Shown here: piece by piece, positions 1 to 32,000 of the stretch | Position numbering within the stretch: position 1 is the stretch's first letter | Layout of the letters: each line of letters starts with the position of its first letter | Assembly: GCF_000007185.1 (NCBI RefSeq) | Contig: NC_003551.1 | Span: 480,001-512,000 of the forward strand | Length of the DNA: 32,000 nt | Direction: 5' to 3' | Origin: Methanopyrus kandleri AV19 | Lineage (GTDB): Archaea > JAADCQ01 > Methanopyri > Methanopyrales > Methanopyraceae | Made by a program: the position numbers and the translations under genes | Notes under the pieces: generated by a model | Told to the model about the DNA's origin: nothing | The model's input: only the letters and a program-made list of their open reading frames with translations | Databases searched by the model: none

Positions 1-423
1 CATGCTGCGTCGGGCTCGGCGCATGGTAGTATGACGAGCCATCCGGTACACGTCCAGCGCGTAGTCTTCGTCCAGCTGAAACTCCGACCCGAGGACGAAC
101 TCGGTCTTGTTCGGGTCTAAACCCATCGCCAGGAAGCATCGGCGGTTGTAATCCGCCAGCTCACGTACTTCCTCTAACGTACCTTTCTCGTTGAGATACG
201 CGTGGAGATCCGCGAGGAGTATGATCACGTGGAAGCCGGCCTCTTGGAGGTCGATCATCTTGTCGATGACCAACTTGTGGCCGAGGTGAACTTTACCCGA
301 AGGCTCGAACCCGACGTACGCTACGGGTTCTTCTTTTTCCTCGAGAAGTTGTCGGAGCTCCTCCTCGGTTACGACCTCGACGGCGTTTCGGGTTACGAGT
401 TTCAACCTCTCCTCGACGTCCAC
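1..423 (-). CDS. tyrS: Tyrosyl-tRNA synthetase, N-terminal ~141 codons (gene continues past the left edge)
   Basis: Absent from the ORF track because it is truncated. Reverse-strand translation from GTG at 423-421 (an in-frame TGA lies 12 codons upstream) gives (M)DVEERLKLVTRNAVEVVTEEELRQLLEEKEEPVAYVGFEPSGKVHLGHKLVIDKMIDLQEAGFHVIILLADLHAYLNEKG...YRMARHTTMRRARRSM. It has the class I HIGH motif (HLGH) and is nearly colinear with archaeal TyrRS as I remember it (M. jannaschii ...GFEPSGKIHLGH...ADLHAYLN...KRARRSM). Confidence 0.9.
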   Translation of the reverse strand, partial: MDVEERLKLVTRNAVEVVTEEELRQLLEEKEEPVAYVGFEPSGKVHLGHKLVIDKMIDLQEAGFHVIILLADLHAYLNEKGTLEEVRELADYNRRCFLAMGLDPNKTEFVLGSEFQLDEDYALDVYRMARHTTMRRARRSM

Positions 424-455
424 GGACGAGACCCCCTGGCGGCGTCCTGCGTCCG

Positions 456-1439
456 TTAAAGGTATTCCTCAGGAACCACTACGGCGACACCTTTCAGCAG
501 AATCACGTACACGCGCTGTCCGACGTGAAGGTCGACATCGCTTTCATAACACTCAACCGTTTCACCCGTACGCTCCAACACGACCCGGGGCGGGGTGTCT
601 TCGATCACCACGGCGGGTTCGGGCTTCAGAACCTCGACGCCCTTCAGCTCCTCCCACTTACGTTTGACCACCTCCCTGCTGATGAGATGACGCAGAGAAC
701 ACCTCTCACCCAGACCTGTGACTAGATAAGGTTGGCCATCCACCAGTAGGATGTCGCCCTTGCGGAAATGAGGTATCCTCACGGAGATGGCGGCCTTGTA
801 CTTGCGCTTACTGCGCTCGCGGTCGAATCCGACGAGCTTGTGCGACTCCCCTACGGTCCCGCCGTACGCATCGACGAGGCGGCGGGCGAGCTTGCGTGCG
901 GCGTTGAGTGAACCGATGTAGAAGTCGATGCCCTCCTCAGGGTACTCCACGTCCGAGATGTAAGCCATGGGATCACGCTCGAGCAGTGAGGCGGCCGCCT
1001 CCGTCACGAAGTTCTCAACTTCCTCCCGCTCACGCTCGGTCAGCTTACCTCGGAGCGACCGCACTTGGAGTATAGCCTCGTAGTATCCCGACCGGAATTT
1101 CATGCATCGATCACACAGGGCGAATACTACCGGGACCTTGAGGTGATACTTCCGAGTGAGAACTTCCCCTCCTACCTCCCATTCACCCTCAGCGAGCAGC
1201 TCGACGAGGACGCGAGCTCCGGGACCACCCGGTTCACCCTTAACCTCCAGAGGTTTTATTCGGACATATACATCGGGAAGCGTTCGGAGGTTCTCCTCCA
1301 ACTCCCGGAGGACGTACTCTACGAGCAGTTCTTCGATACTCCCGACACCTTCAGGCGGATCTTCCCAGCGCAGCCCGGTGTGACGTGCTAAACACTGCGC
1401 ACAGACTCGGACCTCCAGTCCTTCGGGTACCTCGATCAT
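456..1439 (-). CDS. Archaeal NMD3-family protein (COG1499-like); functional N-terminus probably extends to ~1520
   Basis: 327-aa ORF with CxxC pairs (VCAQCLARH, LCDRCMKF) followed by beta-rich C-terminal domains, as in NMD3. A further in-frame CHRCG-x11-CPECY knuckle lies immediately upstream of the ATG (see finding). Confidence 0.8.
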   Translation of the reverse strand: MIEVPEGLEVRVCAQCLARHTGLRWEDPPEGVGSIEELLVEYVLRELEENLRTLPDVYVRIKPLEVKGEPGGPGARVLVELLAEGEWEVGGEVLTRKYHLKVPVVFALCDRCMKFRSGYYEAILQVRSLRGKLTEREREEVENFVTEAAASLLERDPMAYISDVEYPEEGIDFYIGSLNAARKLARRLVDAYGGTVGESHKLVGFDRERSKRKYKAAISVRIPHFRKGDILLVDGQPYLVTGLGERCSLRHLISREVVKRKWEELKGVEVLKPEPAVVIEDTPPRVVLERTGETVECYESDVDLHVGQRVYVILLKGVAVVVPEEYL

Positions 1440-1520
1440 CGGGTGCTCTTCAAGGTAACATTCCGGGCACAGGCCGTCTATCGTCGTATCGACCTCACGT
1501 CCGCACCGATGACATATCAG

Positions 1521-2639
1521 CTACCCTTCACCCCCGTTCGAGACGTACGGGCGGTTGTCGGGAATGCCCACGGTGTTACCGACCCCTACGATGATCACGG
1601 TACTGTCTTCAGGGGCTTCCTTAGCGAGTTCGAGGGCACGTTCGGCGGCTTCTTCCACGGCGTCAACGACGGACTTGGGCATGGGCATGACGGCCTCCGT
1701 AGCACTCATCTTGATGGCTACCGCATCGAGATCGATGCCTTCGTCGGCCGCGATCTGCTCGATCTTGTAACTCTCATGGCCGGGATCACCCATGGCCACT
1801 CCCACGCCCTCGCTGACTTTGCCTGTCTTCTCTCCCTCGAGTTTGAGGGCGGCGTCGATAGTTATAATTTTGGAAACATCACCGTATTCCCTTACGAGCT
1901 TCTTTACGGCACGCCCCAGTCTGCCCAAGTTACCCCCAGGCCCATGCGCCTTGACTATCAGCAGTCTGCGACCCTCTAGCTCCTTCTCGGCGGCCACAGT
2001 ACCTTTCTCCACCTCCCGGACGGGTGAGTCTCCGATGAGCCGAGCCGCGACCATAGGGCCAACGCTGTCGCCGATAGGCACACACTTGAGGAACGCTTTC
2101 GCACCCTCGTAGTTACTCTTCACGAACTGTTTAAATGTCGGCAATAGCATGGTTATTAGAAGCAAGAGCTGTATATTGTTGGTTTTCTTAGCAGATAACA
2201 GCAGGTGTCGGAGATATTGGGCAATAACATGGATGGAGAACACGCACGTAAGTGCCATACTCATGTTGTCTACTTCGACGCCATCGCGTTTTCCTGTGAG
2301 TACTCTTGCGTACGAGCGGAACTTATCCTCACTCCGCTCAATCAAGTTTTCAAGACGTTCAATAATACCGTGAGGATCTAGTTGCACAGGCTGAACCACG
2401 AATAGGTTTGCAGCCCGTTGTACGAGTGTTTCAGCCTCTTCCCTATCGCATCTGGCCCGTCTCACTACCATCTGCTGGACTTTTTCGTCTATTTTCCGTA
2501 TACGCTCGACTTCTCCCTCTATCCTCCTGAAAAGCACCACCTGATAGTAGACCCGAATGAAGAGCCAGAAGAGGATAATGGAGACAATAAAATACACCAG
2601 GTTCTCGACGAGTGATGTGTCCACGTTCAACGCCAGCAC
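1521..2639 (-). CDS. Conserved archaeal membrane-anchored protein, DUF1512-like (function unknown)
   Basis: 372-aa ORF with a GTG start at 2639. It has an N-terminal TM helix (LVYFIVSIILFWLFIRVYY), a coiled charged segment, more hydrophobic helices and a soluble C-terminal domain. Size and layout match my recollection of the archaea-only DUF1512 family; I did not verify this by search. Confidence 0.6.
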   Translation of the reverse strand: MLALNVDTSLVENLVYFIVSIILFWLFIRVYYQVVLFRRIEGEVERIRKIDEKVQQMVVRRARCDREEAETLVQRAANLFVVQPVQLDPHGIIERLENLIERSEDKFRSYARVLTGKRDGVEVDNMSMALTCVFSIHVIAQYLRHLLLSAKKTNNIQLLLLITMLLPTFKQFVKSNYEGAKAFLKCVPIGDSVGPMVAARLIGDSPVREVEKGTVAAEKELEGRRLLIVKAHGPGGNLGRLGRAVKKLVREYGDVSKIITIDAALKLEGEKTGKVSEGVGVAMGDPGHESYKIEQIAADEGIDLDAVAIKMSATEAVMPMPKSVVDAVEEAAERALELAKEAPEDSTVIIVGVGNTVGIPDNRPYVSNGGEG

Positions 2640-2697
2640 CCCATGGAAGGTCGCTGGACTCCGTCACCCTTATACGTGATGGAAGCTGTGTCGCCGG

Positions 2698-3153
2698 TTG
2701 GCGGGGGGACCCGAGTTGGCGCTAAAGAACCCGGCGGTTCACTTACTCTCGGCGTTGTGCCTATGGGGGGTCGCCGGGCTCATACTAGCTGGTGCGCAGT
2801 CAGTACTAATCTCGTTCGCCTCCGTATTGTCCTCCGATCCCGGTATGGTTTTAAACGCTTTCGTCCTTCTCTTAGCGCTCGTTAGCGCCAATTCTCCCGC
2901 AACTTTCGCAGAGATTTACATGGGAGAACCTCAACCGTATGCGATAGCATCGATACTGTTTGGATTCGCTCCTATAATACCATATCTAATAATTTCGCCC
3001 TTTCGATGTAATGTGCTTGTGTTAACGGCGTGGTGGAAGCCCATAATTATAGCCTTACTGGCGATATGGTGTATTGAGTTCGCAATATATTATCGCAGGG
3101 TGAAAGTCTTCGGGTACAGATACGTGAACGTTCACAGATTCGTATTCCGCTAG
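2698..3153 (+). CDS. Hypothetical small integral membrane protein (about 4 TM segments)
   Basis: 151-aa ORF with a TTG start. It is strongly hydrophobic throughout (LLSALCLWGVAGLILAG, VLNAFVLLLALV, IASILFGFAPIIPYLII, IIIALLAIWCIEFAIYY). No competing ORF exists on the other strand. I recognise no family. Confidence 0.5.
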   Translation: MAGGPELALKNPAVHLLSALCLWGVAGLILAGAQSVLISFASVLSSDPGMVLNAFVLLLALVSANSPATFAEIYMGEPQPYAIASILFGFAPIIPYLIISPFRCNVLVLTAWWKPIIIALLAIWCIEFAIYYRRVKVFGYRYVNVHRFVFR

Positions 3154-3854
3154 TTCCGTCTCTTAACCCCTAGAACACGTCGTTTAGCTTTCTCGAATAT
3201 CCACAGTAGTGCTTTGATTTCCTTATCTGTGCATCTTGCTCTGGCGAGAAACCTCCGGAAGGTCGTGCACACGTTCTCGCGACGGGTACTGTCGAAGTTC
3301 AAAGCCTTCATGAGGTCGTCCAAGGACTTCACTAGCACCTCCTTCTCTCGCTTAGTGGCAGCACGACCGTACCGTTCCGGCACGTACTCCATCTTCTTAA
3401 GCTCGTAAAGTACTACAGCCACGGAATGCGAGAGGTTCATGGAACGGTACTCCTCGCTTGTCGGGATATGAAGGGTGGCGTCGCAAAGCTCGACCTCCCA
3501 AGTCCTCAGACCTCTATCTTCGGGCCCGAATACCACGGCGATCTTCTCGTAGTCCGAAAACGCCTCTCTGACCTCCCAGGGCATCATCGGGTTCCTAGCG
3601 GGCGTTGAGGCGAGGACGGCGGTCGTCGCTATGGCCGCCTCCACGTCCTCGATAGCCTCCTCCAACGTGTTCACTATCACCGCGTTCTCCAACAGGTCGA
3701 GCGCGTGCATCGCCCGAGCTATCGCCACTTCACCGAGCTCTGACCTAGGTCTTACTAAAAAGAGCTCCTTTACCCCGAAGTTTTTCATGACACGGGCTAC
3801 GTGACCGATGTTCCCGTCGTACTTCGGTTCTACCAGTACCACCCGCACGTCCAA
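3150..3854 (-). CDS. trmJ: SpoU/TrmH-class RNA 2'-O-methyltransferase, TrmJ/LasT-like (COG0565)
   Basis: 234 aa, TTG start at 3854. It has the SPOUT motifs VVLVEPKYDGNIGHVARVMKNFG, AVVFGPEDRGL and IPTSEEYRSMNLSHSVAVVLYEL. The C-terminal helical extension is typical of TrmJ. Confidence 0.8.
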   Translation of the reverse strand: MDVRVVLVEPKYDGNIGHVARVMKNFGVKELFLVRPRSELGEVAIARAMHALDLLENAVIVNTLEEAIEDVEAAIATTAVLASTPARNPMMPWEVREAFSDYEKIAVVFGPEDRGLRTWEVELCDATLHIPTSEEYRSMNLSHSVAVVLYELKKMEYVPERYGRAATKREKEVLVKSLDDLMKALNFDSTRRENVCTTFRRFLARARCTDKEIKALLWIFEKAKRRVLGVKRRN

Positions 3855-3891
3855 GCTGGATTCCTCCGGGGTGCAGTCTTTGCTCGAGGGT

Positions 3892-5811
3892 ATGGTCGTG
3901 AACGAGTTTCGGGAGCGAAGGACTAACTACTGGGACGGGGAGGTCGAGATCGAAACGGAGGACGGAAAACTCAAGCTTCGGATGCCCGGAACTATAGCAG
4001 GTTGGCTCACGAAGGGTACCAGGGTCAGGGTGCACGGCGCCGACGGGGTGCAGTCCGTCGACGTATTTAAAGATGATGTGGAGGTGGAGCGGAGGTACGA
4101 GGACGAGTGGGTGCCGGTGTGGCCACCGTTCGAGATGGAGACCGAAGTAGAGAAGCGGGATACGCTCGGTCGTGGTGTTTACGAGTACAGATTGCGGGCC
4201 AGGGAGGCCATCTACCGGGAAGACTTCGAAGCTATCGTGGGCCTCGAACAGTACCATTACGCCTCCGATAAAGACGTGGTGGCAGTGTGGGGATGTAATG
4301 AGTGTGGACGCTCGATACGGGCCAACCTCAAGCCGGAAGAGTGCCCCGGATGCGGCTCGTCGCGGATCGAACTTCGAACGATCAGAGGCTCGTTACCCGC
4401 TTCCAGGTTCATGGTAGTGGAGCTGCTGAACGGCGAGGAGTACGAGCCGGATGTCCTGGCATACGTCCGTGTGGATCCGCCCATCCCTAAACTCAACCGA
4501 CGTCTCGACGGTAAAGTGGAGCGAAACATCAGGGAGAAAGTCTTCGGCAAGGACTGGTTCCACCCTACCTTCGAGCCCAAGCGAGGTAAGACCATTGAGG
4601 ACATCCTAAGTGCCTGCGACACCAAAGCGGCTCGCATAGCTCGGGTCGTGGTTCATCCAGAGTACCGGGCCGACGGTATTGGGAGAGCCTCGGTGCAAGC
4701 CGCTGTACGATGGGTGAAAGAGCGTCGAATCCCGGAAATGAAGTCGGAAAAACACCTGATCGAAGTTATCGCCCAAATGGCCAGGTACCATCCGATCTTC
4801 GAGAGCGTCGGGTTCGTATACCTATGGGATACCGGCTCCGGCCGACCTTACCTCGTACGTCCGCTGTCGGAAGATGCCAAGAGGAAGGTTTCGAGGTTCA
4901 TCAAAACCGACAAGATAGCGAGACAGCACGGCGGCCGACTGTACAGATCCAGGTTGCGAAAACTCGAGGTAGAGCCCCTCGACGGACCGATCAAGGTGAA
5001 GCGACTCCACAAGATGTTCTCCACGGAGCTCGACGTGAAAGGGTTGCCCAAGGACGTCGTTAAGCTTCTCGAGGCGTTCGGGGTCCTTCATCGGAAGATT
5101 CAGCAGTACGCGCTTCAGGACGTGAACCTACGGATCGAGCCCGGCGAACTCGTCGTGGTGGTCGGCCCCAGCGGAGCCGGAAAGACGACGTTAGTCCGCA
5201 TGATTATGGGCGCACACGAAGAATTCATCGAGAATGTCCGCCGGCGCATCATCCGCGAGCTTTCGACGCCGGTAGTGTCCCGAGCACTGTCTTCCATGGG
5301 TACGAACCCTAAAGAGGTCGCGGATAAGCTGGTCAAGGAGATGTACCAGCCCGACAAGGGGAAAGTTTCCCTACCTGAGAACACCGAACTGTCCGCGATG
5401 ATCCCGGGGGAAGTGGAACCCGAGATCGACCCCGGTGTGACCATCATCGAAGACCTGTGGTCGGTGACCGGGGACGTGAACGTCGCGGTGGAGATACTCA
5501 ACCGGTCCGGTATCTCGGATGCCGTGCTGTACCGGAGCCCGTACGAGCGGTTGTCTCCGGGTCAGAAGGAGCGAGTTCGCCTGGCCAGGATGATCGCGGA
5601 GGGGGCTAACCTGATAGTAGTCGACGAGTTTTGCTCGCACCTGGATCCGAAGACCGCCATGCGCGTGGCCCGAAGCTTTTCGGAAATGTGCAGGGAGTTA
5701 GAGATCACCGCGCTGATTATCACGCACAGAGCCGAGGTCATCGATGCGCTAGCGCCGGATAAACTGGTGTACGTCGGGTATGGGTTGGTTGGGGTGGAGG
5801 AGAAGAGTTAG
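3892..5811 (+). CDS. GNAT acetyltransferase-like domain (with inserted Zn ribbon) fused to an ABC-type ATPase (COG2401-like)
   Basis: The ORF is open from 3808. I chose ATG 3892 (MVVNEF...) to avoid a 47-nt overlap with the divergent trmJ start; GTG 3871 and TTG 3880 are also possible. Zn ribbon: CNECG-x12-CPGCG. GNAT core: ARIARVVVHPEYRADGIGRASV. ABC motifs: Walker A GPSGAGKTT, signature LSPGQKERV, Walker B LIVVDEF, H-loop ITHR. Confidence 0.8.
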   Translation: MVVNEFRERRTNYWDGEVEIETEDGKLKLRMPGTIAGWLTKGTRVRVHGADGVQSVDVFKDDVEVERRYEDEWVPVWPPFEMETEVEKRDTLGRGVYEYRLRAREAIYREDFEAIVGLEQYHYASDKDVVAVWGCNECGRSIRANLKPEECPGCGSSRIELRTIRGSLPASRFMVVELLNGEEYEPDVLAYVRVDPPIPKLNRRLDGKVERNIREKVFGKDWFHPTFEPKRGKTIEDILSACDTKAARIARVVVHPEYRADGIGRASVQAAVRWVKERRIPEMKSEKHLIEVIAQMARYHPIFESVGFVYLWDTGSGRPYLVRPLSEDAKRKVSRFIKTDKIARQHGGRLYRSRLRKLEVEPLDGPIKVKRLHKMFSTELDVKGLPKDVVKLLEAFGVLHRKIQQYALQDVNLRIEPGELVVVVGPSGAGKTTLVRMIMGAHEEFIENVRRRIIRELSTPVVSRALSSMGTNPKEVADKLVKEMYQPDKGKVSLPENTELSAMIPGEVEPEIDPGVTIIEDLWSVTGDVNVAVEILNRSGISDAVLYRSPYERLSPGQKERVRLARMIAEGANLIVVDEFCSHLDPKTAMRVARSFSEMCRELEITALIITHRAEVIDALAPDKLVYVGYGLVGVEEKS

Positions 5812-6257
5812 CCTTCTTCACCCTCTCCCTCACCTTCAGGCGGTATCGCCAGTACCGGGCAGGGTGACCTTGATAGTACACCCTTGGTCGTACTGCCCAG
5901 GATGAGACCCTTGACTCCGGAGAGGCCCCGTGTACCCATCACGATCAGATCAACGTCTCGCTCCTTAGCCTCTTCAACGATCCCTTGAACCACAGAGGGT
6001 GACTCCACTACGAGAGTTTCAACATCAATGCCTTCCTCCTTGGCCATCTCGGCGATCTCGTTGACGATCTTCTCGGCCTCCTTTACGATCTCCTCGGGCA
6101 GCGTGAACGAGGGTTTCGTACCCAATGGACTCCATAGCGGAATCACGTGAATCACAATCAGTGTCGCATCTTCTTTCTTGGCGATTTCGATGGCCGCTTT
6201 GGCGGCCTGCTTAGCGTTTTCCGACCCGTCGGTCGGTACCATAATTCTCTCAAACAC
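5808..6257 (-). CDS. Universal stress protein (UspA family)
   Basis: 149 aa, GTG start. FERIMVPTDGSENAKQA...LIVIHV...DLIVMGTRGLSGVKGLILGSTTKGVLSRSPCPVLAI is the canonical Usp ATP-binding fold pattern (G-x2-G-x9-GS). Confidence 0.9.
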   Translation of the reverse strand: MFERIMVPTDGSENAKQAAKAAIEIAKKEDATLIVIHVIPLWSPLGTKPSFTLPEEIVKEAEKIVNEIAEMAKEEGIDVETLVVESPSVVQGIVEEAKERDVDLIVMGTRGLSGVKGLILGSTTKGVLSRSPCPVLAIPPEGEGEGEEG

Positions 6258-6291
6258 TGGAAGACACCCCCACTATCGTAGCTTCACCACG

Positions 6292-6298
6292 TATAATA
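6292..6298. promoter_or_regulatory. TATA element (TATAATA) shared by divergent usp and Cys-rich-domain genes
   Basis: It is the only A/T box in the 70-nt spacer. It lies about 35-41 nt from the usp GTG (6257) and about 40 nt from ATG 6337. Confidence 0.35.
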
Positions 6299-6327
6299 CC
6301 GTAACGCTTCGTCTCGGGGGGTAGACC

Positions 6328-6723
6328 TTGCACCCCATGGCCCGTAGACACTTTGAGAAACTGGACGAGAAGCGCGTACGCGAGCCCGTCGGTCCCAATA
6401 AAGACTGTGAGTACTACCCGTGCCACTTTGATGGTCAAGACTGTACATGGTGTTTTTGTCCTCTATACCCGTGTCTGGACGAAGAGCTTGGGGAGTGGAT
6501 TAAGACCAAGAACGGCTCCGAAGTTTGGAGTTGTAAGGATTGCCACCTTATTCACAGACCGGAACCCGCTAAGGTGCTACTTCGAGAACTGTTAAGTGTG
6601 GGAAATGGGAGCGTGTTACGAGGTGCAGAACGACTAGAAGAAGATCCAGAACTCAAGGAGAAGGTGCTTGAAAGTGTCAAAAGAGCCGATCGGAAACACC
6701 GACAGCACTCCTCACGACGTTGA
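6328..6723 (+). CDS. Cysteine-rich small domain protein (zf-like, PF04071/COG2158-like)
   Basis: The motif CEYYPCHFDGQDCTWCFCPLYPC...WSCKDCHLIH matches the cysteine-rich small domain pattern I remember. The ORF opens at TTG 6328, and ATG 6337 (MARRHF) is an equally likely start. The 3' end overlaps the convergent ASCH gene by 47 nt. Confidence 0.7.
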   Translation: MHPMARRHFEKLDEKRVREPVGPNKDCEYYPCHFDGQDCTWCFCPLYPCLDEELGEWIKTKNGSEVWSCKDCHLIHRPEPAKVLLRELLSVGNGSVLRGAERLEEDPELKEKVLESVKRADRKHRQHSSRR

Positions 6724-7123
6724 GGACCTCCTGGTCAACCCGGAATAGCGGGTTAGGATGGAAGTCCATGTTCAAACGCTCTTTGATGAGCCGCCTTAAG
6801 TCCTCCAGGGGAAGAGGGTTGGGATACCTAACGGGACCGTCCAGTGTAATCAGGTACGCGTGATCACGGCCCTCAAGGTACCTCCTCAGCTCGTCCTCGG
6901 ACGCTTTGGCTAACTCCGCGATCTCGGCGAGATCTTCCTCGGACTGTATCGCCACCTTCTTGATTTCCTCTATGGTGACCTCGCCGAGCACGGCGCACAG
7001 TGGACTGGACGCGTACACGATGCAGGTACGTTCTCGGAGGATCGTTCCCGGGAGCCACCTTCTAACTTCGACGTTCTTGACGCCGTCTAGGATCAAATTC
7101 GCGAATTTCGGCTTTACCGACAT
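6677..7123 (-). CDS. ASCH (PUA-like) domain protein
   Basis: The ORF is open to 7267, but the N-terminal 48 codons are hydrophobic or low-complexity. ATG 7123 gives MSVKPKFANLILDGVKNVEVRR..., the typical ASCH domain opening (sIkPeya..Il.G.K.vElRr). Confidence 0.7.
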   Translation of the reverse strand: MSVKPKFANLILDGVKNVEVRRWLPGTILRERTCIVYASSPLCAVLGEVTIEEIKKVAIQSEEDLAEIAELAKASEDELRRYLEGRDHAYLITLDGPVRYPNPLPLEDLRRLIKERLNMDFHPNPLFRVDQEVLNVVRSAVGVSDRLF

Positions 7124-7263
7124 CCACACGGGCAAACCGAGAACCCGTAACGGTAGGATGCATTCCTGGTTTTTGTAATCTTGAGAAGGGTTATTGTAGG
7201 AAAGATATGGTATGAGGGCGACCGGACTGATAGTGGAGAGAACTAGTGGGATGCGGAGGGAGG

Positions 7264-8313
7264 TCACTCCTTGAAGTGCGGAATTACCTCCTGACCTACG
7301 AGCTCGATAGCCTTCTCCTTGTCCGGACCGATCGGCGAGCCGACGACGACCTGAGTGACGCCGGCCTTCAGTAGCTCTTCGATCTTGTCGACTACGGTGT
7401 CCGGGTCTCCGGCGATGGAGAACGCCTCGATCATGTCCTCGTCCACGAGGCCGATCGCGGTGCCGAAGTCGCCCTTACCGATCGCCTCAGCGATCTGCTC
7501 GGCCTTCTCCGTGTCGATGCCGTGACGCTCCAGCACCACGTCCGGAGAACCCATCACGATGAACGCGACCACGATCTTCGTGGCCTCGATGGCCTTGTCC
7601 TCATCCTTGTCGATCGAGAAGCACGTGTACGCCGCGACGTCGATCTCGTCGAGGCTTCGACCGGCCTCCTTCGCACCCTCCTCGATCTTCGGAACGGCTA
7701 CCTCGAAGTCCTTCGGGTTCGAAGCGTTGACGAGGACTCCGTCCGCAATCTCACCGGCAGTCTTCAGCATGATCGGACCCTGAGCTCCCATGTAGAACGG
7801 AATGTCTGAACCTTGGATAGAGCGTGCATTCACGTCGGCTGTTCCCGTCTTGACGTACTTGCCTTCGTACTCTACCGGGCCGCCTTCCAGGTACTGGTAG
7901 ATCACCTCCTTGACCTCGCGGATAGCGGTCGCGGGACCGACCTCGTCCTCGGCCTCAGGGTTCCAGATCGGGATCTTACACGGGAACGGCAGTCCCATCT
8001 TGTCGAACGTGGCCTTGTCTCCGGGACCCATTCCGATGATCGCACGACCGCCGGAGATCCAGTCCAGCGTGGCAATGTTACTCGCGGTGATCAGTGGATG
8101 CCGGGTGTACGGGTTAGTGATACCCGGGCCGAGCTTGATCTTGCTGGTGATCACGGCGGCTAGAGTCAGGACTCCCATGTAGGAGTAATTGTTGTAGTGA
8201 TCACAGATCCACGCGTACTCGAACCCGTTGTCTTCGGCGACCTTGATCAGGTGGGCGATCTTCGTGGGCTTGTCGTCCGGTAAGAGCTCAATACCAAAGG
8301 ACACCTCTGCCAT
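7264..8313 (-). CDS. mer: F420-dependent N5,N10-methylenetetrahydromethanopterin reductase
   Basis: 349 aa, MAEVSFGIELLPDDKPTKIAHLIKVAEDNGFEYAWICDHYNNYSYMGVLT.... It is a luciferase-like F420 oxidoreductase, full length and colinear with Mer as I recall it from Methanopyrus kandleri. It has an ATG start, with a TATA element and an AGGGGT RBS upstream. Confidence 0.95.
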   Translation of the reverse strand: MAEVSFGIELLPDDKPTKIAHLIKVAEDNGFEYAWICDHYNNYSYMGVLTLAAVITSKIKLGPGITNPYTRHPLITASNIATLDWISGGRAIIGMGPGDKATFDKMGLPFPCKIPIWNPEAEDEVGPATAIREVKEVIYQYLEGGPVEYEGKYVKTGTADVNARSIQGSDIPFYMGAQGPIMLKTAGEIADGVLVNASNPKDFEVAVPKIEEGAKEAGRSLDEIDVAAYTCFSIDKDEDKAIEATKIVVAFIVMGSPDVVLERHGIDTEKAEQIAEAIGKGDFGTAIGLVDEDMIEAFSIAGDPDTVVDKIEELLKAGVTQVVVGSPIGPDKEKAIELVGQEVIPHFKE

Positions 8314-8345
8314 TGTTTGAACCCCTATCGAGCACTTGATCTCAC

Positions 8346-8354
8346 TTTTAAATA
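8346..8354. promoter_or_regulatory. TATA-box element (TTTTAAATA / TATTTAAAA) in the mer / CBS divergent intergenic region
   Basis: This is the only AT-rich box in 8314-8428. It lies 33-41 nt upstream of the mer ATG (8313) on the minus strand and about 75 nt upstream of GTG 8429 on the plus strand. Its near-symmetry could let it serve both directions. Confidence 0.5.
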
Positions 8355-8428
8355 CTGAAGGTCTCGGTGCGGGGCGAACTGAAGTTAGTAGGTTCGTTCA
8401 CCGACGAGAGTTGAGGTAGGACTCTACA

Positions 8429-9094
8429 GTGGTCGCAAGCGTGACCGGTGGAGTTATTACAACGGCGGAAGACGCGCGTTTCCGGCGGGGGTGCCCTCTA
8501 TTGGTGCGCAGCGTGTCGGTAGGCGAGGTAGCCAGACGTGACGTGATCACGGGCAGTCCCACGGAAACCGCAGTGGAGATCGCCTACAAGATGCGGGAAC
8601 ATGGCATCGGCAGCGTGGTCATAGTGAACGAGAAAGACGAGCCCATTGGCATCATCACGGAGCGCGATCTCGTGATCAAGGTGGTATCACAGGGTAAGAA
8701 CCCCGACGAGGTGATAGCGCGGGATATCATGTCTCAACCGGTGATTACCGTCGAGGAGGACATGGAGGTCAACGAAGCCGTGAAACTGATGGTAGACAAG
8801 GGGATTCGAAGGCTTCCGATCGTAGACGATAATGGTAAACTGATAGGTATCGTAACGATGCAGGACATTCTCCAGGTTGAGCCCTACTTAGTAGCTACCA
8901 TAGAGGAGGAGATGAAGAAATTCCAGGAAGAGCTCGAGGAACTAGAGGAAGTGTCAGAGATTATTGAAGGAGTTTGCGACCTCTGTGAGACCTACTCGGA
9001 AGAGCTCCGATTCGTCGACGGAGTGTGGGTTTGTCCTGAGTGTTACGAGGACATTTTAGGCAGGGAGATCGAAGACAGGGAACTCGAGGAGTGA
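8429..9094 (+). CDS. CBS-domain pair protein with C-terminal Zn ribbon
   Basis: 221 aa. It has two CBS repeats (ITERDLV..., IVTMQDIL), then an acidic coiled segment and CDLCE-x14-CPECY. GTG 8429 is preceded by a GAGGT SD-like box about 10 nt upstream. Alternative starts are TTG 8501 and GTG 8504. Confidence 0.8.
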   Translation: MVASVTGGVITTAEDARFRRGCPLLVRSVSVGEVARRDVITGSPTETAVEIAYKMREHGIGSVVIVNEKDEPIGIITERDLVIKVVSQGKNPDEVIARDIMSQPVITVEEDMEVNEAVKLMVDKGIRRLPIVDDNGKLIGIVTMQDILQVEPYLVATIEEEMKKFQEELEELEEVSEIIEGVCDLCETYSEELRFVDGVWVCPECYEDILGREIEDRELEE

Positions 9095-9100
9095 TCACCC

Positions 9101-9958
9101 GTGCTGACACGTCGTTCCGGTTTGCCAGACACCTCCGTCATGAGGTTAGCCACCACGAACGTCGTATCGATGCCACCTACCGCCACAGTGAAAAGCGCCG
9201 TCGACACGATGATACGGTACGGGTTCCGCAGGATTCCAGTGACGGAACCGGGTGAGCTGGAACTTGTCGGTATTATGACGGGCAAGGACGTGTTAGACTA
9301 CTTGGTCGGAGAGCGTCGGAAGATAATAGAGCGCCGATATGGGAGTACGTTCCTTCCGGCACTCCATGAGCCCGTGAGATCACTAATGAGAACTGAAGTC
9401 TACGTTATCACCCCATACGATACCGTCCGTAAAGCCGTTCGGACGATGTTTGAGTTCGAAGTCGGGGCTTTACCTATAGTGAAAGACAAGAAGCTCGTAG
9501 GGATAATCACTGAACGCGATATTATGGCCGATCTTTACGACGTACTGGAGGACACGAGAGTTGAGGAGATAATGACTGAGGACCCCGAAACAGTCCCATC
9601 GGACATTACGGTACTCGAAGCCGCGGAAATAATGGTAGACAGAGAGTTTCGGAGACTCCCAGTGGTTGAAAACGGGAGGTTATGCGGCCTCGTAACCGCT
9701 ACCGATGTGCTCCATCACGTCTCCAGTATGGCGACTGAAACATCGCCGGATGCGTCTGTTGAAGAAGTTATGGATGTGCCGGTGGAAGAAATTATGACAG
9801 AAGATGTCATTACAATCGAGCCTGACGTTAATATTGAAGAAGCCGCATTAACGATGAAGGGGGCTAACGTCGGAAGTTTAGTAGTGACGGAGGGTAACGA
9901 TGTGATAGGAATCATAACCGAACGAGATATTATGTACGCCATTGCCGAGAGAATGTGA
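9101..9958 (+). CDS. Four-CBS-domain protein
   Basis: 285 aa. GTG 9101 is preceded by GGAGTGATCACC, a near-perfect complement of the archaeal 16S 3' end. There are four CBS repeats with the recurring GI(I/M)T.(R/K)D(I/V) signature. Confidence 0.85.
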   Translation: MLTRRSGLPDTSVMRLATTNVVSMPPTATVKSAVDTMIRYGFRRIPVTEPGELELVGIMTGKDVLDYLVGERRKIIERRYGSTFLPALHEPVRSLMRTEVYVITPYDTVRKAVRTMFEFEVGALPIVKDKKLVGIITERDIMADLYDVLEDTRVEEIMTEDPETVPSDITVLEAAEIMVDREFRRLPVVENGRLCGLVTATDVLHHVSSMATETSPDASVEEVMDVPVEEIMTEDVITIEPDVNIEEAALTMKGANVGSLVVTEGNDVIGIITERDIMYAIAERM

Positions 9959-12113
9959 GGTACAGTGAAACACAGAGGCTGAAAGCTGAAAGCGCAATCC
10001 AAAGTGGGTGAGGGTTCCAAACGAATTTGACGGTGGTGGGACTTGGGACGCGAAGCAAGATCATGTTGTCAATGCCGCCCAACCTCACACCTCGATCCGG
10101 GATCCAGCAGGGGAAGTAAGGTACCTTCACCCATACCCATCCACGCCCATAGACTTTGAACCAAGCGTGGCCCAAGTCCACACGTATCGGTTTTAAGTTC
10201 CTCTTAGGTAGCATCTTCACAATACGAAGCGGTCTATCATGAACTATATTGATCCCGAATATCTTGGTTTTGAACTTATGATATCTATCCAGCACTAGGA
10301 TTTCCTTAACTCCAAATTCCTTAAGTACTCTTACTTCTTCGGGTGATGGATGCCTATCCATCACCACAACTTGTGGATGAGCATAACGTACTAAGTCACA
10401 ATCAGGAATTCGTGTGAAGGCGTACGCTGGTGCGTATTTAGGATCATATCGCAACAGTTTACAAAGTCTCATATACCTGTATTTGTTACCTAAAAATACT
10501 GATTTAATATCATCTATTTCATACCCCATCGTTGGATTAAACTCGTAAACTTTCACCCATCGATAATCACGAATGGGTCGTACACCAACGCGTTCCAGTT
10601 CCGTGATCATACGCTTAGCATACGGTTTCCGTGAACTTAGTATCAAAAACCGAACCCCTAATACATCCCCTATTTTCAATGCTTTATTGGGTTCTACACG
10701 CTTGAATGAACGCTGATACTGTACAACAACATCCCGAATTGGAGTACCCTCACGGTACCACCCGAAGACTGATGGAGCACCAGTAATGTAAGGTTCCATT
10801 CCCCAAAGTGCTCGATACCCTACCGTTGCTACCCTATCCCACGGTCCAGTATGCTCCCTCATCCACAGTAAAGCCGATAGTTCAGAGACTGTGTAATGAA
10901 CTGGACGATAAGCATATTTTAAACCGATTGCTGCATCGACTACCATCATTGAGCATATCATTATCAGCACGGTGTGTCGCCTTAGGAACCGGAAATTATC
11001 AACGACGAATGCCACAAATGTGCAGAGAATCACTGCCGAAAACATCAAAAACCATTTCGGTTCGAAACCAATCCGCTCCATGGGTTTCTGAAGCACGAGC
11101 CCGAAGGACAGGAGCAGTGCCACACCGGTCATGATCGCGAAGGGAAGGAAAGTTCTAGGACGGCGTCGTGCCGCGAGAATTAACCCCGCCCAACCCAGGA
11201 GGAACTGGATCGCACCCACGTATTTGGCGTACCTTGTTTTCCAATAGTCCGGTACGAAGAACTCCCACGGATCGTGTACCGAAGACATGCTGATCCACCA
11301 TTTCGGCTTGGTGGTATAGGAGTACGTCCGGTACTCAAGGGCGGGCATCAACCACCACGAAACCGCGAGTACCGAGAGCAAAATCGCGAAGAGTACCCAC
11401 GCGTGTCCCGGTACCTCCGGGAGTATCGAAGGAAGCTCCTCTTTCCCCACCGCCCACAACGTCCAGGATCGGGAGATGCGGAGCGCTACGTAGGCTAGGC
11501 ACACCGTTATAGCGGCCAGACCCGAACTGTGGTGCATGAGGATAGTCAGGGAGAGCACGAGCGCCAAATAACCGGCCCAGCGACCGCGCTCCCAGACTCT
11601 CCGATATACGGCCACAAGCAGCCCGGGAACCAGGGCGTAGAAGACGATGGCGGCAACGGTCGGGATTCGACCCTCAGTGAATGTAATTTCAATATGATTG
11701 TAGGACGTCTGATACGCGACGGCGGCGATTAGGGACCCTAACGGTGAGGCTCCCATCAGACGGGCGGATGCGTACACCGACGGCCCCGCAAGCGAGTAAG
11801 CCAGCCAAGTCCACCATTTCCACGCCGTTAGGACGTCCGTCTTCGCGAGGTGTGTCATCAGGGCAGGGATGAAGTACGCCAGGGGTGGATAAAACCACAG
11901 AAAGGGGTACCCGCAGTACCAGTATTCCGACCATTTCGGGTACGGCACGTCGCCCATCGACCAGAGCTTTTCGAGCATCCAAACCTTAGTCATGTGCCCG
12001 CGCGCGTCTGCACCACTGGGAAACCAGTTCCAACCGTAGTCAAGGGAAGGAGAAGACACCACCGCACCCACTAGGAAAGCGACCAGTGCACACAGTACGT
12101 CTTTACGATCCAA
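9930..12113 (-). CDS. Large polytopic membrane protein with extracytoplasmic C-terminal domain and terminal TM anchor; possible GT-C-fold (YfhO/ArnT-like) glycosyltransferase
   Basis: The ORF is open to ATG 12239 (769 aa). I prefer TTG 12113 (LDRKDVLCALVAFLVG...) because codons 12114-12239 are low-complexity and antisense to the RNA ligase N-terminus. It has about 12 TM helices, then a basic ~300-aa soluble domain, then a final TM (LWIALSAFSLCVSLYLTF). The function call is weak and based only on architecture. Confidence 0.75.
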   Translation of the reverse strand: MDRKDVLCALVAFLVGAVVSSPSLDYGWNWFPSGADARGHMTKVWMLEKLWSMGDVPYPKWSEYWYCGYPFLWFYPPLAYFIPALMTHLAKTDVLTAWKWWTWLAYSLAGPSVYASARLMGASPLGSLIAAVAYQTSYNHIEITFTEGRIPTVAAIVFYALVPGLLVAVYRRVWERGRWAGYLALVLSLTILMHHSSGLAAITVCLAYVALRISRSWTLWAVGKEELPSILPEVPGHAWVLFAILLSVLAVSWWLMPALEYRTYSYTTKPKWWISMSSVHDPWEFFVPDYWKTRYAKYVGAIQFLLGWAGLILAARRRPRTFLPFAIMTGVALLLSFGLVLQKPMERIGFEPKWFLMFSAVILCTFVAFVVDNFRFLRRHTVLIMICSMMVVDAAIGLKYAYRPVHYTVSELSALLWMREHTGPWDRVATVGYRALWGMEPYITGAPSVFGWYREGTPIRDVVVQYQRSFKRVEPNKALKIGDVLGVRFLILSSRKPYAKRMITELERVGVRPIRDYRWVKVYEFNPTMGYEIDDIKSVFLGNKYRYMRLCKLLRYDPKYAPAYAFTRIPDCDLVRYAHPQVVVMDRHPSPEEVRVLKEFGVKEILVLDRYHKFKTKIFGINIVHDRPLRIVKMLPKRNLKPIRVDLGHAWFKVYGRGWVWVKVPYFPCWIPDRGVRLGGIDNMILLRVPSPTTVKFVWNPHPLWIALSAFSLCVSLYLTFSRQWRT

Positions 12114-12150
12114 CGTCCTCTTCCTTCCCCCTCGTCCGCGGGGTGAGAGC

Positions 12151-13311
12151 GTGGCTGATCCCTCTAAAGACGTTAAGAAGCTGTCGATGATACTCGAATC
12201 GGAGGAATGGCGCGTAGAAAAAGCCATAGAGCGTGGCACGATCCGGCGTGTGAGGACGTCTTTCCCGGGCTTCGTCTACTACAGAACCGTACGGGAATTC
12301 GCCGGGTTCGAGCGAGGAACCTTGATCGTCCCGAGCCACGGGTTGTTGCTGCGCGGGTTTCCCAAGATTGAGCGCGCGTTGTTGCTTGAGCCGGCTCTCA
12401 GGTCGAGGTTCGGTGAGGTGGGGAAAGTGATCGTAGAGGAGAAGATGAACGGTCACAACGTACGCGTGTTCGAGCTGGACGGAGAGGTGTACGCGGCCAC
12501 GCGCGGGGGTTTGATCTGCCCGTACACTACTCACAAGCTCCGGAACATGTTTGAGGATGAGTTGAAGCAGTTCTTCGAGGACTACCCCGGAACGGTAGTC
12601 TGTGGTGAGTTCGTGGGGAAGGAGAATCCGTACGTGTCCCGCGAGTACCCGGAAGCCCGTGACGTGGGGTTCTTCGTGTTCGACGTCCGGGACCCGAGCG
12701 GACGGTTCTGGTCGTACGAGGAGAAACTGAAGGTGGACGAGTACGGGCTCGAACGCGTTCGGTGCTTCGGTGAGTTCGAGGTGAGCGAAGTCGAGGAGAT
12801 CCACCGTATCGTCCGCGAGCTCGATCGTGAAGGTCGGGAAGGTATCGTCATCAAGGATCCGGATCGAAAGCTGCCTCCATTGAAGTACACGACACACTCG
12901 GCGCACGTTGAGGAGATCGAGTGGGCGTTCAGGTTCGCGTTCGACTTAGGTCGTGACTTCGTGCTGACTCGCACGATCCGCGAAGGATTCCAATCGTTTG
13001 AATGGTGTGAAAAAGATAGAGAGCTGAAGCGTCGGGGCGCGGAGATAGGGCGAGCGATAGTAGAGGGATTGAGGAGGGCTGTGGAGCAGGTGGTGGAAGA
13101 AGGCGAGGCCTACGAAGAGATCCCACTGACCTTCGAATCACGGGAGTGGTTCGAACGGTACGAAGACTTCGTGAAACGGGTCACCGGAGGCACTCATTCG
13201 CTGAAGATCATCGAAGAGAAGGAGGACGGAACCGTCCGTGCGGTGCTGCGGAAGCGTTACTTCGGGACCGGTGATAAGGTGTCACGAATCCTCGAGGAGG
13301 GGGTCCTGTAG
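12151..13311 (+). CDS. ATP-dependent RNA ligase (archaeal Rnl3 / Pab1020-MthRnl type)
   Basis: 386 aa. Nucleotidyltransferase motifs: I EEKMNGHNVR (KxNG), III GFFVFDV, IV EGIVIKD, V LKYTT, followed by a helical dimerisation-type C-terminus. GTG 12151 is preceded by a GGGGTGAG SD 4 nt upstream. Confidence 0.85.
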   Translation: MADPSKDVKKLSMILESEEWRVEKAIERGTIRRVRTSFPGFVYYRTVREFAGFERGTLIVPSHGLLLRGFPKIERALLLEPALRSRFGEVGKVIVEEKMNGHNVRVFELDGEVYAATRGGLICPYTTHKLRNMFEDELKQFFEDYPGTVVCGEFVGKENPYVSREYPEARDVGFFVFDVRDPSGRFWSYEEKLKVDEYGLERVRCFGEFEVSEVEEIHRIVRELDREGREGIVIKDPDRKLPPLKYTTHSAHVEEIEWAFRFAFDLGRDFVLTRTIREGFQSFEWCEKDRELKRRGAEIGRAIVEGLRRAVEQVVEEGEAYEEIPLTFESREWFERYEDFVKRVTGGTHSLKIIEEKEDGTVRAVLRKRYFGTGDKVSRILEEGVL

Positions 13312-13315
13312 GGGT

Positions 13316-13792
13316 TTGATAGAAGTAGAGATTCCAGGTCGAGGCGAACTGCGGCTAGAGCACCTAGTTCTCGATTACAACGGCACGATAGCCTCGGGAG
13401 GAAAGTTGCTCGAAAGCGTTGTCGAACCACTGCAAGAGCTTACCGAAATCGTGCACGTTGTCGTCGCATCAGCGGATACTTACGGTACGGTTGAAGACGA
13501 GCTGAACGATGCCGGGCTGGACATCGAGGTCTACAGGGTGAGCGCCGGGAACGAGCGGGAGGATAAAGCTGAACTGATCGAGGAACTGGGGCCGGAAGTC
13601 TGCGCCGCCGTGGGGAACGGCGCGAACGACGAGTTGATGCTTAGAAGGGCTGCGTTAGGCATCTGCGTGATAGGCCCGGAGGGAGCGTGTTCGAGGACCT
13701 TGCTGAATGCACACGTGGTCGTGCGGGAGCCACGTGAAGCCTTGGAGCTACTCCTCGATCCGAAAGCGCTCAGGGCGACGATGAGGTGTTAG
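13316..13792 (+). CDS. Small HAD-superfamily protein ('soluble P-type ATPase', COG4087-like)
   Basis: HAD motif I LVLDYNGTIA, and motif III/IV GNGANDELML. The ORF is open from ATG 13238, but that start overlaps the ligase by 74 nt. TTG 13316, 4 nt after the ligase stop, gives about 158 aa, the usual size for this family. Confidence 0.7.
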   Translation: MIEVEIPGRGELRLEHLVLDYNGTIASGGKLLESVVEPLQELTEIVHVVVASADTYGTVEDELNDAGLDIEVYRVSAGNEREDKAELIEELGPEVCAAVGNGANDELMLRRAALGICVIGPEGACSRTLLNAHVVVREPREALELLLDPKALRATMRC

Positions 13793-15066
13793 CGTTGCGG
13801 GTGCTGCTCAAGGGCAAGATCCTGATCGGAGGGCGGGTACGAGAGCGCGAGGTGCTGGCCGAAGACGGTTGGATAGTCAAGATCGGCAAGAGACTGAACG
13901 AAGAGGCCGACCTCACGCTGGAATTGGGAAAAAGGGAGCTAGCGGTCCCGGCCCCGATCGACCTGCACGTGCATTGCCGGGATCCGCACCCGGATTACCC
14001 GTTTGGGTTCAAAACCGAAACAAGAAGGTTTCTTTTAGGAGGAGTCGCTACCGTAGTGGACATGCCGAACACGCGTCCGGCTCCCACTACACCTGAAACG
14101 TACTACGAAAAGGAGGAACTGGCGCGGGAGAACGCCGAGATCGAGGTCATCGTGGCCGGAGGCGTGAGGGATTCTCAGTGCACCAAGGAACTCGTCGAAG
14201 CCGGAGCGTACGTGCTCGGGGAAGTGTTCCTAGCGACGTCCACCGACGCGCCCGCGGTGCCGTGGAGCACGCTTCCGGAAATCTTCAGGGAACTATCCCC
14301 TGATGGTCCTCTAACGATATTCCATCCCGAGCTCGACGAACTGGTGGCCGAGAGGCCGGCCCGAAACCTCTACGAGCACCTAAAAAATAGGCCGCCGGAG
14401 GCTGAAACAACCGCCGTAGGGCTCCTGGCCGGGCTCAAGGTAAGATACCCAAGCCGTATCCATTTGTCTCACGTCACGCTGCCCGAGTCGGTGAAGATCG
14501 CCAAAGGAGCGGACATTACCGTGGACGTGACTCCCCACCACCTCTTCTTCGACGTGCTGCGAGTGGACCCGGAGGACCCTGTGTTTAAAGTGAACCCTCC
14601 ACTGCGAGGTCGTCATCACAGACTCGGACTCCTGCGCGCTGTGAGGAGAGGGGACGTGGACGTACTCGCCTCCGATCATGCCCCGCACATCCTCGAGGAC
14701 GAGTTCGAGGACGTCCCATCAGGAGTCACTGGAGGGGAGATCATCCTACCGGCGGCCCTCACGTTACACAGGCGATTCGGTTTGTCACTGAGGGACGCTG
14801 TGGCCATGATCACGTGCCGACCGGCGAAGCTCCTAGGCCGCGACGATCTAGGTGAGGTAGCGGTGGGGAAACGTGCCAGAATAACGGTCGTTCGAATGCG
14901 GGAGTTCGTCGTCCGGGCCGAGGAGTTCGGAGAGGAAGATCGGAAATTCCCCTACGACGGTATGCGGATGTTCGGAGAGCCCGTCAAGTTGATCGACGGG
15001 ACCAAGGTGTACGACCTCAAGGAATCTCGGCGGGAGGGGAAGCCGGTCATACTGGAGGGTGAGTGA
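13786..15066 (+). CDS. pyrC: Dihydroorotase
   Basis: 426 aa. Amidohydrolase signatures: PIDLHVHCRDP (HxH), VVDMPNTRP, HLSHV, TPHHLFF, KVNPPLR, LASDHAPH. The GTG start overlaps the upstream stop (GTGTTAG). Confidence 0.9.
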   Translation: MLALRVLLKGKILIGGRVREREVLAEDGWIVKIGKRLNEEADLTLELGKRELAVPAPIDLHVHCRDPHPDYPFGFKTETRRFLLGGVATVVDMPNTRPAPTTPETYYEKEELARENAEIEVIVAGGVRDSQCTKELVEAGAYVLGEVFLATSTDAPAVPWSTLPEIFRELSPDGPLTIFHPELDELVAERPARNLYEHLKNRPPEAETTAVGLLAGLKVRYPSRIHLSHVTLPESVKIAKGADITVDVTPHHLFFDVLRVDPEDPVFKVNPPLRGRHHRLGLLRAVRRGDVDVLASDHAPHILEDEFEDVPSGVTGGEIILPAALTLHRRFGLSLRDAVAMITCRPAKLLGRDDLGEVAVGKRARITVVRMREFVVRAEEFGEEDRKFPYDGMRMFGEPVKLIDGTKVYDLKESRREGKPVILEGE

Positions 15067-16756
15067 GTTGCCCACGGGTGCCAGGGTACTCGTCGAGTGC
15101 TTGAAAGAAGAGGGCGTCGAGCACATTTTCGGGTACCCGGGAGGTGCCGTCCTACCGATTTATGACGAGATCTACGACGAGGTTTCGATCGAACACATCC
15201 TCGTACGACACGAGCAGGGAGCTGCCCACGCCGCCGACGGGTACGCGAGGGTGAAAGGGAAACCCGGAGTCTGCATGGCGACATCGGGACCCGGAGCGAC
15301 GAACCTAGTCACGGGTATCGCCACGGCTTACATGGACTCGTCCCCGGTAATAGCCATCACCGGACAGGTCCCCACCACCATGATCGGGAAGGACGCGTTC
15401 CAGGAGGTCGACGCCGTCGGCGTGTTCATGCCCATCACTAAGCATAACTACCAGATAGGGAAACCCGAGGAGATACCGGAAGTCGTGAAGGAGGCGTTCA
15501 AGATAGCTATCACCGGTCGGCCGGGGCCTGTTCACATCGACGTGCCCAAAGACGTGCAGGAAGCGGAAGTGGATGTCGAGATACCCAAAACCGTCGAGGT
15601 CGAGGGCTTGAACGTGGTCAAGCGCGGTCATCCGGTACAGATCAAACGGGCCGCGGAGTTACTCGCCGAGGCGGAGCGACCCGTCATCTTAGCAGGCGGT
15701 GGGTGTGTAATCTCCAACGCTACTCGGGAGCTGATCGAGCTCGCGGAACTGCTCGGTGCTCCGGTAGCTACGACCCTCATGGGGAAGGGAGCGTTTCCCG
15801 AGGATCATCCACTAGCACTGGGTATGGCCGGTATGCACGGCACTAAGGCCGCGAACTACGCGCTGACGGAGTGCGACGTGCTACTCGCTGTAGGGTGCAG
15901 GTTCTCGGACAGGACTACGGGGGATCCCTCCGGATTCGCTCCCGAAGCGAAGATCATCCATATTGACATAGACCCCGCCGAGATCGGCAAGAACATCCCA
16001 GTCGACGTGCCCATAGTTGGTGATGCGAAGCTCGTCCTCAGGGACCTGATTAAGGAGTTGAAGCGGCGTAAGTACCTGAGGGAACGTAAGCGCTGGGGAG
16101 AGAGGATCGAGGAACTGAAGGCTGAAGTAGAGATGCCTCCGGAATCCACGGAGTCCGACCAACGGATCAGCCCGCGTGAGCTCGTACGTGTGTTACACGA
16201 AGCCCTGAAAGATCGGGATTACATTCTCACTACGGACGTAGGTCAGAACCAGATGTGGATGGCCCGATACTTCCCGGTGGAAGAACCGCGCAGGTTCATC
16301 TCCTCCGGTGGTTTAGGAACCATGGGATTCGGTCTTCCGGCCGCGCTCGGCGCTAAGGTAGCCGCACCGGAGAAAACCGTGGTCGCCGTGGTAGGAGACG
16401 GTGGGTTCTTGATGACCGCGCAAGAGTTAGCCACCGCCGTGGACAACGACATCGAGGTGAAGGTCTTCGTCATGGATAATAGACTCTTAGGGATGGTAGC
16501 GCAGTGGCAGAGGCTGTTCTACGACGAAAGATTGTCGGAATCGAAACTCGATGAGAAAACCGACATAGTGAAACTGACGGAGTCGTACGGAGCAGCCGGA
16601 ATTACCGTGGAGGAGCCGAGCGAGCTGGAGTCCGCGGTAGAGGAAGCCTTCGAGACTCCGGGTACGGTGGTGGTGGATGTGTTCGTAGATCCGGAAGAAA
16701 TCATCCCGATGGTGCCGCCGGGAGGCGAGTTGCGCGACATCCTTGGTGAAAAATGA
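15059..16756 (+). CDS. ilvB: Acetolactate synthase (acetohydroxyacid synthase) large subunit
   Basis: 565 aa. It starts GARVLVECLKEEGVEHIFGYPGGAVLPIYD and has the ThDP motif VVGDGGFLMTAQELATAV...VFVMDNRLLGMV. The GTG start overlaps the pyrC stop by 8 nt. Confidence 0.95.
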   Translation: MSELPTGARVLVECLKEEGVEHIFGYPGGAVLPIYDEIYDEVSIEHILVRHEQGAAHAADGYARVKGKPGVCMATSGPGATNLVTGIATAYMDSSPVIAITGQVPTTMIGKDAFQEVDAVGVFMPITKHNYQIGKPEEIPEVVKEAFKIAITGRPGPVHIDVPKDVQEAEVDVEIPKTVEVEGLNVVKRGHPVQIKRAAELLAEAERPVILAGGGCVISNATRELIELAELLGAPVATTLMGKGAFPEDHPLALGMAGMHGTKAANYALTECDVLLAVGCRFSDRTTGDPSGFAPEAKIIHIDIDPAEIGKNIPVDVPIVGDAKLVLRDLIKELKRRKYLRERKRWGERIEELKAEVEMPPESTESDQRISPRELVRVLHEALKDRDYILTTDVGQNQMWMARYFPVEEPRRFISSGGLGTMGFGLPAALGAKVAAPEKTVVAVVGDGGFLMTAQELATAVDNDIEVKVFVMDNRLLGMVAQWQRLFYDERLSESKLDEKTDIVKLTESYGAAGITVEEPSELESAVEEAFETPGTVVVDVFVDPEEIIPMVPPGGELRDILGEK

Positions 16757-17057
16757 GGCGGAAGTGAAAAAAGGATGGAGGGGGCCTACCCCTCGGCCCC
16801 GACCTCTACCACACGCGGCACCAACATCGCTGTGCACATTTCAGGCATTTCGAGAGTGGCCTGGTCGTCCTCCCAGCGTTCCAACTCCACTCGATCACTT
16901 CCGGATAGAGCGTGGAGGACGCGTCCGAAGTTCATCGGGGCCTCCCCTACTCGTTTTACCCCCAAATGTACGAGGTCGTTAAAATAGAAGGCGTGTCATG
17001 ACAAGGGTATGGAGTTCCTAAAGCGCGATCCGTGTTCACGAAATGGGCACAACATTG

Positions 17058-17073
17058 TTCGATCCACTTCGAA
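17058..17073. promoter_or_regulatory. TTCG-N8-CGAA inverted repeat (MsvR-type box as I recall it) abutting the rubrerythrin-like gene promoter
   Basis: The sequence TTCGATCCACTTCGAA sits directly 5' of the A/T-rich box at 17072-17085. Its role as a regulator site is inferred, not shown. Confidence 0.3.
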
Positions 17074-17085
17074 AAAGTTAAAAGG
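17072..17085 (+). promoter_or_regulatory. TATA-like box (AAAAAGTTAAAAGG) for the rubrerythrin-like gene
   Basis: An A/T-rich element 35-45 nt upstream of ATG 17119, in an otherwise GC-rich spacer. Confidence 0.35.
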
Positions 17086-17118
17086 TACGTAGCGAACGGT
17101 GATCAAGGGCGCTCGAAC

Positions 17119-17505
17119 ATGGACTTCGAGGAGTACCTCGAGAAGTGGTTCAAGGGCGAGACCACCGAGGTAGGCATCTACATGGCGATGGCCATCGTCG
17201 CTAGAGAGCAGGGCTACCCCGAAGTATGTGACCTGCTGGAGCAAATCGCTATGGACGAAGCCCGACACGCGGCCGCCGCGGCGCTGATCGCGGGGAAGGT
17301 CGAGAACAGTCTGGAGGGCCTGATCGAGAAGATGGAAGAAATGATTGAAGGTGAGAAAAACGCCTACGAAACCAGGATGGACGAAGCCGACCACCACTCC
17401 GACGAGCTGGACGACGAGATCATCACCCTGCTGAAGGCTACCGCATACGACGAAAAGCACCACAGGAAGATGCTCAAAGCGGCCCTCGAAAAGCTGAAGG
17501 AGTAA
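17119..17505 (+). CDS. Rubrerythrin-like ferritin-fold diiron protein (no rubredoxin domain)
   Basis: The ORF is open from 17032. ATG 17119 (MDFEEYLEKW) fits the promoter spacing. Four-helix diiron ligand pattern: ETTEVGIY, MDEARH (ExxH), EGEKNAYE (ExxE), YDEKHH (ExxH). There is no C-terminal CxxC...CxxC. Confidence 0.8.
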   Translation: MDFEEYLEKWFKGETTEVGIYMAMAIVAREQGYPEVCDLLEQIAMDEARHAAAAALIAGKVENSLEGLIEKMEEMIEGEKNAYETRMDEADHHSDELDDEIITLLKATAYDEKHHRKMLKAALEKLKE

Positions 17506-17571
17506 CTTCCAAGCGCCCCCTTCGACGCCCTCGCTCAATCGTCATGACATCCGAAACGATGGGGTGGGCCT

Positions 17572-18342
17572 TTGAGGTACGTCGACGCACATGTGCACCT
17601 CGACGTTAGGAGTTACGAAGACCTCGAGAGAATGGCCTTATCTGGAGTCCGAACCGTCGTCACGTGCGCTCACGATCCTTACCCCGACATGACGGCCGAG
17701 GTGTACTCCGCCCTCTTCAGAAGGCTCCTCGGGGTGGAAACGTGGAGGGGCGAAAAGGCCGGGCTCACGGTTAAGGTGGCCGTGGGAGTACATCCCGGAG
17801 GCGTACCGGATAACATGAGCGACGTGCTACGGGAAGTCGAGGAACTCCTGAGTCATGAGGACGTCGTCGCGATCGGAGAGACCGGCCTCAACGAAAATCC
17901 GGATGATAGAGAAATCCAAGTCCTGGAGGCTCAGCTGAAGTTAGCCCGAGAGCACGAGGTACCCATCATTGTCCACACGCCGAGCAGGAACAAGGTCGAG
18001 ATCACCGAGAAGGTGTTGGAGATCCTGAACTCTTCGGGTATAGACCCCTCTCTGGTGCTGGTGGACCACGCCTCGGCGGAGACCGTCTCGCTCATCGGTG
18101 AGGAAGGGTACGCGGTCGGGCTGACACTCCGACCGGGAGAGCTCGATGTGTGGGAAGCGTGTGATATCGTGGAGGAGTACGCCGACGAAATGACGCTCAT
18201 CGCGAGCAGCGACCTGGGATCTCTAGCCGCCGATCCACTCGCCCTCCCCAAGCTGGCCCTCGAACTGGAACGCCGGAACGTCGAGAAGAGCATCATCCGG
18301 GACGTCGTAGCCCGGAACGCTGAGAGGTTTTACGGGCTCTAA
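17572..18342 (+). CDS. TatD-related TIM-barrel metal-dependent hydrolase (archaeal COG1099 type)
   Basis: 256 aa, TTG start. It has VDAHVHLD (HxH), AIGETGLN, PIIVHTP and a VDH segment, typical of the TatD/amidohydrolase fold. Confidence 0.8.
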   Translation: MRYVDAHVHLDVRSYEDLERMALSGVRTVVTCAHDPYPDMTAEVYSALFRRLLGVETWRGEKAGLTVKVAVGVHPGGVPDNMSDVLREVEELLSHEDVVAIGETGLNENPDDREIQVLEAQLKLAREHEVPIIVHTPSRNKVEITEKVLEILNSSGIDPSLVLVDHASAETVSLIGEEGYAVGLTLRPGELDVWEACDIVEEYADEMTLIASSDLGSLAADPLALPKLALELERRNVEKSIIRDVVARNAERFYGL

Positions 18343-18532
18343 CTTCCGCCCTAAAGCACGATGTTCGAGGCAGCCTCGGTCCCCGTCCTCTATTCGTGGA
18401 TCATGTAGGCGGGTGATCAGGCCGGTCAGAGCGACCCCATCTTGAAGACGAGTCCTACAGCGATTCCCAAGGATCGCTTCCTCATCGCGAGATCACTCGA
18501 GACCTGAGGACAAACCCTCATTCTCCCCGCCC

Positions 18533-19327
18533 TTGAGAACCAACGTTTACCCAAGGGGCTGTGAGGATCGATTGCGCTTCGCCGCACTCTACTCCCACCA
18601 GTTCGGTAAGAGGATGGTAGCCAACCTACTGAACGAACCCGGTCACTGCAGGGCTTGCGGGCCTGTATGCGACGGGTGCAAGTACGACATGTATTCGCTC
18701 GTCGACTCCCTCGTCGCCGTTGAGGAGCTACCCAAACCCGAAGAGTTACCTCCGTTCGTCGACGAGCCCGAGGATCACCTCCCCGAACTACCGCCCGTCG
18801 ATGTGCTGGTGGCGATCGGATTGCATCCCGACCTCCTAGTAGCGCTGTCCGAAGTATACGAGATTAAGGCACTGATAGTGCCCGTCGAGGAACCCGACTG
18901 GATCGACCCGTGGATCGAAGAGAAACTACGAGAGGTATGCGAAGAGAACAGCGTAGAGCTCACTGTGGCGAGGCCAGGATGCGACCTGGAACCGTCGGGT
19001 CCCGTAACCGAAGCGTTCTGCGACGCGGGCATGATCGGGAGGCCTAAGCTGTTCATGAAGGTCGAGGACGGCGTCGTGATCGACGTCCATGTAGTACGAT
19101 CGGCGCCGTGCGGTTGCACGTGGTTCGTGGCTAAACGACTGGTCGGTGTGGACGCTGATCCCGAAGAGGTGAAGGCTACAGTTTCCGAGGCACATCACTC
19201 GTACCCCTGCACGGCTTCGATGGAGGTCGACAAGCACGTGGGGGATACCCTGCTCCACGTAGCGGGCCGGTTGCACATCGAGGCGGCCCTCCGAGCGCTC
19301 GAGGAAGCGACGGATACCGACGCCTGA
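18533..19327 (+). CDS. Conserved archaeal Cys-rich protein, DUF166/COG1810-like
   Basis: LYSHQFGKRMVANLLN, CRACG..CDGC, SAPCGCTWFVAKRL, AHHSYPCTASM and DTLLHVAG match the DUF166 pattern I remember (family assignment from memory). The start is uncertain among TTG 18533, TTG 18572 and ATG 18614. Confidence 0.6.
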   Translation: MRTNVYPRGCEDRLRFAALYSHQFGKRMVANLLNEPGHCRACGPVCDGCKYDMYSLVDSLVAVEELPKPEELPPFVDEPEDHLPELPPVDVLVAIGLHPDLLVALSEVYEIKALIVPVEEPDWIDPWIEEKLREVCEENSVELTVARPGCDLEPSGPVTEAFCDAGMIGRPKLFMKVEDGVVIDVHVVRSAPCGCTWFVAKRLVGVDADPEEVKATVSEAHHSYPCTASMEVDKHVGDTLLHVAGRLHIEAALRALEEATDTDA

Positions 19328-19335
19328 CGGGTATC

Positions 19336-19704
19336 TCACGCCCCGCCCAGTACTCGCTCCAAAACTTCCCGGAACAGTCTCCACTTATCCCCGTGCAGAC
19401 TGTACTCCCTGCGCACGTCGTCCTCGATGTCCTCAGCCCTGTAACCGACGGGATAGTACGTCGAGACGAGCTCCCCGTTTCGGCGCTCCGGTCTCAGCTC
19501 GATTTCACCCCGACGGAGCAGGTCGAAGATCGCTTCCTTCACGTCGACGGAGAAGTAGGGTGCCTTGAGCAACATGCAGTGACCGTATTCCGTTCCCGTC
19601 AATGGTCTTCCGGTCTCACGTTCGAAAGCTTTGTCGAGCAAATACACCGCACGGAACAAGGAGCGCTTATCTACGCCCGGTCGGAACGCGACGATGTACT
19701 TCAT
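19336..19704 (-). CDS. Hypothetical protein, divergent from the CODH cluster (weak SocA/Panacea-like resemblance)
   Basis: The ORF is open to 19764; ATG 19704 (MKYIVAFRPG...) is more natural. LFRAVYLLDKAFERETGRPLTGTEYGHCMLLKAPYFSVDVKEAIFDLLRRGEI loosely resembles the KL.YL.d.....G.plt...y.....GPy pattern. The function call is speculative. Confidence 0.5.
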   Translation of the reverse strand: MKYIVAFRPGVDKRSLFRAVYLLDKAFERETGRPLTGTEYGHCMLLKAPYFSVDVKEAIFDLLRRGEIELRPERRNGELVSTYYPVGYRAEDIEDDVRREYSLHGDKWRLFREVLERVLGGA

Positions 19705-19825
19705 CAGCGGCCGCAAGTTAGCGCCCGTCGGTTTGACCGTGTGACACCTGCACCGGGCGTGCAACCTGGGTCCCCCTTGTATCAGTATGTTCGAAAGTGT
19801 CCAAACGTTTGATGAAAATCGAAAC

Positions 19826-19833
19826 TAATATAA
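19826..19833 (+). promoter_or_regulatory. TATA-like box (TAATATAA) upstream of the CODH-like gene
   Basis: This is the most A/T-rich element in the 19765-19900 spacer and lies about 70 nt upstream of GTG 19901. The predicted leader would contain the direct repeats at 19859-19888 and GGGGATCCCC, which is both SD-like and palindromic. Confidence 0.35.
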
Positions 19834-19858
19834 GTCAAGTCACCCCTCCAATGGTCGG

Positions 19859-19888
19859 ATAGTATCGAACGTTCCCATAGTACCGAAC
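19859..19888 (+). repeat. Direct repeat ATAGTA(T/C)CGAAC x2, 18-nt period, in the CODH cluster leader/promoter
   Basis: ATAGTATCGAAC (19859-19870) and ATAGTACCGAAC (19877-19888) match at 11 of 12 positions. The first copy overlaps the palindrome GAACGTTC (19867-19874). Confidence 0.8.
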
Positions 19889-19900
19889 AAGGGGATCCCC

Positions 19901-21817
19901 GTGGAGGAAAAGAGATCCTCGTGCCCGTACGCCGATGAAGCCGTGTGTGAGCTAGTCGAGCACGCGAAGGAGCTGAATGAGGAGATTCCGGAGATAGAGA
20001 CCCCGCACATCCGATGGCCCGTTCAGTTCCCGAAGTGCCCGTACGGCAAGCAAGGCGTCTGGTGTAACATCTGCTCGAACGGCCCGTGCCGAATTACGGA
20101 GAAGACACCACGCGGTGTCTGCGGAGCGACGGCGGACGTGATCGTGGCACGCAACTTCTTGCGTCACGTCGCCGCCGGAGCCGCGTGCTACGTGCACTGC
20201 CTGGAGAACGCCGCCCGGGCCCTCAAGTCCGTGGCGGACGAGGAATCTCCTTACGAGATCGCAGACGAGAAGGCGCTGAGGCACGCTGCCGAAGTATACG
20301 GTCTAGATACCTCCGGTAAACCGGAAGATGTGGCCGAGGAGATCGCAGAGTTCATTCTCGAGGATATCTACAGGCCCAGATATGAGGAGTCCGAGGTGTT
20401 CAAGGCTGTTGTACCCGATTGGCGCATCGAGATGTACGAGGAAATGGGCCTAATTCCGGGCGGAGCTAAGTCGGAGATACACGACGCCCTTGTCAAGACG
20501 AGTACGAACCTCAACTCAGACCCCGTTGACATGCTCCTCCACGTGCTGCGACTGGGACTGATCACCGGCCCTGTCGCGCTCTTCGGTGTGGAGACGATCA
20601 ACGATATCCTCTTCGGCAGCCCGAAGATCACGCAAACGGAGGGTGGTCCCGGAATACTGGACCCGGACTACGTCAACATCATGACGACCGGCCACCAGAT
20701 GGCTCTCATGAAGTACCTGACGGACGCCGCCGAGAAGCTGGAAGAAGAGGCCAAGGCGGCGGGAGCTAAAGGTATCCGGATCATCGGTGCGACGTGCGTC
20801 GGCGACGATTTCGAGGCGCGCGCCGAGCACCTACCAGACACGTACGCGGGCTTCGCGGGTAACAATTTCGCGACGGAGGCGCTCGCAGCAACGGGTCTCG
20901 TGGACGCGATCGTGAGCGAGTTCAACTGCACGTTCCCGGGTCTGAAGTTCTACAAGGAGAAGCTGGACGTCGAGCTGGTCGCCGTCGACGACGTGGCCAA
21001 GGTGTGGGGCGCGGAGCTGATCCTCTGGGACCCGGAGCGTGCCGAGGAGGTCGCGGAGGAGGCCGTCCAGAGGGCCATTGAGGCGTTCAAGGAGCGCCGG
21101 TCGAAGCACGAGGACAAGATCATGGAGCCGAAGCACAGGCACGAGAACGTGGTGGGGTTCGGATACTTCTCGATCGAGGAGGCCGTCGGCTGGGAGAACG
21201 TGCTCAAGCTGATCGAAGAAGGCACCATCCGCGGCGTGTGCGCCATCATGGGCTGCACGAATCTCTCCAGCGGCGGCCACAACGTGCCGGCGGTCGAGCT
21301 CGCCAAGGAGATGATCAAGCGCGACGTGCTCGTGCTCGGCGCCGGCTGTGTGAACGGGGCGTTCGCCAACGCTGGACTGTTCAACCCTGAAGCAGCCGAG
21401 CTGGCCGGTGACAACCTCCGACAGGTGTGCGAGGAGTTAGGTATTCCACCGGTGCTGCATTACGGCCCATGTCTGGCGATCGGTAAGATCGAGCATCTCG
21501 TCTTCGAGATCGCCGAGATACTTCGAGAGAAAACCGGCGAGGAAATCGACATCCCGGACGTACCCGCCGTCGCGAGCGCGCCGCAGTGGCTCGAGGAGCA
21601 AGCCCTAGCGGACGCGTCCTCGGCCTTAGCTCTAGGTATCACGCTGCACGTGAGTCCCGTACCGCCGGTGACCGGTAGCGAGCTGGTTACGAAGACGCTG
21701 CTGGAGGACCTACCGGATCTCACCGGCGGCGAGCTGATCGTGGAGACGGACATGAAGCGTGCCGGAGAGATTCTCGCCGAGAAGATCGAGGAGAAGCGGA
21801 AACGGCTTGGTATCTAA
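19901..21817 (+). CDS. cooS: Ni-dependent carbon monoxide dehydrogenase catalytic subunit homolog (CooS type, divergent)
   Basis: 638 aa, colinear over its full length with C. hydrogenoformans CODH-II as I recall it. B-cluster motif: WCNICSNGPCR...GVCGAT. C-cluster ligand equivalents: TGHQ (His261), GATCVG (Cys295), FNCTFP (Cys333), MGCTN (Cys446), GAGCVNG (Cys476), YGPCLA (Cys526). GTG start with a GGGGATCC SD. Confidence 0.9.
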   Translation: MEEKRSSCPYADEAVCELVEHAKELNEEIPEIETPHIRWPVQFPKCPYGKQGVWCNICSNGPCRITEKTPRGVCGATADVIVARNFLRHVAAGAACYVHCLENAARALKSVADEESPYEIADEKALRHAAEVYGLDTSGKPEDVAEEIAEFILEDIYRPRYEESEVFKAVVPDWRIEMYEEMGLIPGGAKSEIHDALVKTSTNLNSDPVDMLLHVLRLGLITGPVALFGVETINDILFGSPKITQTEGGPGILDPDYVNIMTTGHQMALMKYLTDAAEKLEEEAKAAGAKGIRIIGATCVGDDFEARAEHLPDTYAGFAGNNFATEALAATGLVDAIVSEFNCTFPGLKFYKEKLDVELVAVDDVAKVWGAELILWDPERAEEVAEEAVQRAIEAFKERRSKHEDKIMEPKHRHENVVGFGYFSIEEAVGWENVLKLIEEGTIRGVCAIMGCTNLSSGGHNVPAVELAKEMIKRDVLVLGAGCVNGAFANAGLFNPEAAELAGDNLRQVCEELGIPPVLHYGPCLAIGKIEHLVFEIAEILREKTGEEIDIPDVPAVASAPQWLEEQALADASSALALGITLHVSPVPPVTGSELVTKTLLEDLPDLTGGELIVETDMKRAGEILAEKIEEKRKRLGI

Positions 21818-21849
21818 TTCTCACCCCCACTTCCGGGATGGTGGTGACC

Positions 21850-22950
21850 ATGGAGATCGAGGCGATCCGTGTAGCAACGGGAGCTCCTGGCGAACTGTAT
21901 ATGGTAGCCGAGATCGCGGAGGACAAGGTCGTGAACGCCGAAGTGTGCTCGGGCACGACACCGATCTCCTGGGAGACGCTCGTCCTCGAGAAGCCCGTGG
22001 AGTTCGCCGTAGTGGCCGCCGAACGAGTATGCGCCAGCTGTGACGCGAGCCTAGGGCTCGCCGTGGTCGAGGCGGCCGAGGCAGCTCTCAACGTCGAGAT
22101 CCCGGACGAGGCGGAGCGAGCGCGCGAGATCCTGAACATGGCTAACGTCGTCAGGGCGCACGCCACCGTGCTGGCGAGGACTGACTTCCTCGACGTGAAG
22201 AAGCCCGCGTACGACCTAGTGAGAGCTGCGAAGGACATCATGCACGCCGTCGGAGGGAAGCCCGACCACCCACCGGCCGTGACCGTAGGCGGTTTGGACC
22301 TCGAAAAGCTGCCCGTAGACAGGGTTGAATCCGTAGCTAAGGACGCCGCCGAGGTGGCAGACAGGCTTGAGGACGAGGTCGGATCCGCGGTAGATCGGAT
22401 GAAGGAAGATATCGACGTGGAACCGGAGGAGATGCCGGCGGGACTGAAGGTTTCGGACACGTACAAGGGCGACATAGACCCAGACAAGGTCGAGACGCTA
22501 ATGCCGGATGAATTCTACCGTATGAAGACCACCCTGGAGATAGCGAACAACGTCGTCGCCAGGTATGACGGGGAGCCCGTCCTCGTCGGTCCTTACGCCC
22601 GAGTAAGGAGCGCGGAAAACCCGCTGGACCTCTACACCGCCAGGGCCGAGGAAGTAGCGAGGATGCTCGACGGTATCGCAAACGCCGTATCCAGGCTAGA
22701 TCCGACCGGGAACTTCCGAACGGACGTCGAGCTCGGCTCGGGCGAGGGTACGGCGGCTGTGGAGGCACCGGAGGGTACCCTGATCGTCTCGCTGAGACTA
22801 CGGGCCGGGCGCGTGGACAAGGCCCTGATGTTAACTCCATGCAACTTCAAGGTTGCGGCGATCGGGGAGATGGTGCGCGACCTGACGGTTGACAGGGCTG
22901 AGACAGTTCTACGCGCGATCGGCCTCTCCGGTAGATGTCTTACCCACTAG
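21850..22950 (+). CDS. [NiFe]-hydrogenase large-subunit homolog (FrhA-like, group 3), active-site motifs degenerate
   Basis: ATG 21850 (MEIEAIRV) is preceded by GGTGGTGA; ATG 21838 is also in frame. It is colinear with FrhA: ERVCASCDAS corresponds to RxCGxCxxxH, EAPEGTLIVSL to EAPRGxLxH, and the C-terminus RAIGLSGRCLTH-stop to RAYDPCLSCATH. Confidence 0.8.
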   Translation: MEIEAIRVATGAPGELYMVAEIAEDKVVNAEVCSGTTPISWETLVLEKPVEFAVVAAERVCASCDASLGLAVVEAAEAALNVEIPDEAERAREILNMANVVRAHATVLARTDFLDVKKPAYDLVRAAKDIMHAVGGKPDHPPAVTVGGLDLEKLPVDRVESVAKDAAEVADRLEDEVGSAVDRMKEDIDVEPEEMPAGLKVSDTYKGDIDPDKVETLMPDEFYRMKTTLEIANNVVARYDGEPVLVGPYARVRSAENPLDLYTARAEEVARMLDGIANAVSRLDPTGNFRTDVELGSGEGTAAVEAPEGTLIVSLRLRAGRVDKALMLTPCNFKVAAIGEMVRDLTVDRAETVLRAIGLSGRCLTH

Positions 22951-22963
22951 GGGGAAGCCCAAG

Positions 22964-23680
22964 ATGAAGGTGGCTGTGCTGTCCCTTATGGCTTGTGGTA
23001 CATGCGCCAGGAACCTGGAGGAGGTTTGCCACGAAGAGGGTCATGAGGTGGTCTGGTCGAACCTAGAAGGCGACGAGGGAGAACCGGACGCCGACATTCT
23101 GTTCGTAGAAGGCGCGGTGGACTTCGCCGACGCCGAGACCCTGGAAAAGTTAGAGGAGGCCGCTTCGGCCGTCAGTACCGTGGTATCACTGGGTTCCTGT
23201 GCCGCTACCGGGGGTTTCGAGCGACACGTCATAGGCATGCGCGACCCCGACCGGTACCACTTCACGGTCTTCCCAGCTGCCAAGTTCGTCGAAACGGACT
23301 ATGCGATCAACGGCTGTCCACCTACTACGGACGTGATCGCGTCCTTCCTCAGAGCTCTAGAGGAGGAGAACGAGGACGAACTCCGACCGTACGAAGTCTT
23401 GTCCGGGGATTTCCACGGGCTCACGCCGGAACTGTCCGCTCCGGTGACCGGTCCGACGGTACCGGTCGAGGACGTACTCCTGACGTCGAACAAGGACCTG
23501 TGCCTGGGCTGCGACCTGGACGTGATTGAGAAGGACCTCTTCTGCGTCGGCTGCGGAACGTGTGCCGCCTCCTGCCCGGCGTGGGCTATCGAGATGGACG
23601 AGAAGCCCGTAATCCGGCAAGAGAGGTGCGTTCGATGCGGAACTTGCTTCGTAAGCTGCCCGAGATCGTTCAGGATATGA
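22964..23680 (+). CDS. Hydrogenase small-subunit homolog (FrhG-like) with C-terminal 2x[4Fe-4S] ferredoxin domain
   Basis: ATG 22964 (MKVAVLSLMACGTCARN). Proximal-cluster pattern: CGTC, LGSCAATGG, INGCPP. Then CVGCGTCAASCP and CVRCGTCFVSCP. The ORF-track start at 22889 overlaps the upstream gene and is unlikely. Confidence 0.85.
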   Translation: MKVAVLSLMACGTCARNLEEVCHEEGHEVVWSNLEGDEGEPDADILFVEGAVDFADAETLEKLEEAASAVSTVVSLGSCAATGGFERHVIGMRDPDRYHFTVFPAAKFVETDYAINGCPPTTDVIASFLRALEEENEDELRPYEVLSGDFHGLTPELSAPVTGPTVPVEDVLLTSNKDLCLGCDLDVIEKDLFCVGCGTCAASCPAWAIEMDEKPVIRQERCVRCGTCFVSCPRSFRI

Positions 23681-23699
23681 ACCCAACGGGAGGTGATCC

Positions 23700-24623
23700 G
23701 TGTTGCGCAAGCTGATCCGAAGAATAGCAGGGGGCAAAGAGGAAGAGAATACCCGTGAGGGATCTCCCGAGAACGATCTCCCGGACCCCGAGGTCGTGGG
23801 TGAGTACCGCGAGGTTTACCTGACCCGCGCAACCGACGAACGTATCCGCGAGCACGGACAGGACGGAGGTACTACTACGGCGCTACTCGCCCACGCACTG
23901 GAGGAGGACACGGTGGAAGCCGTGATTGCCTCGTCGACAGTCGAGACATGGAAGCCCGAACCCGTAATAGTCACCGATCCCGACGAACTGATCGAGACCG
24001 CGGGATCGAAGTACGCGATTTCTCCGAACGTGAGTGCCCTCAACGAGGCCATAGCCTCCTACGACTCAGTCGCCCTCGTGGGCACGCCGTGTCAGATCAC
24101 CGCCGTAAAGAAGTCTAAAATGTACCCTTACGGCCTGGCTAACGTGACGGAGCGTGTGAAGCTAACCGTCGGCATCTTCTGCACCGAGAACTTCCAGTAC
24201 GAGAGCCTACTGAAGCTGCTCGAAGACATGGGTGTCGACGTCGAGAACGTCGAGCGTATGGACATCAGCCACGGTGAATTCATCGTACGCACTAAGAACG
24301 GTGATGTGCACTCGGTATCGGTTTCCAAGCTAGGCGATTACGCCAACGAGGCGTGTAACTACTGCACGGACTTCACGGCCGAGGACGCCGACATCAGCGT
24401 GGGATCCGTCGGCGCGCCGGATGGCTGGAACGTGGTTCTGGTCCGGACGAAAGAAGGCGAGAAGGTGTTCCGGTCCGCCGTAGACGCTGACGTCCTGGAA
24501 GTCAAAGATATCGGGGAAGGGGACCCGAACCTGCTCGAGCGCCTGGCCAGGGACAAGAAGGAACGCATTCACACCTCCATGTGTGCCACTTGGAGACCTT
24601 ATCACCCTACCGTTCCTCTCTAA
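23700..24623 (+). CDS. FrhB/FdhB-family F420-interacting FAD/FeS subunit homolog
   Basis: 307 aa. GQDGGTTTALLAHALEE, GSKYAISP, VALVGTPCQITAVKK, GIFCTENF and CNYCTDFTAEDADISVGSVG match FrhB N- and C-domain signatures. GTG 23700 gives a charged extension of about 30 aa; GTG 23796 is an alternative start. Confidence 0.85.
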   Translation: MLRKLIRRIAGGKEEENTREGSPENDLPDPEVVGEYREVYLTRATDERIREHGQDGGTTTALLAHALEEDTVEAVIASSTVETWKPEPVIVTDPDELIETAGSKYAISPNVSALNEAIASYDSVALVGTPCQITAVKKSKMYPYGLANVTERVKLTVGIFCTENFQYESLLKLLEDMGVDVENVERMDISHGEFIVRTKNGDVHSVSVSKLGDYANEACNYCTDFTAEDADISVGSVGAPDGWNVVLVRTKEGEKVFRSAVDADVLEVKDIGEGDPNLLERLARDKKERIHTSMCATWRPYHPTVPL

Positions 24624-24664
24624 CGTCATTTCACTATTTCTCCGAGTTCAAGGGGCCCAGAGCT

Positions 24665-25129
24665 GTGATCAAGCCACGAGATTTCCTGAGGTATTTCCTC
24701 TACTCTTACATCGTAACTTCCGCACAGCTGCTGGGAGATAAGGCCCCTACTCTACGGCGGATGGTATGCAAAAACGTGGTAAAGGCGTTGCTACGCGAGC
24801 ATCCGGAGCTGAAAGATGCCGAACCGGTGGAGCTTGTCAAAGATGTGGCGGAGAGCTTCCTAGGGGCCGACGTCAGGATAGAAGAGAAGTCAACGGAAAC
24901 CGTCGTACACGTGAGAGGGTGCAAGATCTGCCCACGCGATCTGATCGAAGAGTTTACAGGTGAGAACCCCGACCTGGAGGGTCCCGTCTTCAGCTACAAC
25001 GTGTGCGCGTTTGTGACCATGGTTGAGGAGATTCTGCACGCTCTGGGCCACATAGATTCCGACATCAAGCATGACCCAATCAAACGCGGGCGCTGCCGCG
25101 TAATCGTCAGGCCTAAGGGCACGGACTGA
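24665..25129 (+). CDS. Small stand-alone V4R-like domain protein
   Basis: The ORF is open from 24581; GTG 24665 or ATG 24761 are plausible starts. LLGDKAPTLRRMVCKNVVKAL...VVHVRGCKICPRD...NVCAFVTMVEEIL...RGRCRVIVRP resembles the V4R pattern (helical N-part, then C-x2-C ... C ... C in beta strands). Assigned by eye. Confidence 0.55.
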   Translation: MIKPRDFLRYFLYSYIVTSAQLLGDKAPTLRRMVCKNVVKALLREHPELKDAEPVELVKDVAESFLGADVRIEEKSTETVVHVRGCKICPRDLIEEFTGENPDLEGPVFSYNVCAFVTMVEEILHALGHIDSDIKHDPIKRGRCRVIVRPKGTD

Positions 25130-25143
25130 AACGGGGTCTTCAA

Positions 25144-25872
25144 TTGACCGTCCCGACGTTCCTTCGCAAGGTGACCCTGCGTGAGATCTGTGTCATTGAG
25201 GAGTACGTGGACGTCCAATACAGGGCTATCGAAGCGTTGATGGACACACTACCTTCGACCGACCTCGTCCGGCTGACCGTAGCCAATGCTCTCGTCAGCT
25301 ATCAGCTCTCGAGCTCTGGAGAGGATTGGTGGCGTGAGTTCTCCAGCTACTTCCGTGAACGTCGTCCGAGGGACATCGTTCGAGAGTACGCCCGGTTCCT
25401 TCCCCGCTCTAGGGGCAATCGGAGGCTCATCCGTCAGAAGCTCCGCCGCCTCCATCGTGCTAAGGCCTTTCTAGAGGAGTTATCCTGGCAGGACGCGAAA
25501 TCGTACTACCGTGACATGAACCGGTTACGCCTTGACCTTGCTCGGGTCCTCAACGCCGATCCCGAGTCTAAGACGATCGTGTTCACGGTCAAGATGTTCG
25601 GGTACGCACTAAGGGCGATAACGGGTAGGTTTCGTCCTTATCCGTTCGAGATTCCGATTCCTGTGGACGCGAGGATCGAACGAATCACCCGAAGGATCAC
25701 GAACGATGATCCACAACTGTACTGGGACTCGATCGCACGGCGGACAGGCATCCCACCACTACACCTTGACTCGATCCTATGGGTCGGGACGAGTCGGGAT
25801 CCAGAGGTAAAGAGACTGCTGGCAAAAGTCTTACCGAAGCTTATAGGGGAACTGGAGATGTTGGGCAATTGA
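25144..25872 (+). CDS. agog: Archaeal 8-oxoguanine DNA glycosylase / N-glycosylase-DNA lyase (AGOG family)
   Basis: 242 aa, TTG start. ANALVSYQLSSSGEDWWREF, KTIVFTVKMFGYA, IPIPVDARIERIT and PPLHLDSILW follow the AGOG (Pyrobaculum Pa-AGOG type) HhH pattern as I recall it. Confidence 0.8.
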   Translation: MTVPTFLRKVTLREICVIEEYVDVQYRAIEALMDTLPSTDLVRLTVANALVSYQLSSSGEDWWREFSSYFRERRPRDIVREYARFLPRSRGNRRLIRQKLRRLHRAKAFLEELSWQDAKSYYRDMNRLRLDLARVLNADPESKTIVFTVKMFGYALRAITGRFRPYPFEIPIPVDARIERITRRITNDDPQLYWDSIARRTGIPPLHLDSILWVGTSRDPEVKRLLAKVLPKLIGELEMLGN

Positions 25873-25917
25873 ACCTGGATCCTGTGCGCGGTATCGATCG
25901 GCGGACGGTTGTGCAGG

Positions 25918-25931
25918 ATTTAACATTTAAC
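25918..25931 (+). repeat. Tandem ATTTAAC x2 (TATA-like) upstream of the MsvR-like gene
   Basis: ATTTAACATTTAAC at 25918-25931. A related TGTTAACC box preceded by T6 lies at 25981-25993. Either could be the promoter, but I cannot assign it. Confidence 0.4.
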
Positions 25932-26097
25932 CATAAGTGATCCGAGAGGACGGAACGACTCGCGACGTATTGGAGGCGATTTTTTGTTAACCTAACGATG
26001 ACGAGCTCGGGGTTCGGTTCGGGCAGACAAAGTACGGTCGGTGGGGGGTCCGAGCTGGTACGGCCCGGCAGTCAGAACCTTCGAGGGGACCCGAGCT

Positions 26098-26835
26098 ATG
26101 AAACTGGTGATCGACGTACCGAAGGAGATCGCTAAGGCCTTGGACAGCAAAACACGACGTGAAATCCTGAAACTGCTGGAAGAACGCGGCTCGATGACGA
26201 TATCGGACATCGCCAGGGAGCTGAACCTGTCCAAATCAACTGTCCATCACCATTTACAGGAACTCCGAAAGGCCGGTCTCGTGGACGTCATCAAAGAGGA
26301 TCGCGAAACTCCCCTCCCGAAGCGCTACTACGGGCTCGTGAGAAGACTCGTCCGAGTATCGAAGCCGAAGCTTGAAGATGCCTCCGAGTATGTCATAAAA
26401 GCCCTAGAACGTGGGGAGGACCTGAGAACATCGATGTTCCTAGCGATCGCGGCAGCGTATCGCGCGGTGTTGGAGTCCCTGGGTATCGACGCCTCGGAGG
26501 TCCTGTACGAGCTCGGAAAGGAGATCGGTAAGCGACTCGCGGAACTAGGATCCGAAGAGACCGTGCTGCGGAAGGGCTTGGAGATCATAGCCGAGTCAGT
26601 AGAATTCCGTCAGGAGAACGACCGTGTGGTGGTCGAGATTGAAGGATGCCACGAGTGTTCCGACCTACCCTACGGTCCCGCATGTCATTTGGAGGCGGGA
26701 ATCATAGCCGGTGTTCTGTCGAACCTGAGGGAACGACCTTACGAAGTCCGGGAGGTGGAGTGCTGCGGGGAAGGCGCTGATAGATGCGTGTTCGTGGCGG
26801 AACCAGCTACTGACGAAGAACGCCCCAAGTCCTAG
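26098..26835 (+). CDS. msvR: ArsR-type wHTH + C-terminal V4R domain transcription regulator (MsvR family-like)
   Basis: ATG 26098 (MKLVIDVPKEIAKALDSKTRREILKLLEERGSMTISDIARELNLSKSTVHHHLQELRKAGLV) is an ArsR HTH. The C-terminus VVEIEGCHECSDLPYGPACHLEAGIIAGVL...VECCGEGADRCVFVAEP is a V4R domain. The ORF is open from GTG 26041. Confidence 0.8.
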   Translation: MKLVIDVPKEIAKALDSKTRREILKLLEERGSMTISDIARELNLSKSTVHHHLQELRKAGLVDVIKEDRETPLPKRYYGLVRRLVRVSKPKLEDASEYVIKALERGEDLRTSMFLAIAAAYRAVLESLGIDASEVLYELGKEIGKRLAELGSEETVLRKGLEIIAESVEFRQENDRVVVEIEGCHECSDLPYGPACHLEAGIIAGVLSNLRERPYEVREVECCGEGADRCVFVAEPATDEERPKS

Positions 26836-27148
26836 TGACTTTAGACACTCCTTCTACCCAGGCGACCAAGGCTAACGTGGCGGCTATCTCTTCGTCGGTC
26901 ACTTCGGCGACGTTCTTCGCCGTCTCGGCTATGAGGCCTACTCTACGCTCGTCTCCGGCAGCCGCCGCCAAAGCGAGGGCGATGAGATGCTTCGTCTTGT
27001 CGTCCAACGGAGACTCCTTCCATATTATTCTATGCAGCTCCTCAACGACCTCCGCGTACTCATCTCCCAACATCTCTTCGGCATACTTCACAGCTATCAG
27101 ACCTTTTTCGTCCTCCTCCTTGGCCGGTTCACCGGGCTTCCGGGACAA
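26807..27148 (-). CDS. Carboxymuconolactone decarboxylase / AhpD-like family protein
   Basis: 113 aa, TTG start. SPLDDKTKHLIALALAAAAG...VTDEEIAATLALVAWVEG is the CMD-domain pattern. There is no CxxC. It overlaps the convergent MsvR-like gene by 29 nt. Confidence 0.75.
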   Translation of the reverse strand: MSRKPGEPAKEEDEKGLIAVKYAEEMLGDEYAEVVEELHRIIWKESPLDDKTKHLIALALAAAAGDERRVGLIAETAKNVAEVTDEEIAATLALVAWVEGVSKVTRTWGVLRQ

Positions 27149-27395
27149 CGGCAGCCCTTCATACTAGTTGGACAGGGCTTAAACGAGGAGCGTATTCGAT
27201 CAGAGTCGGAAATCTTTAATTCCTTCAGATGTCTAGGACCCGCGCATTCGAATCCTGTAATGCCCTCGGATCTGGACGCCAGGACAACTCGAGGTGAGGT
27301 GTTGGGCACTTCCGGCAGTGAGTGAACACTTCTTCCCCCACGTGGGTCCGATGATGCTATCAGATTGTTCCCGAGGTCCGACCGGGGCCGGCTAA

Positions 27396-29270
27396 GTGAG
27401 GTTACTGTTCATTCACGCGGACGAGATGTCGTTCGAGGCGAGGCAGAAGACCAAGATCGCCGAGGAAGAGCCGCCTATTAAGGAAGCGGAAGTTGAGGAC
27501 TGTCTGGTAGTCTTCGCGGCGGTCCAAGAAGCTGATGAAGAGAATCCAAAGGCCATCGCCGAGGCGGCCGTAGAGGAGATCGAAGACGTTGCGGGTGAAT
27601 TGAAGGCCGACAGGATAGTCTTGTACCCGTACGCTCATCTAGCCGACGATCTCGCTTCCCCGGACGTGGCCGTCGAGGTTCTGAAGAGAATGGAAGGGCT
27701 CCTGAAGGAGCGCGGGTACGAGGTCGTGAGAGCCCCCTTCGGGTGGTACAAGGCATTCCGATTGGCGTGCAAGGGGCATCCACTCTCGGAGCTCTCCAGG
27801 ACGGTAACCCCCGAGGCCGCCGAGGAAGCTGAGGAGGAGAAGATCGAGTCCGAGTTCTTGGTGTACATGGACGGGGAATTGATACCGGTAGAAGAAGTGG
27901 ATCTCTCGGAACTTCCCGAGGACTTCAGGCACCTAGTGATGCACGAGTTGGGTGAAGAGCGTGAAACGGGCGACGAAGAGCCCGCACACGTGAAGCTGAT
28001 GCGGGAGAAGGAAATCTGCGACCACGAGCCGGCAGCGGACGTTGGACACGTACGGTGGTACCCGAAGGGTCACGTGGTCAGGAGATGCCTGGCGGAGTAC
28101 GTGGAGAACCTCATGGCCGATCTAGGAGCGGCGGTCGTCGAGACACCCGTGATGTACGATCTGAGTGAGGACGCTATCCGGGAGCACGCCGACAAGTTCG
28201 GGGAGCGACAGTATCGGATAAGGGCTGGAAACCGGGCACTGATGCTGAGGTACGCGGCCTGCTTCGGAGCCTTCAGGCTACTAGCGGACACCACGCTCAG
28301 CCGGCGTCACCTACCCTTGAAGATCTACGAACTATCACAAAGCTTCAGGTTAGAGCAGAGTGGTGAGGTGGTCGGACTGAAGCGGTTACGGGCGTTCACT
28401 ATGCCCGATCTCCACACCGTTTGCGCCGACATGGACGAGGCCGTGGAAGAGTTCCTCGAGCAAGCGAAACTATGCTTGGAGGTAGGGCTGGACCTCGGGT
28501 TGGAATATGAGGTAGTGTTCAGGACCACGGAGAAGTTCCTGAAGGAGAGGAAAGAAGTCCTAGAGGAACTGGCCGAGGCCATGGAAAAAGCGTACGGTGA
28601 CGCGAAGCCCGTACTGGTGGAGGTACTGCCGGAACGTAAACACTACTGGGAATGTAAGGTGGACTTCGCGTTCATTGATAGCCTCGGAAGACCCATCGAG
28701 AACCCGACGGTACAGATCGACGTCGAGAGTGGGAGGCGCTTCGGAATCACGTACGCGGACGAGTCGGGCGATGAACGTCATCCAGTGATATTACACTGCT
28801 CACCGACAGGGAGCCTTGAACGTGTAATATGCGCGATCCTCGAGGGCCAGTACAAGCGGTTCGAGCAGGAGGGTAAGCTGCCAACTCTACCGACGTGGCT
28901 GTCGCCGGTACAGGCGCGTGTGATTCCGGTTTCAGAGAAAGTGCTGGAAGAAGCTGAGAAAGTCTTCGAAGAGCTGAAAAGTGAGGGGTTCCGAGTCGAC
29001 CTGGACGACCGCGATGAGCCGGTGGGACGTAAGATCCGAGATGCGGGTGAGGAGTGGGTACCGTACGTCATCGTGATTGGTGAGGAGGAAGTGAAGAAAG
29101 GCACGCTCTCGGTAACGATACGGGAGGAATCCACGTTGAAAGAACAGCGGCGTGAAGAGATGACGTTAGAGGAGCTCGTAGAGCGGTTGGAGCGCGAAAC
29201 GGAGGGCAAACCGAGGGTCCCACTAACGATACCGGATCGCCTCAGTCGGCGTCCGCGGTTCGGCAGGTAA
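27396..29270 (+). CDS. thrS: Threonyl-tRNA synthetase, archaeal type with N-terminal DTD-like editing domain
   Basis: 624 aa. GTG follows directly after an in-frame TAA. MRLLFIHADEMSFE... is the archaeal editing domain. Class II core: FRLEQSGEVVGLKRLRAFTMPD (motif 2), then HCSPTGSLERV, then an anticodon-binding domain. Confidence 0.95.
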   Translation: MRLLFIHADEMSFEARQKTKIAEEEPPIKEAEVEDCLVVFAAVQEADEENPKAIAEAAVEEIEDVAGELKADRIVLYPYAHLADDLASPDVAVEVLKRMEGLLKERGYEVVRAPFGWYKAFRLACKGHPLSELSRTVTPEAAEEAEEEKIESEFLVYMDGELIPVEEVDLSELPEDFRHLVMHELGEERETGDEEPAHVKLMREKEICDHEPAADVGHVRWYPKGHVVRRCLAEYVENLMADLGAAVVETPVMYDLSEDAIREHADKFGERQYRIRAGNRALMLRYAACFGAFRLLADTTLSRRHLPLKIYELSQSFRLEQSGEVVGLKRLRAFTMPDLHTVCADMDEAVEEFLEQAKLCLEVGLDLGLEYEVVFRTTEKFLKERKEVLEELAEAMEKAYGDAKPVLVEVLPERKHYWECKVDFAFIDSLGRPIENPTVQIDVESGRRFGITYADESGDERHPVILHCSPTGSLERVICAILEGQYKRFEQEGKLPTLPTWLSPVQARVIPVSEKVLEEAEKVFEELKSEGFRVDLDDRDEPVGRKIRDAGEEWVPYVIVIGEEEVKKGTLSVTIREESTLKEQRREEMTLEELVERLERETEGKPRVPLTIPDRLSRRPRFGR

Positions 29271-29271
29271 C

Positions 29272-29805
29272 TCACGTCTCCCTCTCCATCGCCACAATAC
29301 CCGTCCTAGCGATTTCGACGATGTTACCGATATCCTTCATCAACTCAAGGAGGGATTCGACATCCTGCGGCTCTCCCACGATCTCTACGGTGATAGTCTC
29401 CCGGCCCACATCGACCACCTCGGCGCCCGCGGCCCGAGCCAACTCGGCCGCCCTCGCACGGTCCTTCGTCCTGATCTTGACCAGCGCTAACTGCCGCTCC
29501 ACAGTGCGTTCTGGGTCCAGCTCCGAGACCTTGATAACGTCGACGAGCTTGTTGAGCTGCTTGACTACTTGCTCGATCGTTTGCTCGTTTCCTTTTACTG
29601 TAAGCGTCATCCTGGCCAACCCTTCCCGCTCTGAGGGTCCTTCGGCGATAGAGTCGATATTGAACCCACGTCTCCTGAAAAGTCCCGACACACGTTGCAT
29701 GACACCGGGCCGATCCTTTACGAGCACCGAGAGTACGCGACGCTTGGACAACTCACATCCCCCCTTAACTAGCAGGCGCGTGCTTATTTCACGGACAGCC
29801 CCCAC
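29272..29805 (-). CDS. ilvN: Acetolactate synthase small (regulatory) subunit
   Basis: ACT domain RVLSVLVKDRPGVMQRVSGLFRRRGFNIDSI plus the C-terminal ACT-like domain. The likely true start is TTG 29751 (LSKRRVLSVLV), and the ORF-track ATG 29805 adds 18 atypical residues. Confidence 0.9.
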   Translation of the reverse strand: MGAVREISTRLLVKGGCELSKRRVLSVLVKDRPGVMQRVSGLFRRRGFNIDSIAEGPSEREGLARMTLTVKGNEQTIEQVVKQLNKLVDVIKVSELDPERTVERQLALVKIRTKDRARAAELARAAGAEVVDVGRETITVEIVGEPQDVESLLELMKDIGNIVEIARTGIVAMERET

Positions 29806-29916
29806 CTAAGGATGGGGATGATGGAGGCCCTCCCTAGCCGAGGGAACCGATGAGGATCCAGCCCTTTCGCCGACCCCCCAGTGAAATGCTGTCCGGAGGA
29901 GAACGGGGGGACCCGC

Positions 29917-30690
29917 TTGAAGAAACCCGTCGACGCTCACTGTCATCTTTGCTTCAAATACTTCAAAGGCGAGGAAGACGAAGTGGTAGAACGGTCACGG
30001 AAGAAGGTGTTACGCGTGTACGACTGCGGGGCTACCCCTGGAACCGCACGGCGAACCCTGGAGTTAGCGGAGAGATTCGAGGGGTTCGTGTTCTCCACGA
30101 TCGGGCTCCATCCCCCACGAGCGCCGAGGATGCAGCAGAGCGTCATCGATGACGTGGTCCGAATTATCCGTGAGCACGCCGACAGGATCGCGGCAATTGG
30201 AGAGATAGGTCTTGACTACCACTACGTGAAGGAACCCGGAGAGCGCAGGAGGATGCGAGAGGTCTTCGAGAGGTTCCTGAAGCTCGCGGAAGAGCTCGAC
30301 AAGCCGGTAGTGATTCACGCCAGGGATGCGGAAGAGCACGCCCTCGAGGTCCTAGAGGACTACGACGTAGTCGCCATGTTCCACTGCTACGACGGACCGG
30401 CCGAGCTCGCCCGGCGTATCGCGGACGCCGGCCACTACGTTTCACTGTCGACGATTCACGTCATTCGTGGACCGAAGGATGAGAGAACGCGGGAACTGCT
30501 GGAGACTGTACCGTTGGAAGCGGCACTTACGGAGACGGACAGCCCATACCTGTCACCGGTGCGGGGAGAACGCAACGAGCCTCGGAACGTGTGGAGGGTA
30601 ATAGAGTTGCTCGCGCGGGTGAAGGGAGTCCCCGTCGGCGAGGTAGTTGAGACCACGGCGCGTAACGCGCTGGAGTTCTACGATCTATGA
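29917..30690 (+). CDS. tatD: TatD-family metal-dependent hydrolase / DNase (COG0084 type)
   Basis: The ORF is open from GTG 29881. TTG 29917 gives (M)KKPVDAHCHL, the usual TatD opening. It also has AIGEIGLDYHY, PVVIHARDA, MFHCY and TETDSPYL. Confidence 0.85.
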   Translation: MKKPVDAHCHLCFKYFKGEEDEVVERSRKKVLRVYDCGATPGTARRTLELAERFEGFVFSTIGLHPPRAPRMQQSVIDDVVRIIREHADRIAAIGEIGLDYHYVKEPGERRRMREVFERFLKLAEELDKPVVIHARDAEEHALEVLEDYDVVAMFHCYDGPAELARRIADAGHYVSLSTIHVIRGPKDERTRELLETVPLEAALTETDSPYLSPVRGERNEPRNVWRVIELLARVKGVPVGEVVETTARNALEFYDL

Positions 30691-30698
30691 GGAGAAAA

Positions 30699-30709
30699 TT
30701 TTAAATATA
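30699..30709 (+). promoter_or_regulatory. Strong TATA box (TTTTAAATATA) for the 5S rRNA gene
   Basis: It lies about 22-32 nt upstream of the predicted 5S 5' end (30731), which is canonical archaeal TATA-to-TSS spacing. Confidence 0.6.
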
Positions 30710-30730
30710 ACCCACCTAGCGTGCGGTTGT

Positions 30731-30853
30731 GGCGGCGGCCACAGCGGCCGGGGCCACACCCGGGCCACATCTCGAACCCGGAAGTTAAGCCCGGCCGCGT
30801 CCCGGGTGGTACTGCGCTCCGAGAGGGCGCGGGAAGCCCGGGATGCCGCCGCC
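30731..30853 (+). rRNA. rrf: 5S ribosomal RNA
   Basis: GGCGGCGGCCACAGCGGCCGGGGCCACACCCGGGCCACATCTCGAACCCGGAAGTTAAGCCCGGCCGCGTCCCGGGTGGTACTGCGCTCCGAGAGGGCGCGGGAAGCCCGGGATGCCGCCGCC. Helix I is a perfect 9-bp pairing (30731-30739 with 30845-30853). It has the conserved CCACACCCGG, CGAACCCGGAAGTTAAGC, GTACTG and GGGAA elements of archaeal 5S. The ends are accurate to about 3 nt. Confidence 0.92.
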
Positions 30854-30868
30854 GTCCCCCAAATTGTT

Positions 30869-31126
30869 ATGAATCTTAAAACGATGGGGGGCGAGCCGTT
30901 GAGGAAAACGAACCTGGCCGCGCTGGTCTCCGCCGTAGCGCTCCTTGGCGCGTTGGTGTTGGCCTTCGCCGGCGGTCCTAGGTGGCCCGTCGGGGTGTTA
31001 GCCCTAATAGTAGGTGGGTTAGACGTTATGATCTCGTTCCGGCGCGGCGGGGACAGGGTCCTCGGCCTGATGGGATTTCTACTGTTGATGGTAGGTATAG
31101 CCGTGCTAACGGGCAGGGTGAGATAG
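30869..31126 (+). CDS. Small hypothetical membrane protein
   Basis: This is the downstream part of ORF 30647-31126; the upstream part is the 5S rRNA gene. ATG 30869 gives 85 aa with 2-3 TM helices (LAALVSAVALLGALVLAF, VGVLALIVGGL, GLMGFLLLMVGIAVL). Its stop is 1 nt before the amzA start. Confidence 0.5.
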   Translation: MNLKTMGGEPLRKTNLAALVSAVALLGALVLAFAGGPRWPVGVLALIVGGLDVMISFRRGGDRVLGLMGFLLLMVGIAVLTGRVR

Positions 31127-31127
31127 T

Positions 31128-31655
31128 TTGAAGTTGTGCCTGGTGGCGTTTGACGGAAGGATCCCCATGCTCAGCAGTATCGTCGATAGGTTCGAGGAAC
31201 ACGTGTCGGAGTACCTAGGCGAGGTTAAGGTGAAAAAGAAACGCGCGAAACTACCCGAGCATGCGTACTCCAAGGTGAGAGGCCAATACCTAGCGAGGGC
31301 CCTCCTCGATACCCTACGTGGCATGAAAGGGGAGTACGACCGCGTTTTAGGGTTGACCTCGGAGGACCTCTACGCTCCGGGACTCAACTTCGTCTTCGGT
31401 CAAGCTCGATGTCCGGGTAGAGAGGCCGTAGTCTCGGTGGCCCGACTGCTGGATCCGGATCCGGAGTTGTACCTGGAGCGTGTCGTGAAGGAGCTCACGC
31501 ACGAGCTCGGACACACCTTCGGGTTGGGCCACTGCCCGGACCGTAACTGCGTGATGAGCTTCTCGAGTTCACTTCTCGAAGTAGACCGCAAATCACCGAA
31601 CTTCTGTCGAAGATGTACCGAATTACTTCAAAGAAACTTGAAACGCGGAGGTTGA
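31128..31655 (+). CDS. amzA: Archaemetzincin (Zn metalloprotease)
   Basis: 175 aa, TTG start. HELGHTFGLGHCPDRNCVMSF plus C-terminal CRRC is the archaemetzincin HExxHxxGxxH/CPxxxC signature. Confidence 0.9.
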   Translation: MKLCLVAFDGRIPMLSSIVDRFEEHVSEYLGEVKVKKKRAKLPEHAYSKVRGQYLARALLDTLRGMKGEYDRVLGLTSEDLYAPGLNFVFGQARCPGREAVVSVARLLDPDPELYLERVVKELTHELGHTFGLGHCPDRNCVMSFSSSLLEVDRKSPNFCRRCTELLQRNLKRGG

Positions 31656-31669
31656 ACGGGGCCGTAGTC

Positions 31670-32000
31670 GTGACCATCGAGTACGTAGACAAAGTGGGGC
31701 GCAGAGTGGTCGTTCGGAGGGCTAAAAGGTCCGACATCCCGGAAGTTGTGGAGATAGAAGAGCGTGCGTTCCCGAAATCACCGTATCCTACGTACGTCTT
31801 CCTCTATAACCTGAGTAACAATCCGGAGGGGTTCCTGGTGGCTGAAGTTGGGGGTAAGGTGGTAGGATACGTCATCTTCGAGCTCCGACCGTGGCTCGGT
31901 GAGGGCCATATAGTCTCGATCGCCGTACATCCCAACTACCGGCGTACCGGAATCGGCACGATCCTCATGGGAGAGGCCGAGCGCAAGATAGCGGAAGCCG
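31670..32000 (+). CDS. rimI: GNAT N-acetyltransferase, RimI/Ard1-like (3' end beyond window)
   Basis: GTG 31670 is the first start after an in-frame TGA. VRRAKRSDIPEVVEIEERAFP...FLVAEVGGKVVGYVIFE...GHIVSIAVHPNYRRTGIGTILM is the RimI-type acetyl-CoA motif (Q/RxxGxG/A). Confidence 0.8.
   Translation, partial: MTIEYVDKVGRRVVVRRAKRSDIPEVVEIEERAFPKSPYPTYVFLYNLSNNPEGFLVAEVGGKVVGYVIFELRPWLGEGHIVSIAVHPNYRRTGIGTILMGEAERKIAEA

Follow-up and report, generated by a model that had tools for sequence, protein, structure and literature searches.

A putative CO:F420 oxidoreductase encoded by the conserved CooS-Frh' gene cluster of Methanopyrus kandleri

[quoted passage not shown] Do these genes encode a hydrogenase that works beside a CODH, or has the Frh part become the electron outlet of CooS? 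The adjacency itself, pointed out in a first-pass annotation of this DNA, is already in the literature (Matson 2011, PMC3082573; Diender 2015, PMC4652020; Inoue 2019, Supplementary Tables 2 and 4, PMC6344411; and a 2026 survey, PMC13240472). The published accounts take the frh genes for a real hydrogenase (PMC3082573, PMC4652020, PMC13240472). On that default reading, which agrees with the database annotation "coenzyme F420-reducing hydrogenase alpha/gamma subunit," the genes would serve hydrogenogenic CO oxidation or ordinary H2-dependent F420 reduction. The question is approached here through the domain content, ligand status, conserved synteny, and conserved context of the cluster. Novelty appears to lie in the dead NiFe site, in the restriction of D-cluster loss to lineages with the Frh link, and in the conserved oxidative-stress surroundings.

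The 32,000-nt stretch of DNA analysed (the window) contains the following verified open reading frames (ORFs) and upstream elements; the identical database proteins are M. kandleri AV19 AAM01751-AAM01753.

19818-19825, + strand: BRE-like element (ATCGAAAC), directly 5' of the TATA-like box
19826-19833, + strand: TATA-like box (TAATATAA), probable operon promoter
19867-19888, + strand: conserved motifs downstream of the TATA box and ahead of the start codon, a candidate operator or 5'UTR element (GAACGTTC at 19867-74, CCGAAC at 19883-88)
19901-21817, + strand: cooS, catalytic subunit of a clade C (group C-3) Ni-CODH, 638 aa (TIGR01702, 731 bits)
21850-22950, + strand: frhA', relic of a [NiFe]-hydrogenase large subunit, 366 aa, with the FrhA fold and incomplete NiFe ligands
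22964-23680, + strand: frhG', small-subunit homologue with Oxidored_q6 and dicluster ferredoxin domains (3zfs_B, E 1e-28)
23700-24623, + strand: frhB, FAD/[4Fe-4S]/F420-binding subunit (NF006807, 356 bits; cutoff, 269)

The co-directional arrangement noticed at first pass holds at these coordinates. The gaps are 32 nt between cooS and frhA' (20 nt if frhA' starts at ATG 21838, giving 370 aa, rather than at the likelier ATG 21850), 13 nt between frhA' and frhG', and 19 nt between frhG' and frhB, and an SD-like box precedes each gene (GGGGATCC at 19891-98, GGTGGTGA at 21840-47, GGGGGAAG at 22950-57, and GGAGGTGATCC at 23689-99). Upstream of cooS, a (T/A)TATAA box is kept in 2 other Methanopyri loci, and AACGT and CGAAC are invariant in a three-way alignment (A5). 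The short gaps, the strong SD boxes, and the single conserved upstream TATA box suggest that cooS-frhA'-frhG'-frhB form one operon. Pfam scans of the window's other large ORFs, chosen from a list of those of at least 100 aa, detected no genes for CooF, CooC, Ech, ACS/Cdh, FrhD, or Hyp proteins, which bears out the earlier statement that the known CODH partners and FrhD are absent from the window.

A survey of CooS genes located beside frhAGB-like genes shows that the linkage extends well beyond M. kandleri. The order cooS-frhA'-frhG'-frhB is found in all Methanopyri loci, including those of 4 further lineages, and also in Methanocaldococcus and Methanotorris, whose proteins are just 24-57% identical to those in the window; recurrence at such low identity indicates that the arrangement is not due to chance. 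Among the loci searched, no FrhA'-type gene was found without cooS. The nearest bacterial CooS locus has the architecture Rrf2-CooS-CooF-FNOR, i.e., CooF and an FAD/NAD(P) oxidoreductase instead of the Frh genes, in agreement with published surveys (PMC6344411, PMC13056359).

FrhA' retains an intact ORF and fold: its AF2 model (pLDDT 72) matches the FrhA structures 9r51, 6qgr, and 3zfs with Foldseek TM scores of 0.73-0.79. However, its TIGR03295 score of 120 bits lies far below the cutoff (392.5), and the Pfam NiFeSe_Hases domain covers only residues 46-122. The catalytic motifs are degenerate, as had been proposed from the sequence alone. Three of the four NiFe cysteines are kept, the N-terminal motif (RVCASCD...L) lacks its His, one of the two Cys residues has been lost from the C terminus (GLSGRCLTH*), and EAPRG has changed to EAPEG, eliminating the catalytic Arg. 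The protein stops (TAG) at the mature C-terminal His, aligned with the end of mature 4ci0_A (H386), and has no C-terminal extension. An exhaustive search revealed no close relatives of FrhA' outside Methanopyri; the canonical N-terminal motif is present in 37 and EAPRG in 38 of the next 44 relatives among 1.8 billion proteins. In the Methanocaldococcus orthologue, a different set of ligands is missing: 3 Cys are again kept, but not the same 3, and ~40 aa are absent from the N terminus. Losses that differ between lineages are the pattern expected of a site no longer under selection. Together with the absence of FrhD, these features support the conclusion that FrhA' is not a working [NiFe] site and make a genuine hydrogenase in this cluster extremely improbable. 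Sec-type FrhA has been reported for nearly all Sec-using archaea, Methanopyrales included, which leads one to expect a genuine Frh elsewhere.

FrhG' and FrhB retain the cofactor-binding features ascribed to them at first pass. FrhG', which scores 130 bits with TIGR03294 (cutoff, 245.5), contains 14 Cys residues that are invariant in six genomes from both lineages: 4 for the proximal cluster (CxxC, GSCA, and GCPP) and 10 in the C-terminal domain (CLGC and two CxxCxxCxxxC motifs) for the medial and distal [4Fe-4S] clusters. FrhB contains both FrhB_FdhB domains (3zfs_C, E 2e-66) and, in Methanopyri, an N-terminal extension of 31 aa. Judged by the functional residues defined in PMC3591093, it conserves the four Cys of its cluster as well as the loops for FAD (KY) and F420 (GSVG). 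These intact ligands and loops are consistent with a predicted electron wire to F420; the F420-phosphate loop IGKGK reads ISHGE in the AV19 protein, which counts against CO:F420 activity. FrhG' has kept its proximal cluster in full, yet on a simple path from CooS through the ferredoxin domain of FrhG' to FrhB this cluster would be a dead end. This hints at a role of the FrhA'/FrhG' interface that goes beyond the model described below.

By the classification rules of Inoue 2019 (PMC6344411), CooS is a clade C protein of structural group C-3. Its score exceeds the TIGR01702 equivalog cutoff of 478 bits, and in the PDB it matches 6t7j, 7b7q, and 6elq best. The C-cluster ligands are complete (H265, C299, C343, C452, C483, and C524), all B-cluster Cys are present, and the acid/base positions are occupied by Tyr97 and Gln567. 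Of the D-cluster, Cys46 alone remains, with Trp54 as the second ligand. A comparison of motif columns shows that replacement of the second Cys by Trp or Tyr is restricted to the two Frh'-linked lineages; the Cys-Cys pair is retained in the sister CooS P0053 and in every bacterial clade C protein compared. CooS, described earlier as divergent, is so only in Tyr/Gln, a trait of the whole of clade C, and in the D-cluster loss; it passes the equivalog cutoff. Loss of the D-cluster exit in Frh-linked lineages only supports direct wiring of CooS to its partner.

The same loss bears on the possibility, which seems rather improbable, that the genes are adjacent and co-regulated with no joint complex being formed. 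FrhA'G'B would then be an F420H2:acceptor oxidoreductase that reduces, e.g., rubredoxin or rubrerythrin, and CooS would work separately with ferredoxin. Indeed, FrhAGB and FrhAG of Thermococcus onnurineus reduce rubredoxin directly via the FrhG clusters (PMC13333549), genes for rubredoxins, rubrerythrin, and desulfoferrodoxin are among the neighbours, and the conserved proximal cluster and FrhA' shell could be explained as a docking platform. However, the D-cluster, the normal docking exit for ferredoxin or CooF, has been lost exactly in these CooS proteins, the gene order holds strictly across two archaeal classes, and no FrhA'-type gene was found apart from cooS in the loci searched.

We favour, at roughly an even chance, the view that the operon encodes a soluble CO:F420 oxidoreductase complex serving oxidant defence. 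In such a complex, the clade C Ni-CODH homologue would be electrically linked to F420 by an Frh-derived module comprising the three [4Fe-4S] clusters of FrhG', the [4Fe-4S] cluster of FrhB, and FAD, with FrhA' as a non-catalytic relic retained to hold FrhG' and FrhB together. Electrons from CO would pass from the C-cluster to the B-cluster and, the D-cluster exit being absent, directly to an FrhG' cluster, then through the FrhB cluster and FAD to F420, producing F420H2 without H2. F420H2 might be consumed, e.g., by the F420H2 oxidase FprA (in Methanocaldococcus) and by rubrerythrin and rubredoxin systems. Reverse flow from F420H2 to CO2, which the first-pass annotation allowed, is thermodynamically implausible.

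The retention of all C- and B-cluster ligands and the presence of a NikR gene after frhB in one Methanocaldococcus locus argue for CO:F420 activity, as may, by analogy, the precedents of Thermoanaerobacter kivui CooS, the Ethanoperedens CODH, and T. onnurineus FrhAGB. In T. kivui, the clade C CooS oxidises CO, is needed for growth on this gas, and copurifies with the FeS protein encoded by the adjacent gene (PMC8683389). The His/Lys acid-base pair is missing from clade C CODHs, the one purified clade C enzyme is weak in CO oxidation, and the CO/CO2 chemistry of clades C and D has been doubted in recent surveys (PMC13056359). These points count against CO:F420 activity, as do the lack of CooC in the cluster and the absence of an evident CO source in the gene context.

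The oxidative-stress context of the cluster, overlooked in the first-pass annotation, is the strongest functional clue. The conserved island starts with a rubrerythrin gene (Rbr-TatD-DUF166-orfM-cooS...) and continues past frhB:

17119-17505, + strand: rubrerythrin-family gene (PF02915), 88-92% identical across Methanopyri loci
24665-25129, + strand: orf5, conserved 154-aa protein with 5 invariant Cys, directly after frhB in every Methanopyri locus
25144-25872, + strand: AGOG-type 8-oxoguanine DNA glycosylase (PF09171, E 8e-83; NF009785, 367 bits)
26041-26835, + strand: regulator with ArsR-type HTH and V4R domains (Pfam HTH_5 and V4R), best match to the redox regulator MsvR

Pfam and NCBIfam searches with orf5 gave no match, and its weak AF2 model shows only faint Bet3/V4R-like fold matches; it is possibly a fifth operon member in Methanopyri. 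The AGOG gene starts 14 nt after orf5. In Methanocaldococcaceae (L008 and L017), an Ogg-HhH glycosylase, not AGOG, directly follows frhB, so 8-oxoguanine glycosylases of two families (AGOG and Ogg) occupy the conserved neighbourhood. The MsvR-like regulator, which scores 116 bits with NF053755 (below the MsvR cutoff of 220), stands at the flank of the island in all Methanopyri loci, and a regulator of ArsR-V4R architecture also adjoins the CooS of P0053. The window contains a CMD/AhpD-like gene, and in Methanocaldococcus, genes for Dfx, Rd, ferritin, Prx, Rbr, FprA, and the hybrid-cluster protein (HCP) are co-directional with the cluster. These conserved neighbours suggest that the reducing power of the module serves oxidant defence. 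A parallel is seen in T. onnurineus, where rubredoxin receives electrons from FrhAGB for use against oxidative stress (PMC13333549).

Such a neighbourhood, with HCP encoded two genes downstream in the Methanocaldococcus locus L005 and an MsvR-like regulator at the flank, would also suit the same complex running in reverse, which we consider unlikely. F420H2 would be oxidised at FrhB, and the modified C-cluster (Tyr/Gln) would reduce an oxidant, e.g., hydroxylamine, NO, or O2- or peroxide-derived species, which would make the complex a detoxifying reductase driven by F420H2, with a role like that of HCP and CooS-V. The acid/base residues are altered, as throughout clade C, CODH and HCP widely co-occur, and clade D CooS-V is described as being without CO activity and as probably stress related (PMC9311411, PMC13056359). 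However, the set of Ni-C-cluster ligands is intact here, which separates this CooS from CooS-V and clade B; T. kivui depends for growth on CO on its clade C enzyme, which oxidises CO (PMC8683389); and the sequence names no candidate substrate.

If CO:F420 oxidoreduction is its function, the CooS-Frh' module would be for archaea, with F420 as carrier, what the clade C CooS-CooF-FNOR system is for bacteria (e.g., CooS1 of Clostridium ljungdahlii and C. autoethanogenum; CooS-CooF1 of T. kivui). The CooS proteins are from the same clade (46-51% identity), with complete C-cluster ligands and Tyr/Gln at the acid-base positions, and the proposed logic is shared: CooS passes electrons via an FeS wire to a flavoprotein that reduces a hydride carrier. 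Links of the clostridial genes to O2 exposure have been reported (PMC6344411). In the window, however, FrhG' and the F420-specific FrhB on a dead FrhA shell replace CooF and the FAD/NAD(P) oxidoreductase, the D-cluster is lost, and the regulator is MsvR-like (ArsR-V4R), not Rrf2.

FrhABG of Methanothermobacter marburgensis (3ZFS/4OMF; frhADGB operon) has three homologous subunits with the same folds, and the window keeps its FrhG cluster ligands and the FrhB [4Fe-4S], FAD, and F420 sites. The window cluster differs in having no functional NiFe site, FrhD, or FrhA C-terminal extension, in the order A-G-B behind cooS, in FrhA and FrhG scores far under the equivalog cutoffs, and in a proximal cluster with four Cys in FrhG' versus Asp60 in FrhABG.

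No purified enzyme with the CODH-Frh' composition is known; for F420 reduction by a CODH there is already a precedent of different architecture. This is the α2ε2ζ2 CODH component of the ACDS of "Candidatus Ethanoperedens thermophilum" (PMC11493965; PDB 8RIU), in which Ni-CODH is connected to F420 via an FrhB-family subunit fed by a 2×[4Fe-4S] ferredoxin domain, as proposed for the window, whose FrhB matches 8riu_B at E 8e-53. That CODH is of the CdhA type (clade A) within ACDS, whereas the window CooS belongs to clade C; its ferredoxin domain is fused to FrhB (ζ subunit), and hydrogenase large- and small-subunit homologues are lacking.

Repurposed pairs of hydrogenase large and small subunits are found in complex I (NuoD/NuoB) and the Pyrococcus MBS sulfane reductase (MbsL/MbsJ). 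In both, as here, a large subunit with lost or partial NiFe cysteines stands beside a small subunit that retains the proximal [4Fe-4S] cluster. Both are group-4 relatives bound to the membrane, and both have turned the former NiFe pocket into a new substrate site, whereas the chassis in the window is of the soluble group-3 Frh type.

Another Frh-type three-subunit module comes from the hyperthermophilic archaeon T. onnurineus, a non-methanogen that is not known to possess F420. Its FrhAGB likewise delivers electrons for oxidative stress via FrhG clusters (PMC13333549) but, unlike the module in the window, is an active H2-oxidising [NiFe] enzyme with no CODH link.

Four co-directional ORFs occupy positions 19901 to 24623 of the window, and the ORF listing agrees with the first-pass annotation in this respect:

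19901-21817, + strand, cooS, Ni-CODH homologue
21850-22950, + strand, frhA', FrhA-like protein (FrhA')
22964-23680, + strand, frhG', FrhG-like protein (FrhG')
23700-24623, + strand, frhB, FrhB-type subunit

The products of the first three genes are exact matches of the Methanopyrus kandleri AV19 proteins AAM01751 to AAM01753. FrhA' homologues begin with MEIE, which makes ATG 21850 the likelier start of frhA'; with this start, the intergenic gaps are 32, 13, and 19 nt, within the claimed values of 20 to 32, 13, and 19 nt. All four starts follow a stretch that can pair with the 3' end of 16S rRNA, in accord with the SD-like boxes described earlier, and GGAGGTGATCC, ahead of frhB, is a perfect complement. 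Other Methanopyri also have the TATA-like box that lies 5' of cooS at 19826-19833. None of the remaining large ORFs in the window (at least 100 aa; Pfam) is a gene for CooF, CooC, Ech, ACS, FrhD, or a Hyp protein, so that the reported absence of the known CODH partners and of FrhD holds for these ORFs.

The CooS protein (638 aa) scores 731.1 bits against TIGR01702 (equivalog cutoff of 478), covering model positions 3 to 621 of 621, and 28 bits against the cdhA model TIGR00314 (cutoff of 781). Alignment of CooS with its relatives shows that the C-cluster retains its full ligand set, a His plus five Cys residues (H261, C295, C333, C446, C476, and C526 in ChCODH-II numbering), in the motifs TTGHQ, GATCVG, EFNCT, MGCTN, GAGCVN, and YGPCLA. 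The four Cys residues of the B-cluster (C48, C51, C56, and C70) are also kept (W-C-NI-C-SNGP-C ... GV-C-GA). The D-cluster, which takes two Cys residues per monomer (C39 and C47, or a CxxC motif), is incomplete: with 6t7j as the reference, the window CooS keeps Cys46, and Trp54 stands in place of the second ligand. This position is occupied by Trp in Methanopyri and by Tyr in Methanocaldococcus. The acid-base residues His93 and Lys563 are replaced by Tyr (AACYVH) and Gln (LEEQAL), as they are in all the aligned members of clade C, and the same replacements are given for clade C in Table 2 of Inoue et al. (2019; PMC6344411). That study also defined structural group C-3, with only one D-cluster Cys, for Methanocaldococcus and Methanotorris (PMC6344411); M. 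kandleri is not in its table of CODHs. By its sequence, the window CooS is classified as a clade C, structural group C-3 Ni-CODH homologue. It is 55 to 56% identical to Methanocaldococcus CooS. In a rough NJ tree without bootstrap, the CooS proteins of Methanopyri and Methanocaldococcaceae group with P0053, an intermediate CooS, as the sister branch to bacterial clade C.

FrhA' has the predicted fold of the FrhA large subunit (AF2 pLDDT of 72, pTM of 0.74), and its best Foldseek matches are FrhA structures 9r51_A, 6qgr_A, and 3zfs_A, with TM scores of 0.73 to 0.79. Its score against the FrhA NCBIfam equivalog model is 120 bits (cutoff of 392.5). The catalytic motifs had been called degenerate, and all three are indeed altered: the canonical N-terminal RxCGxCxxxH reads RVCASCDASL, the C-terminal DPCxxCxxH reads GLSGRCLTH, and EAPRG reads EAPEG, with the arginine gone. 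The residual Cys residues are C37, C65, C68, and C367. [quoted passage not shown] FrhA' has no C-terminal extension, its C-terminal His aligning with H386, at which mature Methanothermobacter marburgensis FrhA (4ci0_A) ends, and a scan of the large ORFs found no gene for an FrhD-type peptidase in the cluster or the window. These motifs indicate that the [NiFe] active site of FrhA' is gone and that the large subunit is catalytically dead. A hidden selenocysteine was considered and rejected, as the stop codon is TAG and the position of the missing Cys is TCC (Ser).

An exhaustive HMMER search of 1.84 billion representative proteins with FrhA' returned a single close cluster. Beyond it, the relatives fall to about 1e-29, and most of those listed carry canonical motifs; Methanopyrus names are absent from the top relatives in this search. 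A canonical frhADGB may lie elsewhere in the M. kandleri genome, as is suggested by a published statement that Sec-FrhA occurs in almost all archaea that use Sec, Methanopyrales among them. A profile search found FrhA'-type proteins only in Methanopyri and in Methanocaldococcus/Methanotorris; those of the second group comprise 298 aa and lack the first ~40 residues. The Methanocaldococcus motifs (RLCYLNEISH, LCERCYYL, and EGGEG) preserve a Cys subset that differs from that in Methanopyri, and Methanopyri and Methanocaldococcaceae share just two of the four NiFe Cys. Degenerate FrhA paralogues may be commoner than annotated. The 412-aa intermediate FrhA-like match P0310 proved to be unrelated, as it sits in a sulfhydrogenase-type operon. 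Another FrhA variant, P0164 from a Methanobacteriaceae MAG (MDO5851663.1), has lost the second Cys of its N-terminal motif (RICATDSLTH) and lacks EAPRG; its NPCSHCATH motif is intact, and a C-terminal extension is present.

FrhG' scores 130 bits against the FrhG NCBIfam equivalog model (cutoff of 245.5). Aligned with 3zfs_B and 9r51_C, it has complete ligands for three [4Fe-4S] clusters, the proximal one and, in a ferredoxin-type domain, the medial and distal ones. The small-subunit architecture proposed at first, proximal-cluster Cys plus a 2x[4Fe-4S] domain, is borne out by 14 Cys residues (4 proximal ones, then CLGC and two CxxCxxCxxxC motifs) that are invariant in six genomes. FrhB does not reach the cutoff of the FrhB equivalog model (271 bits versus 331.5) and passes only the subfamily model NF006807 (356 bits versus 269). 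With the FAD- and F420-binding residues (KY loop, Ser-Val loop, and IGKGK turn) taken from PMC3591093, FrhB is a putative F420-binding subunit: the Lys-Tyr loop for FAD and the GSVG loop, predicted to contact F420, are conserved, as are the four Cys of the [4Fe-4S] cluster. The F420-phosphate turn IGKGK (residues ~190 to 196) reads ISHGE in AV19 and I(S/T)xGK in the other genomes, and a Lys is kept in the MAG orthologues. Methanopyri FrhB also has a charged N-terminal extension of 31 aa (23700-23792), absent from Methanocaldococcus and canonical FrhB.

The order cooS-frhA'-frhG'-frhB is found in every Methanopyri locus recovered (L001 to L004, L014, and L015) and again in Methanocaldococcus and Methanotorris (L005 to L010 and L017), with all ORFs intact, so that the linkage of CooS with Frh-like genes is conserved across these lineages. 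A genome-contig scan with the FrhA' alignment reached only four Methanopyri loci, since its peptide patterns are Methanopyri specific; the Methanocaldococcaceae loci were reached through CooS homologues and the contigs encoding them. Within Methanopyri, identities are 88 to 91% for CooS, 70 to 82% for FrhG', 57 to 67% for FrhB, and 55 to 67% for FrhA'. The view of FrhA' as a decaying pseudogene was rejected, as its ORF is intact in 10 of 10 loci and GLSGRCLTH is invariant within Methanopyri. Together, the intact ORFs and the level of identity imply that FrhA' is maintained, though not for hydrogen chemistry.

The archaeal-branch CooS P0053 (L013 4067-6551; 51% identical) has no frh' genes next to it and retains the D-cluster Cys pair, as do the aligned CooS proteins of bacterial clade C. 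Loss of the D-cluster thus coincides with the presence of an Frh'-type partner and is taken as the best sequence-level sign of direct electron transfer from CooS to that partner. In a further, less likely alternative, FrhA'G'B would be an independent F420H2:acceptor reductase and CooS a separate enzyme. P0053 itself is flanked by an ArsR-V4R regulator and, on the 3' side, by cytochrome bd oxidase subunit I, so that an O2-related gene is once more paired with a CODH of this lineage.

We infer that the four proteins form one complex, in which electrons would pass from the C-cluster through the B-cluster, the FrhG' clusters, and the [4Fe-4S] cluster of FrhB to FAD and F420. At the level of sequence, the C- and B-clusters and the three-cluster wire are complete, FrhB keeps its cluster Cys and its FAD and GSVG loops, the D-cluster is missing, and the large subunit is dead. 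With E0' values of about -520 mV for CO and about -340 to -380 mV for F420 (as cited in PMC4652020), flow from CO to F420 is downhill; the opposite direction, from F420H2 to CO2, which the first-pass annotation had also offered, is uphill. The main alternative retains the same complex and would reverse the flow onto an oxidant at a C-cluster that keeps all its ligands and is modified by the Tyr/Gln replacements. The FrhG' proximal cluster is strictly conserved beside the dead pocket, and a new site could exist where the two meet. It seems very unlikely that the degenerate FrhA' pocket and this cluster make up a second working site, on the model of the complex I quinone site (NuoD/NuoB) and the MBS sulfane site. 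Besides the CODH C-cluster and the F420 site of FrhB, the complex would then have a third port, a pocket for a new substrate or for sensing. It could use the oxidation of CO or F420H2 to reduce an oxidant, or it could divide electrons among several acceptors.

Upstream of the cluster, the window encodes rubrerythrin, TatD, DUF166, and a conserved divergent ORF; downstream are the Cys-rich orf5, an AGOG 8-oxoguanine glycosylase, an ArsR-V4R regulator, and a CMD/AhpD-like gene. The neighbours and their counterparts are as follows:

17572-18342 and 29881-30690, two TatD-family genes
18533-19327, DUF166 gene, product weakly matching selenoprotein family DfsP
19336-19704, - strand, divergent ORF of ~120 to 141 aa, sharing the promoter region with cooS
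24665-25129, + strand, orf5, 151 to 158 aa, directly 3' of frhB in every Methanopyri locus
L014 13719-14195 and L015 11824-12279, orf5 orthologues
25144-25872, AGOG 8-oxoguanine DNA glycosylase, after orf5 in Methanopyri
L008 11831-12589 and L017 11537-12157, Ogg-HhH 8-oxoG glycosylases, directly after frhB
26041-26835, + strand, MsvR-like regulator, ArsR-HTH plus V4R, best NCBIfam match MsvR
L013 3322-3954 (P0053 locus) and L015 3069-3800 (Methanopyri), regulators of the same architecture

All Methanopyri loci keep rubrerythrin, DUF166, the four-gene cluster, orf5, and a flanking MsvR-like regulator; TatD, the divergent ORF, and AGOG are kept in some of them only. The presence of AGOG in one lineage and Ogg-HhH in the other just 3' of frhB looks like a non-orthologous replacement; it is difficult to account for unless both lineages share a connection with oxidative damage. 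Orf5 contains five invariant Cys residues (C35, a CxxCP motif at 86-89, C114, and C144). It has no match in Pfam or NCBIfam and none in BLASTP to the neighbouring V4R regulator; its single-sequence AF2 model is weak, with designed proteins as the best Foldseek matches and only faint matches to a Bet3/TRAPP-like (V4R-like) fold. The orf5 product may act as a fifth subunit, as a chaperone, or as a sensor. The divergent ORF, 71 to 77% identical in L001/L014 and L004/L015 and without a family match, may encode a regulator or accessory factor. The TatD-DUF166 pair travels with the cooS cluster in the window, in L004/L015, and in Methanocaldococcus (L005 14508-15875).

MsvR is a methanogen redox regulator of the fpaA-rlp-rub operon, with a box of the pattern TTCG-N7-9-CGAA. 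The MsvR-like ArsR-V4R regulator flanks the island in every Methanopyri locus, and that of P0053 lies divergent from its CooS. No such operator is found at the cooS promoter, and the four in the window are not above chance (2.7 expected); one that fits the pattern is a perfect palindrome, TTCGATCCACTTCGAA (17058-17073), ~45 nt 5' of the likely rubrerythrin start, ATG 17119.

In Methanocaldococcus, positions 601-13712 of L005 hold about 20 co-directional genes that include cooS and frhA'G'B. Their order is CMD, desulfoferrodoxin (Dfx), rubredoxin (Rd), MTH865, ferritin, Rbr-type genes, peroxiredoxin (Prx), a second Rd, rubrerythrin (Rbr), DsrE, FprA (an FprA-type flavodiiron protein), FMN reductase, flavoprotein, cooS, and frhA'G'B, followed on the 3' side by NikR and the hybrid-cluster protein HCP. 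The whole stretch may constitute a single extended array for oxidant defence that includes a nickel regulator.

The cooS-frh adjacency is not new. It has been reported four times, for M. kandleri and Methanocaldococcus vulcanius (Matson et al., 2011; PMC3082573), for Methanocaldococcus jannaschii, where it was read as a hydrogenase operon (Diender et al., 2015; PMC4652020), in supplementary tables only (Inoue et al., 2019; PMC6344411), and in a 2026 marine survey that called its role "unclear" (PMC13240472). No statement was found in the open-access literature on an FrhA homologue without the NiFe site, on D-cluster loss tracking an Frh-type partner, or on the position of the locus in an MsvR/rubrerythrin/8-oxoG-glycosylase island, and a literature search with the locus tags MJ0725 to MJ0728 and MK0537 returned nothing relevant. 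As the first-pass annotation had supposed, no enzyme of such composition has been characterised. The function of the widespread clade C Ni-CODHs is under debate, and reviews up to 2026 call it unclear. For archaeal clade C, the locus provides a concrete hypothesis: F420 would be the redox partner, the "hydrogenase" of the literature would be catalytically dead, and the enzyme would belong to an MsvR-type oxidative-stress island, not to energy metabolism. A CO:F420 oxidoreductase would give strict hydrogenotrophs H2-independent F420H2 for O2 detoxification, and the idea of hydrogenogenic CO oxidation in M. jannaschii would need revising. A soluble hydrogenase chassis retained as a scaffold for electron transfer would be a second, independent case of the kind of re-use from which complex I arose.

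Several known systems resemble parts of this cluster. In bacterial clade C, the closest non-archaeal CooS (P0042; 48% identity) lies within an Rrf2-CooS-CooF-FNOR array, and CooS-CooF-FNOR is the typical clade C arrangement in surveys (PMC6344411, PMC13056359). In contrast, the window has neither a CooF-type ferredoxin nor an FAD/NAD(P) oxidoreductase, and frhA'G'B takes their place. The clade C CooS of Thermoanaerobacter kivui copurifies with an adjacent FeS protein and oxidises CO weakly (PMC8683389). Thermococcus onnurineus FrhAGB passes electrons to rubredoxin for oxidative-stress defence (PMC13333549). FrhADGB shares the ligands of the three FrhG' clusters; its FrhA has four NiFe Cys and the EAPRG arginine, whereas FrhA' keeps three of these Cys and lacks the arginine. 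The CODH of Ethanoperedens reduces F420 via an FrhB-type subunit that receives its electrons from a ferredoxin domain (PMC11493965). That ACDS CODH (alpha2 epsilon2 zeta2) has a CdhA/CdhB core, whereas the window CODH is of the CooS type; the zeta subunit of the ACDS CODH combines a ferredoxin domain and an FrhB-type F420 reductase in one fused chain, whereas the window FrhB, homologous to the Ethanoperedens chain 8riu_B (E value of 8e-53), has no such fusion.

Follow-up and report, generated by a model that had tools for sequence, protein, structure and literature searches.

A clade C Ni-carbon monoxide dehydrogenase homolog of Methanopyrus kandleri and its probable partnership with a module derived from an F420-reducing hydrogenase

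A carbon monoxide dehydrogenase (CODH) homolog of Methanopyrus kandleri AV19 probably works, to judge from sequence comparison, with an F420-binding module that comes from a hydrogenase and has lost its own catalytic site. The gene lies in a stretch of 32,000 nucleotides, referred to here as the window, which was analysed as a whole. The best explanation, which we hold tentatively and at somewhat less than an even chance for the whole of it, is that the gene encodes a functional member of clade C (group C-3) of the Ni-CODH family and that its product belongs to a CODH-type complex which is coupled to F420 and has a part in oxidative stress, with CO oxidation as the favoured direction. The CODH gene and the residues under discussion are located as follows.

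19901..21817, + strand: CooS-type Ni-CODH homolog, clade C, structural group C-3 (638 aa, GTG start)
19922..19948, + strand: N-terminal Cys8 (19922-19924) and Cys16 (19946-19948)
20036..20062, + strand: D-cluster region, Cys46 kept at the site of Cys39 and Trp54 (TGG, 20060-20062) at the site of Cys47
20063..20122, + strand: B-cluster ligands Cys55, Cys58, Cys63 and Cys74, invariant in 85/85 relatives
20186..20218, + strand: helix Cys96-Tyr97-x-His99, Tyr97 (TAC, 20189-20191) at the site of the acid-base residue His93; C96, Y97 and H99 invariant in 85/85 relatives
20693..21472, + strand: codons of the C-cluster ligands His265 (20693), Cys299 (20795), Cys343 (20927), Cys452 (21254), Cys483 (21347) and Cys524 (21470)
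21584..21601, + strand: Q-W-L-E-E-Q motif, Gln567 (CAA, 21599-21601) at the site of Lys563; invariant in clade C

The 638-residue product is a full-length CooS-type CODH (Pfam Prismane, 2e-152) and scored 731 bits in NCBIfam TIGR01702, for which the cutoff is 478. Its top PDB matches were 6t7j (4e-115), 7b7q and 6elq, and Foldseek comparison of its AF2 model (pLDDT 90.7) with solved CODHs gave TM-scores of 0.90-0.93. BLASTP against CODH-II, using a reference sequence identical to chain 1SU6_A over 636/636 residues, showed 32% identity (E = 6e-94). In a neighbor-joining tree clade C was recovered with a bootstrap of 300/300 and its archaeal subgroup with 292/300; identity to the Methanocaldococcus homologs was 55-57%.

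The BLASTP alignment matched C55, C58, C63 and C74 to the B-cluster ligands Cys48, 51, 56 and 70 of CODH-II, and H265, C299, C343, C452, C483 and C524 to the C-cluster ligands His261 and Cys295, 333, 446, 476 and 526, as the initial annotation of this DNA had proposed from alignment by eye. All six C-cluster ligands are invariant among the clade C relatives (85/85). In fold, full-length homology and both of these ligand sets the protein agrees with the canonical CODHs of clades E/F; missing from it are the D-cluster with two Cys per subunit, whether spaced C-x7-C or C-x2-C, as well as His93, Lys563 and the histidine channel of those enzymes. The initial annotation had also read Trp, Tyr and Gln at the positions of Cys47, His93 and Lys563. 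The more rigorous comparison bears this out: W54 was aligned with Cys47 by BLASTP, phmmer and MAFFT, and Y97 and Q567 stood at the acid-base sites in all alignments. The register was checked with BLASTP, with phmmer alignments to 6t7j, 6elq and 7b7q and with a 69-sequence MAFFT alignment, and their agreement rules out a shift that would restore His, Lys or Cys. A sequencing error at Trp54 was ruled out by the presence of the TGG codon in all seven Methanopyri loci (7/7).

Tyr and Gln in place of His and Lys are found in all 85 clade C relatives (85/85) and are thus clade-wide, as the initial annotation had wondered for all three substitutions; the Trp is restricted to Methanopyri. Tyr/Gln at the acid-base sites defines clade C of the Ni-CODHs (Inoue 2019), and a lone D-cluster Cys is the defining mark of its archaeal group C-3, with WP_010870233 of Methanocaldococcus as representative and only Methanocaldococcus and Methanotorris named as members (Inoue 2019). 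The M. kandleri gene had been placed in a deep branch of clade C (Techtmann 2012). The window CODH shares the ligand pattern of group C-3 (one His and five Cys, the full C-cluster), Tyr/Gln, the single Cys in the D-cluster region, the archaeal host and the deep branching, and differs from the Methanocaldococcus members in having Trp, instead of Tyr, at the place of the lost Cys. By these comparisons the Methanopyrus gene is a clade C, group C-3 relative of CODH and its deviating residues are genuine.

An extra pair of Cys residues near the N-terminus, also remarked on before, holds for one of its two members: Cys8 is kept in 83/85 clade C sequences, whereas Cys16 occurs in only 24/85 and is Arg or Lys in other Methanopyrus sequences. 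The N-terminal Cys corresponds to the N-terminal Cys motif of clade C-1 (Inoue 2019). The AF2 pLDDT for residues 1-10 is only 51.

At position 49 of the window CODH, where the alternative D-cluster Cys of a C-x2-C spacing would stand, there is Gly. Only Methanopyri and Methanocaldococcus/Methanotorris, the latter with Tyr (TAC) at its site, lack the second D-cluster Cys, which is retained in bacterial clade C members and, as TGT, in the archaeal relative L004, which is without Frh-like neighbours. The lineages lacking it are exactly those in which FrhA-, FrhG- and FrhB-like genes follow the CODH gene. A single step leads from TGY to TGG or to TAC, and two steps separate these codons from one another; the second Cys has apparently been lost twice, and only alongside Frh-like partners. 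This comparison supports the different electron exit route that the initial annotation had suggested. The partner genes are listed below.

21838..22950, + strand: FrhA-like protein, 370 aa, ending at His370; [NiFe]-hydrogenase large-subunit fold
22964..23680, + strand: FrhG-like small subunit, 238 aa from ATG; Pfam Oxidored_q6 and Fer4 domains
23700..24623, + strand: FrhB-like F420/FAD/[4Fe-4S] subunit, 307 aa; Pfam FrhB_FdhB_N 1e-26 and FrhB_FdhB_C 1e-48

The gaps between the four genes measure 13-20 bp, purine-rich sequences resembling ribosome binding sites precede three of the four starts, and the gene order CODH-FrhA-FrhG-FrhB-like is common to two archaeal (methanogen) orders. The three downstream proteins are homologous to the subunits of FrhABG (3zfs/4omf/4ci0) and follow its order, A-G-B, with the difference that a CODH gene heads the operon. 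The FrhB-like protein matched 3zfs_C (2e-66) and passes the NCBIfam subfamily PRK09325 (356 against 269), staying below the frhB equivalog cutoff (271 against 331.5). The FrhG-like protein matched 3zfs_B (1e-28) and scored 130 bits in TIGR03294 (cutoff 245.5); it carries the Cys motifs for three [4Fe-4S] clusters, with 14 Cys invariant between Methanopyri and Methanocaldococcus. The [4Fe-4S] motifs of the Frh small subunit and the F420/FAD/[4Fe-4S] domains of FrhB are therefore in place.

The large subunit is the one that departs from Frh. In phmmer alignments of the FrhA-like protein with 4ci0_A/3zfs_A (3e-20), RVCASC was matched to RICGVC and LSGRCLTH to DPCLSCATH, so that the Ni/Fe ligand positions are taken by C65, C68, S364 and C367, an incomplete set where Frh has the four Cys of RxCGxC...DPCxxC. 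The Methanococcales homologs, which were found by profile search, read RLC[Y/C]LN ... QLCERC, so that three of the four Ni/Fe Cys are kept in either group, a different three in Methanopyri and in Methanococcales; R63, C65 and C367 are invariant among the homologs. A contig scan with the FrhA-like alignment matched only four Methanopyri MAGs, its peptide patterns being Methanopyrus-specific. With 120 bits the protein fails TIGR03295 (frhA; cutoff 392.5), lying, as the FrhG-like protein does, far under the equivalog cutoff; the AF2 model (pLDDT 72) gave TM-scores of 0.73-0.79 to FrhA. In the alignment the 386-residue chain 4ci0_A ends level with His370, and the 405-residue chain 3zfs_A runs 19 residues further. 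The protein has no cleavable C-terminal extension, and no ORF for an frhD protease was found between 21838 and 24623. A genuine Frh hydrogenase was rejected on the incomplete ligands, the score below the frhA cutoff and the missing C-terminal extension; as far as its motifs tell, a standard [NiFe] hydrogenase is ruled out for the FrhA-like partner.

The three retained Cys could still bind metal, and the module might then be a working hydrogenase, with Ni/Fe held by three Cys and another ligand and with CO oxidation coupled to H2 or F420. The count of three Cys in each lineage, the invariant R63, C65 and C367 and the retained large-subunit fold agree with such an enzyme. However, the two orders do not lack the same Cys, and this speaks against an alternative site conserved in both; losses in one lineage or the other have also removed the His from the N-terminal motif and the Asp-Pro from the C-terminal one, and both the low frhA score and the fastest evolution in the operon belong to this protein. 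Of the readings considered here we give this one the least credence.

An ordinary ferredoxin-linked CODH, followed by Frh-like genes that represent an unrelated or loosely related hydrogenase paralog, is very improbable. It would agree with the passing of the NCBIfam CODH equivalog and with published descriptions, since these archaeal CODH genes were called 'unlinked' (Techtmann 2012) and a 2026 marine survey (PMC13240472) read the neighbouring genes as "F420-reducing hydrogenase". But the tight spacing and the order shared by two methanogen orders weigh against it, the D-cluster, through which electrons usually leave to ferredoxin/CooF, is incomplete in precisely these lineages, and the FrhA-like protein lacks the full Ni/Fe ligands, the frhA score, the frhD protease gene and the C-terminal extension of a hydrogenase.

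Across the Methanopyri loci the identity was 89-93% for CODH, 72-82% for the FrhG-like, 60-69% for the FrhB-like and 56-66% for the FrhA-like protein; against Methanocaldococcus the values were 55%, 34%, 33% and 25%. Within the operon, conservation is highest for CODH and lowest for the FrhA-like protein, a ranking that marks CODH as the constrained catalytic part and the FrhA-like subunit as the most relaxed. The same values weigh against a non-catalytic protein, be it a sensor (of redox state, CO or metal) or the relic of a CODH in decay. The loss of second-sphere catalytic residues, the HTH-V4R regulators nearby and the auxiliary or regulatory roles proposed for clades C and D (Bohm and Land) would suit a protein of this kind, but CODH is the best conserved product at the locus (neighbours 56-82%), all ten Fe-S/Ni ligands are invariant, and the clade-invariant C96, Y97, H99, E565, E566 and Q567 speak for an active site under selection and not for drift. 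A pseudo-enzyme or decaying gene was rejected on this conservation, and the non-catalytic reading as a whole is highly improbable.

In the F420-coupled complex that we prefer, CODH would be the catalytic subunit of a four-gene unit made of CODH and the FrhA-, FrhG- and FrhB-like proteins. The Frh-like part would have descended from an F420-reducing hydrogenase and, as the complete Ni/Fe site is lost, would no longer activate H2; the FrhA-like subunit would act as scaffold, the FrhG-like subunit as a chain of three [4Fe-4S] clusters and the FrhB-like subunit as the [4Fe-4S]/FAD/F420 site. Electrons would pass directly between the C-cluster/B-cluster of CODH and the Frh-like chain, so that the dimer-bridging D-cluster would become dispensable and free to lose its second Cys. 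As for direction, slow CO oxidation (E0' ~ -520 mV) with reduction of F420 (~ -340 mV) would be the most likely, and the F420H2 produced would supply the neighbouring O2/ROS-detoxifying enzymes. In favour of this proposal, which includes a predicted Ni content, we count the invariant ligands, the tight conserved operon, the conservation ranking of its products, the FrhA-like fold with its incomplete Ni/Fe Cys, the invariant Cys of the FrhG-like and the FrhB match of the FrhB-like protein, the loss of the D-cluster Cys only alongside Frh-like partners, the CO:ferredoxin activity of a clade C enzyme from Thermoanaerobacter kivui, a NikR-like neighbour of the Methanocaldococcus operon and the O2/ROS context.

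Several findings were counted against it. On the BLASTP alignment the loss extends past His93: the channel residues His96, His99 and His102 of CODH-II align with C100, N103 and R106, these positions are never His within clade C, and the histidine proton channel of CODH-II is gone as well. Since neither the acid-base pair His/Lys nor any His of the channel is left, CO turnover, if any, should be slow. CooS-CooF1 of T. kivui (Jain et al. 2021, PMC8683389), the sole clade C enzyme isolated, does oxidise CO slowly, falling short of the activity of AcsAB 15-fold with ferredoxin and 231-fold with methyl viologen, and is essential for growth on CO (PMC8683389). It shares clade C with the window CODH, and Tyr/Gln by the clade-wide statement of Inoue 2019, but is bacterial, has a CooF partner and comes from those groups of clade C in which the D-cluster is retained. 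[quoted passage not shown] Because the T. kivui enzyme oxidises CO from within the Tyr/Gln clade, the loss of His/Lys lowers the expected CO rate and proves no other substrate. The altered chemistry put forward by the initial annotation is accordingly kept as an expectation of slower CO turnover, and a different substrate is not implied.

A further point against CO comes from Glu565, two residues before Gln567, which lies at the site of the hybrid-cluster Glu of hybrid cluster proteins (HCP): WLEEQ aligned with WYEQK in an hhalign comparison with a Methanocaldococcus HCP, and by this alignment E565 is in the HCP-type state. A Glu two residues ahead of the Lys has been described (Inoue 2019). 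Tyr97 and Glu565 together are states of HCP and point away from CO. They are also those of CODH-V (clade D, Jeoung et al. 2022), which has no CO activity and a [4Fe-3S-nO]-type hybrid-like cluster. CODH-V (7b7q) has the same fold as the window CODH (phmmer 2.5e-109, TM 0.92-0.93), lacks His at the His93 site (Inoue lists Tyr for D-1; the phmmer register there is uncertain) and carries a Glu two positions ahead of the Lys site; unlike the window CODH, it has Glu for the first C-cluster Cys, keeps the Lys and has a C-x2-C D-cluster.

The same F420-linked complex might therefore run in reverse, F420H2 being oxidised at the FrhB-like subunit and the CODH-like subunit reducing hydroxylamine, NO, H2O2 or O2 by HCP/CODH-V-like chemistry at a modified cluster, rather than oxidising CO. 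Besides the two residues and the CODH-V precedent on the same scaffold, the absence of the proton relay for CO/CO2 chemistry, the lack of a nearby CooC gene and the detoxification genes for O2, ROS and RNS around these operons would fit. We find this unlikely on the whole, while leaving it a sizeable share of belief: the six C-cluster ligands are strictly kept, including Cys299, where HCP and CODH-V have Glu; the Lys that both of them keep is Gln here; TIGR01703 (hydroxylamine reductase) gave 22.9 bits against a cutoff of 360.8; a clade C enzyme, that of T. kivui, does oxidise CO; and the NikR-like regulator beside the Methanocaldococcus operon fits a Ni enzyme. Membership in HCP/hydroxylamine reductase itself was rejected on Cys299, on Gln for Lys and on the TIGR01703 score, although Tyr97 and Glu565 do match.

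A bolder idea, which we likewise hold to be doubtful, is that the protein stands for a functional class so far not recognised within the CODH/HCP superfamily. It would be a CODH-scaffold dimer on a decayed F420-reducing hydrogenase chassis, F420(H2)-dependent and physiologically not a CO dehydrogenase, which either reduces an O- or N-derived stress compound or has a non-canonical bridging cluster rebuilt by Cys8; such an enzyme would add a third chemistry to those of CO/CO2 and of hydroxylamine/NO.

Earlier work has already catalogued the substitutions, the incomplete D-cluster and the Frh-type neighbours, and the novelty implied by the initial annotation has to be given up: beyond Inoue 2019, Techtmann 2012 and the 2026 survey, the bare sequence observation contributes nothing. 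Literature searches for the locus tags MJ0725-0728 and MK0717/0718 found nothing relevant, and those for His93, Lys563 and the clade jointly found nothing. Added here are the lost His channel, the HCP-type E565, the conservation of Cys8 only, the D-cluster loss that tracks the Frh-like partners, the ligand decay of the FrhA-like protein and the conservation ranking of the operon. In clade C, which is among the large clades of Ni-CODHs, both acid-base residues are replaced and every metal ligand is kept. The archaeal C-3 operon predicts for it a defined redox partner, F420 through the Frh-derived module, and a structural consequence, that the D-cluster is not needed; the C-3 hosts include Methanocaldococcus, where genetics exist. 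If the proposal is true, a hydrogenase electron-transfer chassis has been re-used by another catalytic subunit, and CODH-family enzymes are tied to F420-dependent oxygen defence in hyperthermophilic methanogens.

The genes surrounding the operon are the following.

17032..19327, + strand: rubrerythrin (17032-17505), TatD-like protein (17572-18342) and DUF166 protein (18533-19327), identified by Pfam, upstream of CODH
24746..25129, + strand: conserved small ORF downstream of the FrhB-like gene, with a core of ~127 aa within ORF 24581-25129
26041..26835, + strand: HTH (ArsR/MarR-type) + V4R transcription regulator; Pfam V4R 1.4e-20, HTH_5 5e-18
26807..27148, - strand: CMD (AhpD-like) family protein; Pfam CMD 3.6e-12

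Rubrerythrin, TatD-like and DUF166 genes stand in identical order in the Methanopyri loci, and TatD and DUF166 adjoin the Methanocaldococcus operon too. The neighbours of the latter include superoxide reductase (SOR), rubredoxins, ferritin, peroxiredoxin, rubrerythrin, an FprA-type flavoprotein and HCP, the HCP gene lying ~3 kb downstream, and a NikR-like regulator follows the operon; a gene for cytochrome bd subunit I is found near CODH in L004. Such neighbouring genes, here rubrerythrin and CMD, fit a role in O2/ROS metabolism. CODH-IV of C. hydrogenoformans is reportedly linked with rubrerythrin. In that system and in the bacterial clade C CooS-CooF-FNOR clusters a CODH-family gene likewise stands beside peroxide-/O2-detoxifying genes, and a ROS-mitigation hypothesis is cited for CooF/FNOR clusters (PMC13240472). 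CODH-IV has the canonical His/Lys and D-cluster (alignment to 6elq), unlike the window CODH, and the carrier proposed here would be F420 via the Frh-derived module, not NAD(P) or ferredoxin.

A tRNA scan of the window was empty. A regulator of the HTH-V4R type also adjoins CODH in L004, L005 and L007, and a CMD family protein is encoded in L007 and L001. The small ORF at 24746..25129 had no Pfam or NCBIfam match; it is 54-60% conserved and occupies the same position in six Methanopyri loci.

The gene at 19901-21817 heads a unit of four, spaced by 13-20 bp, in which purine-rich sequences resembling ribosome-binding sites precede three of the four start codons:

19901-21817, + strand: full-length CooS-type CO dehydrogenase (CODH) homolog, 638 aa, GTG start (Pfam, NCBIfam and PDB matches, AlphaFold2 model)
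21838-22950: FrhA homolog, [NiFe]-hydrogenase large subunit (3e-20 to 4ci0/3zfs)
22964-23680: FrhG homolog, small subunit (1e-28)
23700-24623: FrhB homolog, F420/FAD subunit (2e-66)

The first product matched Pfam Prismane/CODH (2e-152) and NCBIfam TIGR01702, "anaerobic carbon-monoxide dehydrogenase catalytic subunit" (731 bits; cutoff 478). Its closest solved structures in phmmer were Thermococcus CODH (6t7j, 4e-115), C. hydrogenoformans CODH-V (7b7q, 2.5e-109) and CODH-IV (6elq, 4e-107), and its AlphaFold2 model, built from 85 homologs (mean pLDDT 90.7), gave TM-scores of 0.90-0.93 against solved CODHs. Other Methanopyrus CODH sequences were 89-93% identical to it; the FrhA-like protein was 100% identical to an M. 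kandleri entry. The nr entry for the M. kandleri CODH (P0003) differs from the window protein in two internal stretches only, at about residues 347-363 and 402-437 (window 20930-21230), which are Arg/Gly-rich (e.g. GRRAGRRRRRGQGVGRG) and look as if compensating frameshifts had entered that record; all other Methanopyrus homologs agree with the window version in both.

The initial annotation, aligned by eye to CODH-II of C. hydrogenoformans, had assigned a full set of B- and C-cluster ligands and the loss of Cys47, His93 and Lys563; all of its residue assignments proved correct. In BLASTP against CODH-II (32% identity, E = 6e-94; reference identical to PDB chain 1SU6_A across 636/636 residues), the B-cluster Cys48, 51, 56 and 70 correspond to C55, C58, C63 and C74, and the C-cluster His261 and Cys295, 333, 446, 476 and 526 to H265, C299, C343, C452, C483 and C524. 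The D-cluster Cys39 is kept as C46 and Cys47 is replaced by W54; the acid-base residues His93 and Lys563 are replaced by Y97 and Q567. The register was identical in phmmer alignments to 6t7j, 6elq and 7b7q and in a 69-sequence MAFFT alignment, and neither these nor BLASTP offered an alternative in which His, Lys or Cys reappears. Gly occupies position 49, the site of the second Cys in "C-x2-C" D-clusters; with W54, both known D-cluster motifs are therefore absent. The loss of proton-handling residues extends beyond His93: His96, His99 and His102 of the same CODH-II helix align with C100, N103 and R106, and His never occurs at these positions within the clade. As for the extra N-terminal Cys pair that had been pointed out, Cys8 is conserved (83/85 relatives); Cys16 occurs in only 24/85 and is Arg or Lys in other Methanopyrus sequences. 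The pair's counterpart is the variable Cys motif known from the N-terminus of bacterial clade C-1 enzymes (Inoue et al. 2019). A replacement D-cluster ligand might in principle come from Cys8; the first ten residues of the AlphaFold2 model are of low confidence.

Across 85 homologs (47-91% identity), Y97, Q567, the entire Q-W-L-E-E-Q motif, C96, H99 and the ten cluster ligands outside the D-cluster pair were invariant. A wider search of about 15 billion proteins, clustered at 50% identity and represented by one sequence per cluster, restricted the Tyr+Gln combination to the query's clade (at least 46% identity); in the MAFFT alignment, the remaining clades carry His/Lys, Asn/Lys or Tyr/Lys. 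Neighbour-joining with 300 bootstrap replicates recovered the clade in 300/300, its archaeal subgroup (Methanopyrus, Methanocaldococcus and P0018, an archaeal clade C CODH) in 292/300 and the bacterial remainder in 300/300. Tyr and Gln are thus clade-wide, and Trp is confined to the Methanopyri: all Methanopyri have Trp at the second D-cluster position, the Methanocaldococcus and Methanotorris relatives have Tyr, and everything else, P0018 included, has Cys, so that loss of this Cys is not clade-wide.

Group C-3, to which this CODH belongs, has been reported from Methanocaldococcus and Methanotorris as archaeal and deep-branching (Inoue et al. 2019), and M. kandleri and Methanocaldococcus were placed on the deepest clade C branch, with CODH genes termed "unlinked" (Techtmann et al. 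2012; PMC3328121). The substitution finding is a correct rediscovery of published features, and its novelty is therefore low. The group has no characterised member, and its mechanism is absent from these and related published accounts. What remains of interest is the function of clade C, still unexplained, together with the operon-level interpretation proposed here, which is not stated in the literature searched.

Only lineages that have the Frh-like module lack the second D-cluster Cys, a coincidence that supports the different electron exit route suggested initially. The codon at this position is TGG in Methanopyri and TAC in Methanocaldococcus, each a single change away from TGY and two changes from the other; it is TGT, with Cys kept, at the P0018 locus (L004), which has no Frh-like genes. 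A grouping of Methanopyrus with Methanocaldococcus that excluded P0018 appeared in only 29/300 replicates. Given these codon distances and the lack of such a grouping, two independent single-step losses appear the simplest history. The D-cluster seems to be dispensable where an Frh-type Fe-S chain is the partner.

Seven Methanopyri metagenome loci and Methanocaldococcus share this four-gene order, which makes it improbable that the CODH is an ordinary ferredoxin-linked enzyme and its neighbours unrelated, even with the "unlinked" designation. Constraint within the unit is highest for the CODH and lowest for the FrhA-like protein.

Identity of window proteins to their homologs (Methanopyri loci; Methanocaldococcus)
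CODH: 89-93%; 55%
FrhG-like: 72-82%; 34%
FrhB-like: 60-69%; 33%
FrhA-like: 56-66%; 25%

This ranking fits a catalytic CODH on an electron-transfer module whose large subunit would now be a scaffold; with the CODH so constrained, a sensor or relic is a shade less probable again than the ferredoxin-linked enzyme. The Ni-Fe site of the FrhA-like protein has decayed. FrhA proper has R-I-C-G-V-C ... D-P-C-L-S-C-A-T-H, whereas the window protein has R-V-C-A-S-C ... L-S-G-R-C-L-T-H, with Ser364 at the third Ni ligand position; five Methanococcales homologs have R-L-C-[Y/C]-L-N ... Q-L-C-E-R-C-Y-Y-L and lost the second ligand. The C-terminal His is aligned with the last residue of the 386-residue 4ci0_A, the 405-residue 3zfs_A running 19 further; neither a C-terminal extension (alignment to 4ci0/3zfs) nor an frhD gene (operon ORFs) is present. 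The AlphaFold2 model resembles FrhA (TM 0.73-0.79), but the protein fails the NCBIfam frhA equivalog (120 bits; cutoff 392.5). The FrhG-like protein also fails its equivalog (130; cutoff 245.5) and has 14 Cys invariant across both orders, enough for three [4Fe-4S] clusters. The FrhB-like protein is well conserved and passed only a subfamily model; with the start codon as predicted, a Lys/Glu/Arg-rich extension of about 30 residues (23700-23795) precedes its alignment from FrhB residue 2. A genuine Frh hydrogenase as the CODH partner was rejected on the incomplete Cys set, the missing extension and frhD, and the failed frhA cutoff. Each order keeps three of the four Ni/Fe Cys, a different three, and a three-Cys hydrogenase that is still active is the least probable reading.

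The active site of the CODH is a mosaic of CODH and hybrid cluster protein (HCP)/CODH-V features. HCP and CODH-V have Glu in place of one C-cluster Cys, whereas the window protein keeps the complete CODH ligand set, that Cys included, for a presumably Ni-containing cluster; it shares with them a Tyr where CODH-II has His93 and a Glu (Glu565) two residues ahead of the Lys site. Gln in place of Lys is unique to this type of site and is not an HCP/CODH-V trait. In CODH-II, His93 and Lys563 directly contact non-protein ligands on Ni and Fe1 (PMC6005268). The sole isolated clade C enzyme, T. kivui CooS-CooF1, is required for growth on CO, although its CO oxidation is 15-fold (ferredoxin) and 231-fold (methyl viologen) slower than that of AcsAB. 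As a caution, Bohm and Land note that its source was a CO-adapted strain and that it is not typical of clade C. Tyr/Gln is thus compatible with slow CO oxidation and is no proof of a different substrate. The initial observation was confirmed and its interpretation supported in part only.

Our preferred reading, tentatively held, is an F420-coupled complex in which a CODH dimer, an FrhA-like scaffold, an FrhG-like Fe-S wire and an FrhB-like F420 site would act together. Its most likely activity would be CO oxidation with F420 reduction, F420H2 passing to neighbouring O2/ROS defence enzymes. Judged by standard potentials, CO oxidation coupled to F420 reduction is exergonic (about -520 mV versus about -340 mV). 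The main rival, rather unlikely but well ahead of the others, runs the same complex in reverse, F420H2 being oxidised and an N- or O-oxide reduced at a modified cluster; the HCP-like features would suit it, and the retained CODH ligand set would suit CO oxidation. Residues, synteny, FrhA-like site decay and the ranking by conservation are observed; assembly into a complex, use of F420, the presence of Ni and the substrate are inferred.

The conserved gene neighbourhood is suggestive of oxygen stress. Its members in the window are rubrerythrin, a TatD-like protein, DUF166, an HTH-V4R regulator and a CMD (AhpD-like) protein. The Methanocaldococcus operon lies in an island with desulfoferrodoxin, rubredoxins, ferritin, peroxiredoxin, rubrerythrin, an FprA-type flavo-diiron protein and flavoproteins, followed by a NikR-like regulator, HCP, TatD and DUF166. 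At the P0018 locus, with its D-cluster intact, the CODH gene is preceded by an HTH-V4R regulator and followed by cytochrome bd oxidase subunit I (L004 5949-6551; Pfam 1.1e-39) in place of Frh-like genes; this is another O2-related setting for clade C.

At the Methanocaldococcus locus (L001 12475-14712), the NikR-like regulator (RHH_1 and NikR_C nickel-binding domain) precedes HCP; CODH- and HCP-family genes about 3 kb apart are possibly under Ni control. The HTH-V4R gene of the window (26041-26835, +) overlaps the convergent CMD gene (26807-27148, -) by 29 bp. V4R-type regulators lie divergently upstream of clade C CODHs on L004 (3322-3954), an unrelated archaeal contig, and at two further CODH loci (L005, L007), and may be dedicated regulators of archaeal clade C CODHs. 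The TatD-DUF166 pair adjoins the operon on opposite sides in Methanopyri (window 17572-19327) and Methanocaldococcus (L001 15511-17117), its linkage conserved; the DUF166 protein weakly matches the DfsP selenoprotein family (58.6 bits; cutoff 200), and a second TatD paralog lies at 29881-30690.

Directly 3' of the FrhB-like gene, a small ORF (24581-25129, +; core 24746-25129) with a C-x2-C motif and no Pfam or NCBIfam match recurs in the corresponding place in six Methanopyri loci (54-60% conserved); the Methanocaldococcus locus lacks it. Its product may act as a fifth component or as a sensor. Between the DUF166 and CODH genes, a 142-aa ORF (19336-19764, -), without a match in the family search, is 69-79% conserved in four Methanopyri loci. 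The acetolactate synthase large (15059-16756, +; TPP enzyme domains) and small (29272-29805, -; ACT/ALS_ss_C) subunit genes are on opposite strands, separated by about 12.5 kb, and flank the CODH locus.

Follow-up and report, generated by a model that had tools for sequence, protein, structure and literature searches.

The frhA′ open reading frame in the hot-vent methanogen Methanopyrus kandleri encodes a relative of FrhA, the [NiFe]-hydrogenase large subunit, in which the metal site is incomplete. Its product is probably a catalytically dead scaffold for the small-subunit homolog FrhG′ in a predicted CO:F420 oxidoreductase. The altered residues of the former metal site are not drifting; they represent a non-hydrogenase state that has been fixed under purifying selection. 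The evidence comes from the motifs of the former site, from the conservation of the residues that replace them, and from the operon cooS-frhA′-frhG′-frhB′, of which frhA′ is the second gene. Positions given below are those of the window, i.e. the whole stretch of 32,000 nt that was analysed.

The frhA′ locus and its product

21850–22950, + strand: frhA′, FrhA-like [NiFe]-hydrogenase large-subunit paralog without a complete active site (assigned by colinearity, AF2 model and Foldseek)

Read from an alternative start at position 21838, the open reading frame extends to 22950 (+ strand) and encodes 370 amino acids; residue numbering begins at 21838 throughout. The second ATG, at 21850, is the start used by most homologs and is preceded by GGTGGTGA. 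A Methanopyrus kandleri protein with the annotation "Ni/Fe hydrogenase subunit alpha" has exactly this amino acid sequence (100% identity).

A phmmer search of the PDB aligns residues 17–370 of FrhA′ with residues 14–386 of FrhA from Methanothermobacter (4ci0_A and 3zfs_A, E ~3e-20). His370, the last residue of FrhA′, falls on His386, which is the C-terminus of the mature 386-residue FrhA chain (405 residues before processing). The AF2 model of FrhA′ has a pLDDT of 93.2, and Foldseek gives a TMq of 0.91 to the FrhA structures 9r51_A and 6qgr_A. Thus the colinearity with FrhA noted in the initial annotation extends from end to end and includes the fold. Both searches place the closest relatives in group 3, i.e. 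Frh and SHI.

FrhA′ scores 120.2 bits with the NCBIfam frhA equivalog model TIGR03295, which is less than one third of the cut-off (392.5 bits). It passes the Pfam PF00374 cut-off (39.9 bits, cut-off 25.8), with a match confined to the N-terminal 80 residues. In an exhaustive search of 1.8 billion representatives, the score falls from 649 bits for its own cluster to 119 bits for the next relative; by these scores the FrhA′ family is isolated.

The former [NiFe] site

21868–21894, + strand: L0 remnant RVATGAPGE, replacing RxEGH; Arg, proton-relay Glu and His are all gone (EGH has become PGE)
22024–22053, + strand: L2 remnant RVCASCDASL, replacing RxCGxCxxxH; Cys65 and Cys68 are kept
22762–22776, + strand: L4 remnant EAPEG, replacing EAPRG; Glu312 stands for the conserved Arg and is invariant
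22921–22950, + strand: L5 remnant GLSGRCLTH with the stop codon, replacing DPCxxCxxH

The four motifs translate as they were first quoted. In the phmmer alignment with FrhA, the L2 sequence CGVCPIPH is CASCDASL in FrhA′; Gly and His are gone and both Cys are present. Asp69 and Ser71 are new residues of this segment and are invariant, and the position of the trailing His is variable (L, S, P or A). The L5 sequence DPCLSCATH is GLSGRCLTH, with Gly-Leu for Asp-Pro and Ser364 for the first Cys. The second Cys (Cys367) and the His (His370) are kept, and both are invariant, as is Arg366. FrhA′ therefore has three of the four metal-ligand Cys (Cys65, Cys68 and Cys367), a state that is invariant in the Methanopyri homologs. 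The alignment bears out the initial annotation on this count, on the Glu that stands for Arg and on the absence of RxEGH. A shifted register with all four Cys and the Arg, which that annotation named as the contrary outcome, was recovered by neither MAFFT nor hhalign. The comparison supports a protein that lacks the defining catalytic features, namely the fourth Cys, the L4 Arg, the L0 Glu and the Asp-Pro of L5.

Two other points were raised at first, that the reading frame stops at the maturation His and that no protease gene is near. The stop is correctly placed, as the alignment of His370 with His386 shows, and no HycI/FrhD-type protease domain was found in the scanned open reading frames of about 100 aa or more over the whole window. 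Neither point carries much weight as an argument, since several intact group-3 relatives (P0013, P0017, P0019–21, P0024 and P0025) likewise end at this His.

Among the top 150 relatives from the 1.8 billion representatives, 93 of the 149 other proteins match strict patterns for all three canonical motifs. The remainder are mostly fragments or near-variants, and truly degenerate-looking ones are few. This prevalence of the canonical motifs, together with the presence of the same replacement residues in nine Methanopyri homologs, indicates that the degenerate motifs of FrhA′ are not due to chance.

Selection and conservation

The replacement residues are invariant across these nine homologs, with overall identity down to 55%. 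Their codons turn over synonymously, e.g. Arg366 is encoded by AGA, CGC, CGA, AGG and CGG. At 55% overall identity, Cys37, Cys65, Cys68, Cys367, Asp69, Ser71, Glu312 and His370 are all unchanged, and the former site is surrounded by invariant sequence blocks. More than 15 genomes or MAGs, from two orders, have frhA′ as an uninterrupted reading frame.

FrhA′ changes fastest among the operon subunits. Between M. kandleri and locus L001, identity is 56% for FrhA′, 67% for FrhB′, 82% for FrhG′ and 89% for CooS. The dN/dS of FrhA′ (0.27–0.35) is below 1 but is the highest or near-highest of the subunits; that of CooS is 0.07–0.14. Constant replacement residues, varying codons and a dN/dS of about 0.3 show that the present state of FrhA′ is selected and is not decaying. 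The term "eroded", applied to the site in the initial annotation, is thus misleading. The accompanying proposal of a non-catalytic or re-tasked subunit gains support from the retained fold, the missing catalytic features and the low equivalog score.

The Methanocaldococcus form

The FrhA′ of Methanocaldococcus is 298 aa long. The N-terminal ~40 residues are absent, including the segment with Cys37. This form has lost a different Cys from that of the Methanopyri form: Cys68 aligns with Asn. The Cys retained are numbers 1, 2 and 4 in Methanopyri and numbers 1, 3 and 4 in the other lineage. Its L4 segment reads IEGGEG, which also has a carboxylate at the former Arg position. Glu312, Arg366-Cys367, an acidic residue at position 69, Ser71 and the end point are common to both forms. 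The loss of an active-site Cys, at different positions in the two lineages, appears to have been independent.

Sequence identity was considered as a test of common origin and is not decisive: M. kandleri FrhA′ has 28.7% identity to the Methanocaldococcus form and 27.7% to an intact Frh-like protein. The argument for a common origin of the two forms is drawn from the shared derived residues and the shared operon, and not from similarity.

The operon cooS-frhA′-frhG′-frhB′

19901–21817, + strand: cooS, anaerobic Ni-CODH catalytic subunit, clade C (TIGR01702 731 bits, cut-off 478)
22964–23680, + strand: frhG′, hydrogenase small-subunit and ferredoxin homolog
23700–24623, + strand: frhB′, FrhB-type F420 reductase subunit, predicted to carry FAD and [4Fe-4S] (start approximate)
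24665–25129, + strand: conserved open reading frame of ~151–154 aa with five invariant Cys, directly 3′ of frhB′; Methanopyri only

The gaps between the operon genes in the window are 13–41 nt. All Methanopyri and Methanocaldococcaceae loci long enough to show it have the four-gene arrangement, and it was found only in these two groups; the frh′ genes are absent from all six other CooS loci recovered. The operon has no gene for a membrane subunit. A search for an intact FrhA linked to CooS was negative. The closest relatives with an intact site (P0012, P0013 and P0020) are without cooS, and their genes are solitary or are in frhAGB-like operons. The initial annotation did not include the explanatory context of frhA′, which is its position between cooS and frhG′/frhB′ in a conserved operon.

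An alignment of CooS with 6t7j shows that His265 and Cys299, 343, 452, 483 and 524 are conserved, and the C-cluster and B-cluster ligands are present. The acid-base positions have Tyr and Gln in place of His and Lys (AAGAACY compared with AAGAAAH; EEQ compared with SEK). The second D-cluster Cys is replaced by Trp in Methanopyri (KCPYGKQGVWC) and by Tyr in Methanocaldococcus, and CooS is thus predicted to be without a D-cluster. With one Cys in the D-cluster region, the Tyr/Gln pair and full C-cluster ligands, CooS falls in structural group C-3 of the clade C Ni-CODHs, which is confined to archaea and has a single Cys in this region (PMC6344411). The score with the cdhA model is 28 bits (cut-off 781). 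Outside of the archaeal forms the nearest relatives are CooS proteins of clostridia and other Bacillota, at ~48% identity. Because the D-cluster Cys is lost while the C-cluster ligands stay, we propose that CooS needs a docked partner.

FrhG′ has all four Cys of the proximal [4Fe-4S] cluster (CGTC, GSCAATGG, GCPP) and two CxxCxxCxxxCP motifs in both lineages, i.e. ligands for three [4Fe-4S] clusters in all. It scores 130 bits with its NCBIfam equivalog model (cut-off 245.5). FrhB′ matches 3zfs_C (E = 2e-66, 228 bits) and 8riu_B (E = 8e-53). It is well conserved as an F420 reductase, with its cluster ligands intact; it carries PF04422 and PF04432, has no N-terminal ferredoxin domain, and scores 271 bits with its equivalog model (cut-off 331.5).

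The product of the small open reading frame 3′ of frhB′ may serve as an additional subunit or in sensing. No family match was found, and Pfam is empty at E-values up to 5. For a V4R sensor similar to MsvR, neither BLASTP similarity nor a Pfam match was obtained. The AF2 model built from the single sequence is of low confidence (pLDDT 64), and its resemblance to designed proteins and Bet3/TRAPP folds reaches a TM of only ~0.4.

Neighboring genes

17032–17505, + strand: rubrerythrin, upstream; recurs beside the operon in relatives
17572–18342, + strand: TatD-family protein, upstream; recurs beside the operon in relatives
18533–19327, + strand: DUF166 protein, upstream; recurs beside the operon in relatives
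25144–25872, + strand: AGOG 8-oxoguanine glycosylase, downstream
26041–26835, + strand: MsvR-like regulator with HTH and V4R domains, downstream
26807–27148, − strand: CMD/AhpD-like protein, downstream

In Methanocaldococcus, genes for superoxide reductase, rubredoxin, ferritin, peroxiredoxin, rubrerythrin and an FprA-like protein are upstream of the operon and Ogg is downstream. At Methanocaldococcus locus L012 a hybrid-cluster protein gene is directly 3′ of the operon. MsvR-type boxes (TTCG-N7-9-CGAA) show no enrichment: four were found where 2.7 are expected, none of them near cooS. The proximity of rubrerythrin, FprA, peroxiredoxin, the 8-oxoguanine glycosylases and MsvR suggests a role in oxidative stress. 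The operon may supply F420H2 for oxygen detoxification, e.g. by FprA, when O2-sensitive hydrogenases are compromised.

Proposed role of FrhA′

FrhA′ would be derived from the large subunit of a group-3 (Frh-type) [NiFe]-hydrogenase and would have lost H2 activation. It would persist as the structural partner of FrhG′, and three [4Fe-4S] clusters in the pair would make up an iron-sulfur wire. Gene order is the basis for proposing that CooS, FrhA′, FrhG′ and FrhB′ most likely form one soluble complex. CO would be oxidised at the C-cluster of the D-cluster-less CooS, and electrons would exit by way of its B-cluster. They would then pass through the FrhG′ clusters to the [4Fe-4S] cluster and FAD of FrhB′ and on to F420, a path that does not need hydrogenase chemistry. 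The former [NiFe] pocket may be filled or neutralised by Asp69, Ser71, Glu312, Ser364 and Arg366. Glu46 and His370 are kept, probably as anchors of the C-terminus at a structural metal site.

Clade C CODHs carry Tyr/Gln at the acid-base positions, and their competence to oxidise CO is debated (PMC6344411; PMC13240472). With respect to the scaffold role, two observations point the other way. The invariant Cys37, Cys65, Cys68, Cys367, Asp69 and Glu312 exceed the obvious needs of a passive scaffold, and a metal could bind there. Also, retention of the proximal cluster would be unexplained if that cluster is a dead end.

Alternative readings

These same observations lead to the reading that the pocket has been re-tasked, which we consider unlikely. 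The former [NiFe] pocket would bind another center (mononuclear Fe, Ni or Zn, or Fe-S) or a new substrate. The ligands would be the three Cys together with Glu312, Asp69 or, in Methanopyri, Cys37. Such a center could bridge the D-cluster-less CooS and the proximal cluster of FrhG′ as an electron relay, or the pocket could take a third substrate. Each lineage has exactly three of four Cys, although a different three, and a carboxylate in place of Arg. The eight residues that stay invariant under synonymous codon turnover point in the same direction. The proximal [4Fe-4S] ligands are kept in both lineages, which suggests that this end of the wire is still in use, and the usual exit cluster of CooS is gone. 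However, a single conserved site is hard to define when the two lineages keep different Cys and Methanocaldococcus is without the Cys37 segment, and a salt bridge between the shared Glu312 and Arg366 could be all that occupies the cavity. In known structures the [NiFe] site lies deep inside the large subunit, a long way from its surface, and this makes a relay to CooS awkward.

In a second alternative FrhA′ is also a scaffold, but the complex runs in reverse or acts on another substrate. Electrons would pass from F420H2, produced by the true Frh, to the clade C C-cluster, where a stress-related compound (e.g. NO, hydroxylamine or oxygen species) would be reduced, with no CO oxidation. The Tyr and Gln of CooS, the hybrid-cluster protein gene at L012 and the detoxification genes around the operon are in keeping with this. 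FrhB modules commonly pass electrons from F420H2 to detoxifying enzymes, e.g. Fsr, whose structure 7np8 matches FrhB′. On the other hand, all the Ni-CODH C-cluster ligands are conserved and the TIGR01702 score is that of a Ni-CODH. By the established redox potentials, CO oxidation with F420 is favorable and reduction of CO2 by F420H2 is not. We know of no alternative substrate for clade C enzymes, and we rate this reading as rather improbable.

That FrhA′ is a working hydrogenase with an unusual site, and the operon a CO- or F420-dependent H2-cycling enzyme, is very improbable. The PF00374 match, the public annotation, and the presence of the bridging Cys68 and Cys367 with one terminal Cys would favor it, and the C-terminal extension is absent in some hydrogenases as well. 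Against this, the catalytic-base Arg, the proton-relay Glu, the L2 His, and the L5 Asp-Pro with its terminal Cys are missing, and the frhA equivalog score is far below the cut-off. The Methanocaldococcus sister form is without one bridging Cys and the N-terminal 40 residues, and the top 150 relatives otherwise have canonical motifs as a rule. A decaying pseudogene or annotation artefact within a functional cooS-frhGB cluster, which might be suggested by the fast evolution of FrhA′, its highest or near-highest dN/dS and the shortened Methanocaldococcus form, is scarcely credible given the uninterrupted reading frames of more than 15 genomes or MAGs, the dN/dS of about 0.3, the very confident AF2 model and the invariant blocks around the former site.

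Relation to previous work and significance

Genome surveys have already noted that these CODHs adjoin "F420-reducing hydrogenases" (PMC13240472). In the literature searched by keyword, which yielded only this general survey statement and the Ethanoperedens enzyme discussed below, we found no report of a degenerate large subunit beside these CODHs, and this observation appears to be new. A search by locus tag (MJ0725–0728 and the presumed MK tags) gave nothing relevant.

In databases and recent CODH surveys these genes go by the names "Ni/Fe hydrogenase" or "F420-reducing hydrogenase". Provided that the large subunit is indeed dead, the hydrogenase inventories of Methanopyrus and Methanocaldococcus have been over-counted, and the neighborhood of cooS has to be reinterpreted. 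To our knowledge, archaeal clade C CODHs have no known function at present. The scaffold role predicts a second, independently evolved coupling of CO oxidation to F420 and, if correct, would identify genes behind the F420-reducing CODH activity that has long been described in hydrogenotrophic methanogens. It would also represent the conversion of a soluble hydrogenase into a pure electron-transfer scaffold, with the two lineages at different stages in the dismantling of the active site. The link to stress genes suggests that strict anaerobes may draw electrons for oxygen defence from a source other than hydrogenase. If the pocket proves instead to be re-tasked, it would parallel the step from hydrogenase to quinone site in complex I and would be the first such case in a soluble protein derived from group 3.

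Comparison with known systems

FrhAGB (group 3a; 4OMF, 3ZFS, 4CI0, 9R51, 6QGR) resembles frhA′G′B′ in its three subunits and the gene order A-G-B, in the FrhA fold (TM 0.91), in the proximal, medial and distal cluster motifs of FrhG′, and in the end point of mature FrhA. The frhA′G′B′ set differs in its incomplete [NiFe] site, the absence of an frhD protease gene and the presence of cooS upstream. FrhA′, FrhG′ and FrhB′ all fall under the NCBIfam equivalog cut-offs.

NuoD/NuoB of complex I, Fpo, Mbx and Ehr are derived from hydrogenases, have no [NiFe] site and keep the proximal cluster of the small subunit. In complex I a quinone pocket took the place of the [NiFe] site, which is a precedent for re-use of the pocket. 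The FrhA′/FrhG′ pair is similar to pairs of the NuoD, MbxL and EhrL type in the loss of Ni-ligand Cys and in having a small-subunit partner with a proximal [4Fe-4S] cluster. These systems, however, belong to group 4 and are membrane-bound on ion-translocating arms, whereas FrhA′ is of soluble group 3 descent. Its match to the NuoD model TIGR01962 is weak (19 bits, cut-off 459).

[quoted passage not shown] The logic is the same as that of the archaeal operon, with a CODH joined by a wire to a flavoprotein for reduction of a hydride carrier. The acceptor module of the operon is derived from Frh and would use F420, whereas the bacterial clusters have CooF and FNOR with NAD(P). Archaeal clade C CooS is also without the D-cluster, unlike CooS of the bacterial clusters.

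The F420-reducing CODH of Ca. Ethanoperedens (8RIU) has been solved structurally and has an FrhB-like module (PMC11493965). An F420-reducing CODH activity has also been reported in Methanothermobacter, according to a passage in PMC3585446 that cites it. As in the predicted complex, electrons of the Ethanoperedens enzyme pass from Ni-CODH through [4Fe-4S] clusters to an FrhB-type F420 reductase, and the net reaction predicted for the M. kandleri complex is likewise CO + F420 → CO2 + F420H2. The Ethanoperedens enzyme combines a Cdh-type alpha2-epsilon2 CODH with a single zeta subunit, in which a ferredoxin domain is fused to an FrhB domain (PMC11493965). The M. kandleri operon differs in having a D-cluster-less CooS-type CODH of clade C, and its wire would be a separate small-subunit homolog held by a dead large subunit.

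The frhA′ gene and its product

The open reading frame frhA′ (positions 21838–22950, + strand, 370 aa) encodes a product with 100% identity to a protein annotated as "Ni/Fe hydrogenase subunit alpha [Methanopyrus kandleri]". Its second Met codon, at position 21850, is the likelier start, because a good ribosome-binding sequence, GGTGGTGA, lies before it and most homologs start there. Residue numbers used here count from position 21838.

A phmmer search of all PDB chains aligns residues 17–370 without large gaps to Methanothermobacter marburgensis FrhA (4ci0_A, 3zfs_A; E about 3e-20), which bears out the colinearity with FrhA proposed in the initial annotation. The AlphaFold2 model (35-sequence alignment) is very confident, with a mean pLDDT of 93.2 and a pTM of 0.93, and FrhA structures are its top Foldseek matches (9r51_A and 6qgr_A, TMq 0.91; 3zfs_A, 0.87). 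FrhA′ passes the Pfam PF00374 threshold by its N-terminal 80 residues only (39.9 bits), and it scores 120 bits against the NCBIfam frhA equivalog, where the cut-off is 392.5 bits.

The four motifs of the [NiFe] site are represented by the following remnants:

21868–21894, + strand, L0 remnant, RVATGAPGE in place of RxEGH
22024–22053, + strand, L2 remnant, RVCASCDASL; both Cys of RxCGxCxxxH are kept, Gly and His are gone
22762–22776, + strand, L4 remnant, EAPEG in place of EAPRG; Glu at the conserved Arg position
22921–22950, + strand, L5 remnant and stop codon, GLSGRCLTH-stop in place of DPCxxCxxH; Asp, Pro and the first Cys are gone, the second Cys and His are kept

These agree point by point with the losses initially described. 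The reading frame was also said to end at the maturation-cleavage His, and His370 indeed pairs in the phmmer alignment with His386, where the mature 386-residue FrhA ends (the unprocessed chain has 405 residues). A protease gene had been reported as absent nearby, and no HycI/FrhD-type domain was found in the scanned open reading frames (about 100 aa or more) of the 32-kb window. Seven relatives from the exhaustive search described below (P0013, P0017, P0019–21, P0024 and P0025) likewise stop exactly at the His, thus the missing C-terminal extension is not diagnostic by itself.

Selection on frhA′

A word-indexed search yielded eight further FrhA′ homologs, 87% to 55% identical, two of which carry a source name, Methanopyrus; the same operon turned up in Methanopyri MAGs in a subsequent genome scan. 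The mean column identity of the homolog alignment is 76%. Cys37, Cys65, Cys68, Asp69, Ser71, Glu312 and the entire C-terminus GLSGRC-x-TH are invariant. The residues standing in for the hydrogenase motifs belong to the most constrained positions of FrhA′. The codons at such residues vary synonymously: Arg366 is AGA, CGC, CGA, AGG or CGG, Cys367 is TGT or TGC, Glu312 is GAG or GAA, and Leu363 is CTC, CTA or CTG. The dN/dS ratio (Nei-Gojobori) of frhA′ is 0.27–0.35, and in the same genome pairs it is 0.07–0.14 for cooS, 0.07–0.29 for frhG′ and 0.16–0.47 for frhB′. FrhA′ is the most diverged subunit between M. kandleri and the Methanopyri locus L001 (56% identity; CooS 89%, FrhG′ 82%, FrhB′ 67%).

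The invariance, the synonymous codons and the dN/dS ratios show that frhA′ is under purifying selection, looser than that on the catalytic CooS. The site is therefore fixed and not eroding. The description "eroded" is misleading, and with such corrections the reading of a non-catalytic or re-tasked large subunit is supported.

The operon and its distribution

The genes that accompany frhA′ are:

19901–21817, + strand, cooS, anaerobic CO dehydrogenase (CODH) catalytic subunit, 638 aa (TIGR01702, 731 bits; cut-off 478)
22964–23680, + strand, frhG′, FrhG-like, downstream of frhA′
23700–24623, + strand, frhB′, FrhB-like, downstream of frhG′

All four genes share one strand and are separated by 13–41 nt. 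The mechanical start of frhG′, a TTG at 22889, overlaps frhA′ and is probably too long; translation of frhG′ begins instead with the ATG at 22964. In the 136-bp region upstream of cooS, at 19780–19880, there are a putative AT-rich TATA-like element, TAATATAA (about 19826–19833), and three copies of (T/A)TCGAA(A/C).

The gene order is identical throughout an initial set of six Methanopyri loci and is also found in Methanocaldococcus, which has the nearest CooS outside Methanopyri (55–56% identity; the next are bacterial clade C enzymes, at about 48%). A CooS profile run against one genome for each GTDB species gave 16 loci. The frh′ genes follow cooS, as far as the contigs reach, at all ten loci from Methanopyri or Methanocaldococcaceae, and are absent beside cooS at the six from other archaea or bacteria. 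It is this genomic context, cooS with frhG′ and frhB′, that explains frhA′.

Two further open reading frames adjoin the operon. One (24665–25129, + strand, about 151–160 aa; L001 10824–11279, L006 10782–11264) comes immediately behind frhB′ in all Methanopyri loci and is missing from Methanocaldococcus loci. It has no Pfam or NCBIfam match, its Cys35, Cys86-x2-Cys89, Cys114 and Cys144 are invariant, and its single-sequence AlphaFold2 model is weak (pLDDT 64), with faint Bet3/TRAPP-like matches only. Its product could be a fifth subunit or a redox sensor. The other (19336–19764, − strand, 142 aa), between a DUF166 gene and cooS, has no family assignment and is kept as a 141-aa gene in loci L001, L005 and L006.

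An exhaustive HMMER search with the FrhA′ family profile against 1.84 billion cluster representatives gave 649 bits for the family's own cluster and 119 bits for the next protein. The leading full-length relatives retain RxCGxCxxxH, EAPRG and DPCxxCxxH, and 93 of the 149 other proteins listed pass strict patterns for all three motifs. The closest intact relatives have no cooS in their vicinity and are encoded either in frhAGB-like operons or singly. Broken motifs also occur in other FrhA-like proteins of the list, namely P0018 (RICATDSLTH, IEGSTG, YNPCSHCATH; the C-terminal extension is still there) and P0146 (RVSARSSSC, YDLSFCDAVH). Group-3-like large subunits may have lost the [NiFe] site several times over.

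FrhA′ in Methanocaldococcus

The CooS-linked frhA′ of Methanocaldococcus (L012 8920–9816; L014 8966–9862; also L020–L024 and L028) encodes 298 aa. Compared with the Methanopyri form, about 40 residues are missing before its start, and all frames upstream of this start contain stop codons. Its motifs are RLC(Y/C)LNEISH, IEGGEG and QLCERCYYL-stop. Here the reduction of the subunit has gone further. A profile-profile alignment of the two forms (96.9% probability, 282 columns) gives the pairs below.

Table. FrhA′ residues paired in the profile-profile alignment (Methanopyri, Methanocaldococcus)
Cys65, Cys
Cys68, Asn
Asp69, Glu
Ser71, Ser
Leu72, His
Glu312, Glu
Ser364, Cys
Arg366, Arg
Cys367, Cys

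The alignment stops at the pair Leu368 and Tyr296 with two residues left in each, thus the end point is the same in both families. Three of the four Cys are retained per lineage, but a different three. Common to both are a carboxylate for the catalytic Arg, an acidic residue that follows the second L2 position, the Arg before the last Cys, and the end point. On the simplest history, a CooS-linked ancestor would have lost hydrogenase function once, and each lineage would then have dismantled the site in its own way. Raw similarity is no proof of sister forms, as the two FrhA′ are 28.7% identical to each other and 27.7% to an intact relative. FrhG′ and FrhB′ are more alike between the lineages (39.8% and 38.7% identity) than either is to an intact system (36.7% and 28.0%), and the FrhG′/FrhB′ pair of both has a distinctive motif, VLLTSNK(D/E)LCLGCD.

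Partner subunits and a proposed complex

CooS, FrhG′ and FrhB′ look functional. In both lineages FrhG′ keeps all four proximal-cluster Cys (N-terminal CxxC, GSCA..GG, GCPP) as well as two CxxCxxCxxxCP motifs. FrhB′ aligns with FrhB (E 2e-66) with its Cys motifs intact, and matches 8riu_B, the F420-reductase subunit of a solved F420-reducing CODH (8e-53). CooS keeps the C-cluster ligands His265 and Cys299, 343, 452, 483 and 524, and the B-cluster Cys. Its acid-base His and Lys are replaced by Tyr and Gln. It shows the features of the archaeal structural group C-3 (Inoue et al. 2019; PMC6344411). The second D-cluster Cys is Trp in Methanopyri (M. kandleri residues 46–58, KCPYGKQGVWCNIC) and Tyr in Methanocaldococcus, thus CooS probably has no D-cluster and passes electrons on directly from the B-cluster. 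Such a dimer, without the usual surface electron exit, would need a tightly docked iron-sulfur partner.

The data show the FrhA-like fold, the loss of the motifs, selection, the operon and the ligands of the clusters. We infer a physical complex, CO as its substrate, the direction of electron flow and the place where CooS docks: CooS, FrhA′, FrhG′ and FrhB′ would form one soluble complex in which CO is oxidised and F420 reduced, with FrhA′ as a non-catalytic scaffold that maintains the fold and position of FrhG′. The three Cys plus carboxylate retained in FrhA′, and the retained proximal cluster, leave room for another reading, in which the former [NiFe] site is a remodelled metal site.

Gene neighbourhood

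In M. kandleri the operon is flanked by:

17032–17505, rubrerythrin
17572–18342, + strand, TatD-family gene
DUF166 gene
25144–25872, AGOG, 8-oxoguanine glycosylase
26041–26835, + strand, MsvR-like regulator of redox-sensing type (HTH and V4R domains)
CMD/AhpD-like gene

The TatD-family gene beside the operon is the more divergent of two in the window (PF01026, 80 bits versus 244 for that at 29881–30690, + strand). The window shows no enrichment of MsvR-type TTCG-N7-9-CGAA boxes, and none is near cooS.

Upstream of the Methanocaldococcus operon are genes for superoxide reductase (desulfoferrodoxin), rubredoxins, ferritin, peroxiredoxin, rubrerythrin, an FprA-like flavodiiron protein and flavoproteins, and the large oxygen-defence island (L012 1–6844 and 12066–15875; L021 772–5822) also has FMN reductase. 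Downstream, depending on the locus, are an Ogg-type 8-oxoguanine glycosylase (Ogg-HhH; L014 11831–12589, L021 10741–11124) and a NikR-like regulator with RHH and nickel-binding domains (L021 11129–11536); the regulator adjacent to the operon is thus a different one in each lineage. In L012 the downstream genes are hybrid-cluster protein, TatD and DUF166, the last two being beside the operon in Methanopyrus as well. That an 8-oxoguanine glycosylase follows the operon in both lineages, from different families (AGOG, Ogg), is a notable recurrence, and the operon looks tied to oxidative DNA damage repair, whether convergent or conserved. Judged from gene neighbourhood only, a plausible role would be F420H2 supply for FprA-type O2 reduction, independent of hydrogenases.

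Comparison with known systems

F420-coupled CO oxidation has a precedent in the Ethanoperedens enzyme, a Cdh-type core with a ferredoxin-FrhB fusion (PMC11493965), and F420-reducing CODH activity has been reported for Methanothermobacter, as cited in PMC3585446. Genome surveys already list "F420-reducing hydrogenases" as neighbours of these CODHs. The literature searched holds no report of a CooS-associated large subunit without the [NiFe] site, and nothing on the corresponding M. jannaschii genes. A group-3, soluble, CODH-associated dead large subunit appears to be undescribed. The finding, entirely computational, re-labels a "hydrogenase", gives the clade C archaeal CODHs a concrete, testable function, and displays active-site dismantling at two stages.

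The group-4 lineage has well-known examples of dead hydrogenase large subunits, in complex I, Fpo, Mbx and Ehr.
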